A stretch of DNA of 64,000 nt from Escherichia phage vB_EcoM_FB: sequence record MT682711.1; one strand, given 5' to 3'. Positions 1-64,000 of the stretch are shown here, piece by piece; the first letter of the stretch is position 1; the number at the start of each line of letters is the position of its first letter. The notes beneath the pieces are model-generated. The model was not told where the DNA came from and ran no database searches. It was given only the letters and a program-made list of their open reading frames with translations. Position numbers and translations under genes: made by a program.

Positions 1-522
1 TCATGGTCTGCAACCACTAAGGAATACAATGGACGGGCCAGGTCCTTATCATCAACTTGTTTGTAGCCATTGATTACAATTTTACCATTGTCTACAGTAA
101 TAGCAAATGTATCAATACTCAGTCCAGAGGACACACGCATCAACTGCTGGTAATCTTCGGCTTTAAGGTCAAAAATAACTTCAGCCACCGGGAACGGAAT
201 AGCTTTGCTTGGGAATGCAATTGTGCTTGGGTCGGCAATAGGCCACTTAATAGTTGAACGTTGGTCTTTAATAATTAAAGTGGTTTGGTCTTCACTTACC
301 GAAACTTCAGCACTTTCAGATACCAATGACAGAATACTTAAGAAGCCGTTCAGGTCGTAGATTGCGGCTTCGATATCAAAGGTGTCATTTACAGTAGCTT
401 CACCATAACTTGCACCCGTTACTGAACGAGTTAGAATAGTGTTACCAGGTTTAAGCATGATACCTGGGTTAATACCGGAGAAGTTTTTCAGAATGTTCAG
501 AGTTTCTTTAGAGAATTTCATA
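1..522 (-). CDS. 45: DNA polymerase sliding clamp gp45, N-terminal part (gene runs past window start)
   Basis: Minus-strand translation from ATG at 522 reads MKFSKETLNILKNF..GIMLKPGNTILTRSV, matching T4 gp45 N-terminus as recalled; no stop before position 1. Confidence 0.85.
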
Positions 523-549
523 ATGTTTCCTTATCAAGTCAAAAATTAA

Positions 550-963
550 TTAAGCAATAACGATCATTTGTTTACGAATGGATTCAGGCAGAGATTCAAT
601 ATACTCTGGAATCTGGGAAGCAACAATAGCACCAGCTTCAAGCAGTTGTTCGTCAAAATCTACACAATAATCATCTTCGAGACGTTCAGAACCATCACGG
701 TCGATAACCAGTTTAGCACCTGCGGCCAGTGAATCATTATAGTGGCGACGCATAATTTCTACCCACTTATCGGATACGTCGTTATCAATGATACCGTAGA
801 GCATGAACTTAGTTTCTTGTGGAAGAGACTGCAGACGACGTGCAGAGTCGGTATCAATATTCAGTACCCATGATTTACGGATACGGTTTTGATTATGTGG
901 GTTGGAATCAGTACGAATGGTTTTAACTTGGATATCTTTAACAGTAATAGCGTTAGCAAACAT
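550..963 (-). CDS. rpbA: RpbA-like RNA polymerase-binding protein (assigned by position only)
   Basis: ORF immediately upstream of gene 45 as in T4 order; track ORF 550..1005 begins at TTG, first ATG at 963. Confidence 0.4.
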   Translation of the reverse strand: MFANAITVKDIQVKTIRTDSNPHNQNRIRKSWVLNIDTDSARRLQSLPQETKFMLYGIIDNDVSDKWVEIMRRHYNDSLAAGAKLVIDRDGSERLEDDYCVDFDEQLLEAGAIVASQIPEYIESLPESIRKQMIVIA

Positions 964-1023
964 AATATTTTCTCTCATTTGGTTGGTAGATGTATTATAA
1001 ATCAATATTTTAAAGCACTTAAT

Positions 1024-1218
1024 TTAATCAAAGTATTCATAAACGAACCAGGCAGGATTCCTGTTCGACATGATTCTATCATACTCTGACTTAAAAGCAT
1101 TTCGGAGATAATCTTCAGTAACAAGATGTTCGTCTCCAGAGAAGTTATTAACTAAAACATACCGCTTTAGTTCAGGAACGGCCAACAAATGCTGGCCTGT
1201 TATAAAATTAGAAGCCAT
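1024..1218 (-). CDS. hypothetical small protein (45.2 position)
   Basis: 64-codon ATG ORF co-directional with neighbours. Confidence 0.4.
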   Translation of the reverse strand: MASNFITGQHLLAVPELKRYVLVNNFSGDEHLVTEDYLRNAFKSEYDRIMSNRNPAWFVYEYFD

Positions 1219-1261
1219 ATAAATATCTTTATCGGTCGCTGTATCAAATAAGGATTTGATA

Positions 1262-1978
1262 ATGAATTATAAATCAATATACGAAAAGCTTATTCAACGA
1301 GCAGTTAATAGAAATTTAACTACCTATAAAGAACGTCATCACATTATACCACAATGTATGGGTGGAACGGATGACGCTTTAAACTTGGTAGACTTAACAC
1401 CTGAAGAACATTACTTGGCTCATCAGTTGTTAGTTAAAATCCATCCAGATAATGTATCACTAGTCTATGCGGCAAGAATGATGACAATTAGCTCACCAAA
1501 TGCTGATAGGTCTAAAAATAAATTATTTGGATGGCTTCGTCGTAAGAATTCAGAAGTCCAAAAGGATAAAGAATTCTCGGAAGAAACCAGAAAGAAAATG
1601 TCGATTTCTGCTTTAAAAAAGCCTAGAGTTACCTGTCCACACTGTGGTAAAACCGGTTTGGTAGGCAATATGAACAGATGGCATTTTGATAATTGTCCTA
1701 AAGGCCCTAATAAAGTGGTTCATACTATACCAAAAGAACAAAAAGATAAAATATCAAACACTTTTAAGAATAAAGTATTTGAATTGGTTAATTGCCAGTT
1801 TTGTGGTATAGAAGGTAAGAAGAGCGTTATAGTAACCCATCAATATTTTTGCAAATTAAACCCTAACCGTAAAAAGAAAGAGGACCCTAAAATAAAGTGT
1901 CCTCATTGCGATAAAGTAGGAATACCTGCCAATATGAAACGTTGGCATTTTGATAATTGCAAATTAAAGCCTCAATAA
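1262..1978 (+). CDS. HNH homing endonuclease (Mob-like) with three C-terminal zinc-finger repeats
   Basis: N-terminal KERHHIIPQCMGGTDDALNLVDLTPEEHYLAHQ HNH motif; three CxxC..W/HxFDNC repeats; track start 1256 is TTG, ATG at 1262 with AAGGA upstream. Confidence 0.75.
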   Translation: MNYKSIYEKLIQRAVNRNLTTYKERHHIIPQCMGGTDDALNLVDLTPEEHYLAHQLLVKIHPDNVSLVYAARMMTISSPNADRSKNKLFGWLRRKNSEVQKDKEFSEETRKKMSISALKKPRVTCPHCGKTGLVGNMNRWHFDNCPKGPNKVVHTIPKEQKDKISNTFKNKVFELVNCQFCGIEGKKSVIVTHQYFCKLNPNRKKKEDPKIKCPHCDKVGIPANMKRWHFDNCKLKPQ

Positions 1979-1983
1979 GAGGC

Positions 1984-3666
1984 TTATTCCAATACAGTAA
2001 ATCTACCGACCTTCTTCATTTGAAGGTGTTGTCCATACGATTGAGGGTCATGGTCCTTATGAGAAATTATAAAGATATTAGAATCTTCCAAAGAATTTAT
2101 AATATTAGATACACCTTTAATACCCTCTGCATCAAAACTTCCATCAAAAACTTCATCTAAAATTAAAGTGCTTATATGTATTCCCGAGACTCGAGAAGCA
2201 ATATCACGCCATGTAAACAATAAAGCCACATCTATTCTAGACTTTTCACCTTCACTAAATGAAGCATAACTAAAGTCTTCACGTCCACGTGATTTAATCG
2301 TCTCGTTGAATTCTTCGTCTAGGGTAAAGACGTAGTCAGCTTCCATAATCTTCAAATAAGAATTTATCTGCTTATTAAAGATAGGAATGTATTTCTTAAT
2401 AATGGAACCTTTAATACCAGTATCCTTCAACATTTCTGTCAGAATTCCACGATGATATTTTTCCATTACTAAGGACGATTTGGTAGAGACGATTTTATCA
2501 AGCTCTGCTTGAAGCGCGGCAATCTCTTCGGCATTACTTACGAACTCAGCAGCTGCTTGGTCGATTAATACTTTAACTTTTTTAGCTTTCTCTACGGCAG
2601 TAATGGCTTGTTGCTTATGAGTAGCTATCTGAGATTTAATAGCCAGCGCTTTATTACGTTGTTCGGTTACTTGGTCCTTAATGAGCTTGAGTTCTTGGTA
2701 CTGCTCATTAATCTTATCCAAAGATTTTTGAAGTTCAAAGTTCTTATCCTTAATTTTAGTAAGGATGTTTCCATGCTCTTCCAATCCTTGCATACACGTA
2801 GGGCAGTGGCCGCCTGTTTCGTATAATTTCACAACCTTAGTAAAGGTTGCCATATCATTCTTGATTGCAAATCCTTTATTGCTCAGGTCACTCATAGAGT
2901 CGCTAGGGTCATCACCAACGATGACATTGAGTAATTCATCAGTCAGGTTTTCTATATTGCCCTTCGCAGTCCTGGCTTCTTTAACTAGCTCGTCATACAT
3001 TACTTGTAGACGTGCTGCGTTCTCACCGGATAATTTACGCTGACGTTCTTCGTTGTCATTATAAATTTTAATCTGTTGGGTAATAGAATCCTGTTTAACG
3101 TCGATTACTTGGATTTGGCTATTAGTCTCACGAATCAAAGATTTGTTCAACTTATCCATATCCGCTAATACAGAAACCTCTAAGAGGTCTTCCACAAGCT
3201 TTCGGCGCGCAGGGGTCGACAAACCCATGAAAGGGGTATACCCTGCTGTACCAAGTACGACAATCTGTTTGAAACTGGTATATGACATTCCGATAAGCTG
3301 TTCAAATTCTGCTTGGAAGTCTTTACTGCTGGCAGATTCATCAAGACGTTCACCGCCACAAGAGATTTCAAAAATATTGGGTTTTTGCCCGCGCTTGATA
3401 TAGTATTCTTTGCCATCATATTCCATCCACAGTTCGACCAAAAGGTCTTTCTTATTACTTGAGTTAATCAACTGCCCTTTCTTAACATCACGAAAAGGCT
3501 TACCGAACAGAGCAAATGTAACGGCTTCAAGGAACGTAGATTTCCCAGCGCCATTTTTACCGGTGACTAAGGTCTTTTGGACCTTATCAAGTTGGATTGT
3601 AATAGATTGCTGACCTACCGACATAATATTTTTATACGTTACTTTCTTTAACTTAAACGTTTTCAT
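1984..3666 (-). CDS. 46: recombination endonuclease subunit gp46 (Rad50/SbcC-like ATPase)
   Basis: 560 aa; Walker A GKNGAGKST near N-terminus, coiled-coil middle, C-terminal signature/Walker B (LILDEVFDG); T4 position and size. Confidence 0.9.
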   Translation of the reverse strand: MKTFKLKKVTYKNIMSVGQQSITIQLDKVQKTLVTGKNGAGKSTFLEAVTFALFGKPFRDVKKGQLINSSNKKDLLVELWMEYDGKEYYIKRGQKPNIFEISCGGERLDESASSKDFQAEFEQLIGMSYTSFKQIVVLGTAGYTPFMGLSTPARRKLVEDLLEVSVLADMDKLNKSLIRETNSQIQVIDVKQDSITQQIKIYNDNEERQRKLSGENAARLQVMYDELVKEARTAKGNIENLTDELLNVIVGDDPSDSMSDLSNKGFAIKNDMATFTKVVKLYETGGHCPTCMQGLEEHGNILTKIKDKNFELQKSLDKINEQYQELKLIKDQVTEQRNKALAIKSQIATHKQQAITAVEKAKKVKVLIDQAAAEFVSNAEEIAALQAELDKIVSTKSSLVMEKYHRGILTEMLKDTGIKGSIIKKYIPIFNKQINSYLKIMEADYVFTLDEEFNETIKSRGREDFSYASFSEGEKSRIDVALLFTWRDIASRVSGIHISTLILDEVFDGSFDAEGIKGVSNIINSLEDSNIFIISHKDHDPQSYGQHLQMKKVGRFTVLE

Positions 3667-3887
3667 GTATTGTTCTCACGAATTGTTTGTTCAGCATATT
3701 CTAGCATTTCTTCGGAAGAAGCAAACACGTCGTCAAGTTCCATGGCCCATGAAACACCTTCAGAATATTCAGAAGTGACATACATAGTTCCGGTATACCA
3801 AGAACCATCCACGTCCCATTCTACATTACCGAACCAGCCATCGCCAATATGAAAATCATGTTTATACATTTTCATCATTATAAGCAT
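3663..3887 (-). CDS. hypothetical protein
   Basis: ATG ORF between 46 and 47, overlaps gene 46 start by 4 nt. Confidence 0.4.
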   Translation of the reverse strand: MLIMMKMYKHDFHIGDGWFGNVEWDVDGSWYTGTMYVTSEYSEGVSWAMELDDVFASSEEMLEYAEQTIRENNT

Positions 3888-4125
3888 CCTTGATGCATGA
3901 TTCAGCCATATGAATTAATGTTTCTGGAGTATCATCTACCATTACATTAAAGCTAAATTCCACAGCCCAATCAGTAGCAACATAAACTTTAATAAGCTCG
4001 TTGGTATCGCGAGTGCTCACGGCTTCAAACCAGAACTTAATGATATTCGTTTGGTTATCGTCATCAATAACGATGCAGTCGTGTTCTAGTTCAAGGCCTG
4101 ATTTTTTGAATTCATCTAAAGTCAT
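3862..4125 (-). CDS. hypothetical protein
   Basis: ATG ORF between 46 and 47, stop overlaps gene 47 end. Confidence 0.4.
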   Translation of the reverse strand: MTLDEFKKSGLELEHDCIVIDDDNQTNIIKFWFEAVSTRDTNELIKVYVATDWAVEFSFNVMVDDTPETLIHMAESCIKDAYNDENV

Positions 4126-5144
4126 CGTGTAACCTCATTATAAAGTTGTGCGGCCATAGTCTTAAGGGCTTTAACATCGTCTTCAGTGTGGCCATCAGGA
4201 AGGGCATCGATATAATCATACATCATATCCAAGAGGGACTTAACTTCATCTTCCTCTTCAGAATCATCGATATCAACACTGTTATCTACCTTAGACACAA
4301 TACGTAAAGAGTGAACAACCTTTTCAAGTTCAGATTCGAACTTGGTAAGCCCGTCATCAATTTTATCGACTATAACACGAACCGCAATATTTGTAAAATC
4401 TTTGTAATCGATAGTCGCATTCGGATAATGAATCTTACGATGCCAACAAGTTTCATTGATGATGAAATCCATTTTATGGGTTTCTGTATCGAAAATCCAG
4501 AAGCCACGAGGGTCGTTCTCATCACCTGCAGTCAGGGTCCATGGCGTACCAATATACTTGACGTTTGCTGCATCAGAAATGGTGTGGAAGTGACCAGACC
4601 ATACTTGCTTATACTTCTTAAGGAAATCAGGTTCTAAACCATGTGATTTCATTCCTTTATAGAAATAGAAACCATTTAATTCCCAGTGGCCAATACAGAA
4701 ATCGGCAGTAGTATTTTTGATATGGTCCATGATATCGGTCGTGTTTTCTTCACACATCCATGGAATCAAATCAATTTCTGTACCATCAAAATTAACCGTA
4801 GTAGGTTTCTCAATAACCTTGATATGGTCGTATTTACCCAGAACTTCAGAAGCAGCGTTCGGAGTCAATGTGTTTTTGTAGTGCATATCATGGTTACCAA
4901 CGACCGTATACATGGTAATGCCGTTGGCTTTAAGCAAATCGGAGATTTCGCGAGCGAATTCCATACACTTATGGGTAATTGCTTTACGAACGTCAAAGAT
5001 ATCACCGTATTGAATCCATACAGTAATGCCATTTGCTTTAGAATAATTAATAGCGTCTTGGATACCTTGACGTTGGATATTTTGTACCCACACATCATCG
5101 GCCTTCACTCCAAGGTGCCAGTCACCTGTGTTTAATATTTTCAT
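4122..5144 (-). CDS. 47: recombination endonuclease subunit gp47 (Mre11/SbcD-like phosphoesterase)
   Basis: MKILNTGDWHLG..GNHD metallophosphatase motifs; start set at ATG 5144 (ATGA overlap with upstream small ORF). Confidence 0.9.
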   Translation of the reverse strand: MKILNTGDWHLGVKADDVWVQNIQRQGIQDAINYSKANGITVWIQYGDIFDVRKAITHKCMEFAREISDLLKANGITMYTVVGNHDMHYKNTLTPNAASEVLGKYDHIKVIEKPTTVNFDGTEIDLIPWMCEENTTDIMDHIKNTTADFCIGHWELNGFYFYKGMKSHGLEPDFLKKYKQVWSGHFHTISDAANVKYIGTPWTLTAGDENDPRGFWIFDTETHKMDFIINETCWHRKIHYPNATIDYKDFTNIAVRVIVDKIDDGLTKFESELEKVVHSLRIVSKVDNSVDIDDSEEEDEVKSLLDMMYDYIDALPDGHTEDDVKALKTMAAQLYNEVTR

Positions 5145-5284
5145 AAGCCAAGCGCCGTTATTGCAATGCAAAATAAAATTATTGAAATGAACCCGTCAGG
5201 AGTGGAAAAGAATCCTATCCAACAAGCTCGTGTGAATGTGTAGAATGCCATGAATAACACGACATATCCTAAAAGTAGTTCCAT
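5141..5284 (-). CDS. small hydrophobic protein (47 aa)
   Basis: Not in ORF track (<60 aa); GAGGAG 5 nt upstream of ATG; stop overlaps gene 47 ATG (ATGA). Confidence 0.35.
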   Translation of the reverse strand: MELLLGYVVLFMAFYTFTRACWIGFFSTPDGFISIILFCIAITALGL

Positions 5285-5304
5285 ATGTTCTCCTCAGTTG
5301 GTTC

Positions 5305-5328
5305 ATTTTATCATCCAAATATAAAGCA
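5305..5328 (-). promoter_or_regulatory. MotA-box middle promoter candidate upstream of the gene 47/46 operon
   Basis: Minus strand reads TTTGCTTTA, 11 nt spacer, TAAAAT; fits T4 middle promoter layout. Confidence 0.5.
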
Positions 5329-5347
5329 AAAAAGGAGCCTAAGCTCC
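5327..5347 (-). terminator. rho-independent terminator candidate
   Basis: GGAGC-CTAA-GCTCC hairpin followed on the minus strand by a U-run. Confidence 0.45.
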
Positions 5348-5512
5348 TTTACCAACTAATACACCGTACAGAGGTTCGTGATTAGACCTGAACTTGATAG
5401 GCTTATAGGTAATAGTACCTTCATTTTCTGCTTTAATACGAGCGGCTTCAAATTGAAGTATCATCTCATTTTTGTCAGATTTAATCTTATCAAAATCCAT
5501 CGAATTCGTCAT
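5339..5512 (-). CDS. hypothetical small protein (57 aa)
   Basis: Not in ORF track; AAGAGG 9 nt upstream of ATG; 3-prime end overlaps terminator hairpin. Confidence 0.3.
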   Translation of the reverse strand: MTNSMDFDKIKSDKNEMILQFEAARIKAENEGTITYKPIKFRSNHEPLYGVLVGKGA

Positions 5513-5570
5513 TCATACAACCTCTTAAACTTTTTCGTATTCGTCTTTCATTAGCCGCCTGTCCACGTTA

Positions 5571-5771
5571 TCATCGTTGCCACCATTTCTTAAGTTGATG
5601 AGAATCTACCCAAACCTTGGCTACGGGCTCAATCCGAAAAATTCCATCGGAATACTGGCCGACCATTTTATATTCGGTTTCGGACTGCTTAATACAGATA
5701 TTACCGTATGAGCGAAGTCTAAAGGCGGCTCCAATAAGAAGCCGTTTAAAGGGTTTATTTACTAGGGCCAT
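5571..5771 (-). CDS. hypothetical protein
   Basis: 66-codon ATG ORF co-directional. Confidence 0.3.
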   Translation of the reverse strand: MALVNKPFKRLLIGAAFRLRSYGNICIKQSETEYKMVGQYSDGIFRIEPVAKVWVDSHQLKKWWQR

Positions 5772-6066
5772 TGACGATTTCCCAAATTTGTTTGCGGGTA
5801 GATTCCCACATCAATTGAACAAGTTCATCAGTAACAGGTTGACGGTAAATACCACGTAATTTAATTAAAGCGTACTTATATGCTTCAAAGTTGTTTTCAA
5901 GTACAGCGCCTTGGGCATGGAGATTTAAACGACGGATTTCACGAGCATTCTTCTTAAGAATCTTAGCCGCTTGAGAATTAGCTTCTTTAATATTGTGCTC
6001 TTCTAAACGTTGCTGGGCTTCTTCAATTTGCTCATCAGTCAATTGAGAAATGTCATGGCTTTGCAT
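5755..6066 (-). CDS. hypothetical protein
   Basis: 103-codon ATG ORF in 55-47 interval. Confidence 0.45.
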   Translation of the reverse strand: MQSHDISQLTDEQIEEAQQRLEEHNIKEANSQAAKILKKNAREIRRLNLHAQGAVLENNFEAYKYALIKLRGIYRQPVTDELVQLMWESTRKQIWEIVNGPSK

Positions 6067-6067
6067 A

Positions 6068-6298
6068 TTAATCCTTTGGAGTCAATTCAATAGTGAAGTA
6101 GAAATTAGCGTTCTCAACATGATAACGATAATCTACGTTATTGTCAGGAGAAGTGAATTCAATATTCCTGACGTTAAGTGGGTCAATATCAATAGGAAGG
6201 CCTTTAACATCCCGTAATATCAATTTAATAAAATAAGGGAGTGCTTCGAAGTCTTCCATTCCATCTAAAAGTGGAGTGATATTAATCTGATGTTCCAT
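6068..6298 (-). CDS. hypothetical protein
   Basis: Track ORF starts at GTG 6334; first ATG at 6298 inside gene 55 3-prime end. Confidence 0.35.
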
Positions 6299-6839
6299 AT
6301 AAAAAATCCAGTTCACCAACTTTAGGTTCGGCACTCTTATCAGACCCTGGTGCTTTAGTTAAAGAGGTTTCATACTGAGTCATTTTGTCGTAGATATCTT
6401 GGATAAAGGTTTCATCTGCAATACCTACCATGTCGTCATCATTACTGTCATAGACATTATGGACGAAGTAGCTATATTTCTTTGCCATTTCTTTACGTTC
6501 TTTTTTGATACGCTGAACGAAGGCATTAAAACAAGCCATAGTGATATATGCATGTGGGTTGTCGTATTTTGTTTCGTCGAAATTGTGAAGACCTTTAATC
6601 GAAGCTTCGATTCCATCAGCTATCATTTCCTGCCGCCAAGATTGGGTATATCCTGAGAAGTTGAAACGCTTGCTGAGGCCTTCTGCTATAAGCATAATAG
6701 CCAATCCTATAGTATCATTTTGTCTAATGATTTTATTAGGGTCGGTGTTAGCATATAATTCCTGCTTCCAACTTGTAATAGCTTTAAGAAGCTCCTTGTT
6801 ATTTACATAATTATTTTTTGTTAACTTCACCTGATTCAT
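6282..6839 (-). CDS. 55: late-transcription sigma factor gp55
   Basis: [58 protein letters not shown] matches T4 gp55 as recalled; start at ATG 6839. Confidence 0.9.
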
Positions 6840-7506
6840 AAGCCCTCTTAAACCTATCAACTAGTGGTCTAAAATTATTTATCGTATATGGATAACCTAG
6901 TTCACAGCATTTGCGCCAGAATTTAGAATAACTAGGGCGTCCTTCCTTAATCCAAAGTTCATGGAACTCATCATATAATACATATGTTGGATTTTTAGCA
7001 AACTTGGAATAATTCTCTATAGAGTAATATTCTTTGTTCTTTTTACTTTTGGCCTCTCTAACTTCAGGATTAGCATTATACTCTTTATGGATTCGACGCA
7101 TCATTTCTCGATGCTCTTCATTTTCCCAAGACTTTTTAATAGAGTTGGAAACCCGCTCTTTATATTCAGGGTCCTGCCAGCGTTCGGTAACTTCTTTAGA
7201 CTGTTCTTCAAGTCTTTCCGGTGTCGGAGGAGCATAACCACCTATACCACCAGGTTTCATATTGACGCAGTTAGTTATTTCGGACATGGCATTTTCTACC
7301 AAAAGCTCTTCAAATTCAAAAGCAAGCTCACTTGTCTCAAAATAACATAAGGCCTCTATATTAAAAGAGCATTTCCCTGAGGCCTTAGCATCTTCTACGA
7401 ATTTGCCACTACCGACATACCCGTCATCTATAAATCCGGTGTGTTTACCGAAATAGTAATAAGTATCATTTTCGGATTTTATAGTGGTCATATAACAATA
7501 GTGCAT
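6811..7506 (-). CDS. GIY-YIG-like (Seg-type) homing endonuclease, motif partly degenerate
   Basis: [20 protein letters not shown] and [10 protein letters not shown] parallel the intact Seg-like protein at 44737; overlaps gene 55 start. Confidence 0.5.
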
Positions 7507-7538
7507 AATGATTAATCTTTAATTTAAATAATGAATCT

Positions 7539-7563
7539 ATTATATACCAATTGGCTTAAAGCA
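7539..7563 (-). promoter_or_regulatory. MotA-box middle promoter candidate
   Basis: Minus strand TGCTTTA, 12 nt, TATAAT. Confidence 0.5.
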
Positions 7564-7827
7564 TCAACGGAGTAAGCAATAAGCCTGAAATACGGTTTCA
7601 AGGATTTGTGTGAACTCGGAATAAGAAATTGTATCAGTACATCCATGTTCAGACATATATCCACAAAATTCTTTAAAAAGACCTGGATATTCGCGATGGT
7701 TGTATTTGGAAATATGAGACTTCCATACTAAAGAAGTCTCACCACAAACAAACTCAACATCCATACAGTTATCTATTAAGAAAAATCCGAGACCTTCGTA
7801 GGCGAGGGTGGTGGATATGGGTTTCAT
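7564..7827 (-). CDS. hypothetical protein
   Basis: 87-codon ATG ORF. Confidence 0.4.
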   Translation of the reverse strand: MKPISTTLAYEGLGFFLIDNCMDVEFVCGETSLVWKSHISKYNHREYPGLFKEFCGYMSEHGCTDTISYSEFTQILETVFQAYCLLR

Positions 7828-8090
7828 TGTAGGAATCGAGCTCCTTCCAAGGCATCATCTAGGTTATCGAACTCGTCGACGTAATCAACACCGCCAACCT
7901 CATCTTTTGCATACAGCCAATACTGTTTAAACTCGTATTCAATAATAAAGTGGTCGCCTTCAATTTGAAGAACCCCATCACCATTAAATTGAACTGCATA
8001 ACCTGTAAAGCGGACATCATTCAAGAGTTCTTCTTTCATAGCAATCATTTCCAAGTTTTTATCGTAATTAGAGAGTTTTATTTTAATCAT
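7824..8090 (-). CDS. hypothetical protein
   Basis: 88-codon ATG ORF, 4-nt overlap with neighbour. Confidence 0.4.
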   Translation of the reverse strand: MIKIKLSNYDKNLEMIAMKEELLNDVRFTGYAVQFNGDGVLQIEGDHFIIEYEFKQYWLYAKDEVGGVDYVDEFDNLDDALEGARFLQ

Positions 8091-8416
8091 TTCGCTGCCT
8101 TAACAATTTTCAGGTCAACAAATTTTTTCTTACGTTGGTTTTTCATACGACGGATAGTTTTATCAGAGATTTCACCAGGGGCCCAAGCTTTAGATTCTAC
8201 ACCAAAGGCAGCGACATCGAATTCATCGAGGATATATTGAACCAGAATTTCACGAATACCGTTCTTACCAATTTTCTGGTCTTTAGAGTGCATGATAGGT
8301 AACAGTTCAGCAACCCATTGGTCAAGAACCTGAGGAGTTACAAAACCAGTTTTCATCAGTTCGTTTACTTTATCGAAAGCGAAAGAGTTCAGTACGTTTT
8401 TAATAGCTTGTGACAT
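8087..8416 (-). CDS. hypothetical protein
   Basis: Start moved to ATG 8416 (MSQAIK) with GAGGAA upstream; the longer track ORF would run through the promoter. Confidence 0.45.
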   Translation of the reverse strand: MSQAIKNVLNSFAFDKVNELMKTGFVTPQVLDQWVAELLPIMHSKDQKIGKNGIREILVQYILDEFDVAAFGVESKAWAPGEISDKTIRRMKNQRKKKFVDLKIVKAAK

Positions 8417-8455
8417 AATAATTTCCTCAGTTTTAAAGTTATAATCCGTAGGACC

Positions 8456-8485
8456 ATTATACTCTGGTCCCAAGAGTTTGTAAAC
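8456..8485 (-). promoter_or_regulatory. sigma70-type early promoter candidate
   Basis: Minus strand GTTTACA, 17 nt, TATAAT; spacer and downstream form inverted repeat GGACC/GGTCC. Confidence 0.55.
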
Positions 8486-8685
8486 TATTTTTGACTCATT
8501 GCACCTTTCCAGCCTTCGTACATCATTGCGGCGGAAATTAACAAAGCGCCTGAACAACTTGAATATTTGTGATTCCAAAACCAGTTCAGAAAAACTTCGT
8601 CATCAATACCTTGGGCTATCATATTTTCAAAGAACTGACGACGAGCTTCAGCAATTCGCTGTGATAATTTAGATTCAGGATTCAT
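8485..8685 (-). CDS. hypothetical protein
   Basis: 66-codon ATG ORF. Confidence 0.4.
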   Translation of the reverse strand: MNPESKLSQRIAEARRQFFENMIAQGIDDEVFLNWFWNHKYSSCSGALLISAAMMYEGWKGAMSQK

Positions 8686-8813
8686 ATTTTCCAGTTACCG
8701 TTTTCATCAATAAATTTAATCCAGTCATTTACTGACCACTTAGTTGTATCGCCTTTTGGAGCAGAATTTAAAGTGTATAATCCTTGTTTAAAAAGCATTC
8801 GTTTGATATTCAT
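8682..8813 (-). CDS. hypothetical small protein
   Basis: Start moved to internal ATG 8813 to avoid out-of-frame overlap with upstream gene. Confidence 0.3.
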   Translation of the reverse strand: MNIKRMLFKQGLYTLNSAPKGDTTKWSVNDWIKFIDENGNWKI

Positions 8814-8820
8814 GTTTTCC

Positions 8821-9114
8821 TCAGCTGTAACGATAACACTCGTTTGATTTACGTTTTGCAACACGATGAGAAGTATTATAATCCAAATCATCCTCAACGT
8901 ATACATCTTTTTTCAACTGACGAACTTCTTTACGCAGTTGACGATTCATCTCATTCTTGACTTCTGAATCAACGCCACGCATACGCTTCCATTTGTCTGA
9001 ACGGAAGATATTTTCTTCAACTTGTTCCTGACTTACGCCGTCCGGTGCTTTACGACGTCCGGAATAATAAAAATCTTTTACAGACAATTCTTTACGACGA
9101 ATAGTTTTACCCAT
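8821..9114 (-). CDS. hypothetical basic protein
   Basis: 97-codon ATG ORF, Lys/Arg-rich. Confidence 0.4.
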   Translation of the reverse strand: MGKTIRRKELSVKDFYYSGRRKAPDGVSQEQVEENIFRSDKWKRMRGVDSEVKNEMNRQLRKEVRQLKKDVYVEDDLDYNTSHRVAKRKSNECYRYS

Positions 9115-9116
9115 AG

Positions 9117-9371
9117 TTACCTCAGCAGTTTGTATCCAATAAGATTTTTAATGTATTGGACATCTTTGACATCCAAATCTAACTTAATATCTTTCAGGCG
9201 TTCGGCCAGAGTAAGAAATGATACACGTTTCCAATTCTTAACAGGACAGCAATAAGTTTTCGGGCCATTGGCGATTTCAATATTCTTATCAGTGACGGTG
9301 AGAAAAATCAGGCGCTCATCATCCAGATTAAGGGTGACGACATTTTTCATTGAATGTAATTTCAGGCTCAT
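9117..9371 (-). CDS. hypothetical protein
   Basis: 84-codon ATG ORF. Confidence 0.4.
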   Translation of the reverse strand: MSLKLHSMKNVVTLNLDDERLIFLTVTDKNIEIANGPKTYCCPVKNWKRVSFLTLAERLKDIKLDLDVKDVQYIKNLIGYKLLR

Positions 9372-9550
9372 AATTTGATTTCCTTAGCTATTGAACAAAA
9401 CACGCTACGGTCACATACCATCATTGGAATATTTCTATGGTCCAGTACACGATACCATACGTCTGAATCGCTAGCAGCAATTACACGAACCGCACGCCCA
9501 TTCACCAAATAATACTGGTCGGCTTTAATTTCTTTATCTTGGATAGTCAT
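9368..9550 (-). CDS. hypothetical protein
   Basis: 60-codon ATG ORF with GAGGAG upstream, directly below a promoter cassette. Confidence 0.4.
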   Translation of the reverse strand: MTIQDKEIKADQYYLVNGRAVRVIAASDSDVWYRVLDHRNIPMMVCDRSVFCSIAKEIKL

Positions 9551-9567
9551 AATGTTCTCCTCATGTG

Positions 9568-9608
9568 TTGATAGGATAGACTATAACACGTGAGGAGAGG
9601 AAGTAAAC
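9568..9608 (-). promoter_or_regulatory. early promoter-hairpin cassette (PeSL-like), divergent copy
   Basis: Plus strand TTGATAGGATAGACTATAACACG..AGTAAAC; inverted repeat CTCCTCATGTG/CACGTGAGGAG encloses the core and covers the SD. Confidence 0.45.
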
Positions 9609-9609
9609 A

Positions 9610-9927
9610 CTAATCTTCAATTAAATCTTGGTCATAACCAAGTTCAATCAAAAGCGATTTGAAGGCAGGAATATTTTCTATTTTCTTATTATCGACAAAT
9701 ATGACAGGATAGCGTATCGCTAAGCTCTTGAAGCCTGCACGTTTGGCCAATGATACTATAAGAGGCTTGTCGTATACTGCGCCTGACGGCGTCTGGTTAA
9801 TCACAGGATAGAAAGTATGTAGGATAGAAAGGGAATTTAGGAGCGATAGAACAGCAATGCACCCTGGACAGCGCATGACTGTCTCAGGGATACCGTAAAT
9901 CTCAATTTTAGTTAACTTTTGGTCCAC
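9610..9927 (-). CDS. glutaredoxin/thioredoxin-fold protein (CPGC)
   Basis: KIEIYGIPETVMRCPGC redox motif; first codon is GTG with GGAG upstream. Confidence 0.5.
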   Translation of the reverse strand: MDQKLTKIEIYGIPETVMRCPGCIAVLSLLNSLSILHTFYPVINQTPSGAVYDKPLIVSLAKRAGFKSLAIRYPVIFVDNKKIENIPAFKSLLIELGYDQDLIED

Positions 9928-10204
9928 AGGAAATAACTCCTTGGTAGTCCCAAGTTTTTAGAACTTCGTCTTCATTAGTTCCGTATGGGACGTAAATCTG
10001 GATAAGGAACCCGGTATCATCAAAAGAGAAATAGACAGTAGGTTTAATACCATGAATCTCTGACAGAGCATAGATGTCCTTGAGGTCGTCTTCCTTACCT
10101 TTAAAGAATTCAGGGTTCAGGTCACAGTCATGGAAGTACCAATCATCACCAAACTTGTCCCAAGCGGTCCAATTCAAAGCTACATATTCTTCAAAACGTT
10201 TCAT
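9908..10204 (-). CDS. hypothetical protein
   Basis: 98-codon ATG ORF. Confidence 0.4.
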   Translation of the reverse strand: MKRFEEYVALNWTAWDKFGDDWYFHDCDLNPEFFKGKEDDLKDIYALSEIHGIKPTVYFSFDDTGFLIQIYVPYGTNEDEVLKTWDYQGVISCGPKVN

Positions 10205-10416
10205 TCTTTCACCTTCATCATTTTTGCAATAACACTATGAACAGCCTGGATTCGTTTGTCGAACTCGGACCCTTCAAGACCTTTTTCAGTACTCAGAGCA
10301 CCAATAATCATGAACAGCAATCCAAACGGAATAGCCAGGATTAAAAGGCATACGATAAACAGAACTAATGTAATATTGGCCAAGATATCAGAAACAGCAT
10401 TACGAAATTTGTTCAT
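10201..10416 (-). CDS. small membrane protein
   Basis: Hydrophobic core LVLFIVCLLILAIPFGLLFMIIGAL; track start is GTG, ATG at 10416. Confidence 0.4.
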   Translation of the reverse strand: MNKFRNAVSDILANITLVLFIVCLLILAIPFGLLFMIIGALSTEKGLEGSEFDKRIQAVHSVIAKMMKVKE

Positions 10417-10541
10417 TAAAGAACCCACATGTTAGTTACAACAAATAACCATTGAGCAGGATACTCAACACCCATACGGCGGATAATATCATTCATAGAT
10501 TCAGCTAGAGCATAGAATGTATAGCCATAAAAATTAATCAT
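10416..10541 (-). CDS. hypothetical small protein (41 aa)
   Basis: Not in track; GAGGAA upstream; stop overlaps next ATG. Confidence 0.3.
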   Translation of the reverse strand: MINFYGYTFYALAESMNDIIRRMGVEYPAQWLFVVTNMWVL

Positions 10542-10557
10542 TTAAGCGATTTCCTCA

Positions 10558-11631
10558 TTAAGATTTCAAATAAGTTATATAACTTTCCAACCATTCAATC
10601 ATTTCTGATTTTTCGGTGGCAGTCATAGGATTAACTATATCCTTAAAACTGTTAAGCATTACTTGGGACGTAACTTTTGTTTTTTCGGATTTTACCAATT
10701 CAATAGAGCTAAGTTTTTTAATATGCTCTTCTTTGCTTTCGACTACTAATTTAATAGCTCTTCCGTCTTTAATAGCTTTATTAGCCTGTCCACGGGTCAT
10801 ACCATAAAACTCTTCTAACTCAGAATTGGATAAAAATTTTGTGCCTGAAGAAACATCTTGGAATTTATAACGTTGACGAGAAATATCAGGCGGAAGGCCC
10901 CAGCGGCCTTTAATAAGGTCGAGGGTTCCTTGAAGAAGCCTGGTTAGATGGTTGCTACTTAAATCATTATTACGAGCAAACTCGTTTTGATTTAGAACTT
11001 CCACTGCTTTATTTTCTTCATAGTCCCATATAGTAAATTTAGAGCAATTATAGGTAACAGAATGTTTTTCTGTTCTAGAACGGCCTAATTGCCACCCAGA
11101 TTTAATATACTCAGCAACTTCATCGGGTTTAACATACTTAGTTTTCTGGCCGATTTTGTACATCATGGGCCAGGAAACGTGTTCGTTTCCTTTATCAAAT
11201 TCCATCCATCTTGCAATATCATCTTCGGATAAATCGTCAAAGCAGTTAGGGTTGAAATGACCGCCAATTTGTTTGTTGAGCCACATAGGGTCTCGTAAAA
11301 CATCATTGGCTAATTGCATTTCCATTTCGGCCATAAGGGTTTTACCCCAAGTAGGATACCACCCTACAATAAGGTACTCTTTAGGGCTTATACCCTTTTC
11401 TATCATTGCGTTTACTTCATTAGATGATGATGTATAGGTTTTCCAATCAGATTCCTCAAATCCTTTTTTAGGACCACGCTTAAATGTGCATGGCGCGGCT
11501 TTGATTCGTTTCCAAATCTTTTTAGCGCCAACATATTTTTTACCGTCTTCAAAAGTGATTACGTAGACAAACCCGATATGGTTTTTAATATCGGTTTCTT
11601 CAAATACCGCCCAATGACCAAAATCTTGCAT
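10558..11631 (-). CDS. GIY-YIG homing endonuclease (I-TevI-like N-terminus)
   Basis: GFVYVITFEDGKKYVGAKK GIY-x10-YVG motif near N-terminus; 357 aa. Confidence 0.6.
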   Translation of the reverse strand: MQDFGHWAVFEETDIKNHIGFVYVITFEDGKKYVGAKKIWKRIKAAPCTFKRGPKKGFEESDWKTYTSSSNEVNAMIEKGISPKEYLIVGWYPTWGKTLMAEMEMQLANDVLRDPMWLNKQIGGHFNPNCFDDLSEDDIARWMEFDKGNEHVSWPMMYKIGQKTKYVKPDEVAEYIKSGWQLGRSRTEKHSVTYNCSKFTIWDYEENKAVEVLNQNEFARNNDLSSNHLTRLLQGTLDLIKGRWGLPPDISRQRYKFQDVSSGTKFLSNSELEEFYGMTRGQANKAIKDGRAIKLVVESKEEHIKKLSSIELVKSEKTKVTSQVMLNSFKDIVNPMTATEKSEMIEWLESYITYLKS

Positions 11632-11669
11632 GACCTATACCTTTAATAATAATTAGATATAGGTATTTA

Positions 11670-11855
11670 TTATTTTTCAAATGTGCTATAGAACGAGCGA
11701 TGCAACCGTTTAAATTGGCGAATCATCTTTTTGGTAGGACGAGTATACAATCCTACGCAGGTGGCCATAAACTGGTCAGTAGGACTTCCTTTGATAAGAA
11801 GTTTCCAGACCTTACCACCATTTAACTTTTCGGTATAGACTAATTTAGTTTTCAT
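11670..11855 (-). CDS. hypothetical protein
   Basis: 61-codon ATG ORF. Confidence 0.35.
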   Translation of the reverse strand: MKTKLVYTEKLNGGKVWKLLIKGSPTDQFMATCVGLYTRPTKKMIRQFKRLHRSFYSTFEK

Positions 11856-12028
11856 CAGAACGCCCTATCAGAAAAGCGAAGTTGAGCTTCAAGCCAATGG
11901 ATATAATCTGCCGCGGCAAAAATTAAATCAGATTCTTCATCAGATAACTTACGAGAATCTGAAAGCTCGTAAAGCGAATGTTCAATTAGACGGCCTTTAT
12001 GCCGACCTACTTCAATTTTTGTACTCAT
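11855..12028 (-). CDS. hypothetical small protein (57 aa)
   Basis: Not in track; stop overlaps next ATG by 1 nt. Confidence 0.3.
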   Translation of the reverse strand: MSTKIEVGRHKGRLIEHSLYELSDSRKLSDEESDLIFAAADYIHWLEAQLRFSDRAF

Positions 12029-12153
12029 ACCCAAACTCTATATCGATTAATTCATTGTTTGAAGGTTCATTATACTCTATTTCGGAATCGTTGTAAACGG
12101 GTTCCTCTGGCTCGGTAGGTTCTATCGTATCCCACCGAGCGACATACCATGGC

Positions 12154-12525
12154 TTAACGGTCACACCACCAACTACTTACTTCAAAATCAGGTTCACCGT
12201 GTTCCCAGTACCAAGGACCGACTGGATGCCAATCACCGTGTTCATCTTCTTCAAATTCTTCAGATTCAAGGCCAACGTATTGCCATTGGACTTCATAAGC
12301 AGTGCCACCGATTACAACGGTGTTCTCGCCATATGGATGAGCTACAGCAAAGTCTACACCTTCTGCTTTAGCCAGCCAAACCATATATTCGTATAGTTTA
12401 TATTCTAGGTCATCTTCGGTACCATCACCTAGAAAAATGGTTTGTTCGTTTAATTCAATCATTTGAAGTTCCAGAATGAAGCACCAACCAGAAATAAAGG
12501 CCAACAAATCATAGACGTCAGCCAT
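12154..12525 (-). CDS. hypothetical acidic protein
   Basis: Track start is TTG; ATG at 12525 with AGGTGA upstream. Confidence 0.4.
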   Translation of the reverse strand: MADVYDLLAFISGWCFILELQMIELNEQTIFLGDGTEDDLEYKLYEYMVWLAKAEGVDFAVAHPYGENTVVIGGTAYEVQWQYVGLESEEFEEDEHGDWHPVGPWYWEHGEPDFEVSSWWCDR

Positions 12526-12616
12526 GAACAAAAGTCACCTGAATCATCTAATTTAGCTAGGGTCTTAGCATAACCAATACCGATGATAAGATACAAAACA
12601 ACCAACATTAATTCAA

Positions 12617-12880
12617 TCATTTGAAATACGCTCGCAGTTGGTCAAAGCCACCAATATGACTTCCATCAGGGGCAAATACTTGCGGCATGGTCAAACCGAT
12701 TTGAGATTCGTGACCAAGCGCAGCCAGGAGTTGAGCAATCTTCTCATCATCAAATACGCCTTTTTCCGGCATCACGTTAATGAATTCGTAAGGTTGTTTC
12801 TTAACATCAAGCAGACGTTTGGCATTATCGCAGAAAACACAACGGTGAATATTTGAATCATAACCATAAACTTTAAACAT
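12617..12880 (-). CDS. nrdC: thioredoxin NrdC
   Basis: MFKVYGYDSNIHRCVFCDNAKRLL..GLTMPQVFAPDGSHIGGFDQL matches T4 NrdC as recalled. Confidence 0.85.
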   Translation of the reverse strand: MFKVYGYDSNIHRCVFCDNAKRLLDVKKQPYEFINVMPEKGVFDDEKIAQLLAALGHESQIGLTMPQVFAPDGSHIGGFDQLRAYFK

Positions 12881-12881
12881 T

Positions 12882-13118
12882 TTAAATTCCTAATATTTGT
12901 TTGAATGCTTCAGAACGGTCAAGTTCTGTTCCATATTTTTCCATGTGCTCATATTTTAAATTATACACATCAGATAGTATATTATTATACGAGCGAGTTA
13001 AAGCAGATTTCAATACTGAATAACTGTCCGGAAATTTACCATGCTCTTTATAATAAGCTAGAGTAAGTTCTCGGACTGCCTTATCGGCAGCCTCTACATA
13101 TTCTTTACGCTTTGCCAT
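12882..13118 (-). CDS. hypothetical protein
   Basis: Start chosen at ATG 13118 to limit overlap with 13105..13416. Confidence 0.35.
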
Positions 13119-13416
13119 TTTCGTCTCGCTCAAATCGGTGTTTACAATGGCGGCATTTGTAACGAAGATTACTAGTCCGCCAATGGACCAATTGAACCTG
13201 TTCTGTGCCGCACTTAAGACAGTTAGGAACATTCTTAGAAGCTTGTTCTCGTCGTGCGACCATAGCCATTACAGCATCCCAATTAACGGCATCACCATAA
13301 TCATCACAACCATGAATTTTACCAACCAATTCAACTTCAACATCCTCGGCTTTAATAAATTTCAATAAACCAGTATTAGATGCTGAAGCAATATCTTCAG
13401 CTAAACGTTGTTTCAT
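13105..13416 (-). CDS. zinc-ribbon protein
   Basis: C-terminal CLKCGTEQ..(n)..CRHCKHRF four-Cys pattern. Confidence 0.45.
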
Positions 13417-14423
13417 TTCAGCAGCTCCAGAGCCTGTTCAAGACGGTCTAAACGATTGGTAGACTCTTCCAAAAGTTTTTTGGCAGCAGTATATTGTCCG
13501 GCCAGTTTTTTGTTGATAGCAAGGGCATCTTTATACGCTTTTTCTAAGGCAACGACTTCTGGTAACTTGGATTTAGTAATTGGTGTAGGGGCCATGATAG
13601 GGCCGTTCAAGTCGTTAATCAAATCTTCTAATGTAGCAGGCTCTTTATCAGTGTTCACAATTTCCTCACATTTTTCTTGGTAAATTTCAGCGTCAGTTTT
13701 TGGAACGGTACATTTGATTTCACGGACTGTTACTAAGACTTCATATCCTTTCCAGCCTAAGTGGTGTTTAACTTCTTGGGTCTCATATTTCTCTACGGTA
13801 TCCATCAGAGCTAAAGCCTGTTCGATAGTATTCAAGGTATCGTAAGCAATATCTTGATACTTTACAACTTCCACATCATCTTTAGGTTTCCTATTAGGTG
13901 ACCAAATAACAGAAATAATAGCTTTTCCTTTATAACTATTTGTTTTAATCATGCAATTAGCCATCGGGTGAATAGTACGACAATCACCGGAAACTATAGT
14001 TTTAGAGGCCGCTTTGAGAATTAATGCAGAGTTAGCCTTGAATTCGCTAACCCAACGTTGCGGAAATAAACTATTAGGGTCCATACCTTTAATTTTGATA
14101 TAACCTTTTATGGTATCACCAAACCATTTGTAGCTAACAACACGGTTGGAACCTGGATATTTCTCTTTGCCAAACTCTGAAAGGATGTCCTTATTGACCA
14201 GTCGCGAAAGCAGTCGAGAACCTTTAAATGTTTTAATGATATCATGAACGCACAAACGGCCTGCAATCTTTTCGATTTCGGCTTTGAAACAGCGCGATAA
14301 TGCATCATCAATTTGGTCGACCCATTTATTGATATTAGAAACTATTACCACATATGGGGTTAATGGAGGGGTATTGGCAGTGATATACGTAGTAAAGGCA
14401 TTAATGTATTCAGTACGAGTCAT
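13413..14423 (-). CDS. hypothetical protein (336 aa)
   Basis: Long ORF; start at ATG 14423 with GAGGAG upstream; C-terminal coiled-coil-like tail. Confidence 0.55.
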   Translation of the reverse strand: MTRTEYINAFTTYITANTPPLTPYVVIVSNINKWVDQIDDALSRCFKAEIEKIAGRLCVHDIIKTFKGSRLLSRLVNKDILSEFGKEKYPGSNRVVSYKWFGDTIKGYIKIKGMDPNSLFPQRWVSEFKANSALILKAASKTIVSGDCRTIHPMANCMIKTNSYKGKAIISVIWSPNRKPKDDVEVVKYQDIAYDTLNTIEQALALMDTVEKYETQEVKHHLGWKGYEVLVTVREIKCTVPKTDAEIYQEKCEEIVNTDKEPATLEDLINDLNGPIMAPTPITKSKLPEVVALEKAYKDALAINKKLAGQYTAAKKLLEESTNRLDRLEQALELLK

Positions 14424-14450
14424 GATATTCTCCTCAGTAGATTTAAAAAG

Positions 14451-14480
14451 ATTATACTCCATCCATCCTTGGATGTAAAC
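14451..14480 (-). promoter_or_regulatory. sigma70-type early promoter candidate
   Basis: Minus strand GTTTACA, 17 nt, TATAAT. Confidence 0.55.
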
Positions 14481-14481
14481 A

Positions 14482-15384
14482 TTATTTTAGAGCTAATACT
14501 GCCGCGCGGAGCTTGTCACGCTGGAGTTCCATGTTCTTGATGCGAATCAATACGTCTTGGATACTCTTTTTCTCATCTTCGATCTGGCCGTTTAAACGGT
14601 GGATTGATTCCTGGAGGTGGTCCTCATGATACTTCTCGATAGGTTTCATCGTAGGGTTAGTAACAACCAAAGAATTATCAGGTTTAATTTTCCAATGATA
14701 CGGTTCAGAATTGAATGGACTCGGTACAGCCGTGGTTTTGAATCTGTCATAGGCTGCATACTGGCCTACGCTGTCACATGATACTGCAGAGATACGACGT
14801 TCCATTTGTGGTTCCTTTTGTTGGGATTGATAAGGGGCATAAGACAAAAGATATTCACGAGTTAGTTTAATATTAAAATAAACTGCATCAGCCCGCTCAA
14901 AACAATCAGCATATTCATCGGTTGTAACTTTATATGATTCTACTGCCTTAATACGGGTCATTGCCTCTCTGAATAAGGTTTCGAATGCTTCACGAAGGGC
15001 CTTATTACCTTTTGAGGTAGGACGGAAACGAACTTGAATACCGTCAGGCAGAATATTAATGACTAGGTTACGAGCCGTAAAATTAATATTCTTGATATTG
15101 ACAGGAACCGTAGAAATACGTCCTGCAGTAGCCAAGAGGTCTTTGATATTAGCTCGTAGTGTTGCACCAAACAGGTGGGCTGGGCTTCGGCAATAATCAT
15201 TTAAAGAACTAATATAAGTCCCTTTACGACCTACACCATAAGTATAATTACCATTACAAATATGGCCAAAGTCTGCCAGCCGATCGATAGCGATGCATTT
15301 AGTTATCTTAGAGTAAAGGAACGGCGAGCAAGAATATTCTTTACGTGTTTTAATGTTCATATCAAAGTCCAAATAATTTTTCAT
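14482..15384 (-). CDS. hypothetical protein (300 aa)
   Basis: Long ATG ORF, no motif recognised. Confidence 0.55.
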   Translation of the reverse strand: MKNYLDFDMNIKTRKEYSCSPFLYSKITKCIAIDRLADFGHICNGNYTYGVGRKGTYISSLNDYCRSPAHLFGATLRANIKDLLATAGRISTVPVNIKNINFTARNLVINILPDGIQVRFRPTSKGNKALREAFETLFREAMTRIKAVESYKVTTDEYADCFERADAVYFNIKLTREYLLSYAPYQSQQKEPQMERRISAVSCDSVGQYAAYDRFKTTAVPSPFNSEPYHWKIKPDNSLVVTNPTMKPIEKYHEDHLQESIHRLNGQIEDEKKSIQDVLIRIKNMELQRDKLRAAVLALK

Positions 15385-15562
15385 AGAGTTTAGCTAAAGG
15401 CCAAGTCACAATAGAAACTATTCCAAATAAAGCAAGCACCGGCCAAATAAAGGTAGCGAATACTGCTTCGCCACCTGAGCTAATTTCCATATGTTTGCGG
15501 CCAATCAGAACAGTAATGAATCCTAATGCAAGGTACAGAAGAATAAAACCTGCGATTTCCAT
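15362..15562 (-). CDS. small membrane protein
   Basis: Two hydrophobic segments. Confidence 0.4.
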   Translation of the reverse strand: MEIAGFILLYLALGFITVLIGRKHMEISSGGEAVFATFIWPVLALFGIVSIVTWPLAKLYEKLFGL

Positions 15563-15564
15563 AA

Positions 15565-16404
15565 TTAATCCTTAAGAAGATTTAGGATATCGATATATTT
15601 CTGGCGTTCAGCCTTGGCTTTAGCATTCAGACCAGAGAGTCGGAAAATCTCATCATCTTGTTGCTGAATTGTAACATTCAAGCAAGTAAGCAAATTGCTA
15701 AAATACTCGATTTGAGCTTGATGCTTCTCATTGCTGCGCACTGGTACAGGTTCCGGTTTAGGAGCTTCTGAATGACTCTTAACTTCATTACCTGGCTTAA
15801 CAAGTTTAATACGCCAGCCTGTACTGGTATTAACATTATCGAAGGTAAGAATACCGCTACGTTCGAGTTCAGACAAAGCCAATCGAAGATGGAATTTCCA
15901 GTTGTCGTATTGACAACCACTAAAAGTTGAAGTAAGATACTCGTTTTCGTTACCTGGTTGGTTGACAATATTAAAGATAATCCAATCACCTGAGCCATTA
16001 GTCTTAAATGGCATTTGCTTATCTTTACCTAAAGCTAGACGAGCACCTAGTGCTAGTAGACGTCGTTGGTTGGCATGAAGGTCTTGAACCACTTCGTCAA
16101 ATGACATCGCCGGGATTAAACGACCATAGAGGTCGTAGCCTTTGTTATAATTTTTAAGAATAATTTTGGCATTAGCACGAGACAACATACCTGTTTTACG
16201 AAGAGTTTTCATGACCCGGTCTTCTAAGGTAAACGACCTGGTCTTGTCAAAGATTTTAGTGAAGTCATCTTTAACAGTACAAACGTTGAACTTGTCCCAC
16301 ATCATATATAGAACCTTTTCAACCACTTCTTTAGAACTCGGAATACGACCAAATTTAATAACTTTTTTAACTTCAGAACGAATTTGATTAATTGCCTGTG
16401 ACAT
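15565..16404 (-). CDS. hypothetical protein (279 aa)
   Basis: Long ATG ORF with GAGGAA upstream. Confidence 0.55.
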   Translation of the reverse strand: MSQAINQIRSEVKKVIKFGRIPSSKEVVEKVLYMMWDKFNVCTVKDDFTKIFDKTRSFTLEDRVMKTLRKTGMLSRANAKIILKNYNKGYDLYGRLIPAMSFDEVVQDLHANQRRLLALGARLALGKDKQMPFKTNGSGDWIIFNIVNQPGNENEYLTSTFSGCQYDNWKFHLRLALSELERSGILTFDNVNTSTGWRIKLVKPGNEVKSHSEAPKPEPVPVRSNEKHQAQIEYFSNLLTCLNVTIQQQDDEIFRLSGLNAKAKAERQKYIDILNLLKD

Positions 16405-16441
16405 AATAATTTCCTCAGTAAGTAATTAAGAACCTAGAACC

Positions 16442-16466
16442 ATTATACCATCCTTGGTATAAAGCG
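16442..16466 (-). promoter_or_regulatory. MotA-box-like middle promoter candidate
   Basis: Minus strand CGCTTTA, 12 nt, TATAAT; box deviates from TGCTT at first position. Confidence 0.4.
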
Positions 16467-16467
16467 T

Positions 16468-16992
16468 TTATGCGAGAACCGTCTTTAAACGCTCTTCAAA
16501 TTTCTGAAGCAGAGCTTGGCGTTCAGCTCGTTGTGATTTGTACTGCTCGATACGACCTGAAGTGAGGGCGTACTGTTCGTTTACTGATTCCCGCATAAAT
16601 TCAGGAATTTCTTTACAAGCTTTGATTTCGACAAACTTGTCAATAACAGCTTGTTGTTCAGCAATCAGATTATCGAAATAAGAGATATCTGATTTAACGT
16701 TTGCCAGGTCAGATTCGGTAGGCATTAAACGTTTGTTACGTTCAGCTTGATAAGCTTGGTTGGTTTCACGACTCCAGTGAAGAGTACGTTTTTTGTTAGT
16801 ATTTTTATAGAGCTCTACAATACCTACTGAATCGATGATAACAATCCAGTTCCAACGGCTTTTGTAAATCTCTCCTCCAGATATGGTAATCTCATTTCCA
16901 CAAGCAGCATCGTTAAAGAACTTGCTTTGTTTTTCAGATTTGAAATTACCGTTATTAAAATTAATCAGTGAAAAAATATCTTTAGCGTTCAT
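16468..16992 (-). CDS. hypothetical protein
   Basis: 174-codon ATG ORF with GGAGG upstream. Confidence 0.55.
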   Translation of the reverse strand: MNAKDIFSLINFNNGNFKSEKQSKFFNDAACGNEITISGGEIYKSRWNWIVIIDSVGIVELYKNTNKKRTLHWSRETNQAYQAERNKRLMPTESDLANVKSDISYFDNLIAEQQAVIDKFVEIKACKEIPEFMRESVNEQYALTSGRIEQYKSQRAERQALLQKFEERLKTVLA

Positions 16993-17007
16993 GTTAACCT
17001 CCAGTAG

Positions 17008-17047
17008 TTGATAGGTCTATAGTATCATTCCTACTGGAGATGTAAAC
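17008..17047 (-). promoter_or_regulatory. early promoter-hairpin cassette (PeSL-like)
   Basis: Plus strand TTGATAGGTCTATAGTATCA..TGTAAAC; flanking inverted repeat CCAGTAG/CTACTGG. Confidence 0.5.
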
Positions 17048-17049
17048 AA

Positions 17050-17391
17050 CTAATAGAAACTTTTTTCGCCGGCTTGTCCGCTAAACCAGGCTGATTGGGT
17101 ATTAGGTTTCCGTTGATGTTCAATACGGGTACGATATTCTTTTCTTATGGCACAGAGGTCATCCTGGAAGTCGCCTGCCAACTTTACCTGCTTACGGTCT
17201 AGATTTATTAAGGCCTGAGTCTTAGCTGCCAAGGCCAGTCTCTTGTAGTCTCCTTCTTCACAATCGGTTTTATAAACTCTATTAGCGTATCCTTCGATAA
17301 ATTCTTTATCATAGTCTTTGATAGACTGTTCCATGGCATTAGAGTACTTCAACTCTGCTTTTATAAGGTCATAACTAAATTGTTCAAACAT
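17050..17391 (-). CDS. hypothetical protein
   Basis: 113-codon ATG ORF. Confidence 0.45.
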   Translation of the reverse strand: MFEQFSYDLIKAELKYSNAMEQSIKDYDKEFIEGYANRVYKTDCEEGDYKRLALAAKTQALINLDRKQVKLAGDFQDDLCAIRKEYRTRIEHQRKPNTQSAWFSGQAGEKSFY

Positions 17392-17400
17392 AATTTACCT

Positions 17401-18381
17401 TTATTTCAGAAGTGTAACTTCGGCAATTTCAGACCAATCATTAGAATCGGTAGCAATGAAATCAGCCAAATAGAGGGCGGTACGCAATGAAACATTACGC
17501 AAACGTGATACATTAGCCTTCATCCATGAGAGTGCCTGGTAAGTCTGAGCGTCAGTCAGACCACGTTTCTGCATCATATCTGTAGACAGAATAACATCTT
17601 CAACACGAACCATAATCTCTTCGTTAGAGTGAACGCCTAAGTCAAGATAAACGGAACGAGATACTAAAGCCTGAAGGTGTGGAGCAAGTTTAGTACCACG
17701 TTCTAATTCACGGTCAATATCAACGTTAGTGATGAATACGATGGTGCCTTCATACTCAAATTCTTTATCGATATTTTTATCATCAAGATAAGAACTTGAA
17801 GTGCTCCAGCATACCTTACGTTTCTCACCGGTGTCCAATGCCGCTTTCAGAAGGTTCAGGATATCCATATCAGAGAATACATCAACATCATCAATAAGAA
17901 GAACACTATTAGGGCCGCGGTTATTCCAAAGCTGCTCGTAAAGACCGATTCCACTAATCTTTCCGTTGATTGATTTATATTCGATAGTTTCATTTTCGTG
18001 GGCATTCTGTAATGCTTTATCCAATGAATATGTTTTACCAATACCTGCTGCACCAGAGATGATAAGGGAACGAATTTTACCATCGATGATTCCATTAGTC
18101 ATCATATTCATTACTTTAAAACGTTTGTTGATGCGGTGTTTCATTTCATCCTGGGATTCGGTTACGACTGCAGGGGTTTCAACACCTTCAGTCTCGATAT
18201 CAGATTTGAACACCCATACACCACGCTCTACGCCATCAATCTGAACAAAGACCTTACCATCGCCGAGGTGGGCTTCTGATTCATGAATTTTATTAGGGAA
18301 CCAGGTTTTACCTGAACTCATGAACGTACCAGAGATTTCATTACCGCGGTAGATGCCTTTGTTGATTTTGATAGTTAACAT
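17401..18381 (-). CDS. P-loop ATPase (AAA-like)
   Basis: Walker A GAAGIGKTY, Walker B VLLIDDVD; track start GTG, ATG at 18381 with GAAGGA upstream. Confidence 0.6.
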   Translation of the reverse strand: MLTIKINKGIYRGNEISGTFMSSGKTWFPNKIHESEAHLGDGKVFVQIDGVERGVWVFKSDIETEGVETPAVVTESQDEMKHRINKRFKVMNMMTNGIIDGKIRSLIISGAAGIGKTYSLDKALQNAHENETIEYKSINGKISGIGLYEQLWNNRGPNSVLLIDDVDVFSDMDILNLLKAALDTGEKRKVCWSTSSSYLDDKNIDKEFEYEGTIVFITNVDIDRELERGTKLAPHLQALVSRSVYLDLGVHSNEEIMVRVEDVILSTDMMQKRGLTDAQTYQALSWMKANVSRLRNVSLRTALYLADFIATDSNDWSEIAEVTLLK

Positions 18382-18405
18382 TTTATTATCCTTCACTCAT
18401 TTGTT

Positions 18406-18445
18406 TTGATAGGTCTATCTTAACACGTTTAATCAGGTTGTAAAC
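18406..18445 (-). promoter_or_regulatory. early promoter-hairpin cassette (PeSL-like), variant spacing
   Basis: TTGATAGGTCTAT core then TGTAAAC about 5 nt further than in other copies. Confidence 0.4.
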
Positions 18446-18464
18446 AATTTTTTGCACTAAACCC

Positions 18465-18486
18465 AAAAAAGGAACCCGAAGGTTCC
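18465..18486 (-). terminator. rho-independent terminator candidate
   Basis: GGAACC-UUCG-GGUUCC hairpin followed on the minus strand by six U. Confidence 0.55.
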
Positions 18487-18681
18487 TAAATTGCACTCCA
18501 AAAATTATGGAATCTGATATAGTTTATAGCCAAGTTAACACAGCGTCTTATCTGCTTAGACGTGGGCTTACACACATACTTAAAATTGATTCGCCTACCG
18601 GTTTCTCTACAAACTACTTCAAGATACCAACGGCAGGTTTTATGAGGTCTTCCGTATGACAAGAAGACGTTGACTTCTTCT

Positions 18682-19692
18682 TTAGCGGTAATAAGCGTTG
18701 TGGTTGTCAAGGTATACCTCTTCGACAAATTTGTCCCAGAACTTCATATCTACCTTATCAGGCATACCGTTCTTGGCAGCCCAGACGGCATTGGTTTCGA
18801 CTTCATCGACGATTGCTTCAAGTTCAGCTTGTACATCTTTAAAAGCGTGTAGACCTTGTTTGATTTCAAGGATAAATGGAGCCGTACGTAAAGGATATTG
18901 AAGGTCACCGGTCATATAAATTTCCTTCAACTGGTATCCAGCACGATAAGCATGGCTCAGCGCTTTCCAGTCAATACCTTCGTTAGCTTCGGCCTTACGA
19001 GCGCGTTCACCATATTCGGCGTCCAGTTTATTCAGAGATTGCTTAAGCTCGATTAATGACAAAGTAGTTTGGTATTTGCGACCGAGAACAGTATAGAACG
19101 TCTGTGGACCAGTTTTCTCATGGTTATGGAATACCCATTCGCAGAATTCGTTCTCTGGGAGACGATGCTTAATATCTTCAACTTTAGTGCGACGTTGTTT
19201 AGTCGTACCATCTTCTTGGTAGTCAACCCACTGTTCAGGAATCTGGTTAACAATTGCCAGTACACCACGTAATGCAGCTAAACGAGAACCCTTAACACCA
19301 TACTTAGAAGCTTGCTTGCGGACGTACCCCAAATATGCTTTCATGTTAGTTGTATAAAACCGGGAACGGTTATCCTGGATAAACTTCCATACATCTGGTA
19401 AATCGGATTTGACTACCAGGTTAGCCGGAGTGTGAATCATGTCCAGAGCAACAGTTTCACCGTCAGCGGCCAGTTTAAAGAAATATTTCAGACTATAAAG
19501 TTCATGGTCAACATCGTCTTTAGTGTTTTTGGATGCCGTGTTATTCGTGTTCAAGTTGGTATGGTTCATGGCCGTACCTAACAGAATATTACGCGGATGT
19601 GGAACAAAGATTTCCTTAAAATCGACATCAGATTCCGGAGTACTTGTTCCATAAAGATGGCTACCGAAGTAGCCCTTCATAACTGTTCTCAT
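18682..19692 (-). CDS. Pol-beta-superfamily nucleotidyltransferase-like protein
   Basis: N-terminal GYFGSHLYGTSTPESDVDF fits the GS-x(n)-DxD nucleotidyltransferase signature. Confidence 0.55.
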   Translation of the reverse strand: MRTVMKGYFGSHLYGTSTPESDVDFKEIFVPHPRNILLGTAMNHTNLNTNNTASKNTKDDVDHELYSLKYFFKLAADGETVALDMIHTPANLVVKSDLPDVWKFIQDNRSRFYTTNMKAYLGYVRKQASKYGVKGSRLAALRGVLAIVNQIPEQWVDYQEDGTTKQRRTKVEDIKHRLPENEFCEWVFHNHEKTGPQTFYTVLGRKYQTTLSLIELKQSLNKLDAEYGERARKAEANEGIDWKALSHAYRAGYQLKEIYMTGDLQYPLRTAPFILEIKQGLHAFKDVQAELEAIVDEVETNAVWAAKNGMPDKVDMKFWDKFVEEVYLDNHNAYYR

Positions 19693-20141
19693 TTCTTCGC
19701 CTCAAAATGGATTACCGGACACATCTTAGATTTACGAGCTTTGATATATTGAATGAAAACGTTTTCTTTAGTTTCTCGGCCTTCACGCTCAGCTTTAATT
19801 CGTTCCCATTCTTTTTCTTCTTTACGTAAATCGTACCAGGACCAGAAATTCATTAGAGCATACACTAAACCAAATGCTACCGCCAGAATAAGGGCCATTG
19901 TAGCTAGTCCTAAAATAAACCCCAACCCTAAACCAACAGGAATACTTAATACAAAGAACTGGTCTAATACGCCAGCACCTGCAACAGTTAAGGCGAAGAT
20001 TGTACTACCTACAAGCACAGAACAAATAAAGCAGGCCCATACAATTTTCCAGAAGTAAGCACATAAAGAGTGTGGGCGAGAATAATGGCTATAAAAACGG
20101 TCGTGTAATTTAGTGTGCCAAGAGTTCGTATTGATAATCAT
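19689..20141 (-). CDS. membrane protein
   Basis: Several hydrophobic helices (e.g. GLGLGFILGLATMALILAVAFGLVYALM). Confidence 0.5.
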   Translation of the reverse strand: MIINTNSWHTKLHDRFYSHYSRPHSLCAYFWKIVWACFICSVLVGSTIFALTVAGAGVLDQFFVLSIPVGLGLGFILGLATMALILAVAFGLVYALMNFWSWYDLRKEEKEWERIKAEREGRETKENVFIQYIKARKSKMCPVIHFEAKK

Positions 20142-20151
20142 AATATTTTCC

Positions 20152-20706
20152 TTAAGGGTTCATAGTTGGGATAATAGTGTTCAGGTATTTTACCAGAACT
20201 TTTAATTCGTCTTTAGTGAATACTACTTCAGCTTCACCATCGTGGGTCTGGATGATAGATAACATATCGCGACCTTGATATTGGTAGACACTGAATTCGG
20301 TATTATAATCGCCTTCTTCATCACCTTCAAAGGTTTCGCTTGAATGCATAATAGCATCACAACCAGGGATTTTCCACTCGAGCTCAGGTACACACTCTTC
20401 TTGGAAGAGTTTAAAAATTTTCTCTAAAAATTCTGAACGGTTTTTAATAGATAAACAAGCCCATTCGGTTTCCAGATTAAAGCCATTTTCACCTAGATAC
20501 AACCAGGCCACAACTTCATCGTTAATTTTAAAGACACGATTATGAGTTCGAATATACTGCTCTGCATCAATAACAGACAACTCGTACAGGTTCTGAATAT
20601 CTTGAATGGTCAAAACGACTGTATCATCTTCTTGTTTAAGCACGATTGCATTATCAATTACATCGGCAGTCAGGTCACCAAACAACCCAGATTTTTCAAT
20701 AATCAT
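20152..20706 (-). CDS. hypothetical acidic protein
   Basis: 184-codon ATG ORF. Confidence 0.5.
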   Translation of the reverse strand: MIIEKSGLFGDLTADVIDNAIVLKQEDDTVVLTIQDIQNLYELSVIDAEQYIRTHNRVFKINDEVVAWLYLGENGFNLETEWACLSIKNRSEFLEKIFKLFQEECVPELEWKIPGCDAIMHSSETFEGDEEGDYNTEFSVYQYQGRDMLSIIQTHDGEAEVVFTKDELKVLVKYLNTIIPTMNP

Positions 20707-20718
20707 TTTAATTTCCTC

Positions 20719-20934
20719 TTAACGGTTATGTTTTAAAATACTATAAAGAGCTTCTACTTGGCTTGCATCCAGGTAAATAACATCATCATCTTGCTCAATG
20801 GAAATACCACCAGTATTACCTGCAACAAAATTGCATTCGCACACTTCAACGGGACGGTATACGTCACCAACTGGATGCTCAGGCTCCAGAACAATCACAC
20901 CATTTTCAGAATTACCACTTGGGTCGTATAACAT
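20719..20934 (-). CDS. hypothetical protein
   Basis: Track start is TTG; ATG at 20934 has GAGGAA 6 nt upstream. Confidence 0.4.
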   Translation of the reverse strand: MLYDPSGNSENGVIVLEPEHPVGDVYRPVEVCECNFVAGNTGGISIEQDDDVIYLDASQVEALYSILKHNR

Positions 20935-21025
20935 TACAGTTTCCTCGCTAACCATGAAAAGAATAAACCAATTAAAACAGGCCCTACAGCCATTATTAAC
21001 CAAGCCCAAGGTTCAAGATAGTAAA

Positions 21026-21283
21026 TCATCTCATGCTCCTGTGCCAACAATTACGTGGCTCACGTTTAAAAATTTCATCATGCATTGATTGACAACCAAC
21101 ACAATATATCACACCCTTGATAGCTTTACGTCGTGCTTCAGGAATCTCTTCATCGCAATCAAAGCAATATTCAGCGGATTCACGTTCAATAGCCACTTGC
21201 TTACGAGCGTGTACAATAGCGGCTTGTACAACCGCTTCCATTTCGAGCTGTTCGGCTCCGTCCTTTGCAAAACCGACAGCCAT
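21026..21283 (-). CDS. DksA/TraR-family C4 zinc-finger protein
   Basis: CFDCDEEIPEARRKAIKGVIYCVGC: CxxC-x17-CxxC. Confidence 0.55.
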   Translation of the reverse strand: MAVGFAKDGAEQLEMEAVVQAAIVHARKQVAIERESAEYCFDCDEEIPEARRKAIKGVIYCVGCQSMHDEIFKREPRNCWHRSMR

Positions 21284-21465
21284 TATGCTTTCAACTCATT
21301 AAGATACTCAACCAAGGCTGCTTTAGAGTTAGCCAAATCTCGTTTACATTGCTCTATTCCGGAATATGAATAGCCTTCACAATGTTCTACTGCAATATCA
21401 TAAGAATCACGTTCAATAGCAGTAGCGAGTTTAAGGATTTGTTCAATCTGTTCAGTAGTTAACAT
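21283..21465 (-). CDS. hypothetical protein
   Basis: 60-codon ATG ORF. Confidence 0.4.
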   Translation of the reverse strand: MLTTEQIEQILKLATAIERDSYDIAVEHCEGYSYSGIEQCKRDLANSKAALVEYLNELKA

Positions 21466-21469
21466 ATTA

Positions 21470-21706
21470 TCACCAGTATTTGCTAATGGTAGAAATTAAT
21501 TCTTGGACCTGGGCTGTATTCAGTTTACATCCACAACCCTTTAATGTGTCTTTAAGGAGCCACGGTTCCTTGAGCTCGTCCTTTTCTAGACGAATTCTGT
21601 ATCCTCGATAATCGGCGAAGATACTTCGGTCGTCGAATATCTTAATCTCAAGGATACGACCGTTGATTTCATATTCTAACGAAACCGTAGTACTTGTAAG
21701 TTTCAT
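21470..21706 (-). CDS. hypothetical protein
   Basis: 78-codon ATG ORF below a promoter cassette. Confidence 0.45.
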   Translation of the reverse strand: MKLTSTTVSLEYEINGRILEIKIFDDRSIFADYRGYRIRLEKDELKEPWLLKDTLKGCGCKLNTAQVQELISTISKYW

Positions 21707-21723
21707 TCTGTTCTCCTCATTAG

Positions 21724-21763
21724 TTGATAGGTCTATAGTATCATGTTCCTAGAGGATGTAAAC
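21724..21763 (-). promoter_or_regulatory. early promoter-hairpin cassette (PeSL-like)
   Basis: TTGATAGGTCTATAGTATCA..TGTAAAC. Confidence 0.5.
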
Positions 21764-21772
21764 ACCTAAACG

Positions 21773-21799
21773 AAAAAAGGTCCCACCGAAGTGAGACCT
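21773..21799 (-). terminator. rho-independent terminator candidate
   Basis: AGGUCUCAC-UUCG-GUGGGACCU hairpin followed on the minus strand by six U. Confidence 0.55.
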
Positions 21800-21803
21800 T
21801 TGA

Positions 21804-22190
21804 TTATTCTAACGTTAGCAAATACTTGGTCTGGTAAAAGACACCAGTGATATCGTCCAAAGTCGACTGGATGGCCTTAGGAAGATTTTTGTAGATTTTA
21901 TCAGATGCTTTAATAAGTTCATCAAGAAAATCTATAGGGTCTTTAGGCAGTTCTGAAGCAGACGGCAGTGATGCTTTATATTCTTTGCCACTGAATCCAA
22001 GATATTGCTCACTAAATTGGTCCAGTGGTCCTTGAACTTCTACGTAATAGAAGTCATACGCTTTGTGTCTTGCATAGCTTTTGGTTTCTAAATGGGCTGA
22101 CTTAAAATAGGCTAAAGAAACCAACAGCCAGCCAATATAAGAATCTACTTCAGTCCCTCGACTAAGTACGAAATCATTGAATTTCATCAT
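21804..22190 (-). CDS. hypothetical protein
   Basis: 128-codon ATG ORF. Confidence 0.5.
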   Translation of the reverse strand: MMKFNDFVLSRGTEVDSYIGWLLVSLAYFKSAHLETKSYARHKAYDFYYVEVQGPLDQFSEQYLGFSGKEYKASLPSASELPKDPIDFLDELIKASDKIYKNLPKAIQSTLDDITGVFYQTKYLLTLE

Positions 22191-22467
22191 CTACCTTCAT
22201 TAGTTTAACGTATCGTTCTCCGACCTCCCGACCTTCAATCGAGCAAGACACTATTGTATTGCAATTTGAAAGTTTCCAAGAAGCAGTTAAATAAGCCCAG
22301 TAGTCTTTAGAGGCCTTTACGCTAGGTTTACTCATTTGCGCATAAACTGGCATCGCACTACTAGCAAAGGCATCCATCAATTTAGGATCGGATTTGTTTG
22401 CTAGTGAAACTGTTGGGCTTAAACATCCGATCATAAGGATACAAGCCACTGTACGGAAAATACCCAT
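22174..22467 (-). CDS. putative lipoprotein
   Basis: Signal peptide with lipobox-like LMIGC. Confidence 0.45.
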   Translation of the reverse strand: MGIFRTVACILMIGCLSPTVSLANKSDPKLMDAFASSAMPVYAQMSKPSVKASKDYWAYLTASWKLSNCNTIVSCSIEGREVGERYVKLMKVDDEIQ

Positions 22468-22559
22468 ACAAAAGTCCTTTGTTGTTTTATACTATTTGCC
22501 TTTCGGCCTTAACCGATAGCGATTACCAAAAGCTAAAGCTCTACGGTTAGTATTATTAT

Positions 22560-22838
22560 TTATAGCTTTTTAAGCTTACGACAATAAGAATAGAACACGT
22601 CGTTAAAATTATATTCAACCCAATTCCTCTGTATAGGCGAGGTAATGGAAAGCATATAATGCGCTTTAATTAAATCCATCCCATTTTTATTAGGACATTC
22701 TTTATTATTAGCATTATACGTCGCTGCTACAACCTCTATCTCTCTTTTGTAAGCCACATCATCCATGATAGGCGAAAGAACAATATAAGAAATAGCCACA
22801 GCGAACGCTAGAATTAAAATCTTTGAATTTAGGTCCAT
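22560..22838 (-). CDS. membrane-anchored small protein
   Basis: N-terminal hydrophobic helix. Confidence 0.45.
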   Translation of the reverse strand: MDLNSKILILAFAVAISYIVLSPIMDDVAYKREIEVVAATYNANNKECPNKNGMDLIKAHYMLSITSPIQRNWVEYNFNDVFYSYCRKLKKL

Positions 22839-22845
22839 AATACCC

Positions 22846-23418
22846 TCAACTCGTTATTTCTATCCAGTGCTTCCTGCACAATGACACGTAAGAATCGTTG
22901 CCACCTATAGAAACTTGGTCACCGTCCTTAATTGCGATACCATTTTGGATACGAGCTGTCATAGTAGCCTTACGTCCACAATGGCACACACCTTTGTACT
23001 CAACGAGTTTATCTGCTGTAGCCAATAATTCAGCAGAGCCAGGAAACAGTTTACCCTGAAAATCAGTTCTTAGACCGTAACACATGACCGGTATATTATA
23101 ATTATCTACTATCTTTGCCAATTGTTTTATTTGCAAAGGTTCTAAGAACTGTGCTTCATCCACAAACACGCAGTGGATATCTTTTTGAGATTCAGCCCAA
23201 CGATAGAACTCGTATAGGTCCATATCCGGAGTCACTGCATTAGCCTCTTGACTAATCCCTATACGAGACGAAATGGTATGGCTTGATTCTCTATTGTCTA
23301 TCGCAGGCTTTAAAAGGAGTACGCTCATACCTCGTTCTTTGTAGTTATGAGCGGCCGTTAGCAATGAAGCAGTCTTCCCGGAATTCATTGCCGCATAGTG
23401 AAAATAAAGTTGAGCCAT
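22846..23418 (-). CDS. tk: thymidine kinase
   Basis: P-loop AMNSGKT, VDEAQF, C-terminal Cys cluster; T4 tk position. Confidence 0.85.
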   Translation of the reverse strand: MAQLYFHYAAMNSGKTASLLTAAHNYKERGMSVLLLKPAIDNRESSHTISSRIGISQEANAVTPDMDLYEFYRWAESQKDIHCVFVDEAQFLEPLQIKQLAKIVDNYNIPVMCYGLRTDFQGKLFPGSAELLATADKLVEYKGVCHCGRKATMTARIQNGIAIKDGDQVSIGGNDSYVSLCRKHWIEITS

Positions 23419-23427
23419 ATTACCTTC

Positions 23428-23613
23428 TTAAAGACTATTTACATAAGCAATTAATTCGTTTTCTTTCTCATCAAACCGACTGGCGAATTCTTCCTGGTGT
23501 TCGGCATCTATAGGGCCATATTCATCATAAAAAGAATTTGCTTCTGCATGCTCATCCAAAAGCTCATGGATAAGCTCAAATAATTTATCTTTCTGTTCTT
23601 TACTCAGACTCAT
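23428..23613 (-). CDS. hypothetical acidic protein
   Basis: Track start is TTG; ATG at 23613 gives ATGA overlap with upstream stop. Confidence 0.4.
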   Translation of the reverse strand: MSLSKEQKDKLFELIHELLDEHAEANSFYDEYGPIDAEHQEEFASRFDEKENELIAYVNSL

Positions 23614-23822
23614 AACCATTGCACCTTTAAGCAATATTCTTCTACATGCTGTTTACGTTTATTTTTATCTATAAAAGTATATTCAACATATTCGCCGATA
23701 TACCATTTATCGGTGTTGTGTTGACTTTTTATAGGGCATTTAGTTACTCGGGTTTCGGTCCAGCGTCGAATAATTTCCGCTTTGTTTTTAGGGTCAAACG
23801 GATGCGGGTAATGGGCTTTCAT
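23610..23822 (-). CDS. hypothetical protein
   Basis: 70-codon ATG ORF. Confidence 0.4.
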   Translation of the reverse strand: MKAHYPHPFDPKNKAEIIRRWTETRVTKCPIKSQHNTDKWYIGEYVEYTFIDKNKRKQHVEEYCLKVQWL

Positions 23823-24261
23823 AATCTACCACCACTAAATTAATATCAGGAGTAAACAAATTAATCAATTGATAAACCTTGTCCCAATCACCACCGGCAA
23901 TACCACAACCGATGCGAGGAATATAAATTCTGGGTTTAAACAAAAGACCCTTTGCGGTACGGTTTAATTCTATCATACAGTTTACTAAAGCACCATAATC
24001 AAGATTAGGGCCTGGTTCGTATTGGGTGTATAAATTATAGCAAATTTGGCCCTTATTACCTGTGGCTTGAGTAAACGTGCCAAGTTTTTCCAAATTGCCT
24101 AAATAAGTGGTTTTATCAATAGCAAGAATAGGTGGATATGCCTTAGCCAATTGACCTGCTACACCTGAACCCATAGTATGAAAACAGTTACACCCATGAG
24201 CAACGTTATTACCCTGAAGAAACAGGGCGACGATATCGCCCTTAATATAATCAATAATCAT
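23794..24261 (-). CDS. macro-domain (ADP-ribose binding/processing) protein
   Basis: GDIVALF..NNVAHGCNCFHTMGSGVAGQLAKA and IGCGIAGGDW resemble macro-domain motifs. Confidence 0.6.
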   Translation of the reverse strand: MIIDYIKGDIVALFLQGNNVAHGCNCFHTMGSGVAGQLAKAYPPILAIDKTTYLGNLEKLGTFTQATGNKGQICYNLYTQYEPGPNLDYGALVNCMIELNRTAKGLLFKPRIYIPRIGCGIAGGDWDKVYQLINLFTPDINLVVVDYESPLPASV

Positions 24262-24614
24262 TTAGAGTTTAGCCCTCGGTTGTAAGAGTCAACGAGTCTG
24301 TCTACCATAGACGCGCATATTTCTTTGTACTTTTTATCAGACGGAACACATTCAGTAACGTTTAGACGTTGCTCGTATCTTTTAGAAAGGGTTTTCTCTT
24401 TCATTCGACGATGCTCGACGTCATTCTGTCCATCTTTAAAAGCAGCCGTTATTTTTGAACTGAATTCAATAACACATTCAGTATTACTTGGATGACAATA
24501 ATCTTTTGCTGTACGGGTAGCATACTCGACAATTGAATTATTGGTATCATCAACCTGTGACGCTAATACTCCCGGAGCAATCAACATAAGCGCTATAGTC
24601 ATCTGTTTAATCAT
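24258..24614 (-). CDS. secreted/periplasmic protein
   Basis: N-terminal signal peptide; four Cys. Confidence 0.45.
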   Translation of the reverse strand: MIKQMTIALMLIAPGVLASQVDDTNNSIVEYATRTAKDYCHPSNTECVIEFSSKITAAFKDGQNDVEHRRMKEKTLSKRYEQRLNVTECVPSDKKYKEICASMVDRLVDSYNRGLNSK

Positions 24615-25172
24615 TTAATATACCGCCTCAAACATCTTTTTAGATTTTAGGTAATTGGCCTTTTCTAGAACTTCCGAAGCATATTTACTACCTGCTTTGA
24701 AATTCCAGCCCGCATTATAAGAAGCAATCGCTTTTCTCAGGTCACCTTTGTGAACATTAATCCAATAAGACAGCTCAATGTAGGCCCAAGAGGCACTGTA
24801 CTGTCGGTTTTGGACCATACGAATTATTTCTTTATCTGACATCTTCCAACCTACCTGTTTAACACGACTTCTTAACGTAGGCAAGTAATTTTGGAACATG
24901 CCATAAGCATGGTGCTTATCTTTATTTAAACCTTGATTAATCCCAGCAGATGATTCCTGCCATAATAATCCAGCCATTATATATCCTAATCCTTTTTGAT
25001 TAGGGGTTTCTTTGAACTTTCCCGACTTTTGGTATTGTTCACCGAAAGCATACGCATAATGTAAATTATCTAGCTGGGTTTCTGTAAATACGGGTTCTGC
25101 TGCACTTACAGAAAACGAACCGCACATAATAGCCGCTATTAAAGAATATTTAAGTTTTTTTAGAAAAATCAT
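24615..25172 (-). CDS. secreted lytic transglycosylase-like protein
   Basis: Signal peptide then LLWQESS..GMFQ..YNAG motifs; track start TTG, ATG at 25172. Confidence 0.55.
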   Translation of the reverse strand: MIFLKKLKYSLIAAIMCGSFSVSAAEPVFTETQLDNLHYAYAFGEQYQKSGKFKETPNQKGLGYIMAGLLWQESSAGINQGLNKDKHHAYGMFQNYLPTLRSRVKQVGWKMSDKEIIRMVQNRQYSASWAYIELSYWINVHKGDLRKAIASYNAGWNFKAGSKYASEVLEKANYLKSKKMFEAVY

Positions 25173-25884
25173 AATCAATAAGTCCTCGGTAATCTACATT
25201 AGGGAAGCCATTCTTAATTGCGATTTTACTAAATCTTCCACACTTTGGTTTATTATTATCTACCCATAATTTATATAATTGTGAATACATTGGTTCACGC
25301 CATATAGGAGCCTTTCGCAAAGAGGCCTTTTTCCTTTCTATAGTTTCCTTAGAATTTTGTATGGCTTTAAATTTTTGTCTATTTTCAGGATTTTCAAAAT
25401 ACTTAACCCGTTTTTCAGACATTTTAGCTTTTACTTTTGGCGAATTTAAAATTTCTTTGAGCCGTTCTTTAGAGCCTTCCTTTTCAAAATATTTTATTAA
25501 AGCCTTTGAATGGGCCGCCCTATTTTCATTTTTAGAGAAGAATAAAATTTTATTAATAGATTGCAGTTTTGAAAATGATTCTTTAGCCAACTTATAATTT
25601 TCAGCATCTACAAAATAAGACCTTTGCTTTGAATTTGAAGTAGAGCTCATATTTAGCCAAGCAAAATTCAACCCGTAGTGGTTTGGATTAGCTTTGGCTA
25701 AATACATATGGGCTAAATAGTGTTCGTCAGCATAAAGCTCGACTAAATTGTCTTGGGTGTCAGGACCACCAACACAACTCGGTATTATATGGTGCTTTTC
25801 TGTATAGGCATCATTAGGTGTATCCCTAGATAAGGCAGCATTTATTATTTTATAGTAGTCATATGGATATTTTATAGTTTCCAT
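25150..25884 (-). CDS. HNH homing endonuclease (Mob-like)
   Basis: EKHHIIPSCVGGPDTQDNLVELYADEHYLAH. Confidence 0.75.
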   Translation of the reverse strand: METIKYPYDYYKIINAALSRDTPNDAYTEKHHIIPSCVGGPDTQDNLVELYADEHYLAHMYLAKANPNHYGLNFAWLNMSSTSNSKQRSYFVDAENYKLAKESFSKLQSINKILFFSKNENRAAHSKALIKYFEKEGSKERLKEILNSPKVKAKMSEKRVKYFENPENRQKFKAIQNSKETIERKKASLRKAPIWREPMYSQLYKLWVDNNKPKCGRFSKIAIKNGFPNVDYRGLIDYDFSKKT

Positions 25885-25891
25885 ACTATCC

Positions 25892-26350
25892 TCACAAGTA
25901 AATAACTTTCGTGCTGGTTTTACCTTCTAAACGTTTAGAGTTAACAAATGCCATACGACATTTAAGGGAATATCCTTTATCAGGATGTTTACGGTCTACT
26001 GTCATACCTAGCCATAAGGTTTTATCGGTAATTTCGAGACGCAATGGACGATACACTTTACCAGGGACAATTTCGGATTCTACATCAGGTAGAGGTTCCT
26101 GGATTAAAAATTCATGAATTTCTTTAACATGGTTATGGAGTTGCTTGAATAAAGCAAAAACGTATTTTTCGTCGATTTCACGTTGGATAGCACGGTCCAA
26201 CAAGTGATTAGAGTACTTAATAAAGAAGGCTGGGACTCCGCTCTTGATGGCGGCTTTTTTGATGGACGTATTCAGTTCACGGAATTCGGTTTCGAACTGA
26301 CGACGTAATTTATTGCGGCGGATGAATACTTCTGAATTAATTTCTGACAT
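25892..26350 (-). CDS. regB: RegB-like endoribonuclease
   Basis: 152 aa; EVFIRRNKLRR..HLLDRAIQREIDE matches T4 RegB as recalled. Confidence 0.7.
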   Translation of the reverse strand: MSEINSEVFIRRNKLRRQFETEFRELNTSIKKAAIKSGVPAFFIKYSNHLLDRAIQREIDEKYVFALFKQLHNHVKEIHEFLIQEPLPDVESEIVPGKVYRPLRLEITDKTLWLGMTVDRKHPDKGYSLKCRMAFVNSKRLEGKTSTKVIYL

Positions 26351-26367
26351 TTTGTAATCTCCTGTAG

Positions 26368-26407
26368 TTGATAGGTCTATAGTACCACGTCTACAGGAGA
26401 TGTAAAC
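26368..26407 (-). promoter_or_regulatory. early promoter-hairpin cassette (PeSL-like)
   Basis: TTGATAGGTCTATAGTACCA..TGTAAAC; inverted repeat CTCCTGTAG/CTACAGGAG covers the SD. Confidence 0.5.
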
Positions 26408-26411
26408 TGCT

Positions 26412-26621
26412 TTATTCTTGGAATGGGGTAAGTTTTCCAGCAGCTGAACAAATTTCTACCAGTACAGGGTAAAACTCTTTCACTTGTTCAAGGCGTTGGG
26501 CTGCATACTGTACTTCACCTTCTTCGAGACAAGCCATTTGGTCGTCAAGCAAGTATTTGTGGTAGCCAGTACAGGCTTCACCGATAATACGCTGGAAATC
26601 TTGTAAACTTTCAATTTTCAT
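26412..26621 (-). CDS. hypothetical protein
   Basis: Start at ATG 26621 with GAGGAA upstream. Confidence 0.4.
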   Translation of the reverse strand: MKIESLQDFQRIIGEACTGYHKYLLDDQMACLEEGEVQYAAQRLEQVKEFYPVLVEICSAAGKLTPFQE

Positions 26622-26899
26622 CAGTATTTTTCCTCGGGTTGGAAAACGGAACGACACGCCCACATGCTTGCTTCTTTCAGACGGTCAATTGCATTACGAA
26701 TCTGGGTGATGCGTTCATGAGCCTGGTCTAGTTCTTGTTCATAAACCTCTTCGGTATCTAAGTTCATATAATGAGTAACATGTTCTTCTTCCAGAGCTTT
26801 AAACATTAACCCAAGACGAACTTCAGCATCTTTGATAGCTTTTACTTTACCGATTTTATCGTCGGTATGCGGCTTATAACCCTTGATATCTTCAATCAT
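26621..26899 (-). CDS. hypothetical protein
   Basis: 92-codon ATG ORF, ATGA coupling. Confidence 0.45.
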   Translation of the reverse strand: MIEDIKGYKPHTDDKIGKVKAIKDAEVRLGLMFKALEEEHVTHYMNLDTEEVYEQELDQAHERITQIRNAIDRLKEASMWACRSVFQPEEKY

Positions 26900-27114
26900 T
26901 TCACTTCCTCGCCAGTTGCGATATCATATTCTACCAAACGAAGGCCTTCAGTCCAACCTTGCACGGAGATATAGGTAGTCGGGTAAATCATTTCTTTACC
27001 ATTCCACCGACCGCCATCCCAGACTTCCAGAAAGTCTTGTTCACCTGGTCCATTAAGCCATTCAACAAATCTTTTCAGAGCTTCTTCAGAACCTTCAATT
27101 GTCAATTTAGACAT
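26896..27114 (-). CDS. hypothetical protein
   Basis: 72-codon ATG ORF. Confidence 0.4.
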   Translation of the reverse strand: MSKLTIEGSEEALKRFVEWLNGPGEQDFLEVWDGGRWNGKEMIYPTTYISVQGWTEGLRLVEYDIATGEEVK

Positions 27115-27403
27115 ATTTTTTCCAATCAGAAATCATATGAATCTCTTGGTCATAAGTCAAGAGACTACGAGCAATAATACCCTTACAAGGCCCTGAGATG
27201 AACTCGAGAGTGAAGTAAGGAACCTGTTTCATTAATCGGATACTAGGAGCATGACATCTAAAACGAGAGCCCTTAAAGGGCCCTGTCATGAATACATATT
27301 CCAATGGGTAGAAATAAGCATATTCGAAATTTGCAGTAAGGTCCTCTCTTCGAACCTTACGTGAGAAATAACAGAACTCAAAAAGTTCTTCATCAGTCAT
27401 CAT
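27107..27403 (-). CDS. hypothetical protein
   Basis: Start at ATG 27403, ATGA overlap with upstream stop. Confidence 0.4.
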   Translation of the reverse strand: MMTDEELFEFCYFSRKVRREDLTANFEYAYFYPLEYVFMTGPFKGSRFRCHAPSIRLMKQVPYFTLEFISGPCKGIIARSLLTYDQEIHMISDWKKYV

Positions 27404-27927
27404 TGCATTCCTATCACAAAGAACAGAGGCAAAGGCTTGTCGCCTTGGCACATAAATTTATTAATCATTACCTGGTAAGCTTCATAGAACTTATCCATCG
27501 CTGGAAGGCGCATTGGCTCTTCGATAATAATCAATAATCGAGTAACAGATAGTCCACGATACTTATGGAAATTGTCTTCATCAAGGAAACTGCGCACAGT
27601 ATCATAGACAACAAAACCAGGACCTTCGACTTGGAGATGTGGGTGTGCCTTAGAAACCTGTTTTATTACATTACAAATTTCTCGCGAGCGATGCGAAGAA
27701 CTCGACATAACAATCACATCATTACCCTTGGAAACCCAATCAGCGGCGAACTGGGCAAGGGCACTTGTTTTACCTGTTTGGCGTCCGCCATCAAGTCGAA
27801 GAGTACCAAACTCTTGCATTCTTGAAGCAGGTTCATACCATGTGTATTGGTCTGAGTCTAAACGTTCAATGGCGCGTTCAGCGAAGGCGTGCATTAAGGT
27901 TAGATAAATGGGAGTTAAAAATTTCAT
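27400..27927 (-). CDS. P-loop NTPase-like protein
   Basis: Walker A-like GGRQTGKTSA. Confidence 0.45.
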   Translation of the reverse strand: MKFLTPIYLTLMHAFAERAIERLDSDQYTWYEPASRMQEFGTLRLDGGRQTGKTSALAQFAADWVSKGNDVIVMSSSSHRSREICNVIKQVSKAHPHLQVEGPGFVVYDTVRSFLDEDNFHKYRGLSVTRLLIIIEEPMRLPAMDKFYEAYQVMINKFMCQGDKPLPLFFVIGMQ

Positions 27928-28087
27928 AGTAGTCTCTTAGTGGTGGGGCCATTCCTTGGCACATAATTCGTCCATGTATCCGTATGTAAACCCTTTACCG
28001 CACTTGGGCTCGACCTTATTACAGGTAGGGAAAGGTCCATCACTCAGAGGACGCGACGTTCATGAGGAGAGGGCCGGCTTGCCTTTA

Positions 28088-28387
28088 TTAGAAAGAACCA
28101 GAACCTCTAATTGTGTTCTGGCGACCTTTATTTTCTAATTCGGAGTGGTCGATTTCATATGCTTGTGCTACGCCAAAGGCCTTTTTAACTTTAGCTAAAG
28201 AACCTTTAGATGTAACAATATTAAAAGTATTACCTTTGGTAAAATCAACAAAATCGACTTGTACGCCCTGTTTACCGAGGCTTGCTACAATAGCATCAAC
28301 ATATTCTTGGTCTAAATTGCCTTGAACTCCAATTTGAAATGCTTTAGGAGCTTTGGCTTCTGTGATAAATTCTTGATAAGTTTTCAT
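28088..28387 (-). CDS. internal head protein (IPII-like) with capsid-targeting leader
   Basis: N-terminus MKTYQEFITEA matches T4 internal-protein leader; 99 aa. Confidence 0.6.
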   Translation of the reverse strand: MKTYQEFITEAKAPKAFQIGVQGNLDQEYVDAIVASLGKQGVQVDFVDFTKGNTFNIVTSKGSLAKVKKAFGVAQAYEIDHSELENKGRQNTIRGSGSF

Positions 28388-28430
28388 TGTTATTCCTTAA
28401 GTTGATAGAAGTATTCTATCACGGATTTAA

Positions 28431-28847
28431 TTAAGCGTAAATAGCCTTGCCATAATGTTTGTACCAGGTAGGACGCTGTGCAATTTTTTCATCCAAACGG
28501 GTCTGAGATATAGCAATAGAAGCTTCGTGTGGAGTATAGTCACCACGGAATTCCTGAGGAATGTCACTAATGTCCTGGACAGTAGTATCCTTGATATTAA
28601 AACCACGTTTTAAACATTCGGCTATAAGCTCAATTTGTCGCTTACGTAAAAATTCAAGCTTATCGTAAAAGAATGTAACATGGCCTGTGCCAAGGATAAA
28701 AGTAGGACTGATTTTGAAATCACGGACACGTTTACCATTAGCAACATGCTTACGAACTGCACCGAAAACACGTGGTAATTCACGATATTCAGCCATTAAG
28801 TGTTGGTCAGCCAATTCAGATACTAAGGTAAGGTTGATACGAGTCAT
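28431..28847 (-). CDS. denV: endonuclease V (pyrimidine-dimer DNA glycosylase) DenV
   Basis: 138 aa, [31 protein letters not shown].. almost identical to T4 endonuclease V as recalled. Confidence 0.9.
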
Positions 28848-28863
28848 TTTTAATCTCCTGTAG

Positions 28864-28903
28864 TTGATAGGTCTATAGTATCATGACTACAGGAGATGTA
28901 AAC
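28864..28903 (-). promoter_or_regulatory. early promoter-hairpin cassette (PeSL-like)
   Basis: TTGATAGGTCTATAGTATCA..TGTAAAC; inverted repeat CTCCTGTAG/CTACAGGAG. Confidence 0.5.
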
Positions 28904-28927
28904 AACTTTTATCAAGTATAGGCTTTA

Positions 28928-29524
28928 TTAATTACCACGGGCTGCATTAGCAACGGCGTAAGCGTACTGAATATTAGCGTCTTTAAACGTACCTTTAGAG
29001 GTATCTATCTCTGCCTTAAAGCCGCCTTTAACCATAACATCAGCAAATTCTTTACGGAAAGTCATTGCATCAAGACCTTTCCATGCGGATTTATGCTTGG
29101 CAAATTCAAGACCGGCGAAGTTAACTGCTTTAGCCAATTTATTATCAATAGTCCATTTACCTGCTTTAGGTACAAACACCGGGCCTTTCTGTTTAGAGAA
29201 CAGTTTTAAATTCCAGCGACGAAGGTCACCGTCAGCTTTAACAAAAGCTGCGTCCAAGTTACTAGCAACAACATCTTGGATATGGGCAAATTTAAGTCCA
29301 TCAGCTTCAATATTTAGGTCGTTACGCCAGCGAAGTCCTTCCCAGGCGAAAGCTTTAAAGTCGGAAGCTTTTGTAGCCAAGTACCGTTCAATAGGAGCTG
29401 TTTTAGCGTCAAAACCGTTTCCTGGGTTGTCAACGCCGTTTCCTTTGTAAGTCCACTCATCTTTATTAATGCCTTGGACCTTTCCTACAGAAGCTTCGGC
29501 GATAAATTCTTTATACGTTTTCAT
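28928..29524 (-). CDS. internal head protein (IPIII-like) with capsid-targeting leader
   Basis: N-terminus MKTYKEFIAEA; 198 aa. Confidence 0.6.
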   Translation of the reverse strand: MKTYKEFIAEASVGKVQGINKDEWTYKGNGVDNPGNGFDAKTAPIERYLATKASDFKAFAWEGLRWRNDLNIEADGLKFAHIQDVVASNLDAAFVKADGDLRRWNLKLFSKQKGPVFVPKAGKWTIDNKLAKAVNFAGLEFAKHKSAWKGLDAMTFRKEFADVMVKGGFKAEIDTSKGTFKDANIQYAYAVANAARGN

Positions 29525-29562
29525 ACGGGTTCCTTAAAGGTAAATATTTTAATTGGTCTGTT

Positions 29563-29606
29563 CAAGTAACTGTAGATATACTATCACAATTCTAGGAGAT
29601 GTAAAC
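29563..29606 (-). promoter_or_regulatory. early promoter candidate, divergent cassette
   Basis: TGTAAAC present but core replaced by ..GTAGATATACTATCA.. Confidence 0.35.
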
Positions 29607-30005
29607 TTATTTATGGGTCTTCATCCAATTCTTGAACAAAGCCGCGACGTCTTTCTCTTTAACGTTCAGTTTAATGTCCAACATTTTACCACCCGCTGCT
29701 CTGGTTTGGCGAATCTTAGCAGTACCGGTTTCGCCATTCCACTCAACATAATACTGTCCAGTGTTCATTGCAATACCATCACCGTAGTCTTCATTTTTAG
29801 AAGTGGTGAATGCTAGCTTCATAGTCTTAGATACACGAGCCTGCATGCCTGTCTGAAGGGCATTACGAACGCGAATAACCTGAGGAGTGGCCTGGGTCAA
29901 GTTCTCATTCAGTTCTTCAGTGAACTCTTCAGATTCAAACATCGCCAAAAGTTCTTTAGATGCAGGAATTACATTCTCTGCGATAAATTCATTATAAGTT
30001 TTCAT
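29607..30005 (-). CDS. additional internal-protein-like gene with capsid-targeting leader
   Basis: N-terminus [11 protein letters not shown]; 132 aa. Confidence 0.55.
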
Positions 30006-30486
30006 ATGCTTTCCAAGTACCTGTTTTAAATGTTGAAATCACGCGCTTAGCACGATTAGGAGTTTGTTTATACCAACGGGATTGAGCCAGGTTAACTGCC
30101 GCATCGTTCCAACGTTTCTGTTGGAGCATACGTAAAGAGTTAGTGAACCCTGCTACGCCTGCTTCACCCATTTGGAAGACCATGTTAATTAAAGCACAAC
30201 GACGAACTTCGTCCAGTACATCATAAACAGGTTTCAATTTAGGATTACGCAGAATAGCTCTACGAGCATTTTCAACCGATCGATTAAAGAGTTGCTCGGC
30301 TTCAGCCATAGTAATACGACCATTACAAACTCGACCCATAAGCTTATCAAGTTCAGCGCGAGCAACGTCTTTAGATGGGTTCTTGGTAATCAACTGACCA
30401 ATGCCAATAGTCCAATAACCTTCGGTGTCTTTATAAAGATTTAAATCAAGACCTTCGTCTTGACGTAACATATCAAAAATATCCAT
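29992..30486 (-). CDS. e: lysozyme e (endolysin)
   Basis: 164 aa; Glu11, Asp20, Thr26 conserved; [31 protein letters not shown] as in T4 lysozyme. Confidence 0.9.
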
Positions 30487-30489
30487 AAT

Positions 30490-30515
30490 ACCTCCGAGTA
30501 TAGGAGGTATTTATA
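30490..30515 (-). promoter_or_regulatory. late promoter TATAAATA plus SD-sequestering hairpin for gene e
   Basis: Minus strand TATAAATA at 30515..30508, then ACCTCC-loop-GGAGGT hairpin whose downstream arm is the SD. Confidence 0.6.
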
Positions 30516-30965
30516 TCAAAAGAGCGAACTCAAAACTTTATACATCGACGGGCCCATGACATATTCCCATTGCGGACGTTTAATCAAAGCGAACGCATCG
30601 AATTCAGGAATCGTACGGCCGTCAGGGAACGTATGGTAAGCTGTACATTTGCAATCCTTGAACTGCTCGTGTTCCACAGGCACTGTATATAAGAACAGAT
30701 GTAGATTCTTATTGCTTGAATATTTGAACTCACCTAGGTCTTTCAGGAATGCAGGATCGTATGCTGTGAATCCAATCTCTTCTTCGGTTTCGCGCATTGC
30801 CGCTTGAATAGGCTCTTCGCCTGGTTCGACATGACCTTTAGGAATGTCCCATTTATGACGCATGTTCTCTGGATTACGAGAGCCTGTTACACGACCCATG
30901 ACCAGTTCTTTATCAACGGTCATGAACAAAATACCTGCCGATAATTCCTTAGCTTTCTTACCCAT
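30516..30965 (-). CDS. nudE: Nudix hydrolase NudE
   Basis: Nudix box GHVEPGEEPIQAAMRETEEEIG; start at ATG 30965. Confidence 0.75.
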   Translation of the reverse strand: MGKKAKELSAGILFMTVDKELVMGRVTGSRNPENMRHKWDIPKGHVEPGEEPIQAAMRETEEEIGFTAYDPAFLKDLGEFKYSSNKNLHLFLYTVPVEHEQFKDCKCTAYHTFPDGRTIPEFDAFALIKRPQWEYVMGPSMYKVLSSLF

Positions 30966-31194
30966 CGTCTCGTTCCCATGATTGTTTAAAAATATCTTGC
31001 ATAATAATTTGAAGTCTATTTTCTGATGATGGACTTTCACTATCAGACACTTGAAGCATATAGTCACCAATAGGACAGAACATATCCATATCGCTTTCTA
31101 AGTCTTCTTTAATTTTCTCTTCTGATGTTCCAGTATCATAGGAATACAGATAAGAATCACATGACTCAGATTTAATATAAATTGCAATGCTCAT
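30958..31194 (-). CDS. hypothetical acidic protein
   Basis: 78-codon ATG ORF. Confidence 0.4.
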   Translation of the reverse strand: MSIAIYIKSESCDSYLYSYDTGTSEEKIKEDLESDMDMFCPIGDYMLQVSDSESPSSENRLQIIMQDIFKQSWERDDG

Positions 31195-31778
31195 TTACGG
31201 CATTCCTTAATAAAAGAGTTTAATGTATTTTTCTTAGTGATATCGTCATATACCTTTTTAACTTTAGAAATACGAAAAGGTACTTCGATAACAGAGGTCC
31301 ATAAAAATGATGCGATAAGACCTAAGATAGCAGCAGACATCGCTGAAGCGAATACACAAATAGGCAGGTCATTATCTGTTGGCAGGAAAAACCCTAGGAG
31401 TGGGAAAAATAATATACCCATCCAAACATAGAATCTAGAACTCACCAATTTGTCGTATTCATCACTCCAGGCACGGAAGCCGTATTTTTTGCTATAACAA
31501 ATCAATGGGTCTGGAGTCTGTTCTTTATGTGGTTCCGCTTGCCAGCCGTTTACGATGTAGCCCATTTTATATTCCTCAATTAAAAGCTGTTTCATTTCGG
31601 CAGTACAACCTGACCAATCTATTGTACTGGCTGAAAGACCTTCATCACCATCATCAAGATTTCGCCAGGACTTTTTAATAACCATATTTTCACCGCTTGG
31701 TACAATGATTCCGGCGTTTTCAGAACGACGGATGAAGTTTACATCGAGGCCCATACATCCGGGTTCATAAAGGGCCAT
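31191..31778 (-). CDS. membrane protein
   Basis: C-terminal half has two hydrophobic helices; ends ..FIKECRK. Confidence 0.5.
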   Translation of the reverse strand: MALYEPGCMGLDVNFIRRSENAGIIVPSGENMVIKKSWRNLDDGDEGLSASTIDWSGCTAEMKQLLIEEYKMGYIVNGWQAEPHKEQTPDPLICYSKKYGFRAWSDEYDKLVSSRFYVWMGILFFPLLGFFLPTDNDLPICVFASAMSAAILGLIASFLWTSVIEVPFRISKVKKVYDDITKKNTLNSFIKECRK

Positions 31779-32464
31779 TACCAGCCCTCCATAGGGAATT
31801 CAAGATAAACCTGAGCATTAACACGAATTTCATTGGTAATATTTTTAACACGGTCAGTGTTACGAGATACACGACCAAACCATCGCCATCCATTACTTAC
31901 CGTACGAGAACCAGTATGCCAGGTTTGCCAATCAAACTGCAAGAGCGTACGGTCCGGGGCTTCCCACTGCTTCAATTCACCTGATTCAATTTTAGCCAAG
32001 ACTTCTTTGTGCCATTGTCGATAAATCAATTCACCTTCCGGGATTTCACTAAAGGTAGCTTCACCGGTAGCAAAATGGGTAGGACACACATCAGCGTTAA
32101 CAAGACCAAGAATGTGTTCAGACAAATAGCGAGGATTGTCATAATCGGGTTGTCCTGCAGTAATAAAATGTTGACCTGTTGGAATAGGTGGACGAGGAAC
32201 ATCGTCGTGGTGATAACCTGGGATAGCCGGATACCAACCAGGCATCAACATATGCACACGCGAATCAAACACTACTTGGTCATTGTTCCAATCATCAGGC
32301 AAGTTCATAATAAAAGAGCGCGTAATAGGGCCACCATTATTATAAGCAAATTCTAAACTACAGTTGAAGAACATCGGTTCGTTCTTGATTTTATCATTAG
32401 AAATACCGCCGGCAAAACCACCTACTACACGAGCTTGACTATTAAAAGTTTTAGGACCGTTCAT
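31778..32464 (-). CDS. hypothetical protein (228 aa)
   Basis: Start at ATG 32464 with GAGGAA upstream. Confidence 0.5.
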   Translation of the reverse strand: MNGPKTFNSQARVVGGFAGGISNDKIKNEPMFFNCSLEFAYNNGGPITRSFIMNLPDDWNNDQVVFDSRVHMLMPGWYPAIPGYHHDDVPRPPIPTGQHFITAGQPDYDNPRYLSEHILGLVNADVCPTHFATGEATFSEIPEGELIYRQWHKEVLAKIESGELKQWEAPDRTLLQFDWQTWHTGSRTVSNGWRWFGRVSRNTDRVKNITNEIRVNAQVYLEFPMEGW

Positions 32465-32477
32465 AATATTTTCCTCA

Positions 32478-32690
32478 TTACTTTTTATTGAAAAAGTACA
32501 TTTTACCTTTAGGAGATAAAGATACACGAAGCGCGTTACCGATACCAACTGAACACTTAACCAAGTCAGCAGATTTCAATTCACCAAATGCTTGACGAAG
32601 GTCTGCATCACGGGTATTAACCATCAGACATTTAGCACCAGCTGCACGAACTTCGTTTAACATGTTGATTGCTTGATTAGAAAGTTTCAT
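32478..32690 (-). CDS. hypothetical small protein
   Basis: Start at ATG 32690 with GGAG upstream; longer track ORF would run through the promoter. Confidence 0.4.
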   Translation of the reverse strand: MKLSNQAINMLNEVRAAGAKCLMVNTRDADLRQAFGELKSADLVKCSVGIGNALRVSLSPKGKMYFFNKK

Positions 32691-32716
32691 TTTATTCTCC
32701 ATTTCACTCTGTTGTT

Positions 32717-32756
32717 TTGATAGGTCTATAGTATCACACCTATAGACCTTGTACAC
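32717..32756 (-). promoter_or_regulatory. early promoter-hairpin cassette (PeSL-like), -35 variant TGTACAC
   Basis: TTGATAGGTCTATAGTATCACACCTATAGACC; inverted repeat GGTCTATAG/CTATAGACC. Confidence 0.45.
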
Positions 32757-32768
32757 TGTTTTATGCAA

Positions 32769-33728
32769 TTATTTTTCGAAAGGACGAATTAAATGATGAT
32801 TGTCTTGGAATCGCTTGATGTAATCATTTTCACCCAGAGATTTATACATATTCACTACGGCTTGATAGTTTTCCCACGCGTATTCGCGGAACCATCCGGA
32901 AGTGATAGAGGTGCACACTTTCTCAAGAGCCATATAAAAACTTAACGACGGTGAAATATTGAAGTCGTTAGGAACCTGTGAACGTTCTAGGGCCAGGACA
33001 CAAGTTTCTTCGTATACGCCAGCCAGTTTAATAGCTTCAGGCAAAGCTTCAAACTTCTCACGAGAGGTCATGACTTCAGACCCATCTTTCATATAAAAGG
33101 TATATGCAGGGCGTCCAGCCAATGCCACAGCTTCATGGATAGAGTCGTGGTCCAGAGTATAAATTGTGTCATTAAAGAATGAAGATTTGTTAACGTCCAG
33201 TTTAGGATGAGAATAGCTCAACGTTTCTTTCTGACGTTGCAGCATGATTTCCTGGAGCTCTTCGTTCAGGGTTACACCTTTATTACGAAGGTATTTGATG
33301 TGGGACATAGTTTTCAAGAAGAACGGATTATTCTTCAGGAAACGATGAGAGGTTTTAATAGCCAGACAGATATCAGGAGTAGCCCAATAGAAACCTGTCA
33401 TACGATCTTTCTTAATATGATTTTCAGCATATTTCAGAAGACGATAACTTGAGGTGAAGTCTTCGTCTTGAAGCTCACCAGTGATTTCTCGTACGTTAGT
33501 CAAAGCGCGAACGATATAAGCTTCAAAATAGGTTTCTTTACCGTTGTGCATACATTTGAAAGCCTGGACATCAGGGTTGTCTACGTGTACATGGGCACCA
33601 AACATCTGTGCTTTAAAATTATTCCATGACCCCTGGTCGGCAATGAAATCCCAATCAGAATTTTCGATATACTTACTTTCAATAAGACCTGCGTTATGTA
33701 ATGCACGAGAACCGATAACTAGCATCAT
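32769..33728 (-). CDS. hypothetical protein (319 aa)
   Basis: Long ATG ORF, no motif recognised. Confidence 0.55.
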   Translation of the reverse strand: MMLVIGSRALHNAGLIESKYIENSDWDFIADQGSWNNFKAQMFGAHVHVDNPDVQAFKCMHNGKETYFEAYIVRALTNVREITGELQDEDFTSSYRLLKYAENHIKKDRMTGFYWATPDICLAIKTSHRFLKNNPFFLKTMSHIKYLRNKGVTLNEELQEIMLQRQKETLSYSHPKLDVNKSSFFNDTIYTLDHDSIHEAVALAGRPAYTFYMKDGSEVMTSREKFEALPEAIKLAGVYEETCVLALERSQVPNDFNISPSLSFYMALEKVCTSITSGWFREYAWENYQAVVNMYKSLGENDYIKRFQDNHHLIRPFEK

Positions 33729-33749
33729 ATTATTTTCCTCAGAATTAAA

Positions 33750-33986
33750 TTAAATGTCCCAGCGGGCGCTATCATATTCATCCCATAGAGCTTCATGGGA
33801 GTTACAAACGATAGGAGCAATGACTCCGTTAATATCTTCGTTGTAAGGGCAGATAGTACAAAATGCATCTTCGAAACGAACACCGTAATCAGACTTCTTA
33901 TACGCAATGTCAAAAATCTTTTTAAACTTTTCACGAGTAATGGTTTTAGCAACAACTTCAGTACCAATACTTTCGTAATAAATCAT
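33750..33986 (-). CDS. hypothetical protein
   Basis: 78-codon ATG ORF preferred over overlapping low-complexity frame. Confidence 0.4.
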   Translation of the reverse strand: MIYYESIGTEVVAKTITREKFKKIFDIAYKKSDYGVRFEDAFCTICPYNEDINGVIAPIVCNSHEALWDEYDSARWDI

Positions 33987-33996
33987 GGTTATCTCC

Positions 33997-34197
33997 TCAG
34001 ATAGGACCGTAAAGGTATGTCCAACGTTTAACGAAAGAAACTACTTCTTCCAAGGTATCGAAGACCTCTGTAGTGCCTGGAACGCCATCGCCACTGATGG
34101 TTACTTTAATGCCATCTGAAACTTCCTGGAGGTTAATCTCCAGTTGGTTGGCTTTGGCTTCGTTCAGAACTTTGATTAATTCGTTTGCGATAGACAT
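33997..34197 (-). CDS. hypothetical acidic protein
   Basis: 66-codon ATG ORF. Confidence 0.4.
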   Translation of the reverse strand: MSIANELIKVLNEAKANQLEINLQEVSDGIKVTISGDGVPGTTEVFDTLEEVVSFVKRWTYLYGPI

Positions 34198-34261
34198 TTT
34201 TATTCTCCTGTTCTGATAACGTGATTGTCATCAGTTGATAAGAGAATAGTACCACAGTTTT

Positions 34262-34591
34262 CTAGAGTTGTACATCACTTCTGCAATATTCTAAAAATAA
34301 TTTATTGTTGTCAACTGTATCCCAACGTCGCCAAGATGGATTCCAGACCAAAGCGTTGTCACCACAATCATTGAGCTTAAAATGGTCATAGTACATAGCT
34401 ATATGTCTAGTCTCGTCACCAGAGAACCCTAGTATAGGCTCGCCGTGGGTGTGATACATATGATGGTGCATTGAGAGGTCGCATTTATAAAACATTTCAC
34501 GTTTACCGCGAATGAACAAGAATGCTTGTCCGTTCATATAAAATTCTTTATCTGTTTTTAAAAGATATTTGAATACTGAATCTTTGTGCAT
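34262..34591 (-). CDS. hypothetical protein
   Basis: 109-codon ATG ORF, His-rich stretch. Confidence 0.45.
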   Translation of the reverse strand: MHKDSVFKYLLKTDKEFYMNGQAFLFIRGKREMFYKCDLSMHHHMYHTHGEPILGFSGDETRHIAMYYDHFKLNDCGDNALVWNPSWRRWDTVDNNKLFLEYCRSDVQL

Positions 34592-34628
34592 AAGTCCTCC
34601 TTCACATCCGTGTGATTATTATATCCTA

Positions 34629-34853
34629 TTAACAGCTACTTGGATACCAGATTTTACCATCAGCTTGAGCAACGAAGGTACGACCAGCTTCTTCACCATA
34701 ACAAGAGCTATTCAGCCAATCTTCGAGACGAACTTCGCCGTCATAATCATCTAGCTCAACACCAAAATCCTGAGCAGAAGCCATATCTTTTACTTTCTTA
34801 TACAGTGCAGCCAGTTCAAGAGCAGCTTTTTCTAATTCATTAATATCAGACAT
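34629..34853 (-). CDS. small acidic protein, paralog family member 1 (C-terminal ..WYPSSC)
   Basis: Start at ATG 34853 with AAGGAA upstream; C-terminal W-x-SS-C. Confidence 0.45.
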   Translation of the reverse strand: MSDINELEKAALELAALYKKVKDMASAQDFGVELDDYDGEVRLEDWLNSSCYGEEAGRTFVAQADGKIWYPSSC

Positions 34854-34863
34854 TTTTATTTCC

Positions 34864-35076
34864 TTAGCAAGACATAGAAGAAGTAAACCAGAAACCATCG
34901 CCATCTGGGATACCGTAATCATCACGGACCCATTCGTAATCATCATATTCCGGATTCTTTGGAGAAATGTATTGTCCACGACCGGAAACATGGAACTCTT
35001 CACCTGTTTCGTCAGCCACGGACTGGCCTTTACGTACTAATTCGTGGATTTGTTTTTCAATTTCATCAATAGTCAT
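34864..35076 (-). CDS. small acidic protein, paralog family member 2 (C-terminal ..WFTSSMSC)
   Basis: 70 aa; shares C-terminal motif with three neighbours. Confidence 0.45.
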   Translation of the reverse strand: MTIDEIEKQIHELVRKGQSVADETGEEFHVSGRGQYISPKNPEYDDYEWVRDDYGIPDGDGFWFTSSMSC

Positions 35077-35085
35077 TTTATTACC

Positions 35086-35367
35086 TTAACATTCAGAAGA
35101 AGAGGACACCCATCCACCTTTTTCAAGGTCTGTGGTGTAGTCGTGGGTGTTAACGATAGCGTATTGAGGCTCACCGTATTCTTCCCAGTGGGCAAGGTCA
35201 GCTTTCAAGGCGCCAGGAGAATAATAGTCACCGCCCATACCGCGAGCAGGGTATATATTAAAATGAGTCTCATATTTGTTTGCAATTTCCTCGGCGTGGC
35301 GAATAGCCTTATGGATGTCATTTACTGCGTTGGCCAGTTCTTTATTTTTACTGTAATCATTCATCAT
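35086..35367 (-). CDS. small acidic protein, paralog family member 3 (C-terminal ..WVSSSSEC)
   Basis: 93 aa; shared C-terminal motif. Confidence 0.45.
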   Translation of the reverse strand: MMNDYSKNKELANAVNDIHKAIRHAEEIANKYETHFNIYPARGMGGDYYSPGALKADLAHWEEYGEPQYAIVNTHDYTTDLEKGGWVSSSSEC

Positions 35368-35376
35368 AACGTTTCC

Positions 35377-35667
35377 TTAGCACAATGCCGAAGAGGAGAC
35401 CCAAGCACCAACTGTAACGACGCCGTTTTCAACTTCACCGCCGTTGTTTTCAATTTCATCTTTAAACCACTGGGAGCATTCATAGCCGATAGGGTAATAT
35501 GTACGACCTGAACCATAATCGCCCGTACCGAATTGAATACCATACTTATCAGCAATTACTTCACATTCATGTTCGATGGTATCCACTTTATTCAGAAGAG
35601 CATAGATAGCTTTTTCTGCAGATTTCTCGTCGTTGTGTTCTGGGATTTCAATTTCAATTTTATTCAT
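35377..35667 (-). CDS. small acidic protein, paralog family member 4 (C-terminal ..WVSSSALC)
   Basis: 96 aa; shared C-terminal motif. Confidence 0.45.
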   Translation of the reverse strand: MNKIEIEIPEHNDEKSAEKAIYALLNKVDTIEHECEVIADKYGIQFGTGDYGSGRTYYPIGYECSQWFKDEIENNGGEVENGVVTVGAWVSSSALC

Positions 35668-36017
35668 GATTTACATTCCTTAATAAAGGTTTCAAGGTCA
35701 TTACATTTGGTTTGTTTTACATACTCATTATACTTAGCCATAGCTAAAGCATAACTCTTTTTACGTGGCTTGTTTAATTTATTAGTTTGGACAACATCAA
35801 AGACTAATGGGATAAAGTATCCTACTAAAGATGGAACCCAAATCCACGCAAGACTCATATCTTCAAACGGATGACGAGGCATACCATTAATAATCCCGCC
35901 AACAAGGAATCCTATTATTCCTGCAATCATACTAGTAGCAATGCCGAGGAATAAGGAAATAGAGATATCGTAATCTTCTAATGCATAACCTGGATCGGTT
36001 TTACTAGGCTTATACAT
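35664..36017 (-). CDS. membrane protein
   Basis: Two hydrophobic helices; start at ATG 36017 with AAAGAGG upstream; ends ..FIKECKS. Confidence 0.45.
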   Translation of the reverse strand: MYKPSKTDPGYALEDYDISISLFLGIATSMIAGIIGFLVGGIINGMPRHPFEDMSLAWIWVPSLVGYFIPLVFDVVQTNKLNKPRKKSYALAMAKYNEYVKQTKCNDLETFIKECKS

Positions 36018-36546
36018 TTTGAACCTCTTTAGCATATTCGCGGCATTCTTTAATAAAACGATTAAGCTTGCGTTGCTGTTTACGACTTTCTAACGTGTAT
36101 TCGTCGGCCAAAACAATAAGCTCGTCTTTATCGTAATTTTTAATATCAGAGTAAGATGGACGACGGTCGACCATACCAAAATGGTCACCATTTTCTAACA
36201 TCAAATAACATACTAAATGATAATCATCATCTGCATTAGTAAGCTGCTTATAATCACTCGGTTCGTTTAAAGCATATACCGAATATCTTACTCCGGCGAA
36301 TTCCACTCGTTGAATAGCCAGATTTACGTCAATAATTTCTAAAGCTTCTGCAAAAGAAAGGTCTTCAGCTAAAGCAAAGATAAAGGGTAATTTAGTAGTA
36401 TAGCCACGGTTATTTGTTCTGCTTAAGAAATCGTTAGAATAACCTAGGTCCTGGCGAATTCTATAAAGAACCGCATTAGTTTCATGGGAAAGACCACTAT
36501 GCTTAAACCAATCAACATTTGATATCAGGTCATCATATAAACCCAT
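36010..36546 (-). CDS. hypothetical protein
   Basis: Start at ATG 36546 with GGAGGAGAGGAG upstream; ends ..FIKECREYAKEVQNV. Confidence 0.5.
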   Translation of the reverse strand: MGLYDDLISNVDWFKHSGLSHETNAVLYRIRQDLGYSNDFLSRTNNRGYTTKLPFIFALAEDLSFAEALEIIDVNLAIQRVEFAGVRYSVYALNEPSDYKQLTNADDDYHLVCYLMLENGDHFGMVDRRPSYSDIKNYDKDELIVLADEYTLESRKQQRKLNRFIKECREYAKEVQNV

Positions 36547-36569
36547 AATATTCTCCTCTCCTCCAAATG

Positions 36570-36587
36570 GGGAGACCGAAGTCTCCC
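36570..36587 (-). promoter_or_regulatory. intergenic UUCG-tetraloop stem-loop
   Basis: Minus-sense GGGAGAC-UUCG-GUCUCCC, no U-tract; sits between a stop and the next SD. Confidence 0.35.
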
Positions 36588-36595
36588 GGGTAACA

Positions 36596-37189
36596 TTACT
36601 TAAGTGAATTGATGTAGTCGTCGATATCAGCAGAAGTCGTATCCATTCCAACTTGTGGGCCTTTAAACGTTTCTACACGCATCAAGGTATCTTCAATATC
36701 AATCTTAGTCAGTGCAGCGATTTCAACAACATCATCGGCAGTAGCAATACCAAGGGCAGCCATATTACGAGTTTCACGGATATACTCGAGCTTAACGGCT
36801 AGTTCCTGACGAGAGTCATCAAGTTCCTTGACCTTAAGCTTAATTTCATTACGCATTTCAACATAATCATCAGCTTTCTTACGAAGTTGAGTAGCCGTAC
36901 GACGATAAAGGAGGCCCAGTTTAGCATGCACCTGAACATCGGCGCCTTCTTTAATCAGCTTACGAATTTCACGTTCTTTAGAACTAGCCAGTTGGTCCTT
37001 TTCATTAGCGAGTTCACGAATACGTTTTTCTTCATTCACAGACTTAACATGGGCAGTCTGGAGCTCAGTGATTTTATCAATCAGAGTAGAAGCAGCTTTA
37101 GTATACTGGTCTTCGATTGACAGGTTCTGAGCCATTGCGGTACCCAGTTTAGAACGGATGAATTCAACGATTTTCTTTAAAGTGTTCAT
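36596..37189 (-). CDS. coiled-coil protein
   Basis: 197 aa, mostly heptad-like charged helix. Confidence 0.5.
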
Positions 37190-37231
37190 AGTATTTCCTT
37201 CAGTTGGTTAAGATTTATAATCCATGAGGAC

Positions 37232-37261
37232 ATTATACCCTGTCCTCTGAGGTTTGTAAAC
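37232..37261 (-). promoter_or_regulatory. sigma70-type early promoter candidate
   Basis: Minus strand GTTTACA, 17 nt, TATAAT; inverted repeat GAGGACAG/CTGTCCTC flanks the -10. Confidence 0.55.
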
Positions 37262-37264
37262 ATT

Positions 37265-37663
37265 TTATTTCATTTTTGCGAGGCAAATTTCATTGGCTTC
37301 CCATTGAGCTTGCTTAATAATAGCTTTGGATACAGGAGCCCTTTGGCCATAAGTTTTTGACGTTGAGAGAACAATACATTTGTTTGCCTCATTATGCCAG
37401 CCCCGTGATTTTTCGCCATGAGTACCTTTAACTACAGCTGACACCTCAACAGAGCAACCACCATCAGAAATCTTGGTTTCGACAATCCATTCATTTCTTT
37501 CGACAGCTTCAAGTTCTAATCTAGTTTTTTCTTCATACATGGCGGCCCAATCAGTTTTTGCCAGGTTGAAAGTGAGAGCTTTCTCCAATTCTTTGGCAGC
37601 TTTTTGTTGTTCAGGCGTTAATGAATTGTACAACTCTTGCATTTCTTTATCTTCGATATTCAT
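37265..37663 (-). CDS. hypothetical protein
   Basis: 132-codon ATG ORF. Confidence 0.5.
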   Translation of the reverse strand: MNIEDKEMQELYNSLTPEQQKAAKELEKALTFNLAKTDWAAMYEEKTRLELEAVERNEWIVETKISDGGCSVEVSAVVKGTHGEKSRGWHNEANKCIVLSTSKTYGQRAPVSKAIIKQAQWEANEICLAKMK

Positions 37664-37720
37664 TATGTTCTCCTCAAATTATGGGCTCATAATATCTTAA
37701 TCATGAGCCCATGTAAACAA

Positions 37721-37984
37721 TTATTTCATATTATTGAAATAATCTTCCGCATCAAAATCGTTATCATGATAAACTTTGGTAGACGATTTAGCATAACCTT
37801 CAGCTGAGAACATATTAACCACAACCTTAATTGTATACCATTGTCCGTCTTCATTACCCATTACAGCATACGTTTCATATACCGGATGTTCAGGACCGAT
37901 AACCTTAATATCGTTAACAGTAGCACCAAATTCTTCAGGAACGCATTTCATAAAGAAATTAAACAATTCACCGTAATTATCCAT
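37721..37984 (-). CDS. hypothetical protein
   Basis: Track start GTG; ATG at 37984 with AAGGAG upstream. Confidence 0.45.
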   Translation of the reverse strand: MDNYGELFNFFMKCVPEEFGATVNDIKVIGPEHPVYETYAVMGNEDGQWYTIKVVVNMFSAEGYAKSSTKVYHDNDFDAEDYFNNMK

Positions 37985-38008
37985 TTTACTCTCCTTCACT
38001 CTGTTGTT

Positions 38009-38048
38009 TTGATAGGTCTATAGTATCATGTTTAAAGGAGGTGTAAAC
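38009..38048 (-). promoter_or_regulatory. early promoter-hairpin cassette (PeSL-like)
   Basis: TTGATAGGTCTATAGTATCA..TGTAAAC. Confidence 0.5.
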
Positions 38049-38071
38049 ATCTTTTTAAACTTTTTAGAAAC

Positions 38072-38099
38072 AAAAAAGGCCCAACCTTTCGGAAGGGCC
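38072..38099 (-). terminator. rho-independent terminator candidate closing the tRNA region
   Basis: GGCCC..GGGCC hairpin followed on the minus strand by six U. Confidence 0.5.
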
Positions 38100-38149
38100 T
38101 TTAACCTAGGGTAACCTTGTCGGGGTTTCACCTGCTAGGCAAGTGTTTG

Positions 38150-38240
38150 TACGATACGCCGGGATTCGAACCCGGTTATTAAGTAGTTGACGCTACTTAA
38201 TATTTTAAAAGGCCATATCTCGACCATATCCGAACGTTCC
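38150..38240 (-). ncRNA. structured small RNA candidate with tRNA-like T-arm
   Basis: Minus-sense GGTTCGAATCC T-loop between CCGGG/CCCGG and a 9-bp hairpin; no canonical acceptor pairing found. Confidence 0.25.
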
Positions 38241-38409
38241 GTCAAAAACGCTACTCGGCTTACGGCAAAGATATTTCCTCGAATCGATAATTCTGTGCGC
38301 CGTTTAAGCTGTGATATAAGGGGTCATTAACAAAACATAAAGATTTATTAATGTCGGTCCTTAAACAGGGAACTTCAGTCCGACGACTTACCGGTAGCGA
38401 CCCGGTTTC

Positions 38410-38760
38410 TTAATATTCTTTTAAAGAATCAATATATTCACGGCGTTTACGCCACAAATCAATTGCTTCATACGCGGATTCAGCATTTCGAATTAGCCGG
38501 CATTTATGTAAAGACTTATGATTTTGATATTGTGTAGATAACGGAATTGTATCTAAAAGGTCTTTACGATCAAAATATTCGTAACCATCTAAACCAAATG
38601 AACGATTTTTGAGAAATTGCCAATGACCATATTCGTTTTCGACATAAACATAATCTGCATGCTGATAAAGCAAATTAATTACACGTTCAGAAATAACAGT
38701 ATCATTATGATTAAAATAGAATGTTAAATCATGAACTACTAAATAAACATTACCTTTCAT
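38410..38760 (-). CDS. hypothetical protein
   Basis: 116-codon ATG ORF with GAGGAA upstream, inside the tRNA cluster. Confidence 0.45.
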   Translation of the reverse strand: MKGNVYLVVHDLTFYFNHNDTVISERVINLLYQHADYVYVENEYGHWQFLKNRSFGLDGYEYFDRKDLLDTIPLSTQYQNHKSLHKCRLIRNAESAYEAIDLWRKRREYIDSLKEY

Positions 38761-38778
38761 ATTTTCCTCACTTATAAT

Positions 38779-38854
38779 TGGTCGAGGCAGTAGGGATCGA
38801 ACCTACGACCTAGGACTTAGAAGGTCCTTGCTCTTCCTTCTGAGCTATGCCCCG
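38779..38854 (-). tRNA. tRNA-Arg (anticodon UCU), CCA encoded
   Basis: 76 nt cloverleaf folded by hand: 7-bp acceptor with one G-U, GG in D-loop, anticodon loop CUUCUAA, T-loop TTCGATC. Confidence 0.8.
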
Positions 38855-38857
38855 TAA

Positions 38858-39490
38858 TTAAAATTTCATTTTTCGACCTTTAAACCATCCTTCTGGAATT
38901 GGGTCAGTTTTCTTAATACGTTTAGAAACTTTTTCATCTAATGAATGAATCCACATCATACCAAATTGGGAATTCTTTTCGCCCTGTTGATGTTTATTTC
39001 TGGCGTGAGATTCTTTCATTTTATTAATAGTTTCAGGAGTATGATGCTTATTTAAAAATCTGCTATTATTTAAAAATTTTTCCCTGTATTCAGGAGTTGA
39101 CCACAAGCGTTTAAATACATTTGAACCATGTTTACGATATTTTTCTTGAAGTAAAATATCACTTTTAAAACGTGACTTAAACGATTTAGCTCCTTTTAAA
39201 CTAGCGTCTTTCTTCTGGTTTAGCATCCCAGGAATATTTATATGGTCCCAACCACCTTCACCACCTAATTTCAAATTATAAACATCAGGGCGCTTTAAAA
39301 ACTCTTCAGTCACAATATTCTTTTCTGACTCAAACATAGAGGTTTTATCGTCAAAGAACTCTCTAATATTTCTTTAGAAAAATTTTCTATACCATACTTA
39401 TCTTGGGCTCTTTTTAATAATTTACCAGAACCCATATATCCATCATCTAAATTTTCGGTAGAATGAGCGCCTATATAGATTTTTATTATT
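38858..39490 (-). pseudogene. decayed GIY-YIG (Seg-like) homing endonuclease gene
   Basis: Upstream frame encodes ..[23 protein letters not shown] with no ATG, stop immediately upstream; downstream 159-codon frame continues the homology after a frameshift at GAGAG. Confidence 0.6.
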
Positions 39491-39567
39491 AATTTTATTT
39501 GTTATTTTATAAATGTAATGGAACATAAATATCTCCTATTTCTAAGAGTATTTATGTTCCCAAAATA

Positions 39568-39638
39568 TGGCCCTGGGTGGAATCGAACCACCATCCAGCG
39601 ATTATGAGTCGCTCGCTTGACCGTCCAGCTACAGGGCC
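39568..39638 (-). tRNA. tRNA with CAU anticodon (Met or Ile2 type), CCA not encoded
   Basis: 71 nt: perfect 7-bp acceptor GGCCCTG/CAGGGCC, anticodon loop CTCATAA, T-arm GGTGG-TTCGATT-CCACC. Confidence 0.7.
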
Positions 39639-39699
39639 TTAATTCTATTATGAAAGGCTCTTTGAGGGAAGAACCTTTGGTAATAGAGGGTACTTATTA

Positions 39700-39724
39700 A
39701 TAATAACACACAACTCTTAAAGCA
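39700..39724 (-). promoter_or_regulatory. MotA-box middle promoter candidate upstream of the tRNA cluster
   Basis: Minus strand TGCTTTA, 12 nt, TATTAT. Confidence 0.45.
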
Positions 39725-39733
39725 TATTACTTG

Positions 39734-40114
39734 TTAACCTTCATCAACAATAGTGTGGGTATTGGCATTAACAATTTGCCACCAGTCGAAACGATTAGAA
39801 CCGTATTGAGGCTTATTCTCGTTTTCTTTAATGATATCACGCAGTTCATCTTCAGTCGCGGCCTTTGCGATTAAGTCGGCATAACCGCCACGGGGATAAT
39901 AGTTATCACCAGCAAAGAGTAAAAAGTTTGTTTTAATATTCTTGAATTCTTCAAGAGTAATAACTGTTCCAGATGGTTGGACAATATCTACGTAACTATA
40001 TCCTAATTTCTGGGCTTCATTTACTGCTTCAAGCAGGGTGTCATGGGCCCATCCAATTTGACAATCCGGTTTTTCAGATGGGTTGGCTTGATAATCTGCG
40101 TACACTTTATACAT
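39734..40114 (-). CDS. hypothetical protein
   Basis: Start at ATG 40114 with AGGTGA upstream. Confidence 0.45.
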   Translation of the reverse strand: MYKVYADYQANPSEKPDCQIGWAHDTLLEAVNEAQKLGYSYVDIVQPSGTVITLEEFKNIKTNFLLFAGDNYYPRGGYADLIAKAATEDELRDIIKENENKPQYGSNRFDWWQIVNANTHTIVDEG

Positions 40115-40115
40115 T

Positions 40116-40301
40116 TTACTCACCTTTAGAGATTTTATCCATAACGAAAGAGATTGAACCAATTAAAAATGCCACTACTAAAGAGATTGTATTCTCAGAA
40201 GTTGTAAGCAAATCCAACATGAATCCTGCAAACATACTAAAACTAAAAGTGGTAATAGCAATAAGGGCAGTAGCATTTCTAATTAATTCACAACGTTTCA
40301 T
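40116..40301 (-). CDS. small membrane protein
   Basis: Track start TTG; ATG at 40301 with GGAG upstream. Confidence 0.4.
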   Translation of the reverse strand: MKRCELIRNATALIAITTFSFSMFAGFMLDLLTTSENTISLVVAFLIGSISFVMDKISKGE

Positions 40302-40326
40302 TTTATTCTCCAATCACTCATTTGTT

Positions 40327-40367
40327 TTGATAGGGCTATAGTATCATCACTAAAGCCCGTTGTAAAC
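40327..40367 (-). promoter_or_regulatory. early promoter-hairpin cassette (PeSL-like)
   Basis: TTGATAGGGCTATAGTATCA..TGTAAAC. Confidence 0.5.
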
Positions 40368-40369
40368 AA

Positions 40370-40630
40370 TTATTTTAGATAAATTGCATATTTTTTATAG
40401 CCAGCTGTCTCGTGGCGCAACCCTTTGTCATTAGCAAAGCGTTCAATATTATTAATTTGGTTTTGGTCGAGTTCTGAAATATCAAATACAAAAAAGTTTC
40501 TCTTATTGCCTAAAGTTACGTGATTAGTCAAATCGATGTTATAGAGATGATTTATATTATCAATCACGGTCTTAACAGATTTGTTAATTTTTACTTCCTC
40601 ATTAAGAATAAATTCTTGATAAGTTTTCAT
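40370..40630 (-). CDS. internal-protein-like gene (IPI position) with capsid-targeting leader
   Basis: N-terminus MKTYQEFILNE; 86 aa. Confidence 0.55.
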   Translation of the reverse strand: MKTYQEFILNEEVKINKSVKTVIDNINHLYNIDLTNHVTLGNKRNFFVFDISELDQNQINNIERFANDKGLRHETAGYKKYAIYLK

Positions 40631-40656
40631 TTTGGGTTCCGTTTGGTTAGTTTGTT

Positions 40657-40696
40657 TTGATAGGTCTATAGTATCATATTTATAGACCTTGTAAAC
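40657..40696 (-). promoter_or_regulatory. early promoter-hairpin cassette (PeSL-like)
   Basis: TTGATAGGTCTATAGTATCATATTTATAGACC..TGTAAAC. Confidence 0.5.
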
Positions 40697-40703
40697 AACT
40701 TTT

Positions 40704-41381
<678 letters not shown>

Positions 41382-41389
<8 letters not shown>

Positions 41390-42143
41390 TTTTATTTCCT
41401 AATAATTTATCAATAGTAGTGTATAGTTCAGAAAGGGTTCCGTTATTTTCAACAACAACGTCACCAGGTAAAATTGGTAGACCCGCTTCAGTAATGTGCG
41501 AGTCTTGTACTTGACCGGTATCAGCGCGAACTACATGAATAATCGTAGCACCCATCGCCCTGAGCGAATCAATTTCATGTGTTTGACGAACATCAGGTAC
41601 GACATAGTATTTCGCATCAGAGTATATTTTATCAAAATAGTCTAAAGCGAATAACTTAACCCAATACATTTTATCAAATCGGTTAACAATAATATCAGTC
41701 CCAAGGGTCTGCATGAGACGACGTACTGACCAATTGTTATTTTTATTTATTACTTCAAACAGTTGGTCTTTTGTTTCTTCAGACAGATACTGGACTGGGG
41801 TAAGACCATAATGATATGCGGTACGAACATCCATTCCTGGAATAGGAAGGATATTATTCAGTTTGACAATAGCATTTTCAAAGATATCAATCACATCATA
41901 TGGTTTTAAAGGAATGATTTCTTCACGGTCGTAACCGATACCTTCAAAACAGTTAAAATCTAGTTTAGGCATGTAACTACGGTCGAATACAGGGTCATCA
42001 GAGATGTATTCATAGGCTTCAGCCAGATACTTTTTAATAGGACCTGCGAGCTGAAATTTTACCGAATCCATATTTTCGATTACATAGTTAGCAACGGTAT
42101 CCTTACCGCTACGTTTGATTCCTACAATTGATATTAGTTTCAT
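41382..42143 (-). CDS. 1: dNMP kinase gp1
   Basis: MKLISIVGIKRSGKDT P-loop N-terminus; T4 position. Confidence 0.85.
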
Positions 42144-42733
42144 TATTTTCTCATAGATGGATGCATAGACATACGAGCCACTCGTTGTTCGGCATACGAA
42201 TCAATTTGTGGACGACCTGTAACTATTGTACCATCTATTTCTACAGCAAACGATTTGAAGTTGAATGTTGCTGTGGCGATTATCGCCGGGTCAGAATCCT
42301 CTTTATAAGAGTACTGGATTTCCGAGAGGTCGGATGGCCAACCACCGTAGTAATGAATGCTCATTACGATTTTCTGTTTGTTGTTATCAAGGATGTGGAG
42401 GGTGATAGCTTCCGGTTGACCTTTAGGATGCCAGGCTTCTGAATCATGGGTTACATAGTTGTTTAATGACAACATCCACTTATAAACGTCAAGCCACGAT
42501 TTCAATTCACGGTCCACAAGAAAGTTCACAATCAATGGGTCGAATTCTACAGTAGAACCTGGCAGCTTAGCACGATGTATACCCTGGGTCGATCCTGGGA
42601 CGTCTGAGACCGGAATATGGATACCAGGTAGTGTTACATCTTGCACGTTTAATTTGAATGCCTGCGTCATTCCTGCGTCACTAACCTCTAAGATAAAGTT
42701 AGTAGTGTTAGTTTGGTTAAATAAACCGTTCAT
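42143..42733 (-). CDS. 3: tail completion / sheath stabiliser gp3 (by position)
   Basis: 196-codon ORF between genes 1 and 2. Confidence 0.55.
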   Translation of the reverse strand: MNGLFNQTNTTNFILEVSDAGMTQAFKLNVQDVTLPGIHIPVSDVPGSTQGIHRAKLPGSTVEFDPLIVNFLVDRELKSWLDVYKWMLSLNNYVTHDSEAWHPKGQPEAITLHILDNNKQKIVMSIHYYGGWPSDLSEIQYSYKEDSDPAIIATATFNFKSFAVEIDGTIVTGRPQIDSYAEQRVARMSMHPSMRK

Positions 42734-42815
42734 AGGGTTCCTATATTGCTTAAGTCCTAGCCAGTGTATAATGGTCCTAGGTCTGTTCCATTCAATAACT
42801 GGCTGGGATAATAGA

Positions 42816-43643
42816 TTAAGAATTCTTCCATACTTTCTGAGCTGAGTAACGCTTACCTTTAGACATGAACTGTTGGAGAGGCATCATTACGACATTAGCC
42901 CAATCAGATGGTTTTATCTCTACTAAAGGTCCCTTAATATTTCCAGGGATATAAGCCTTAATCATCACGTCGGCGCCAGCGAATCCTTTTACCTTACTCC
43001 AATCGATTTTTAATTTAGTCGAGTTCGTAATGGTAGGCGTACTCGCGTATTGCTTCAGCAATTCTTCCAGAAATTGTTGTCGTGCTTTAGGTGGGATATA
43101 GTGTAAGTTCAGCCCGTACATTAAATTATGCTTACCTAGCCCAAGATAAATGATTAATGGATATTTGTCCCAGTACGGTAGGGTATCCTTATGTTTGGCA
43201 TCATAGATATACGCATAAAGCTTACCAGGAGATGGTTTAGATACCTGGTGCCCACGAATTCCTTTCTTTAATGTTTCTGTAAACCATTTAGCCGATTTAT
43301 TGTTTACAGCGGCGCCCTCGTTAGCAATCTTATCACGAATACTCTTTCTAAAACTATTCACCAAAATTAATTGACGTTCTGCTTTGGTTAATTTATTGCC
43401 AGGTTTCTTCTGAAGTTTTTCAACCTGTACAGCAGTTTTAATTCGACTCGAGTATCGAGACATCGCAGATGTAAAGCTAGAATACTTGATGCCTTTATCT
43501 TCAGCGAATTTCTTAGCCGAAACACCTTTAGCCTTAGCGTTGGCATATTCAACGCCTAAAGTTATCCATTGTTGTTCTGAACGAGTAGGCTTGGAACCTT
43601 TTGTAGTTTCAGTAGCCTCGTTGATGTAAGAAAATATACTCAT
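42816..43643 (-). CDS. 2: DNA end protector gp2 (by position and size)
   Basis: Start at ATG 43643 forming ATGA overlap with gene 4 stop. Confidence 0.6.
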
Positions 43644-44089
43644 CCTTTCCATCCTAATTTTTTCAGTGAGTTTTCGGTAATCAATCTGAAATTAATTCCC
43701 ATTTTATCTGCTGTAGCTTTAGCAGCTTTCCATTTATCTTTATTTACACTCCATGTATAATGTTCGTTGATATATCTCTTTTTAGCAGCTGTAGTCATTT
43801 TAGCAGGCGCCGCTGGAGGATGGGTCTCTTTAAAAGGTTTGACTTCGAAAAAGAATTGTTGACCATTGTCGAACTTCACCCAGAAGTCCATAAAATACCG
43901 ACGTTTCTTTCCATCAGCGTTACTAAAATATGGAATCACAACCTCTTCCGAGTTCCACTGGACGACATTAGGATGGTTGTCAAGCCAACGCATAAGCCAT
44001 GCTTCCCAAGAGGAACGATATTGGATTTTCTTCCAATCACCTTTATATTTTTGTAAGTTTGTAGGTTTAAATTTCCCTGAGTAGGCCAT
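43640..44089 (-). CDS. 4: head completion protein gp4
   Basis: MAYSGKF.. N-terminus and 149 aa as recalled for T4 gp4. Confidence 0.75.
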
Positions 44090-44099
44090 AGTGCCTCCT

Positions 44100-44107
44100 T
44101 ATAAATA
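44100..44107 (+). promoter_or_regulatory. late promoter TATAAATA for gene 53
   Basis: Exact TATAAATA 28 nt upstream of gene 53 ATG, GGAGG SD between. Confidence 0.65.
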
Positions 44108-44114
44108 TTAATAT

Positions 44115-44122
44115 TATTTATA
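44115..44122 (-). promoter_or_regulatory. late promoter TATAAATA for gene 4
   Basis: Exact TATAAATA on minus strand; the two boxes sit inside a 9-bp inverted repeat AGTGCCTCC/GGAGGCACT. Confidence 0.6.
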
Positions 44123-44134
44123 CTCGGAGGCACT

Positions 44135-44737
44135 ATGCTCTTCTCATTTTTCGATCCTATAAATTACGAATCAAAAACAGTCAAGCCAGATTCCGGCTCA
44201 TTAACTGATGCCGATGTACTGAGCGTACCGATGACTGATATATTTAGAAACTATAAAGAATATTTTGATAAAGTGGCTAAAAATTATACACTTAAAACAT
44301 ATTATATCAGTGGGGCCCCTCGTCCAGAAGAATTAGCCCATCAACTTTATGGTAACGTGCAATTATATTGGATCCTTTTAATGTGTAACAATATCTATGA
44401 CCCTTATTACGGCTGGATTACAGGCCAAGAATCTGCGTATCAAGCAGCTATTCAACGTTATGCTACTGCAGGCGGAAACCAAGTCCTTTATCATGTCAAT
44501 GAAAAGGGTGAGAAATTCTGGAATCTAGTAAATACTCCGGAAAATCCTTATACTTGGTACGATAAAGGTGATACAGAAAAACGTTATCCTCAATATGAAG
44601 GTCCTTTGGCTGCAGTAGATATTTACGAGGACGCCATTCGTAAAAATGAATATAAGCGCGAAATAAAGATTATAGACCCTAATGACATCGAGTCCTTTGT
44701 TTCCGCTTTAATTAGAGAAATGGAGAAGTCACTCTAA
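44135..44737 (+). CDS. 53: baseplate wedge protein gp53
   Basis: MLFSFFDPINYESKTV.. N-terminus and 200 aa as recalled for T4 gp53. Confidence 0.8.
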   Translation: MLFSFFDPINYESKTVKPDSGSLTDADVLSVPMTDIFRNYKEYFDKVAKNYTLKTYYISGAPRPEELAHQLYGNVQLYWILLMCNNIYDPYYGWITGQESAYQAAIQRYATAGGNQVLYHVNEKGEKFWNLVNTPENPYTWYDKGDTEKRYPQYEGPLAAVDIYEDAIRKNEYKREIKIIDPNDIESFVSALIREMEKSL

Positions 44738-45249
44738 TGTTTTATTACGTCTATAAAATAACCAATATAATTAATGGTAAATTTTATATCGGTGCTCATA
44801 GTACATCAAATATGGATGACGGTTATATGGGCTCAGGTAAATTAATTAAACGCGCTATACTAAAATACGGCATTGAAAATTTCAAAAAAGAAATATTAAA
44901 ATTTGTTGATTCTAAAAAAGAAATGTATGAACTCGAAAAAGAACTTGTTGTCCTTACTGAAAATTCATACAATTTAAAACCGGGCGGTTCCGGTGGGTTT
45001 TTAAAACATGATAACTTTAAAGGCAGGTCCCATAGTCAGAAAACCAAAGATATTATGAGCGCTAATAACTCAGGCAAAAACAATCCTATGTATGGTAGAA
45101 AACGAGACCAACACGGAGAAAAAGCACCTAATTATGGTAAAAAGTGCTCTGAGGCTAAAAGAAAATTACTTTCTGAAAAATCTAAATCCTATTTTGAAAA
45201 CCTTCAAACCATAACTAAAAAATCTCGGCTTTGGTCCTACATCGGTTGA
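44737..45249 (+). CDS. GIY-YIG homing endonuclease (Seg-like)
   Basis: FYYVYKITNIINGKFYIGAHS GIY-YIG motif, [14 protein letters not shown]-like Gly/Lys repeats. Confidence 0.8.
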   Translation: MFYYVYKITNIINGKFYIGAHSTSNMDDGYMGSGKLIKRAILKYGIENFKKEILKFVDSKKEMYELEKELVVLTENSYNLKPGGSGGFLKHDNFKGRSHSQKTKDIMSANNSGKNNPMYGRKRDQHGEKAPNYGKKCSEAKRKLLSEKSKSYFENLQTITKKSRLWSYIG

Positions 45250-45369
45250 AACTAGATATGTATCAAGACATATTAAAAAGCTAGGATTAGATTTTTATAA
45301 ATTTAATCGTGATATAACAGAAACTAATGTTTCCATAGTTAGAAATATTTTAGAACAAAGGAAAGCGCT

Positions 45370-47157
45370 ATGATTAACATGTCTGATAATGTAAGTTGGT
45401 TCGTCGGTGTAGTTGAAGACCGAATGGACCCGCTCCAACAAGGCCGAGTACGCGTGCGCGTATGGGGTATGCATCCTTACGAAAAGGTCCAAGGTCCTGT
45501 AAAAGGCCTTCGTACAGAGGATTTACCGTGGATGTCCGTATTAATGCCTACATCTTCTGCCTCTGTTTCTGGTATCCAAACCGCTATGACTGGTATGGTT
45601 CCAGGTACTCAGGTTTATGGGCACTTTCTTGATAAGTGGAAATTAAACGGGCTTGTCCTCGGTACATATGGTTCCGCTTCAAGACAAAAGGCTAATCCTA
45701 ATGAAGGTTTTAGTGACCCGACAGGTCAATACCCACTTTATTTGGGTAATGATGCTGCAGCACTAAACCGAGGTGGTGAAGTTGGATACGATGCCACTTC
45801 CAACGTAATACAAGATGCAAACACCGATGTAGGTATTAATCCTGATGGTTTAGATTTGAGCCAGGTTAAGCCTGATGATAATCCTAATTTCACAATAGAA
45901 AACATGCTTCACCGTGATGAAGGGCTTCGACTGAAGGTATATTGGGACACCGAAGGATACCCTACTATCGGTATAGGTCACCTTATTACACCACAACCTA
46001 TTAGAGATATGAATCAAATAAACAAAATATTATCTAATCAGGTAGGACGAGAAGTTAAAGGTAACCCTGGTGCAATATCAATGGACGAGGTTTCTAAATT
46101 ATTCCAAGACGACCTTAAAAAAGTCCAAAACGATATAGGCAGGCATAGTGTTGTAGGTCCTGTTTATAATAAAGAAAACCGTTCGAGACAAATGGCTCTT
46201 GAAAACATGGCTTTCCAAATGGGATTGGGCGGCTTGGCTAAATTCCGTGGAATGCTTAGTGCAATGCTAATAGGCGATTATAAAAAGGCATTTGAGGAAG
46301 CTCGTAATTCAGTATGGTTTAACCAAACTAAAGGCCGTGCATCAAGGGTGTCAATGATTATCCTCACAGGTAACATGGAATCATATGGTATTATGGCCCC
46401 TAAAGAAAGGTCATTTAATGGCCGTTCGTATAGAATGATTCAAACCTTTGTGGCCCCTACAAATTCAGACCCTGCCGACCCGTGGACTCCAGAAGACACA
46501 AGGATTCTTTTTAAAGAACCTGATTCTAGTTATAAAGGCGAATATCCATATGTCCAAACCATGCAAACTGAAGGCGGGCATATCCAAGAATTCGATAATA
46601 CTCCAGGGCAAGAACGATACCGTTTAATCCATCCTACCGGTAGTTATGAAGAAGTTGCTCCTGATGGACGTAAAACTTCTAAGACGGTAGCCGATGGTTA
46701 TTATATGACCCAAGGCGATTCAAATACTTATGTTGGTGGTAATAATAAAGTCAACGTTGGTGGCGATGAAACCTATTATAATATGGCAAACGTGCGCCGT
46801 CAAACTGATGGGTCTGAAAGCATTCATATTCGAGGGAATGAAACCAAAACTGTAGAAGGTAATGGAACTCTGCTTGTTAAAGGAAATGTTAAAATAGTTA
46901 TTATGGGTACTGCTGATATAACTGTTGAACAAGAAGCATATATTACGGTTGAAAAAGATACAACAGTTAATGTCAACCAGAATGCAGATATAAGCGTTAA
47001 ACAAAAGGCCACAATCAATGCTCAAAATATGGATGTAAATGTCGAACAAGATTTAAATTTTGCAGCGACGAACATTAATTTAAACGCATCAAATACTGTG
47101 CATATGGATGGCGGTTCATTAGCTAAAGTATCTGGTGGCAACGTACAGGTCGGTTAA
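45370..47157 (+). CDS. 5: baseplate central spike gp5 with lysozyme domain
   Basis: N-terminal OB-like region, internal lysozyme block (HRDEGLRLKVYWDTEGYPTIGIGHL), C-terminal V-N-V repeat beta-helix. Confidence 0.85.
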   Translation: MINMSDNVSWFVGVVEDRMDPLQQGRVRVRVWGMHPYEKVQGPVKGLRTEDLPWMSVLMPTSSASVSGIQTAMTGMVPGTQVYGHFLDKWKLNGLVLGTYGSASRQKANPNEGFSDPTGQYPLYLGNDAAALNRGGEVGYDATSNVIQDANTDVGINPDGLDLSQVKPDDNPNFTIENMLHRDEGLRLKVYWDTEGYPTIGIGHLITPQPIRDMNQINKILSNQVGREVKGNPGAISMDEVSKLFQDDLKKVQNDIGRHSVVGPVYNKENRSRQMALENMAFQMGLGGLAKFRGMLSAMLIGDYKKAFEEARNSVWFNQTKGRASRVSMIILTGNMESYGIMAPKERSFNGRSYRMIQTFVAPTNSDPADPWTPEDTRILFKEPDSSYKGEYPYVQTMQTEGGHIQEFDNTPGQERYRLIHPTGSYEEVAPDGRKTSKTVADGYYMTQGDSNTYVGGNNKVNVGGDETYYNMANVRRQTDGSESIHIRGNETKTVEGNGTLLVKGNVKIVIMGTADITVEQEAYITVEKDTTVNVNQNADISVKQKATINAQNMDVNVEQDLNFAATNINLNASNTVHMDGGSLAKVSGGNVQVG

Positions 47158-47158
47158 T

Positions 47159-49222
47159 ATGAATTACTACGATAAAGTTGATGAAGTGGTAGGGACTGTA
47201 ACAAGTCCCTGTGATGACGCAGTAGGACCCGGTGAATATCGCCGGGTTAAATGGGAATTATATAACCCAACAGGTGCTTTTATTCAACCTGGGAATGGCG
47301 TTGAATGGGATACCGAGATTATTCCACTAGCTACACATTTATACACACAAAATCCATTTGGTAATAAGTCCGAAACTTTTCCTGCACCTCCCCCACCGGA
47401 AGATGGAACAAGTCAAGGTATCTGGTGTGCTAAACTCGGAATATTCTTTATTACGCAATTGGATTTAGAAAATTATGTAGAATCGATTGGTGCAACTCTT
47501 TTGCCCGGTAATGATTGGTACGGCGCTGATTTATCAAAATCTGTATTGTATAAAACATCTATTGAATATGATATGTATCGCATCGAAAACTGTGGCGGTG
47601 TATGGACATCACAAGGCCCCAGAATGGACCCCAGGACGATGATTGCAGTTACGGCTGATTATCATATGTATGTCAACTTTAACGGCCTTGGTGACTCCCG
47701 CAGGGCTTATTTGAAGTACTATGAGACAAAACCTTGTACTTATGTTGGACTGGTATTAAATCTAGATGTTGATACGAGTATCCCAGGAACTCCGATTCCG
47801 GGACCGGTATCCATCGGGTCTTTACCGCCAGAAATAACCGGGCGAGCCAGGGCAATAGGCTGTGTTCCTTTTACAGCGGAATTCCCTTACAACGGATTGA
47901 CCAATGCGATTATGGCTTCATGGAATACATCTAGGAATTCATTCAAATTATATTGGGATATGCTCCCTGGATGGCCATCATCTGGTGGAACCGATTGGGA
48001 AAAATTCTTCGATTCTGGTTATAGTAAGCTATCGGTCGCAATGGAAGAGCTAGGCAACTCAGCTGTTGCTATGTGTCAATATGTTCAGCAAATGGCTTTT
48101 CTTGCATTTAAAGATGCCATATCACAGGTCTTGAATATTGTTGGCGGTGGGTGGGACTTACTTAAAAGCTTTTTACCCTCGATTACTATTATGGGCATGA
48201 CTATTGACCTAGAAGACCTCTGCACTTCAGGTGATGGTGTACAGAAATTAAAAGAAGCATGGAAAAACTTTAATTTAGAAGAAACCATCCAATCGATTTA
48301 TTCTGCCATTGGGTCTGCATACGATTATTCGGTTGAACGCGTCAAGATGTATTCGCGTGACCTTATTGATGCAATTACAGACTTGTATGACTGGGCCTGG
48401 TCTCAATTGCTTATGGCTGGTGTTGCATTATCAAAACTGTGTGTAGACCTCGCTCAAATATGGAGTATGCCTCCTATAGTTCCGAACCCAGTTTGGAGCG
48501 TTATTACTGCGGTCAAGGAAATGATGAAGCAAGTTAAACCACTGGACATGATAATGAGCGGTAACTTTCCAGGATTCACAGCATCAGATGTTTATCAAAT
48601 GGTTATGGAAAAGGTAGACCAGAAAATAGACGAAGCTTATGCAATGATTGAGGCTCTTAAAACCCAGGCACTCAATCTGTGGAATGAGATTAAGCTCAAA
48701 AAGCAAGAAGTACAAAAACAAGCTATTGAATTTAAACAATATCTTTCAGGAATGTACGAAAAAGTTACAGACGAGCTAACTGCTCAGAAGGAAGCCGCAT
48801 TAGCACAAGCTGAAGCTGCACTCGAACTTTTAAAGAATAAATATAATCAGATTAAGAACTCTATTACCGAAAGTCAAACCTCCGTTTCTGATGTATTAGA
48901 TATGGCTTTAGAAGAATTCAAAAAACTTCCTATTGTGGCTCAAATGGAAGAACTTCTCGGTATGCTCGGAGCTACTGTAGATGATATCATGGTTATATAC
49001 GAGAACTCAGTAACTAAAGCAAAATCTTTATATCACGAATTTACTGATGGTTCCAGGTCAATGAAAGACTTGTGCAAATCAATGTATAACCAAATATCAA
49101 CATTATCCTTAAGTAAGGTGGTACAATGGATTAATAAGATGCTGGGAATATTCGGTTTAACGATTGCATTTCCATCCCTTTCCATTTGCATACCTTGTTT
49201 AGAATCTCCTACTAGGAATTAA
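47159..49222 (+). CDS. large protein of unknown function between genes 5 and 6
   Basis: 687-codon ORF; ATG overlaps gp5 stop (TAATATG), ends 1 nt before gene 6 ATG; no motif recognised. Confidence 0.6.
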   Translation: MNYYDKVDEVVGTVTSPCDDAVGPGEYRRVKWELYNPTGAFIQPGNGVEWDTEIIPLATHLYTQNPFGNKSETFPAPPPPEDGTSQGIWCAKLGIFFITQLDLENYVESIGATLLPGNDWYGADLSKSVLYKTSIEYDMYRIENCGGVWTSQGPRMDPRTMIAVTADYHMYVNFNGLGDSRRAYLKYYETKPCTYVGLVLNLDVDTSIPGTPIPGPVSIGSLPPEITGRARAIGCVPFTAEFPYNGLTNAIMASWNTSRNSFKLYWDMLPGWPSSGGTDWEKFFDSGYSKLSVAMEELGNSAVAMCQYVQQMAFLAFKDAISQVLNIVGGGWDLLKSFLPSITIMGMTIDLEDLCTSGDGVQKLKEAWKNFNLEETIQSIYSAIGSAYDYSVERVKMYSRDLIDAITDLYDWAWSQLLMAGVALSKLCVDLAQIWSMPPIVPNPVWSVITAVKEMMKQVKPLDMIMSGNFPGFTASDVYQMVMEKVDQKIDEAYAMIEALKTQALNLWNEIKLKKQEVQKQAIEFKQYLSGMYEKVTDELTAQKEAALAQAEAALELLKNKYNQIKNSITESQTSVSDVLDMALEEFKKLPIVAQMEELLGMLGATVDDIMVIYENSVTKAKSLYHEFTDGSRSMKDLCKSMYNQISTLSLSKVVQWINKMLGIFGLTIAFPSLSICIPCLESPTRN

Positions 49223-49223
49223 A

Positions 49224-51182
49224 ATGGCTACTCCTACGAATTACCAATTAACAAGAACCGTTAACGCTATCCCAAAAGTATTTGTGGGAGCTACGTTTGA
49301 AGAGATTAAAAAGAATATTATTGATTGGCTTTCTAGCCAGGACGAATTTAAGGATTACGATTTCGTTGGTTCGCGAATGAATATCCTGATTGACATGTTA
49401 GCTTACAACACCCTGTATATGCAGCAGTTTGCTAATACCGCGGTATATGAATCTTTCATCGGTACCGCTAACTTGCGTTCCTCCGTCGTCCAGGCTGCAC
49501 AGGATAACGGCTATTTGCCAAGTTCTAAATCAGCAGCCAAAACAAGTATCATGTTGACCTGTACCCAAGCCCTGAATGAAAAGAATATTCGTATCCCGCG
49601 TGGTACTAAATTCTTGGCCTATGCCCGTGATACTTCAGCAGACCCGTATGCTTTTGTTACCACGGAAAACGTTATTGCCGTACGTGATGTTAATAACCAA
49701 TATCTTCCTATCGTATCTTTAGCACAAGGTCGTATTATCCGTACTGAACTTAAGTATGACCCTAAAACTCCTATTCTTATTCGTGACCCGGATATTGATA
49801 GACAGGAAGTTAAACTTTATGTCGATGGCGCAGAATGGACTAACTGGACTAATAAATCCATGGTTCATGCTGGTAGTACATCAACAATTTACTATATGCG
49901 TGAAACCGTAGATGGTAATACTGAATTCTTCTTTGGTGAAGGTGTTGCTGAAAAATCAGTTGCAGGTGGGGTATTAGAAGCTAATTATATTGGTGGTTTA
50001 AAACCTGTTAAAGATGCTACCATTGTTATAGAATACCTTCGTACAGATGGTGAAGTTGCTAACGGGGCAGTGGACTTTAGTTATGCGGATTCTTTGGCAT
50101 ATATTACGGTTGAAAAAATTACAGAAAACTACGATGAAAACCCGGATTATGTAGGTGCTGACGGTGGTGGTGACCCTGAAGATATTGAACGTATTCGTGA
50201 ACTTGCTGTAGTTAAACGTGAAGCCCAGATGCGTGCTGTAACCGGTACAGATTATGATACATTCGTTTCGGAGCGATTTGGTTCTATTGTACAAGCAGTA
50301 CAAACCTTTACAGACCCAAATAAACCAGGTTATGCCTTTGTTACCATTAAACCTAAATCAGGATTGTATTTGACTGCGGTTCAACGCGAAGATATCCAAA
50401 ATTATCTTTCAGAATTTAACTTGGCACCTATTACCCCTTCGGTTATTTCTCCTGACTACTTGTTCTTGAAGCATAAAATTAAGGTTTCATATGCACTGAA
50501 CAAATTACAGGAATCCGAACAATGGTTAACGGCTCAAATCCTTTCCCAAATAGACCGTTATTATATTAACGAAGTTGAAATATTCAACCACGGATTTGCC
50601 AAGTCTAAAATGCTGACTTATATTGATAATGCAGACCACAGTATCCTTGGCTCTTCGGCTACGGTAACAATGGTTCGCGAGGTATTAAACTTCTTCAAAA
50701 CACCTGAAGCGGGTATTAAATACTATAATCAATACACCAACCGTTCTGTAACTTCTAGTGAATTTGAGTTCGTCCCAACAAACGTATCGGATGTTGTTAA
50801 ATCTTACAACGTACGTATTGTTGCCACAGATAAAGACGAACGAGGCGATGGTAAAATGGTTATAGGTCCTTTCCGACCTGGCGATGTAATTGAAAACCAA
50901 TACATCCAACCTTACACCGGAGATGACTTTGATAAAATGGCAGCGCCTGCAGACCAATCAGTCTACTATGTTATTGGCGAAATTGATTATTACTCAGATT
51001 TTATTTTCTGGGATATTGCCGCAATAGGCCTTACTTCCGACCGTTTTGAAGTCCAGTCTATTGAACTGTATGCAGGGCCAGACCAAGACAACATCTTTAC
51101 CAAAGACGGTTCTTTAATCGTATTTGAAGATGACCTTCGTCCTCAGTACACAACTATAGAGTTGGAACCAATTACAATATAA
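49224..51182 (+). CDS. 6: baseplate wedge protein gp6
   Basis: MATPTNYQLTRTVNAIPKVFVGATFEEIKKNI..LAYNTLYMQQF matches T4 gp6 N-terminus as recalled. Confidence 0.85.
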   Translation: MATPTNYQLTRTVNAIPKVFVGATFEEIKKNIIDWLSSQDEFKDYDFVGSRMNILIDMLAYNTLYMQQFANTAVYESFIGTANLRSSVVQAAQDNGYLPSSKSAAKTSIMLTCTQALNEKNIRIPRGTKFLAYARDTSADPYAFVTTENVIAVRDVNNQYLPIVSLAQGRIIRTELKYDPKTPILIRDPDIDRQEVKLYVDGAEWTNWTNKSMVHAGSTSTIYYMRETVDGNTEFFFGEGVAEKSVAGGVLEANYIGGLKPVKDATIVIEYLRTDGEVANGAVDFSYADSLAYITVEKITENYDENPDYVGADGGGDPEDIERIRELAVVKREAQMRAVTGTDYDTFVSERFGSIVQAVQTFTDPNKPGYAFVTIKPKSGLYLTAVQREDIQNYLSEFNLAPITPSVISPDYLFLKHKIKVSYALNKLQESEQWLTAQILSQIDRYYINEVEIFNHGFAKSKMLTYIDNADHSILGSSATVTMVREVLNFFKTPEAGIKYYNQYTNRSVTSSEFEFVPTNVSDVVKSYNVRIVATDKDERGDGKMVIGPFRPGDVIENQYIQPYTGDDFDKMAAPADQSVYYVIGEIDYYSDFIFWDIAAIGLTSDRFEVQSIELYAGPDQDNIFTKDGSLIVFEDDLRPQYTTIELEPITI

Positions 51183-51209
51183 GCCTCTTCGGAGGTTTAA
51201 GGAGATTTA

Positions 51210-54200
51210 ATGTCTGTACAAGCGCCTTATGTTACTAGTCTGAGAATTGATAAACTCTCGGCCAACCATGTGAGCATTCTTTGGGATGACGTAGGCGCCA
51301 ACTTCTATTATTTCGTAGAACTGGCCCAAACGAAGGATGCGGGTGTAGAAATTCCCGACGATAGATTATTTTGGAGAAATTTAGGTTACACCCCTAATAA
51401 CGAATGGTTTGAAGAGGCATTCATTTCTCCTAATTCATTTTATAAAATGCGAGTTGCGGTGGCCGCCCAGGGGTTTGAGCAGTCTGAATGGGTTTACACT
51501 GAAGAATTTGAAACTTTCTCTACCAACGCATATACATTTGAGCATATGCGCGAATTCGCGTTGTCTAATAAATTTATTGAAGAAAAATTCACAAAAAATA
51601 ATCAGAATTATGTGAACTTTAATACTGACGCCATTATGGCTTCTTTGATGAGTGAAGATTTTAACTTTACGCCAGCGTATTCGCATTTGTCATCTATATC
51701 AAATTATGTTTTAAAAGCCGACCGTTTCCATGAAATCCAAGGAAGCATCCAAGCGGTTTGTAAAGACCCTAAACGTTCTATTTTAATGGAACTTGGTGGT
51801 GTACTTTACCTTTTAGAAAGATTCCAAAGTACCGCTAAGGTTTCTAATGATAAAGGGCAGAACTGGCATTATATCCGTTTGTTTAATGACCGAGTAGGTA
51901 ACCCTGTTTCGCGTACAGCACATTACCAAACTGAAACTACTACGTATGTTCTAGGTTATGACCAAATATTTTACGGACGTAAATCAAGTGATATTCGTTG
52001 GTCTGCCGACGATGTCCGTTTTAGCTCTCAAGATGTAACATTTGCTAAAATAGGTAGTGATATCGACCTTCCATTTGAAATCGAGATATTTGGTTCTTAT
52101 GCAAAACTTCCTTTGCCTATTTCCACTATTGCTGAAGCTATATGCGCTTCTGACGATTTCATTTATGTTGCAGGTAGAGACAGAGTTTATAAAGCAAAAA
52201 CATCTGAGGCTCCTATAGACACCGACCCTAGTTCTCCGACTTATGGAGAGAAGATATTTGAAAGCGGATATTCAACTATCACAGGGAACCCTAAAGCAGT
52301 TTGTTATAAATTAGATTCTATCCAAGGCCGTACATTTGCTTTAATTACAGGTGAAGTTAAAGAAGAAAAAATGGACCCTACGGTCGAATCCAATGTGGTT
52401 GATTCTGAATCCAAAGGTGTTTATTGGTTAGACACTTCAACTGATACATGGACTCGTGTATTTGGAAACACCGAAGAAGAACGTCGTCGTATAGAGCATG
52501 GGTATACCAGCATGTCTACCGACGGAGAGGAATTATTTTTCAGTTCAAGCAACTTTAGATATGAAGTAGAGGTTGATTCTGAGCTTCCTTTGGAATACCC
52601 TGAAATTGTCACCTCCGCCGTTAAATATGTTAAAGATGAACAATGGATTCACGATAAACATTATTTGATGATGAGTTTTAGGTCTAACTCTAAATCCGAT
52701 TTCAAAGAATTTAAACCTGGGCGTATGGCTTATTATGCCGAACCATTCTTTAGTTGGTCTCGACGCGATGGAACCCGTTCATGGATTACCACCGGTGACC
52801 ATGCGATGGTTGTTTATAACGATGCTTTATACCAGAAAATTATCGACCTGAACAGTGGTTCTTCACCTGAACGTATTGTTCATGAGATTTGGAATAAAGG
52901 TTTTTGTAAAGTCACATCTCCTAATATAGAGTTCAACGGCTTTAAGAAATATTCTTCTGGAATGATGATTCACAAATCTACAGGTGAATTGGTTGGATAT
53001 TTTGAATTCGACTATCGTGTACGCGATGAAGTCCGTGTTATTTGGAAGCCTAAAGAAATTATGTTTACGGCTGAATTGCAAAACCAAGAACATGAAATCC
53101 CGTGGAAACCTAAAGAGGAAGTTGGTGAGCAAGACCCGGACCTCCAGCCTTTACTGGTTAAAATGATTCCAGATAGTTATTTGCTTCAAGATAGCAACTT
53201 TGAAAAATTCTGTGAATACTATCTCCAATTTATTAGTGATGGCTCAGGTACACACTATAATAATTTGTTGAATCTTATTCGTAACCAATACCCACGTGAA
53301 GAAGATTCATGGGAATATTTGTGGTCGGAAATCTATAAGCGTAATATCTATTTGTCGAAAGAAAAACGCGACGAAGTAGTTCGTTTTTTCCAGGCGCGCC
53401 AAACCGATTTTTGGTCTACAAAAGGTACCGAAGCTTCATATAAATTCCTGTTTAAATTGCTTTACAATGAAGATGTAGAAATTGATATCGAGTCCAAGAA
53501 CTCTATCGAATATGATATCATCGTAGAATCTGATAATATCAGTGAAGATATCGTAGGCCAAACGATTTATACTCCTACAGGTCGTAGTAATGTTACTTAT
53601 ATAGAACGAAATTACAAAGATGGTAAACTGCAATGGCGTTTAACCATTCATAATCTTTTAGGTCGTTTTATAGTCGGACAGGAAATTAAATCTGAACGTA
53701 CTTCGTTCAAGGGTATGATTGTTCAGGGCGTACGTGGTAAAGAGCTTTTGAGTAACAATATCGACTATATCAACCGTAACCGTTCTTATTATGTGATGAC
53801 CATTAAGTCTAATCTCCCTACTTCTCGTTATCGCAACGATGTTTTGAGATTTGTTCATCCAGTAGGTTTCGGCTTTGTAGGTATAACTTTGCTTTCTATG
53901 TTCGTTAACGTAGGTTTAACGCTAAAACATACAGAAACTATTATTAATATCCTTAAGAACTACAAATGGGACTCAGGTTTGCCATCTGAATGGTATGATA
54001 GAGTTGCTGTAATAGGTTTTGATGGTAATATAGAACGAGACCCTAGAACAGGACTTCCGGTTTATAACGTTGGACCTAAAGCAGGAGAACCGTTTGATAT
54101 CCCTGCAGATTATGATGCGGAAAATGATTTCTCTGTATTCCAAGGTCAATTACCACACGAACGTATTAAAAAGCATAGTCCATTGTTTGACCAAAGTGCT

Positions 54201-54305
54201 GTGACCTTTGCCAATTGGCGTGCACTGGTTGATAAGCGTCTTAAAGACGATATTGGAAATCCTAGAGACCCTAAAGTTCCAACTCAGGTAAAAATTAATG
54301 ATTAA
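51210..54305 (+). CDS. 7: baseplate wedge initiator gp7
   Basis: 1031 aa at the T4 gp7 position and size. Confidence 0.8.
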   Translation: MSVQAPYVTSLRIDKLSANHVSILWDDVGANFYYFVELAQTKDAGVEIPDDRLFWRNLGYTPNNEWFEEAFISPNSFYKMRVAVAAQGFEQSEWVYTEEFETFSTNAYTFEHMREFALSNKFIEEKFTKNNQNYVNFNTDAIMASLMSEDFNFTPAYSHLSSISNYVLKADRFHEIQGSIQAVCKDPKRSILMELGGVLYLLERFQSTAKVSNDKGQNWHYIRLFNDRVGNPVSRTAHYQTETTTYVLGYDQIFYGRKSSDIRWSADDVRFSSQDVTFAKIGSDIDLPFEIEIFGSYAKLPLPISTIAEAICASDDFIYVAGRDRVYKAKTSEAPIDTDPSSPTYGEKIFESGYSTITGNPKAVCYKLDSIQGRTFALITGEVKEEKMDPTVESNVVDSESKGVYWLDTSTDTWTRVFGNTEEERRRIEHGYTSMSTDGEELFFSSSNFRYEVEVDSELPLEYPEIVTSAVKYVKDEQWIHDKHYLMMSFRSNSKSDFKEFKPGRMAYYAEPFFSWSRRDGTRSWITTGDHAMVVYNDALYQKIIDLNSGSSPERIVHEIWNKGFCKVTSPNIEFNGFKKYSSGMMIHKSTGELVGYFEFDYRVRDEVRVIWKPKEIMFTAELQNQEHEIPWKPKEEVGEQDPDLQPLLVKMIPDSYLLQDSNFEKFCEYYLQFISDGSGTHYNNLLNLIRNQYPREEDSWEYLWSEIYKRNIYLSKEKRDEVVRFFQARQTDFWSTKGTEASYKFLFKLLYNEDVEIDIESKNSIEYDIIVESDNISEDIVGQTIYTPTGRSNVTYIERNYKDGKLQWRLTIHNLLGRFIVGQEIKSERTSFKGMIVQGVRGKELLSNNIDYINRNRSYYVMTIKSNLPTSRYRNDVLRFVHPVGFGFVGITLLSMFVNVGLTLKHTETIINILKNYKWDSGLPSEWYDRVAVIGFDGNIERDPRTGLPVYNVGPKAGEPFDIPADYDAENDFSVFQGQLPHERIKKHSPLFDQSAVTFANWRALVDKRLKDDIGNPRDPKVPTQVKIND

Positions 54306-55302
54306 TTCTACAGTAGTTTATCGTTCTATTGTTACTTCAAAATTTAGAACGGAAAAAATGTACAACTTTTACAGAACAATAGGTGATGGTGAAGACCAGA
54401 ACACCATGTATGTATCTTTCGGAAGGGCCCGACCATGGGCCGATAACGAAAACGACCCAGGTTTTGCCCCGCCATATCCTGTAGATGATTCTGAAGGCGT
54501 AGAAGACGTCTGGACAAACATGATGGGATGCGTTAAGGTTTATAAGAGCATGTTGGATTGTGTTGTCCCGCGCAAAGACTGGGGCGATACCTCTTATCCT
54601 AATCCGTTTACTTTCCAGATTGGTGAAATTGTAGTGGCGAACAGCCAGCCGCAAAACCGTACTGATGTCGGTGCCGGGTGGATGGTTTATCGTTGTGTAG
54701 ATATCCCAGAATCAGGTACATGTTCTATTTTGTCCCTTGATAATAAAACTGAGTGTATTAAACTTGGTGGTAAATGGACCTCAAATGTACAGTCGGTTAA
54801 AGCTCCAGCAGGTCAAGGTGATACGGAAGGTATGGTTGATACGGGTGATGGGTATCTCTGGGAATATTTGTATGAGATTCCACCTGATGTAAGTATTAAC
54901 CGTTGCACTAATGAATATATCGTGGTTCCATGGCCAGAAGAAATTGCCGAAGACCCGGAACGTTGGGGATACGAGAATAACCTTACTTGGCAGCAAGACG
55001 ATTATGGATTGATTTATCGTATTAAAGGCAATACCATTCGTTTTAAAGCATTCTTAGATTCAGTTTACTTCCCTGAATTTAGTCTTCCTGGTAACAAAGG
55101 ATTTAGACAGCTTTCGATAATCTCTAATCCATTAGAAGCTAAAGCTCACCCATCCGATCCGATCATTAAAGCCGAAAAAGAGTACTATGATGTTATAGAC
55201 CTCTCCCGCCATTCAGGTGAAATGATTTATATGGAAAACCGTCCTCCGGTTATTCGTTCCATGGACCAAACAGAAGAAATTAACATTATCTTCGAATTCT
55301 AA
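54298..55302 (+). CDS. 8: baseplate wedge protein gp8
   Basis: 334 aa; VYRSIVTSKFRTEKM..INRCTNEYIVVPWPEE matches T4 gp8 as recalled. Confidence 0.85.
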   Translation: MINSTVVYRSIVTSKFRTEKMYNFYRTIGDGEDQNTMYVSFGRARPWADNENDPGFAPPYPVDDSEGVEDVWTNMMGCVKVYKSMLDCVVPRKDWGDTSYPNPFTFQIGEIVVANSQPQNRTDVGAGWMVYRCVDIPESGTCSILSLDNKTECIKLGGKWTSNVQSVKAPAGQGDTEGMVDTGDGYLWEYLYEIPPDVSINRCTNEYIVVPWPEEIAEDPERWGYENNLTWQQDDYGLIYRIKGNTIRFKAFLDSVYFPEFSLPGNKGFRQLSIISNPLEAKAHPSDPIIKAEKEYYDVIDLSRHSGEMIYMENRPPVIRSMDQTEEINIIFEF

Positions 55303-55304
55303 TA

Positions 55305-55329
55305 AGGGCCGCAAGGCCCTTTCGGGTTT
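55305..55329 (+). terminator. weak terminator-like hairpin after gene 8
   Basis: GGGCC-GCAA-GGCCC then TTTCGGGTTT; followed by near-consensus late box TAATAAATA. Confidence 0.35.
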
Positions 55330-55363
55330 AATAAATACAGTATATCAATAATGAGGCATACCT

Positions 55364-56224
55364 ATGATTAAGCAAACTGGTAAAGAACTAATTGACGTCG
55401 GTGAAATTGGTAATGCCAGCACCGGCGACATTCTTTATGATGGCGGTGTTAAACTGAACACTGACTTAAACAACATATATAATACTTTCGGCGACCAACG
55501 CAAAACTGCTTTAACTGGTGAATTAACCGGTCAGAAATTACACGCTACAGGTTATTATCAAAAATTTGGTGATATGGACCAAGCAAGCTCAGTAGATTTA
55601 GGCTCTTTGGTGGATATCGATGCTTCTACCGGTTCTATCGTATTAACCACTGTAAAAGGTGCAGTCGGTGAAGGAATCGAGATTATCAACTCTAACGGGA
55701 GTATTTCTTCCACTAATTATCTTGAAATCCGTATATTGGATACTTTTGCAAGCCATTCAACTTCGACTTTGCGTATCGTAACACCCTATACACGGGTTCT
55801 TTTATGGTGTGTATCGGATACAAACGGCGTTGCAGTATGGGATTATTCAATTGAAAGTATGTTTGGTGATAAACGAGTTCCATTAAATAAGACATATAAT
55901 ATATCTTCTGTCGCTCGTGATATTCCGGTGGTTTATTCCGGCCAGTATTCATTGGTCAAACTTTTAGTTACGGCAGTGAATGCCAACGAAACCATTTACA
56001 AAGCTTCAGAATATCTTGTGTTTATCGACAACCAAGCTAAAAAGATTTATTCCACCGAATACGCTGTTATTAAACGTGGGCAAACTTCAGATGATGACGA
56101 AATTTATTCCCTAGATTTTAAATTCGATACATCAAACTATATTATCGCGACCGCTTCTTCTGTCAATCCTATGAGGCTTGCAATTAAGGTCGTAGAAACC
56201 CAAACTATTGGAGTTCCAGTATAA
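55364..56224 (+). CDS. 9: baseplate wedge / long-tail-fibre socket protein gp9
   Basis: 286 aa; LIDVGEIGNASTGDILYDGG matches T4 gp9 as recalled. Confidence 0.85.
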   Translation: MIKQTGKELIDVGEIGNASTGDILYDGGVKLNTDLNNIYNTFGDQRKTALTGELTGQKLHATGYYQKFGDMDQASSVDLGSLVDIDASTGSIVLTTVKGAVGEGIEIINSNGSISSTNYLEIRILDTFASHSTSTLRIVTPYTRVLLWCVSDTNGVAVWDYSIESMFGDKRVPLNKTYNISSVARDIPVVYSGQYSLVKLLVTAVNANETIYKASEYLVFIDNQAKKIYSTEYAVIKRGQTSDDDEIYSLDFKFDTSNYIIATASSVNPMRLAIKVVETQTIGVPV

Positions 56225-58035
56225 TGAAACAAGACTTAAAAGTAGGTTCCGCTGTTGATGACGGGTCCGGTGATTACCTGCGTGCAGGTGGTCTTAAAAT
56301 TAATAACAACTTCAATGAGCTTTATTACCAATTAGGTGATGGCAACAACCCTCATGCAGCAGGCGCTTGGAAACAGCATTCTACTGCAGATGGTGCTTTG
56401 TTGAACGCTGTAATGGGTCATAGCTATACCCTTAATACTCAAGGTGGGCGTATTAACGTTCAGCTTCCTAAAGGCTCTCCTGAAGAATATAACTTTGTTA
56501 TCCGTGTACGTGATGTGTATTCCTCATGGCAAGCTAACCCTGTAACCCTAATCCCTGCCACGGGTGATACCATTAAGGGTTCAGCTACTCAAGTAGAAAT
56601 TGCTCGCAACTTCTCGGACCTTGAATTAGTTTATTGTGCCCCAGGACGATGGGAATACGTTGAAAATAAGCAAGTAAACCGTATTCCAAATAACGACCTC
56701 GCTACTGTAGCAACTAAGCAGTTTATTGCCACTGAAGGCCAAACAGATTTTCTAGACATTTTCCCAGGGCTTTCTTATAACGTAGCAAGTTTAAGCGTTT
56801 CGCAACGTGGTAACAATTTGTTCTACGGTGTTGATGATATTTTTGATGCGGCTACTGCAGAGTTCGGTTCTCCGGGTGCTCAACCAGGCGAATTGGTTGC
56901 CTTGAATGGTAAAGACATCCGTTTAAAATATCCTTGTGAAGCAGGTGATACTGTTATTATCAAATCATATAATGACGGGCTTGCTCAATGGCGCAGTTCT
57001 TATAACCGCCGTGATATAACAATCCAAAGTTCAGAATTGACTAAAAACGTTTCTGTTCCTGGTTCTTCTTTCGTGGCTGATTTGAATACTTCGCATGTTA
57101 TATCGGCCGCAGATTTGAATATTTCTGTTAACAGCCCTATCAACCCAAATGCTTGTCAAGTCATGCTTAATAGCACATTACTTCATCAAGCGGGTACAGC
57201 AGGACTTCCTTCGTTTTATTGTGAAGGTGCTGATGGTCGTACTGCTACCGAGTGTTTTAATGCTGGTGGTCAATGGACCCAATCTAAATCAGATTATATT
57301 TTTAATTTGACTCCTGAAGACAAGATTGAATCTATTGAATTTGGACGTAACTTTGAACACGGCGATATTCTTACAGTAATTTGGTACAATAATGATATCG
57401 GTACCACCATGGAAATTGATGAGATTTTGGATTATACCAACAACATCTATATTTCTAAAGGGCCTTCTATCGATATAACAGGTCAAGTTCGTATCACTGA
57501 TGTAGATAATCCTTTTGCACCTAACGTTGAACCGGTCGCCGCGTCCAATATTACAATAGATACAGCAGCAACGTTTTTTGATTTGGTCTATCCAATAGGA
57601 ACCATCTATGAGAATACGGTGAACCCTAATAACCCTAAAACTTATATGGGCTTTGGTTCATGGAAGCGTTTATCTGATGTGTTCTTGGTAGGTTGGTCTC
57701 CAGACGCAGCTTCTTTGTTTAATGCAAATAATAACGATCTGGATTCTGCTGGTATTCCACAGTCAACTGCCGGTGGTACTGGTGGTGCTCATGTGGCTAA
57801 TTTGAAATATGAGAATATCCCTGAACTTAATACCGATGATAAAGTCCTTATTGCTGATAACGATGGCCCTATTTTTGTAGGTGGATGTTTAGTTGACCCT
57901 GATTCACAAGGACCGGCTTATACAAAATATCGTGAAGATAAAGCCAGTATTAATAAGGCTCAAGGAACCACTCCTATCCCGGTTAATACTCTACCACCAT
58001 ACTTAACTGTTCATCGCTGGATGAGGATTGCATAA
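56224..58035 (+). CDS. 10: baseplate wedge / tail pin protein gp10
   Basis: 603 aa at T4 gp10 position and size. Confidence 0.8.
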   Translation: MKQDLKVGSAVDDGSGDYLRAGGLKINNNFNELYYQLGDGNNPHAAGAWKQHSTADGALLNAVMGHSYTLNTQGGRINVQLPKGSPEEYNFVIRVRDVYSSWQANPVTLIPATGDTIKGSATQVEIARNFSDLELVYCAPGRWEYVENKQVNRIPNNDLATVATKQFIATEGQTDFLDIFPGLSYNVASLSVSQRGNNLFYGVDDIFDAATAEFGSPGAQPGELVALNGKDIRLKYPCEAGDTVIIKSYNDGLAQWRSSYNRRDITIQSSELTKNVSVPGSSFVADLNTSHVISAADLNISVNSPINPNACQVMLNSTLLHQAGTAGLPSFYCEGADGRTATECFNAGGQWTQSKSDYIFNLTPEDKIESIEFGRNFEHGDILTVIWYNNDIGTTMEIDEILDYTNNIYISKGPSIDITGQVRITDVDNPFAPNVEPVAASNITIDTAATFFDLVYPIGTIYENTVNPNNPKTYMGFGSWKRLSDVFLVGWSPDAASLFNANNNDLDSAGIPQSTAGGTGGAHVANLKYENIPELNTDDKVLIADNDGPIFVGGCLVDPDSQGPAYTKYREDKASINKAQGTTPIPVNTLPPYLTVHRWMRIA

Positions 58036-58700
58036 TGACTTTAACTGAAATGAAAAGCGGGTTAAAATCCCGCTTAGCCGATTATTTGGAATTATCTTAC
58101 ACTAGTGACAAGCCTACTGCTGTCGCTGACCAACGTCCTATCGGTGGGCCTTCTGCAAACCAAACCCAGAAGGGTGTTTATTTTCCTACAGTCCAAAGTG
58201 CAATAGATGATATTGCATTTAGAACAGAGCTTCCTGTGAACTCCGTTATTATTACCACAGAAAACAGAGCACCTGGATTTATTCAGCAATCTGATAAAAT
58301 TACATTTACCGGTTCTATTTCTTCAGGCGGTGAACTTGGCGACCCGGTTATTATTAAAGTGTTCGGACTTCCTGTAGAGGTCTTAGTTGGCGATTCATCT
58401 GTATTGGTTGCATCTAAAGTAAATGATGTGTTTTTAGACGCTATTGCTAATAGCTATATTTTAGCCGAAACTGCTATTGATGCCTTAGACCAATCTACCT
58501 TGAATATTAAATACAATGACTATCAGAATCATATTTTTTCACCATATAAACAATCGGGTTGTACAATTTCCCATACTATAGTCCAACAGCCAAGGGCTGG
58601 ATACGGTAAGTGGGAATACTTAGGTAACTCTACCCAATCGTTAGCAGGTGGTACAGTTAACGGCACGATTCCTTTATATTACTATAAGAGATTATATTAA
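58035..58700 (+). CDS. 11: baseplate wedge / short-fibre attachment protein gp11
   Basis: 221 aa at T4 gp11 position and size. Confidence 0.75.
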   Translation: MTLTEMKSGLKSRLADYLELSYTSDKPTAVADQRPIGGPSANQTQKGVYFPTVQSAIDDIAFRTELPVNSVIITTENRAPGFIQQSDKITFTGSISSGGELGDPVIIKVFGLPVEVLVGDSSVLVASKVNDVFLDAIANSYILAETAIDALDQSTLNIKYNDYQNHIFSPYKQSGCTISHTIVQQPRAGYGKWEYLGNSTQSLAGGTVNGTIPLYYYKRLY

Positions 58701-60226
58701 TGTCAACAAACACACTAAAACACATTAGTGATAAATCGGAATTCAAATCATTCGACCCTACTGGGTCGAATTTCCCGCCTGATATTACTAATGTTCAAGA
58801 AGCATTGGCAACTATTTCATTAATCGGCGTCACAGGTAATGTTCCTTCAGCTACAGAAACGTCCCAAGGCATTATTCGTCTTGCCACAACACAAGAAGTA
58901 ATGGATGGTCTGGATGCTTATAGTGCAGTGACACCGGCAACTTTAAAAGCCCGTTTAGATATTCCTACTCAGGCAACAGAAACTTATGTAGGTATCACCC
59001 GTTATGCTACTAATGCTGAAGCTATAGCAGGCACAGAGCCCCAGGCTGCAATCGTAGCAACCTCTTTGAAAGCGGTAATGGATTATACATTTGAGAACCG
59101 TTTATCAACAGAGAACGCCACAGGCGTTATCAAGATTTCAACTACACCTGCCGCATTAGCTGGTACCGATGATACCACAGCAATGACCCCACTTAAAGTA
59201 TCTCAGGCAATTGGTGCAGCGACGGCCGCGTTACCGGTTTATTCTACAGCAACGACTACAAATGAAGGTTTAGTTCGTTTAGCGACCAATGCAGAGGTTG
59301 GTAATGGAAGTCTTTCGGTAGGTATCGCTATTTCTCCGGCAGGATTAGCCACATTAACTTCCACCGAAGAACGAAGCGGTATTATTAAACTCGCAGGTTG
59401 GGATATGGTATCTAATGGTACCGACCATACCGCCGCAGTTACACCGGCTTCTTTGTTAGCTCGTACAGGTAATACTGGACGTATTGGGTTGGTTCGTTTA
59501 TCTACTACTGTAGGCCAAGGCGATGGTAATACGGCGCTGGCTTATAATGCTAACGTTATTTCTACTTCAGGCGGCGAAATATGGGGTACTTTAAACGTTA
59601 ATGGAGCATTACGTCGTAATGGTGTTGATGTTGTTACCCATGACCAATTATCAGATAGCGTTCCGGTGGGTACTATTTGCATGTGGGGTGGCAATGAAGG
59701 TAATATACCTGGTAAATGGCGTGCTTGTGTAGGTGGGACTTACACTGGTGGTGCATATTTAAATGCTGTTGGCGGGCGTTGGGGATGGTGGGGTGCTATT
59801 CCAGATTTCCGTGGATTATATCCTCGTGGCGCTAACATGGTCGGTGGATATTCTGAAGGCGAAGTTAACCCGCATATTGCCGGTAACCGAGGAGAAGACG
59901 GTAAAGGTAAAGCCCGTTTAGGTAATGGTGTTGGTTCTTTCCCGCAATCTTCCGTTCAAGCCCAAGCATTACGTTATCATAAACATGCTGGTGGTTTTGG
60001 TGAACATGATAACTATGGCGCTTTTGGTAACACCGCTAACTCCGGATATGTTGGTACTCGTAAAGGCCTTGACTGGGATAACCGTAGTTATTATACCAAC
60101 GAAGGTTTTGAGACCACCGATCCTTGGAACCGTGATGGACATACCACATTGAATAGTGAAGGTCTTATTGCCAACGAAACACGTCCATGGACAATGTCCG
60201 TTCTTTTTATTATTAAAGTAGAATAA
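58700..60226 (+). CDS. 12: short tail fibre protein gp12
   Basis: C-terminal YHKHAGGFGEHDNYGAFGNT..GTRKGLDWDNRSY..NETRPW as in T4 gp12. Confidence 0.85.
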   Translation: MSTNTLKHISDKSEFKSFDPTGSNFPPDITNVQEALATISLIGVTGNVPSATETSQGIIRLATTQEVMDGLDAYSAVTPATLKARLDIPTQATETYVGITRYATNAEAIAGTEPQAAIVATSLKAVMDYTFENRLSTENATGVIKISTTPAALAGTDDTTAMTPLKVSQAIGAATAALPVYSTATTTNEGLVRLATNAEVGNGSLSVGIAISPAGLATLTSTEERSGIIKLAGWDMVSNGTDHTAAVTPASLLARTGNTGRIGLVRLSTTVGQGDGNTALAYNANVISTSGGEIWGTLNVNGALRRNGVDVVTHDQLSDSVPVGTICMWGGNEGNIPGKWRACVGGTYTGGAYLNAVGGRWGWWGAIPDFRGLYPRGANMVGGYSEGEVNPHIAGNRGEDGKGKARLGNGVGSFPQSSVQAQALRYHKHAGGFGEHDNYGAFGNTANSGYVGTRKGLDWDNRSYYTNEGFETTDPWNRDGHTTLNSEGLIANETRPWTMSVLFIIKVE

Positions 60227-60235
60227 GGGTAAAAA

Positions 60236-61825
60236 ATGATTAACAAATTGGAACTTAGTGAGTTACCATTTGTTGACGGCGTACCTGATGCTCCTCAAAA
60301 GCGTATCCAATGGATACGCGAGGGTGATTGTATGTCTGCAGCAAAAACAAAATACGGCAATGAAGGTAATTTGAACGCTGCTGCTTTAGGAGTTCAGAAA
60401 AACGTTGAAGCTCTTGATGCGAATGATTTGAAAACCGCAGATAAAGTTAACGAACTGGTAGAAAACGTTAATAATATCAATGATGCCTTAGAAATGGCTA
60501 CGGATATTTCCGTCATCCAACAAATTGAGAAAACCCGTGTTGATATCGTAGAGCTTAAGAGAGTAGAAGGCGAAACCACTACTGGGCTAAACAATTTAAC
60601 CATAAATTTAGACCACCTAAAAGAAGACGTTGGTTACCATGACCCTTTACAAGATGGCCCATATTTAACTGTACGTGAAAATATTGTTCTTCTTAAAACC
60701 GAAATAGGTCATTATGAAAACCAGGATATAAATGGTAATCCGTTGCCTCCTGGTGAAACCAGCGAAGCCACCGGTATGAAACGTCGCATCATTGATAATA
60801 CCACTCAATTGGTCGACCATCGTCTTCGCATTGATACCCTTGAAAGGAATTATGAAGATTCTGACGTCGGGCAACTAGGTATTAAATTAAATGAAATTCG
60901 TGCTGAACTTGGGCCCCATTCCGATACGGTAGGTAAACAACAGGCTTATACCCGAATTTCTGTATTAGAAACGGCTGCAATTAATTTCAATACATCTATC
61001 GACGAAATTAAGACTAATATTGATTTCTCCGGTATGCCTATAAAGGACCGAGTAACTACTTTAGAAAGCAAAACTCTTACCCTAGAAAATTCAGTCAACG
61101 TTGATTTAAAACCTCGTGTAACATCAATTGAAACCCAAATAGGTTCTGAATCAACTCCTACTTCTATTAATGGACGTTTAAGCGGTCTTCGTACTGATGT
61201 AAATGACCTTAAAACCATAGTGGGTGTTAGTTCAAGTGATGGCTTACGTTTCCAAGTTACTGATATCAACCGCCGTTTAGGTAGTGAAGTATCTCCGGCA
61301 GCTGGGACCATTAATAAGCGTTTAAATGACGTTATTATCCAAGCAAACCAATCTACTTCATCTATCCAGGATATTCAAGTAGAAATTGGAAATAACCAAT
61401 CCGGTATTAAGGGTACTTTACTTAAACTCACCAATAAGGTTGACGGGACAAACCCTAACGGTACTACTGTAGAAGAACGTGGTCTTATTAACGCGGTTAC
61501 TTCTTTAGAAACCCAGATGTTAGGTAAGTTGAATGATGCCCCTTCCGATGGTAAGCTTTATGCTCGTCGTAATGCTACGTGGACCGAAGTTCCTAACGTT
61601 TCTACTGAAATAGGGACCGTTAAAGCTGATTTAGTTGTTACCGATGGTAATGTGGCAGCTTTAACTTCTAGAGTTACTACAGCAGAAGATAAAATCACTG
61701 CATTAGAAACTGAACTTGCTAAACGTCCACCAGTGGCTCCAGTTGCTGATGGACTTCCATATGTTCTTGTTGATAATGCGTGGGTGCTATTGTCAGATTT
61801 TGTGACTTTAAACCCAGCACCATAA
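60236..61825 (+). CDS. wac: fibritin (whisker antigen control) with foldon-like C-terminus
   Basis: N-terminus ..LPFVDGVPDAP..; long coiled-coil; C-terminal ..DGLPYVLVDNAWVLLSDF foldon-like. Confidence 0.8.
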   Translation: MINKLELSELPFVDGVPDAPQKRIQWIREGDCMSAAKTKYGNEGNLNAAALGVQKNVEALDANDLKTADKVNELVENVNNINDALEMATDISVIQQIEKTRVDIVELKRVEGETTTGLNNLTINLDHLKEDVGYHDPLQDGPYLTVRENIVLLKTEIGHYENQDINGNPLPPGETSEATGMKRRIIDNTTQLVDHRLRIDTLERNYEDSDVGQLGIKLNEIRAELGPHSDTVGKQQAYTRISVLETAAINFNTSIDEIKTNIDFSGMPIKDRVTTLESKTLTLENSVNVDLKPRVTSIETQIGSESTPTSINGRLSGLRTDVNDLKTIVGVSSSDGLRFQVTDINRRLGSEVSPAAGTINKRLNDVIIQANQSTSSIQDIQVEIGNNQSGIKGTLLKLTNKVDGTNPNGTTVEERGLINAVTSLETQMLGKLNDAPSDGKLYARRNATWTEVPNVSTEIGTVKADLVVTDGNVAALTSRVTTAEDKITALETELAKRPPVAPVADGLPYVLVDNAWVLLSDFVTLNPAP

Positions 61826-61828
61826 TAA

Positions 61829-61848
61829 AAGGGCTTCGGCCCTTTTTT
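61829..61848 (+). terminator. rho-independent terminator after wac
   Basis: AAGGGC-UUCG-GCCCUU hairpin followed by six U. Confidence 0.65.
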
Positions 61849-61850
61849 GC

Positions 61851-61858
61851 TATAAATA
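61851..61858 (+). promoter_or_regulatory. late promoter TATAAATA for gene 13
   Basis: Exact TATAAATA 22 nt upstream of gene 13 ATG. Confidence 0.6.
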
Positions 61859-61879
61859 CGGTTATTAGAGGAATAAACC

Positions 61880-62815
61880 ATGGCAAGTGAATCATATAAC
61901 CCTAAGCAACTCAAGGACGCAATCCTGCGCCGCCTGGGTGCACCGATTACGAATATTGAAGTAACTACAGACCAAGTATACGATTGCATCCAGCGCGCCC
62001 TGGAGCTCTACGGTGAGTATCATTATAACGGCTATAACAAAGGTTATCAGGCTTTTTATATAGGCCATGATGACGAAGAAAAATTCCGTAACGGCGTATT
62101 TGACCTTAAAGGCCGTAATATATTTGCAGTAACACAAATTTTAAGAACTAATGTGGGTTCTTTAACATCTATGGATGGCCAAGCGACTTATCCATGGTTT
62201 ACTGATTTTGTATTAGGCCTAGCTGGTATTAATGGCGGTCTTGGAACTTCTTGTAATAGCTTCGGACCTAATGCCTTCGGCGCTGACCTCGGTTATTTTA
62301 CACAATTAATGCAATATCGTTCTATGATGCAGGACCTTTTGGTTCCATTGCCTGATTATTGGTATAACGATGCCACCGAACAATTGAAGGTAATGGGTAA
62401 CTTTGTTAAAGGTGATTTTATTGTAATTGAAGTTTATACTCGCTCTTTTAATGGGGTTGATTCTATGGTAGGAAATACCGCAGGATATGGATATGCCTCT
62501 GGCGGGTGCGACGAAAATGAATGGAGTCCTGGAGCTATTTGGGATAACCCGGCCCGTCGTATTTCAGGTATGAGGGCAGGTGAAGACCTTGGTTTGCAAG
62601 ATGGTTCATATAATAACCGTTGGGTCAAAGATTATGCGACGGCATTGGTTAAAGAAGTCAATGGTAATATTTTGGCCAAACACCAAGGCATGCAACTTGC
62701 GGGTGGAACCACTGTAGATGGTATTCGATTGATTGAAGAAGCTCGTTTAGAAAAAGAACGCCTTCGCGAAGAATTAGATTTACTCGACCCACCAACACCT
62801 ATTTTAATTGGATAA
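61880..62815 (+). CDS. 13: neck protein gp13
   Basis: [38 protein letters not shown] matches T4 gp13 as recalled. Confidence 0.85.
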
Positions 62816-62817
62816 TT

Positions 62818-63462
62818 ATGAACTATAATAAGATTTACAAATCTTTAATAAATAAGGGCCTCGAAAGAGGTCTAAATAAAAAGAAGGTAGGGTTTTATAC
62901 AGAGAAGCATCATATTGTCCCTAAATCCATGGGTGGTAGTGAAGACAAATCTAATTTTGTTCTTTTAACCGCTAGAGAACATTTTGTAGCTCATCAATTA
63001 TTGTATAAAATACACAAAAACCGTTCTATGGCCCATGCTATGATTAATATGTGTGCTGATAGCACAGGTAATAGGGTTAATTCTAAGTTATTAGATTGGC
63101 ACCGTAAAGCTAAGGCTAGGGCCCAAAGCGAGATGGTTTCAGGTGAAAACCATCCTATGTATAACAAGAAACATAAAAAAGAAACATTAGAAAAAATGAG
63201 ATTGGCCAAATTAGGCGTCCCATGGACTGAAGAAGTTAAGGAATCTAGAAGAGAAGAATTACTTAAAACCTCTGAACATGCTAGGACTTTCATCGACTAT
63301 AAATCTGGCGGAGAAAATTCAGCCGCAAAGAAAATATGTATAGAAGGTATAGTATTTGATTATATGGAAGAAGCGGTTCCTTGGTGTAATATATCAAGAA
63401 GAACTCTTTTAAATAGAATCAAATCTTCAGACCCTAAATGGAGGGATTGGAATTATGTCTAA
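62818..63462 (+). CDS. HNH homing endonuclease (Mob-like)
   Basis: [32 protein letters not shown]; starts 3 nt after gene 13 stop, overlaps gene 14 start. Confidence 0.75.
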
Positions 63463-64000
63463 CACTTTTGATTCAAGCTTATTTGCTAGGCTTGAGGATG
63501 GTTCAGGTTACGTTAATACAAATAAAAGCGAAATTCTCAATCCGTTCGTCAACTTTTATCGCCATGAGAATACTCAAACATTGGCCGATGCTTTAGTTGC
63601 AGAATCTATCCAAATGAGGGGAATTCCTTTATATTATATCCCTAGACAGTATGTTAAGCCTGACCAATTGTTCGGCGAAGACCTCCAAAACAAGTTTACA
63701 GTGGCCTGGAAATTTGCAGGTTATTTGGATTCCTTTGAAGGTTATTCCGGTGACAATACTTATTTCAGTAAGTTCGGTATGATGGTTAATGATGAAGTAA
63801 CAATCACAATTAACCCTAACCTTTTTAAACATCAATGCAATGGCACTGAACCTGTTTCAGGTGATTTGATTTATTTCCCAATGGACAACAGCCTATTCGA
63901 AATTAACTGGGTACAACCTTACGACCCATTCTATCAAGTAGGAGCTAACGTCCAGCGGCGCATCACCGCTACCAAGTTCATTTACAATGGTGAAGAACTT
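63455..64000 (+). CDS. 14: neck protein gp14, N-terminal part (gene runs past window end)
   Basis: ..[49 protein letters not shown] matches T4 gp14 as recalled; no stop before 64000. Confidence 0.8.

What the first reader, a model, noticed from the sequence alone, without database searches (positions are those of the whole stretch)
47159..49222. Large unassigned ORF wedged between baseplate hub gene 5 and wedge gene 6
A 687-codon ORF starts 1 nt after the gp5 stop (TAATATG junction) and ends 1 nt before the gene 6 ATG, so it is tightly coupled into the late baseplate operon. In T4 this interval carries only small genes (5.1, and 5.4 encoding the PAAR spike tip). I recognise no motif: the N-terminal third is Cys-containing with a PAPPPP stretch, the C-terminal half has a long heptad-like charged helix (..KLKKQEVQKQAIEFKQ..AQKEAALAQAEAALELLKNKYNQIK..), and the extreme C-terminus is hydrophobic (GIFGLTIAFPSLSICIPCL). 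No PAAR-type repeats are visible, so the spike-tip gene is either replaced here or encoded elsewhere. Its position suggests a virion-associated or ejected protein of unknown role.
Basis: partly seen in the sequence, partly recalled or inferred. Interest (0 to 1): 0.8.

Follow-up and report, generated by a model that had tools for sequence, protein, structure and literature searches.

The report
Large non-PAAR phage spike-tip protein
This 687-residue gene is the counterpart, in a JS98/Bp7-type coliphage, of phage RB43 orf205w, a large protein of unknown fold that a 2025 preprint proposes sits on the tip of the tail's cell-puncturing spike in place of T4's small PAAR tip protein, so it is a real and interesting gene but not a new discovery.

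Summary
It has no Pfam or NCBIfam match. It is a full-length member of PHROG 5296, found in about 215 T4-like phage genomes and always directly downstream of gene 5.

It is the orthologue (44% identity, full length) of RB43ORF205w. Mattenberger et al. (bioRxiv 2025) propose that protein as an unusual, large spike-tip protein. They base this on the absence of gene 5.4 and on a 17.7 Å cryo-EM map showing a bigger tip.

My tests support that reading:
- Three complete genomes that carry the ORF have neither gp5.4 nor gp5.1.
- The ORF family shows no profile similarity to either protein.
- The last ~60 residues of gp5 form a distinct tip type (…TGG(T/N)VQVG). This tip co-occurs with the ORF with almost identical genus counts (204 vs 215 records). 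It is kept even in members at 31-33% identity.
- The window's gp5 is a mosaic, with a T4-like body (66% identity) and an RB43-type tip.

Verdict: new member of a recently proposed kind. Its location in the virion and its mechanism are still unproven.

The parts
47159..49222 (+). Gene X: 687-aa orthologue of RB43ORF205w (PHROG 5296), the putative large non-PAAR spike-tip protein
   Evidence: ORF confirmed. phrog_5296 matches with E=0 over residues 1-682. It is 99.7% identical to Bp7 EpBp7_0254 and 43-44% identical to RB43 over 99% of its length. AF2 model has pLDDT 87 and pTM 0.77.
47159..48034 (+). N-terminal alpha/beta domain (residues 1 to ~290; well-ordered core ~21-200). It carries the invariant residues C18, R28, R29, W50, the WYGAD motif at 120-124, E136, E143-N144-G146 and C193. 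It is a candidate adaptor for the gp5 tip.
48035..49135 (+). All-helical domain (residues ~293-665). It has long helices at 294-328, 398-435, 475-529, 538-575 and 631-664. Conserved blocks are LNIVGGGWDLLKSFLP, IWSMPPxVPNPxW and SGNFPGFTA. The helical hairpin at 481-600 is variable.
49142..49219 (+). Conserved hydrophobic C-terminal tail (residues ~662-687, LGIFGLTIAFPSLSICIPCL...), modelled as a beta-strand at 673-682
   Evidence: The Kyte-Doolittle 19-residue mean is 1.87, the highest in the protein. The strand appears in the model. G666, F671 and P679 are invariant.
46888..47157 (+). X-type C-terminal tip of the gp5 beta-helix (last ~90 residues, ending ...GGSLAKVSGGNVQVG). This is the proposed docking platform for gene X.
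   Evidence: Identity to T4 gp5 falls from 66% in the body to 29% over the last 90 aa and 7% over the last 30 aa. Identity to RB43 gp5 over the last 30 aa is 50%. The motif is shared by all X-carrying phages examined. The tip peptide matches 204 records with the same genus counts as X.
45370..47157 (+). Gene 5: baseplate central spike and tail lysozyme (595 aa)
   Evidence: Pfam finds Gp5_OB, Phage_lysozyme, Gp5_trimer_C and Gp5_C. It is 64% identical to T4 gp5.
44100..44107 (+). T4-type late promoter consensus TATAAATA upstream of gene 53. It probably drives the 53-(seg)-5-X-6-7 late transcript.
   Evidence: Exact match found. It is the only + strand match between 40000 and 56000. This is a consensus match only; no transcription was shown.
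49224..51182 (+). Gene 6: baseplate wedge subunit. Its start lies 1 nt after the stop of X.
   Evidence: Five Gp6 Pfam domains. It is 69% identical to T4 gp6.

Best explanation
[quoted passage not shown] In this lineage it is the spike-tip protein, and it replaces the PAAR protein gp5.4 (and the co-travelling gp5.1) without being related to them.

It is made late, from the same transcript as gp53, gp5 and gp6, and its translation is coupled to that of gp5. It docks onto a lineage-specific gp5 tip (…TGG(T/N)VQVG). This step is inferred. The densely conserved N-terminal alpha/beta domain is the more likely adaptor, and the conserved hydrophobic C-terminal strand is the alternative.

On sheath contraction it would be the first tail component driven into the outer membrane, and it would be carried into the periplasm with the spike. 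This is inferred by analogy with P2 gpV and T4 gp5.4. Its ~400-residue helical domain is amphipathic and weakly tape-measure-like or apolipoprotein-like. That domain is then proposed to act on the envelope, either by destabilising the outer membrane or by engaging the inner membrane ahead of the tape-measure protein and the DNA. This last step is speculative.
For: Shown here:
1. X is a full-length orthologue of RB43ORF205w.
2. X lies immediately downstream of gene 5 in every genus examined: Dhakavirus, Bragavirus, Nanhuvirus, Pseudotevenvirus and Slopekvirus, plus two divergent metagenomic members at 31-33% identity. In LPCS28 it stays with gene 5 although gene 6 is not adjacent.
3. X and the PAAR pair are mutually exclusive. 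No gp5.4 or gp5.1 is found in the window, nor by tblastn or profile HMM in the whole genomes of Bp7, Klebsiella p4515 and Enterobacter ENT3. For comparison, T4 gp5.4 alone detects homologues in 1422 phage records, out to Campylobacter, Rhizobium and Salicola phages.
4. The gp5 tip co-varies with X. All X-carrying phages end with ...L(T/A)K(I/V)(T/S)G(G/A)(T/N)VQVG, whereas three of the four PAAR-type gp5 proteins examined end with ...GSRI(D/N)(I/V/L)G; the fourth, Acinetobacter Melin, ends differently (...TAPRYNMV). The two most divergent members end with ...FTGGTVSVG and ...FTGGTVVVG. The tip peptide finds 204 records with genus counts equal to those of X, apart from Klebsiella at 103 vs 113.
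5. The window's gp5 is a mosaic, 66% identical to T4 in the body but only 7% over the last 30 aa, against 50% to RB43 over those 30 aa.
6. A late-promoter consensus lies upstream of the operon, and the gaps between genes are 1 nt.

From the literature (PMC12407873): RB43, RB16 and Lw1 lack gene 5.4. The RB43 baseplate map (17.7 Å) shows a larger tip into which an orf205w model fits. T4 gp5.4 is a monomeric tip that is dispensable for assembly but needed on deep-rough LPS hosts. P2 gpV ends up in the periplasm.
Against: - No direct evidence places this protein, or any family member, in virions at residue-level resolution.
- The RB43 assignment is called 'possibly' by its own authors, and their co-expression of the protein with the gp5 beta-helix fragment failed (PMC12407873).
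- I found no virion mass-spectrometry detection. The Morganella MP1 virion table lists nothing between gp2 and gp6, so gp5 itself is missing and the table is uninformative.
- A 77-kDa, mainly helical cap is the opposite of a 'sharpening' tip, so the analogy with PAAR function may not hold.
Confidence: 0.7

Rival explanations
1. X is a non-virion assembly factor or chaperone. It would help fold or cap the X-type gp5 beta-helix, or help assemble the hub, and would then be released, as T4 gp51 and gp57A are for other parts. The enlarged RB43 tip would then be something else.
For: Co-inheritance with the gp5 tip fits a dedicated chaperone as well as it fits a bound partner. No mass-spectrometry detection was found. 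The RB43 authors could not obtain a complex with the gp5 fragment (PMC12407873).
Against: RB43 particles carry extra mass at the tip, and no other candidate gene occupies the locus (PMC12407873). These genomes have no PAAR protein to make up a tip. A 77-kDa two-domain protein, conserved over its whole length at ~45% identity between genera, is large for a chaperone of a 90-residue segment. The T4 gp5 beta-helix folds without such a factor (background knowledge).
Confidence: 0.12
2. X is an ejected internal tail protein: a second, tape-measure-like or pilot protein that is stored in the tube or hub lumen and released into the periplasm, not an external cap on gp5.
For: PHROG tape-measure families give weak hits (phrog_305 E=4e-4, phrog_8462 E=5.5e-3). 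Of the eight sub-family-level hits (P0071-P0078), five of the seven scanned are bona fide tape-measure proteins; P0071 and P0074 are not, and P0076 was not scanned. Several GenBank records annotate X as a tape measure.
Against: These phages keep a normal gp29 tape measure (Bp7 EpBp7_0211). X does not resemble it (best BLASTP E=0.04). Lumen storage would not explain why X tracks the outermost 60 residues of gp5 rather than gp27, gp29 or gp48. The RB43 map differs from T4 at the tip (PMC12407873). The tape-measure similarity is confined to amphipathic helical repeats. A similar match occurs in a bacterial chromosomal protein in a non-phage context.
Confidence: 0.1
3. X is a divergent PAAR-type protein with a large C-terminal extension, like the PAAR-toxin fusions of type VI secretion systems.
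For: X has the same genomic slot as gp5.4 and the same inferred partner, the gp5 tip. PAAR proteins with extension domains are well known in T6SS (background knowledge; PMC12407873 introduction).
Confidence: 0.03

Closest known systems
RB43ORF205w (YP_239181.1), the putative spike-tip protein of Escherichia phage RB43 (Mattenberger et al., bioRxiv 2025, PMC12407873); PHROG 5296
   Same: Homologous over the full length (43-44% identity, 99% coverage). The size is the same (687 vs 690 aa). The architecture is the same: an N-terminal alpha/beta part followed by an all-helical part. The position is the same, directly after gene 5 and before gene 6. Both genomes lack genes 5.1 and 5.4. Both have the same gp5 tip motif ending in VQVG.
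   Different: The window's protein sits in a Tevenvirinae (Dhakavirus) backbone whose gp5 body, gp53 and gp6 are 62-70% identical to T4. RB43 is a Pseudotevenvirus. Here the gp5 gene is visibly mosaic. The preprint reports a low-confidence AlphaFold model, whereas the model here, built with a 54-sequence alignment, is confident (pLDDT 87, pTM 0.77). Neither protein has been characterised biochemically.
T4 gp5.4 and PAAR-repeat spike-tip proteins (Pfam PF05488; PDB 4KU0, 4JIV)
   Same: The genomic slot between genes 5 and 6 is the same. The inferred partner, the C-terminal platform of the gp5 beta-helix, is the same. Both are expressed late. The presumed role, the distal-most element of the membrane-attacking spike, is the same.
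   Different: There is no sequence or fold similarity. X is seven times larger (687 vs 97 aa), is mostly helical, and cannot form a sharp cone. It also displaces gp5.1. Its gp5 partner has a different tip sequence.
Phage tape-measure proteins (for example PHROGs 305, 8462, 167; Pfam PhageMin_Tail) and apolipoprotein-like helical repeats
   Same: X has long amphipathic helices. Tape-measure proteins make up most of the weak out-of-family sequence hits, over residues ~330-665. Tape-measure proteins are also ejected into the periplasm.
   Different: All scores are far below family level. X has no PhageMin_Tail domain. The phage has its own gp29. X is compactly folded in the model (pTM 0.77) rather than extended. 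X is encoded next to the spike gene, not next to the tube and hub genes.
Alpha-helical pore-forming toxins and translocators (Hbl-B/ClyA family, YaxB/XaxA, IpaB)
   Different: Unrelated coiled coils (dynein stalk, prefoldin, designed bundles) score the same or higher. There is no clear hydrophobic head or tongue. This is a resemblance in shape only.

Membership tests
RB43 orf205w-type large spike-tip proteins (PHROG 5296) | Full-length sequence homology to RB43ORF205w / the PHROG 5296 profile | tested here: met
   phrog_5296 matches with E=0 and 1196 bits over residues 1-682 of 687. tblastn to RB43 gives 43.3% identity over residues 1-682 with E=5e-174. Global identity is 44.3%. The locus tag RB43ORF205w was confirmed.
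RB43 orf205w-type large spike-tip proteins (PHROG 5296) | Encoded immediately downstream of the gp5 spike gene, occupying the T4 5.1-5.4 slot | tested here: met
   The gap after the gp5 stop is 1 nt. The same order is seen in Bp7, RB43, KP1, phiP4-3, LPCS28, phT4A and two metagenomic contigs.
RB43 orf205w-type large spike-tip proteins (PHROG 5296) | The genome lacks a gene 5.4 (PAAR) orthologue | tested here: met
   There is no hit in the window or in the whole Bp7 genome. Bp7 is the nearest complete relative, not the same phage. The remainder of this phage's own genome is outside the window.
RB43 orf205w-type large spike-tip proteins (PHROG 5296) | The partner gp5 has the divergent RB43-type C-terminal beta-helix tip | tested here: met
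   The window's gp5 ends with ...SLAKVSGGNVQVG. Its last 30 aa are 50% identical to RB43 and 7% identical to T4.
RB43 orf205w-type large spike-tip proteins (PHROG 5296) | Physically located at the tip of the spike in the virion | not testable with these tools
   The only support is the 17.7 Å RB43 map in PMC12407873. No data exist for this phage.
PAAR-repeat spike-tip proteins (PF05488; T4 gp5.4) | PAAR-domain sequence signature | tested here: not met
   There is no Pfam hit for the full protein or for the N-terminal domain. hhalign of a gp5.4 profile against the X family gives 0.1% probability.
PAAR-repeat spike-tip proteins (PF05488; T4 gp5.4) | Compact ~100-residue all-beta conical fold | tested here: not met
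Tail length tape-measure proteins (as annotated in several GenBank records) | Significant match to a tape-measure family, and being the phage's length-determining protein | tested here: not met
   Only sub-threshold PHROG tape-measure hits are found (E=4e-4 and 5.5e-3). Bp7 encodes a separate gp29. BLASTP of X against that gp29 gives E=0.04.
ClyA/Hbl/YaxAB alpha-pore-forming toxins | Family-level sequence or fold match, including a hydrophobic membrane-insertion element | tested here: inconclusive

The most novel reading that the evidence does not exclude
X is a cargo-type, non-PAAR spike tip. Its N-terminal domain, of novel fold, would clamp onto a dedicated gp5 platform. Its tape-measure-like amphipathic helical domain would be delivered into the periplasm, where it would unfold and insert into a membrane. 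That would open or prime the route for DNA, or neutralise an envelope-level barrier. If so, a phage tail would use its spike tip as an effector-delivery device, as T6SS PAAR-toxin fusions do, but with an unrelated adaptor.
Probability: 0.2. Interest if true: 0.8.

Novelty: new member of a known kind. Interest (0 to 1): 0.5.

Why it matters
How contractile tails get through the Gram-negative envelope after the spike punctures the outer membrane is still an open question. The spike tip is its least understood part. PAAR tips were thought to be nearly universal among spikes that lack an apex domain.

This family shows that a large group of T4-like phages use a completely different tip. The group includes the Slopekvirus Klebsiella phages and the Enterobacter, Cronobacter and Proteus phages now being developed for therapy. 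Their tip is a 77-kDa protein with an N-terminal domain of unknown fold.

The co-inherited gp5-tip/X module defined here gives a precise construct for testing the interaction: the last ~90 residues of gp5 plus X. It also provides a natural swap experiment. Dhakavirus gp5 is T4-like except for its tip, so exchanging the module with T4's tip + 5.1 + 5.4 should be feasible. T4 gp5.4 matters on deep-rough LPS hosts, so the tip type could influence host range or resistance to envelope-based defences.

Tried and rejected
- **Pfam, NCBIfam and PDB sequence searches.** These returned only sub-threshold coiled-coil noise.
- **X as the tape measure.** Rejected because the phage has its own gp29 and X shows no real similarity to it.
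- **Remote homologues.** The exhaustive HMMER search of 1.84 billion representatives found only 8 full-length clusters, all from T4-like contexts where I could check. The weak outliers were mostly tape-measure or apolipoprotein-like proteins. The best non-phage outlier, P0074 (hhalign probability 93%), lies in a bacterial chromosome next to WD40 and FHA genes. I treated it as helical-repeat similarity and did not pursue it.
- **Virion proteomics in the literature.** The Morganella MP1 table lacks gp5 as well as anything between gp2 and gp6. The Klebsiella ValerieMcCarty phages are Jiaodavirus, which is gp5.4-type. The KP15/KP27 and phiEap-3 papers contain no mass spectrometry. The JS98 genome paper is not held in the library.
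- **Recent foreign origin.** Not supported. GC and GC3 match the neighbours. X diverges between genera about as much as gp5 and gp6 do.

Not done:
- A Pfam PAAR/DUF4150 scan of every small ORF of Bp7.
Full report
**Observation.** The ORF is exactly as described. Gene 5 ends with TAA at 47155-47157, one T follows, and the ATG is at 47159. The ORF stops with TAA at 49220-49222, one A follows, and the gene 6 ATG is at 49224. It encodes 687 aa, about 76.7 kDa, with pI 4.7.

The neighbours are confirmed. gp53 lies at 44135-44737. A GIY-YIG/NUMOD3 homing endonuclease lies at 44737-45249. gp5 lies at 45370-47157 and has Gp5_OB, lysozyme and Gp5_C domains. gp6 and gp7 follow. The only + strand T4-type late-promoter consensus (TATAAATA) between 40 and 56 kb is at 44100, just upstream of gene 53. 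X is therefore most simply read as part of the late 53-5-X-6-7 transcript. This is a consensus match, not proof of transcription.

**Source of the window.** The window is collinear with Escherichia phage Bp7 (Dhakavirus, Tevenvirinae) at 80-99% nucleotide identity over aligned blocks. X is 99.7% identical to Bp7 EpBp7_0254, which is annotated 'hypothetical protein'.

**Family and distribution.** X has no Pfam or NCBIfam family and no homologue of solved structure by sequence. It matches PHROG 5296 (function unknown) end to end. tblastn finds full-length homologues in 215 phage records: Klebsiella 113, Escherichia 26, Enterobacter 20, Cronobacter 18, Citrobacter 13, Proteus 7 and others.

An exhaustive HMMER profile search of 1.84 billion cluster representatives finds only eight full-length clusters. 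The family is therefore narrow and confined to T4-like phages.

In every locus I inspected, the gene directly follows gene 5. This holds for Dhakavirus, Pseudotevenvirus RB43, Slopekvirus, Bragavirus and Nanhuvirus. It also holds for the two most divergent metagenomic members, which are 31-33% identical. In Cronobacter phage LPCS28 the gene after X is not gene 6, so the linkage is to gene 5.

**Replacement of the PAAR tip.** In T4 the 5-6 interval holds 5.1, segC, 5.3 and 5.4. gp5.1 and gp5.4 are both present in all five gp5.4-type T4-likes I examined. In T4, Acinetobacter Melin, Klebsiella R3_1 and Vibrio D506 the order is gp5 -> gp5.1 -> gp5.4. In Aeromonas SW69-9 the gp53-gp5-gp5.1 block is inverted relative to gp5.4-gp6. 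In T4, Melin, R3_1 and SW69-9 gp6 follows gp5.4.

T4 gp5.4 alone detects homologues in 1422 phage records, out to Campylobacter, Rhizobium and Salicola phages. It finds nothing in the window and nothing in the complete Bp7 genome.

I built profile HMMs of gp5.4 and gp5.1 and ran them without filters on all six-frame ORFs of three complete X-carrying genomes: Bp7, Klebsiella p4515 and Enterobacter ENT3. They give only noise, with E >= 0.2. The positive controls in that run were members of the training alignments.

Profile-profile comparison shows no relationship between the X family and gp5.4 or gp5.1 (probabilities 0.1% and 0.2%). X is therefore a non-homologous replacement of the gp5.1 + gp5.4 pair.

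**Co-inheritance with a special gp5 tip.** I aligned gp5 from five X-carrying phages and four PAAR-type phages. The last ~60-90 residues fall into separate classes. All X-carrying spikes end with ...L(T/A)K(I/V)(T/S)G(G/A)(T/N)VQVG. Three of the four PAAR-type spikes (T4, Klebsiella R3_1, Aeromonas SW69-9) end with ...GSRI(D/N)(I/V/L)G, and Acinetobacter Melin ends differently (...TAPRYNMV).

The two most divergent family members are preceded by spikes ending with ...FTGGTVSVG and ...FTGGTVVVG. One of these is a 389-aa gp5 that lacks the lysozyme domain altogether.

A tblastn search with the window's last 60 gp5 residues finds 204 records. The genus counts are identical to those of X: Escherichia 26, Enterobacter 20, Cronobacter 18, Citrobacter 13, Proteus 7, Salmonella 4, Shigella 3, Pseudotevenvirus 2 and Raoultella 2. 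The one exception is Klebsiella, at 103 vs 113.

The window's gp5 is a mosaic. It is 66% identical to T4 gp5 over residues 1-480. Identity falls to 29% over the last 90 residues and 7% over the last 30. Against RB43 gp5 the figures are 48% over the body and 50% over the last 30. The switch occurs near residue 500-520. The Pfam Gp5_trimer_C match also stops there, at residue 518. gp6 is T4-like from its first residue.

The unit of inheritance is therefore the gp5 tip plus X. This is what one expects if the two make physical contact.

**Structure.** With a 54-sequence alignment, AlphaFold2 gives a confident model with mean pLDDT 87 and pTM 0.77. It has three parts:
- An N-terminal alpha/beta region, residues 1 to ~290.
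- A helical region, residues ~294-665, with helices of 35-55 residues.
- A C-terminal hydrophobic beta-strand, residues 673-682.

Conservation is densest in three places: the N-terminal core (the WYGAD motif at 120-124, the ENxGG motif at 143-147, and invariant C18 and C193), the helical blocks at 291-350 and 398-480, and the last 55 residues. The 481-600 helical hairpin is the most variable part.

[quoted passage not shown] It makes the following points about the RB43 gene:
- RB43, RB16 and Lw1 lack gene 5.4.
- The 5.1-5.4 locus is occupied by orf205w, which encodes a ~690-residue protein that is alpha/beta for the first ~220 residues and helical thereafter.
- The RB43 and T4 gp5 proteins diverge sharply over their last 60 residues.
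- A 17.7 Å RB43 baseplate map shows a larger tip, into which a low-confidence AlphaFold model of orf205w can be fitted.
- Co-expression with a gp5 beta-helix fragment failed.

I confirmed that the RB43 homologue of X is RB43ORF205w. The same paper shows three further things. T4 gp5.4 is a monomeric tip. It is dispensable for assembly but needed for fitness and for infecting deep-rough LPS mutants. The P2 spike ends up in the periplasm.

**Mechanism, and how far each step is supported.**
- Shown: X is a conserved late-operon gene. It replaces 5.1 and 5.4 and is inherited as a module with the gp5 tip.
- Supported by the literature for an orthologue: extra mass sits at the spike tip.
- Inferred: X docks on the gp5 C-terminal platform and is delivered to the envelope and periplasm with the spike.
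- Speculative: the helical domain acts on a membrane.

The support for the last step is thin. The hydrophobicity is only moderate (helix 417-435 has a Kyte-Doolittle mean of 1.5, and the C-terminal 662-680 segment has 1.87). The PHROG tape-measure hits are weak. Of the eight out-of-family hits of the X profile, five of the seven scanned are tape-measure proteins. A comparable match also occurs in a bacterial chromosomal protein in a non-phage context. The similarity may therefore reflect amphipathic helical repeats rather than common descent. X is not the tape measure. Bp7 has its own gp29, and X does not resemble it.

**Rivals.**
- A dedicated, non-virion chaperone for the X-type gp5 tip would explain the co-inheritance. 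It would not explain the enlarged RB43 tip or the absence of any PAAR protein.
- An internal, ejected tape-measure-like protein would not explain why X tracks the outermost residues of gp5.
- A divergent PAAR fusion is rejected by both sequence and fold tests.

I found no virion proteomics that bears on the question. The Morganella MP1 table lists nothing between gp2 and gp6, so gp5 itself is missing. The other proteomic papers I checked concern gp5.4-type phages or contain no mass spectrometry.

**Verdict.** The gene is not a new kind. It is the Dhakavirus member of the RB43 orf205w family, already proposed at preprint level as a novel large spike tip. It is annotated 'hypothetical', or wrongly 'tape measure', in the databases.

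- The demonstration that the gp5 tip and X form one co-inherited module across the whole family.
- The mosaic gp5 of this lineage.
- The loss of gp5.1 together with gp5.4.
- A confident model showing an N-terminal domain with no known fold.

The protein's location, stoichiometry and mechanism remain untested.

Noticed in passing
window 44737-45249 (+): A 170-aa free-standing GIY-YIG + NUMOD3 homing endonuclease (49% identical to T4 SegC) is inserted between genes 53 and 5. The 627 bp at 44743-45369 are absent from Bp7, where genes 53 and 5 abut. In T4, segC sits on the other side of gene 5, between 5.1 and 5.3.
   Followed up: partly
window ~7234-7500 (-) and ~38858-39523 (-): Two further SegC-like GIY-YIG matches (33% identity by tblastn). 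The second lies in a 2.4-kb stretch (37851-40221) that has no counterpart in Bp7, and it may be N-terminally disrupted.
   Followed up: no
L004 5722-7073; L013 2541-3276; L014 2507-3294; L015 2486-3288; L012 86-580 and 3001-3294: gp5.1 (150-165 aa, function unknown) travels with the PAAR protein gp5.4 in distant T4-likes (T4, Acinetobacter, Klebsiella, Vibrio, Aeromonas). The two are lost together wherever X is present. This suggests gp5.1 is functionally tied to the PAAR tip.
   Followed up: partly
L017 219-1388 and 1393-3624 (JGI metagenome contig): A 389-aa gp5 has the OB domain and beta-helix but no lysozyme domain. It still ends with ...FTGGTVVVG and is followed 4 nt later by a 743-aa divergent X homologue.
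   Followed up: partly
L010 708-4555 (Cronobacter phage LPCS28, Nanhuvirus): gp5 and X are adjacent, but they are followed by a block of small opposite-strand genes instead of gene 6. The usual 5-X-6-7 order is therefore broken here while the 5-X pair is kept.
   Followed up: no
GenBank records (e.g. PP889464.1, PP889503.1, PQ657830.1, PP782000.1): Database annotation of X homologues is inconsistent. Most are 'hypothetical protein', several are 'tail length tape measure protein', and one is 'baseplate hub structural protein'. The tape-measure label is wrong, since these phages have their own gp29.
   Followed up: yes
L011 3516-4973 (Escherichia phage phT4A, 'partial genome'): The X homologue is annotated as 485 aa, and the match covers only query residues 193-682. 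There is a 170-bp gap after gene 5. This could be a truncation or an assembly problem.
   Followed up: no
L027 8001-11765 (3.7-Mb bacterial contig): A 1254-aa bacterial protein (P0074) aligns to X residues 375-671 with hhalign probability 93% (E=2e-7). It lies next to WD40 and FHA genes with no phage context. This is probably amphipathic helical-repeat similarity, but it is unexplained.
   Followed up: partly

Follow-up and report, generated by a model that had tools for sequence, protein, structure and literature searches.

A predicted HNH homing endonuclease gene at the gene 13/14 junction of Escherichia phage vB_EcoM_FB, apparently mobile together with the 5' end of gene 14

It is textbook biology that T4-like phages carry free-standing homing endonucleases and that these co-convert neighbouring markers; the homing mechanism itself is already known and not new. 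T4 SegF, whose intronless homing was reportedly described by Belle et al. in 2002, provides a precedent for a free-standing enzyme that cuts a neighbouring gene and co-converts flanking markers. Free-standing endonucleases have their cleavage sites away from the insertion site (review, PMC2988022). T4 MobE nicks nrdB at nucleotides 122-126, with recombination points in the first 189 nt (Wilson & Edgell 2009, PMC2790892). No paper describing an endonuclease at the junction of genes 13 and 14 was found in the literature, and a table of T4 endonucleases from 2010 has none there.

We have analysed a 64,000-nt stretch (the window) of the genome of vB_EcoM_FB (hereafter FB; MT682711.1), which is a Dhakavirus of the JS98/Bp7-like type; all features given below lie on the + strand. 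The ORF listing contains a frame of 214 aa with an ATG start at 62818-63462, which occupies the intergenic site between a complete gene 13 and gene 14. On its left, gene 13 (61880-62815, 311 aa) encodes a neck protein, the head-tail adaptor Ad2 (PHROG 211, E 7e-41), and is of the recipient, Bp7-like type up to the junction. Its stop codon TAA (62813-62815) is followed by a TT spacer and then by the endonuclease ATG at 62818, i.e., at the third base after the stop. Gene 14, for the neck protein and head closure Hc2 (Pfam T4_neck-protein, PF11649, E 1e-84), starts with the ATG at 63455-63457 and runs past the end of the window (63455-64000); the complete gene in L014 encodes 258 aa. The stop of the endonuclease ORF ends at 63462 and the two frames overlap by 8 nt, so both the 3-nt step from gene 13 and the overlap stand as originally predicted. 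The statement that genes 13 and 14 adjoin in T4 was likewise correct and extends to RB14, JK38 and most relatives. The two ATG codons are 637 nt apart, whereas endonuclease-free relatives are shorter by 640 nt in total, one added codon in the 5' patch of gene 14 (discussed below) accounting for the rest.

The endonuclease gene begins at the ATG position used by gene 14 in relatives. Junction comparison indicates that the native gene 14 initiation sequence, ATTGGATAATTATG (62807-62820), now serves the endonuclease gene; it matches the 13/14 junction of Bp7 and JS98, where the empty site reads TAA-TT-ATG, exactly through the ATG. This sequence is also the left copy of an imperfect direct repeat, the right copy of which is ATTGGAATTATG (63446-63457), with agreement at 12/14 positions. 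The Rfam models revealed neither a group I intron nor any other Rfam family in 61500-64000. The insertion of the endonuclease gene falls exactly on the boundary between genes 13 and 14 of a Bp7-like Dhakavirus.

A junction comparison across relatives clearly contradicts a universal presence of the gene without an insertion signature. Genes 13 and 14 are adjacent and the endonuclease is absent in 37 of the best 40 matching phage records, and overall the gene is missing from more than 90% of relatives. The insert is also present in ESCO10 and three metagenome contigs. The element is rare: close protein matches form one cluster of three members among about 15 billion proteins, the next match beyond it reaching 58% over half the length; in IMG/VR there were no further close copies, only distant partial homologues (29-55%).

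We predict from its sequence that the 214-aa protein is an HNH homing endonuclease of the T4 Mob type, free-standing and similar to MobE. The gene product is identical to QLF81369.1 ('hypothetical protein FB_0164', vB_EcoM_FB). Its identity as an HNH homing endonuclease, as first proposed, is borne out by a match to PHROG 655 'homing endonuclease' (E 1e-48) and by a NUMOD3 motif scoring above the Pfam cut-off; given the PHROG and Pfam matches, 62818-63462 is not a chance reading frame. From the N- to the C-terminus, the layout comprises an HNH nuclease domain, a helical linker, NUMOD3 and a probable I-TevI-like helix-turn-helix domain. The HNH catalytic core (aa 28-59, 62899-62994) was delimited by conservation, by the structural model and by matches to HNH domains. 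Residues Y27, E29, H31, H32, P35, G40, N46, T51, E54, H55 and H59 are conserved without exception across 46 homologues, and the HH..N..H..H catalytic motif (H31, H32, N46, H55, H59) is intact. The Pfam HNH match (aa 28-50) scores 20.2 bits, under the cut-off of 21.4; phmmer aligns the motif to solved HNH domains, and the HNH-domain matches of the core include a group II intron maturase, Cas8-HNH and I-HmuI. In the AlphaFold model (mean pLDDT 85) this core consists of strands at aa 28-32 and 47-51 and a helix at aa 52-66, with pLDDT of about 90-95; in Foldseek it matches Cas8-HNH and I-HmuI weakly (E 0.3-0.9, probability 0.5-0.9).

The C-terminal part is predicted to bind DNA through NUMOD3 (PF07460, aa 104-128, 63127-63201; 30.4 bits vs a cut-off of 20.4) and a probable I-TevI-type helix-turn-helix domain (aa 164-213, 63307-63456). 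I-TevI_DNA-bd (PF20987) scores 23.5 bits there, under its cut-off of 27; phmmer aligns the region to 1i3j, the I-TevI DNA-binding domain, which is also the best PDB match in Foldseek (probability 1.00, E 4e-3). The extended modular order, in which NUMOD and helix-turn-helix modules come after a nuclease domain, is that of I-HmuI (1u3e) and I-TevI (1i3j), both of which give Foldseek matches. Unlike the FB gene, which has no intron, both are intron-encoded, and the 214-aa sequence, with only C69, C173 and C189 and no CxxC pairs, lacks the Cys4 zinc finger seen in I-TevI. No GIY-YIG catalytic domain is present in the protein, its N-terminal half being HNH.

T4 MobE shares PHROG 655 with the FB protein, and the two (T4/RB3 MobE) are 39% (38.9%) identical over 177 aa (aa 1-177). 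Like the FB gene, which shows no promoter motif of its own, the promoterless mobE, located between nrdA and nrdB, is intergenic and co-directional with its neighbours, starts directly at the stop of the upstream gene, has an internal hairpin some 30-40 nt after its start and is linked to a divergent region that forms the 5' end of the gene downstream. MobE targets nrdB, whereas the target that we infer for the FB enzyme is gene 14, at another insertion site; beyond about aa 177 the C-terminal DNA-binding region of the FB protein is unrelated; the mobE hairpin has a U-tract and is a weak terminator, whereas that of FB has none; and mobE belongs to an early/middle transcript, whereas the FB gene, to judge from promoter motifs, would belong to a late one.

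Two other endonuclease families, T6-type HNH and Seg-like GIY-YIG, occur at the 13/14 junction, and junction endonucleases were found in Dhakavirus, Tequatrovirus and Mosigvirus. The T6-type Tequatrovirus enzyme (e.g., YP_010067306.1; of the 506 records matched, 47 match over the full length) is inserted at the identical point, its N-terminal HNH domain is 53% identical to that of FB over 107 aa, and its gene has a hairpin at equivalent codons. It differs in its length of 270 aa, in an unrelated zinc-ribbon-like C-terminus, in a start that overlaps the gene 13 stop (ATGA) and in its patch: with this different DNA-binding domain the patch comprises the last 30 nt of gene 13, whereas the FB patch is in gene 14. 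The Seg-like GIY-YIG enzymes (MX01 ORF161, mogra_108, 'segC' of SP18 and others) are likewise found at the junction upstream of gene 14. They share with FB the NUMOD3 and I-TevI-type C-terminus (30-36% identity), the end of which (...PKW.(D/E)W.YV) overlaps the gene 14 start, and in each of them gene 14 begins with a divergent patch. Their nuclease is GIY-YIG, whereas that of FB is HNH, and their patches measure about 50-92 nt (gene 14 nt 1-92 in MX01, nt 1-50 in the Mosigvirus mogra) vs 249 nt in FB. The GIY-YIG nature of the MX01 enzyme is apparent from 40% identity to T4 SegF; Pfam missed this domain, and the MX01 sequence had no match in PDB.

Comparison among the FB, ESCO10 and metagenome copies delimited a mobile cassette at 62818-63703, consisting of the endonuclease gene and a 5' patch of gene 14; the shared segment could reach at most 35 nt farther left and 8 nt farther right. 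Segment 62783-63711 is 99.5-100% identical among the copies (0-5 mismatches), whereas the flanks are 6-12% divergent overall, with gene 13 next to the cassette differing by 9-12% in the other copies and gene 14 diverging again from 63712 in two of them. The backgrounds are separated by informative sites at 62761, 62776 and 62782 to the left of the cassette and at 63712 and 63718 to its right. Compared with FB, L014 has 109 mismatches over 903 nt of gene 13, none over 929 nt of the cassette and 18 over the next 289 nt; the corresponding counts for ESCO10 are 78/897, 5/935 and 22/289. The one cassette is joined to three different 3' alleles of gene 13 and to two alleles of gene 14. FB equals Bp7 and LQ5 on both flanks, but ESCO10 inside the cassette. 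On the gene 13 side (62555-62817) it has no mismatches to Bp7, LQ5, PSD9 or IME281, and downstream of the patch it shows 0-1 differences from Bp7 and LQ5 up to 64000. By this comparison, the endonuclease gene and the first 249 nt of gene 14 are a single unit.

The patch itself (63455-63703, 249 nt) is foreign to its surroundings. Within 63458-63703 it has 67 differences from Bp7 and LQ5 (27%, one extra codon included), and it is 27% divergent from every endonuclease-free relative, whereas it is 100% identical to that of ESCO10, L014, L015 and L016. Most nucleotide changes are synonymous, and the protein carries 13 substitutions and one insertion in 83 aa. Neither a distant blastn search of the gene with its patch against 50,697 phage records nor an IMG/VR peptide-pattern scan with the 83-aa patch returned anything nearer than ordinary Dhakavirus alleles (77% nt, 87% aa), and the donor lineage therefore appears to be unsampled. 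Linked to the endonuclease gene in five copies and at least three flanking backgrounds, the patch behaves as a co-converted target allele, presumably a cleavage-resistant one. The idea of an intergenic invasion, contained in the original prediction, is supported by both the sporadic presence of the gene and this sharp signature of insertion and co-conversion.

We consider it very probable that the FB element is a Mob-type homing endonuclease gene that spreads with a co-converted gene 14 patch, cleavage and target being deduced from the pattern described above. In a mixed infection, the enzyme would bind and nick or cut the endonuclease-free allele in the 5' part of gene 14, a position suggested by the analogy with MobE. 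The break would be repaired via T4-type recombination, the template being the genome that carries the endonuclease gene. As the sequence surrounding the break is either heterologous or 27% diverged, conversion would resolve at the first good homology on each side and would copy exactly the endonuclease gene and the patch. The carrier genome would be spared, since the 5' part of its own gene 14 consists of the diverged patch.

It is improbable, albeit worth weighing, that the gene is instead an inactive or decaying passenger, introduced once with its patch from a distant phage and since shuffled by homologous recombination without endonuclease activity. T4-like phages recombine very often, and tight boundaries alone do not prove nuclease-driven conversion, because general recombination could erode linked flanks; a divergence of 27%, with 17 nt as the longest run of identity between patch and Bp7, would block recombination within the patch and would alone hold it and the gene together. 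Decay at this junction is known from the T6-type copy of vB_EcoM_F1, which is broken into two ORFs, and the five nucleotide differences between the FB and ESCO10 cassettes (three non-synonymous, two synonymous) are too few to demonstrate purifying selection. The ORF is, however, intact in 5/5 copies with all family-invariant catalytic residues kept, and the three metagenome proteins are 100% identical despite different backgrounds, which indicates a very recent spread. Furthermore, a useless heterologous block of 886 nt would be lost more readily than repeatedly gained, and three independent endonuclease families occupy the junction, each with an adjoining divergent patch.

The expression signals around the gene bear on a further explanation. 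A T4-type late-promoter motif, TATAAATA (61851-61858), is located 22 nt upstream of the gene 13 ATG and is the sole exact match within 44,123-64,000. The motif scan found no second one between gene 13 and gene 14, and the terminator scan no terminator-like site in 61,880-63,455. This motif is the presumed source of a transcript spanning gene 13, the endonuclease gene and gene 14; the proposal that the gene rides the late transcript thus fits what can be read at the sequence level, and the transcript itself stays presumptive. A putative Shine-Dalgarno-like sequence for gene 14, GGAGG (63440-63444), lies 10 nt before the ATG at 63455 and is contributed by the 3'-terminal part of the endonuclease ORF (codons W-R). 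RNA structures masking the start sites were no better than shuffled (z = +0.6 for the endonuclease gene, +0.2 for gene 14). An RNA hairpin, GGGCCUC-GAAA-GAGGUCU (62856-62873), begins 38 nt past the endonuclease AUG; its folding energy is -13.8 kcal/mol (z = -3.4), and 0/200 shuffles fold equally well. In a presence/absence comparison it was found at equivalent codons in the T6-type, RB3 mobE, PM2 and KMB19 genes, and its 5' arms pair in slightly shifted registers among MobE-like homologues. As an intrinsic terminator it was rejected, as it lacks a U-tract and the terminator scan makes no call.

The significant hairpin inside the ORF, the putative gene 14 ribosome-binding sequence now provided by the 3' end of the endonuclease gene and the position of the gene within the late neck/terminase operon could all be read as signs of domestication for a phage function, for instance the processing of DNA for packaging or the control of gene 14 through translational coupling or the hairpin. 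We regard this as very unlikely, in view of the more than 90% of relatives that manage without the gene, a domain layout that matches a site-specific homing enzyme, long DNA-binding domain included, and no link to terminase. That an endonuclease gene was ancestral at the junction and was deleted from most relatives is hardly credible, even with junction endonucleases in several genera, as the occupants belong to three different families, a near-identical cassette within divergent flanks is the reverse of what vertical descent would give, no Dhakavirus allele resembles the linked gene 14 patch as its source, and the empty junctions of different genera are the same, precise to a spacer of 1-2 nt and free of any scar left by a deletion.

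The two halves of the FB homing endonuclease point to different relatives at the same site. The best phage matches of the N-terminal half are T6-type junction genes (53-54% identity, E 1e-32), and this similarity stops at aa 107; similarity to the MX01 protein starts at aa 110 and is confined to aa 110-214. The search with the C-terminal half matched 43 records; among the 39 non-self matches listed, the annotation of 20 states an overlap with the neck gene, and we assigned 9 more to the same Seg-like family. Since its N-terminal half is nearest to the T6-type (53%) and its C-terminal half to the Seg-like enzymes (30-36%), the FB protein looks like a chimera of same-site lineages, with a T6-type nuclease half and a Seg-like DNA-binding half. 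These modest identities imply that the event is old or that the parents are unsampled. T4 SegF has been termed a 'hybrid' endonuclease (PMC2988022) and offers a precedent for the shuffling of Seg and Mob modules; SegF is GIY-YIG, whereas the FB protein represents the reverse, an HNH nuclease on a Seg/I-TevI-type DNA-binding domain. Tentatively, the 13/14 junction of Tevenvirinae may be contested by at least three lineages, and the FB enzyme may have recombined in situ from a T6-type HNH and a Seg-like, gene-14-recognising half; we see this as possible rather than established. If it were true, specificity would stay with a DNA-binding module dedicated to the site while the catalytic module is swapped. 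The two enzymes would then form a natural matched pair, HNH vs GIY-YIG, with homologous DNA-binding domains and the same target gene and genus, which would allow tests of nuclease chemistry vs homing, tract length and competition.

In three genera, a junction of essential and closely packed late genes emerges as a recurrent landing site for HNH, GIY-YIG and apparently hybrid enzymes. Five natural copies in different backgrounds fix the limits of the transferred unit to within about 40 nt, and the cassette limits predict, ahead of any experiment, that the enzyme target lies in the first 249 nt of gene 14. For therapy cocktails of Dhakavirus and Tequatrovirus, non-reciprocal marker transfer near the neck genes would be predicted between co-infecting phages. 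The database labels of the endonuclease gene need correcting in both phages: it is annotated as 'hypothetical protein' in vB_EcoM_FB and as 'baseplate hub subunit and tail lysozyme' in ESCO10.

Between the neck genes 13 and 14 of Escherichia phage vB_EcoM_FB we identified an ORF of 214 aa with an ATG start (62818-63462, + strand). Gene 13 (61880-62815, +; 311 aa) matches PHROG 211 (head-tail adaptor Ad2, T4 gp13; E 7e-41), and gene 14 (+, ATG at 63455) matches Pfam T4_neck-protein (E 1e-84) and PHROG 679 (head closure Hc2, gp14). The left junction reads TAA (62813-62815)-TT-ATG (62818) and the right one ...TGG AAT TATG TC TAA, its ATG being that of gene 14, which overlaps the ORF by 8 nt. Coordinates, ORF length, spacing from gene 13 and overlap with gene 14 were all given correctly in the original prediction, as judged from the ORF listing and the sequence.

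The protein matches PHROG 655 'homing endonuclease' (E 1e-48) and contains a NUMOD3 domain (aa 104-128; 30.4 bits, cut-off 20.4), together with matches under the cut-off to HNH (aa 28-50; 20.2 bits, cut-off 21.4) and I-TevI_DNA-bd (aa 164-213; 23.5 bits, cut-off 27). In a tblastn search of 50,697 phage genomes it showed 38.9% identity over aa 1-177 to MobE, the free-standing HNH endonuclease located between nrdA and nrdB in T4, from RB3 and T4-type phages. Residues Y27, E29, H31, H32, P35, G40, N46, T51, E54, H55 and H59 are invariant across 46 aligned homologues, which means an intact HNH motif. In the AlphaFold model derived from this alignment (mean pLDDT 85), aa 28-66 form a strand-strand-helix core and the C-terminal half is helical; the model's top PDB match in Foldseek was the I-TevI DNA-binding domain (1i3j, probability 1.00), followed by HNH domains including that of I-HmuI (1u3e). 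No Rfam family, group I introns included, was matched in 61500-64000, and the gene is thus free-standing. PHROG assignment, NUMOD3, motif and MobE similarity bear out its earlier identification as an HNH homing endonuclease.

Dhakavirus phages, among them JS98, Bp7, WG01, QL01 and IME281, share 89-95% identity with this region. Genes 13 and 14 are adjacent in 37 of the 40 best phage records (match span 1478-1481 nt), and the empty junction in Bp7 and JS98 is TAA-TT-ATG, so that the endonuclease ATG sits at the position of the gene 14 ATG. The same insert occurs in a single one of these 40 records, ESCO10 (95% over the 2121-nt query; protein 99%), while two rows, both from phage MX01, carry another ORF, of 208 aa, in that position. 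Out of about 15 billion proteins, no more than three fall in the protein's 90% cluster, and among 5.8 billion cluster representatives the next best match reaches 58% identity across half of the length. This family member at the 13/14 junction is undescribed; its sequence is that of QLF81369.1, labelled 'hypothetical protein FB_0164' in vB_EcoM_FB, and it is mis-annotated in GenBank. In the ESCO10 segment (OM386655.1, 1-3849) the labels seem to be displaced or mistaken, with 'baseplate hub subunit and tail lysozyme' on the endonuclease gene, 'baseplate wedge subunit' on gp14, 'phospholipase' on wac and 'hypothetical protein' on gp13.

The flanks were aligned with those of ESCO10, MX01, Bp7, JS98, LQ5, PSD9, IME281 and ABTNLS3. 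To the left (62555-62817), vB_EcoM_FB has no mismatch to Bp7, LQ5, PSD9 or IME281. Gene 14 opens with a diverged patch (63455-63703, its first 249 nt), which over 63458-63703 shows 67 differences (27%, one extra codon included) from every endonuclease-free phage aligned and matches ESCO10 at every position. Between 63704 and 64000 the sequence is again of the Bp7 type (0-1 mismatch), with ESCO10 diverging from 63712. In gp14 the patch alters 13 of 83 residues and contributes one extra. Since the differences are mostly synonymous, the patch is a working piece of gene 14 that stems from a diverged lineage.

ESCO10 differs from vB_EcoM_FB at 78 of 897 nt in gene 13 (8.7%; last difference at 62776), at 5 of 935 nt in the cassette of endonuclease gene plus patch, all five within the gene, and at 22 of 289 nt thereafter. 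A search for identical proteins yielded three further metagenome contigs. L014 has 109 mismatches in 903 nt of gene 13 (12%), none in 62783-63711 and 18 in the following 289 nt; L015 has 68 in 62219-62761 and L016 has 23 in 62594-62761, both then being identical to their ends (62762-63815 and 62762-63780). The variable sites reveal three gene 13 3' alleles abutting the same cassette (Bp7, L014/L015/L016 and ESCO10 types) and two gene 14 alleles after it (Bp7 type, and JS98-like at 63712 and 63718). These alleles delimit the shared unit to 62818-63703 (886 nt), with a leeway of at most 35 nt at its left edge and 8 nt at its right edge. With 99.5-100% identity between copies of the cassette and 6-12% divergence in their flanks, the pattern is the reverse of what vertical descent would leave; as judged from these alignments, the unit, linked to its diverged gene 14 segment, has recently moved horizontally between genomes. 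Precise site, predominance of the empty junction and the sharp insertion and co-conversion signature support the intergenic invasion proposed originally; the junction comparison revealed neither universal presence nor a signature-free site.

Gene 13 of L015 (contig 1249-2186, corresponding to 61880-62817) is itself mosaic, with no mismatch in 61880-62218 before the 68 (12.5%) and none after, which places a second breakpoint within gene 13, unrelated to the cassette edge. The neck whisker is polymorphic in length or sequence within the genus: wac (60236-61825, fibritin, 529 aa) is 100% identical to that of Bp7, LQ5, PSD9 and IME281, and longer (2163-2256 nt) in ESCO10, MX01, JS98 and ABTNLS3, where only the 3' part can be aligned.

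Elements of this kind and their mechanism are well known. Cut sites of free-standing endonucleases lie away from the insertion site (reviewed in PMC2988022), and MobE nicks the nrdB non-coding strand at nt 122-126, with recombination points within the first 189 nt (PMC2790892). If it behaves like MobE and the Seg enzymes, the protein would be made late and would bind the allele that lacks the endonuclease gene, nicking or cutting it somewhere in the first 249 nt of gene 14, and repair by T4-type recombination would copy the carrier genome. Since homology resumes only at 62817 and 63704, the converted tract would comprise endonuclease gene and patch, and the carrier would be immune because its patch is diverged. 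Frequent general recombination with crossovers suppressed in the 27%-diverged block, where the longest run of identity is only 17 nt, could yield the same boundaries, and the tract pattern is not in itself proof of conversion driven by the nuclease.

For the proposed targeting of gene 14 by the endonuclease, two other lineages at this junction are informative. T6 carries a 270-aa HNH gene there, and the full T6 segment with this gene is present in 47 of 506 matching records, mostly Tequatrovirus. Over the N-terminal 107 aa its product shares 53% identity with the vB_EcoM_FB protein, and the C-terminus is unrelated and zinc-ribbon-like; the patch linked to this gene occupies the final 30 nt of gene 13 (10 mismatches versus JK38, 0-1 elsewhere), with no divergence at the gene 14 5' end in the flank comparison. 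ORF161 of MX01, a Seg-like GIY-YIG gene, is 40% identical in its N-half to T4 SegF and 30% identical in its C-terminal 107 aa to our protein. Homologues of ORF161 (55-61% identity) immediately precede gene 14 in Mosigvirus and in other genera; 13 of 197 records matching Mosigvirus mogra cover at least 80% of the segment with the Seg-like gene. The MX01 patch is gene 14 nt 1-92 (21 mismatches versus Bp7, then none for 350 nt); mogra differs from a20 at 16 positions in gene 14 nt 1-60 and essentially nowhere thereafter, with no patch in gene 13. The patch side thus follows the DNA-binding domain (I-TevI-type, gene 14 5' end; zinc-ribbon type, gene 13 3' end), which supports the patch as a mark of the target region. 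The junction is a shared landing site for three endonuclease lineages, in itself a modest novelty. In vB_EcoM_F1 the T6-type gene is split into two ORFs of 154 and 106 aa (L011, 1501-2312); it looks like a decaying copy, fitting the homing-endonuclease cycle of invasion, decay and loss.

The vB_EcoM_FB protein itself looks like a chimera of T6-type and Seg-like lineages living at this junction, because its halves find them separately. Searches with aa 1-107 matched 849 phage records, the best after ESCO10 all being T6-type junction genes (53-54%, E 1e-32). With aa 108-214 only 43 records were matched; among the 39 non-self rows listed, 20 are annotated as overlapping a neck or head-closure gene and nine more were assigned to the Seg-like family by identity and genome position. 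The changeover between the two halves lies at aa 107-110, where NUMOD3 begins. T4 SegF has been described as a Seg/Mob hybrid (PMC2988022), so module shuffling has precedent; what is new is the same-site parentage, an HNH domain on a Seg-type DNA-binding domain being a modest novelty.

The T4 late-promoter motif TATAAATA occurs at 61851-61858, 22 nt before gene 13, as the sole exact match over the final 20 kb of the window; between genes 13 and 14 the exact-match scan found no such motif and the terminator scan no terminator-like site. The endonuclease gene thus looks like a promoterless cassette within the gene 13-14 late transcript, consistent with the predicted ride on that transcript. The native gene 14 initiation sequence ATTGGATAATTATG (62807-62820) now serves the endonuclease gene, whose 3' end recreates for gene 14 a near copy, ATTGGAATTATG (63446-63457), preceded by GGAGG (63440-63444). 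The two sites form an imperfect direct repeat, ATTGGA[TA]ATTATG. Comparably, the Seg-like junction gene of mogra opens with gene 14's own first codons, ATGGCAAC... (L021, 1192-1215), and its 3' end (1800-1830) provides gene 14 with a new start. The original insertions may have been guided by microhomology at the start of gene 14.

A hairpin (62856-62873; 7 bp, GAAA loop, z = -3.4) lies 38 nt after the endonuclease AUG. Hairpins at the same codons, with different stem sequences, are found in the T6-type gene, RB3 mobE and homologues from Proteus PM2 and Enterobacter KMB19 (at 1536-1557 of locus L009, about 298-319 of L017 and about nt 38-57 of the ORFs of L018 and L019). Altogether, five of seven MobE-family genes examined have a stable hairpin at codons 12-19, and the encoded residues vary (KGLERGL, RSLKRGL, RAQARE, RGLKRGL, RGRSRGL). 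In mobE it is a weak intrinsic terminator (PMC2790892). None of the 13/14-junction copies is followed by a U-tract; in vB_EcoM_FB this fits an essential gene 14 downstream with no promoter motif of its own. The hairpin may serve the MobE family as a conserved means of control at the RNA level, with terminator use known for mobE only.

With two further PHROG 655 HNH genes, the 64-kb window contains three Mob-type genes. The MobE-family gene at 1262-1978 (+; 238 aa, E 3e-66) is flanked on the opposite strand by an RNA-polymerase-binding gene (553-1005, -) and a gp46/SbcC-like gene (1987-3666, -), and has its own TATAAATA motif at 1218-1225, 37 nt upstream. Its C-terminus carries repeated CPHC...WHFDNC motifs, and ...HFDNC is also found near the C-terminus of the T6-type junction enzyme. 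The other (25153-25884, -; 244 aa, E 3e-36) adjoins a regB-like endoribonuclease gene (25895-26350, -).
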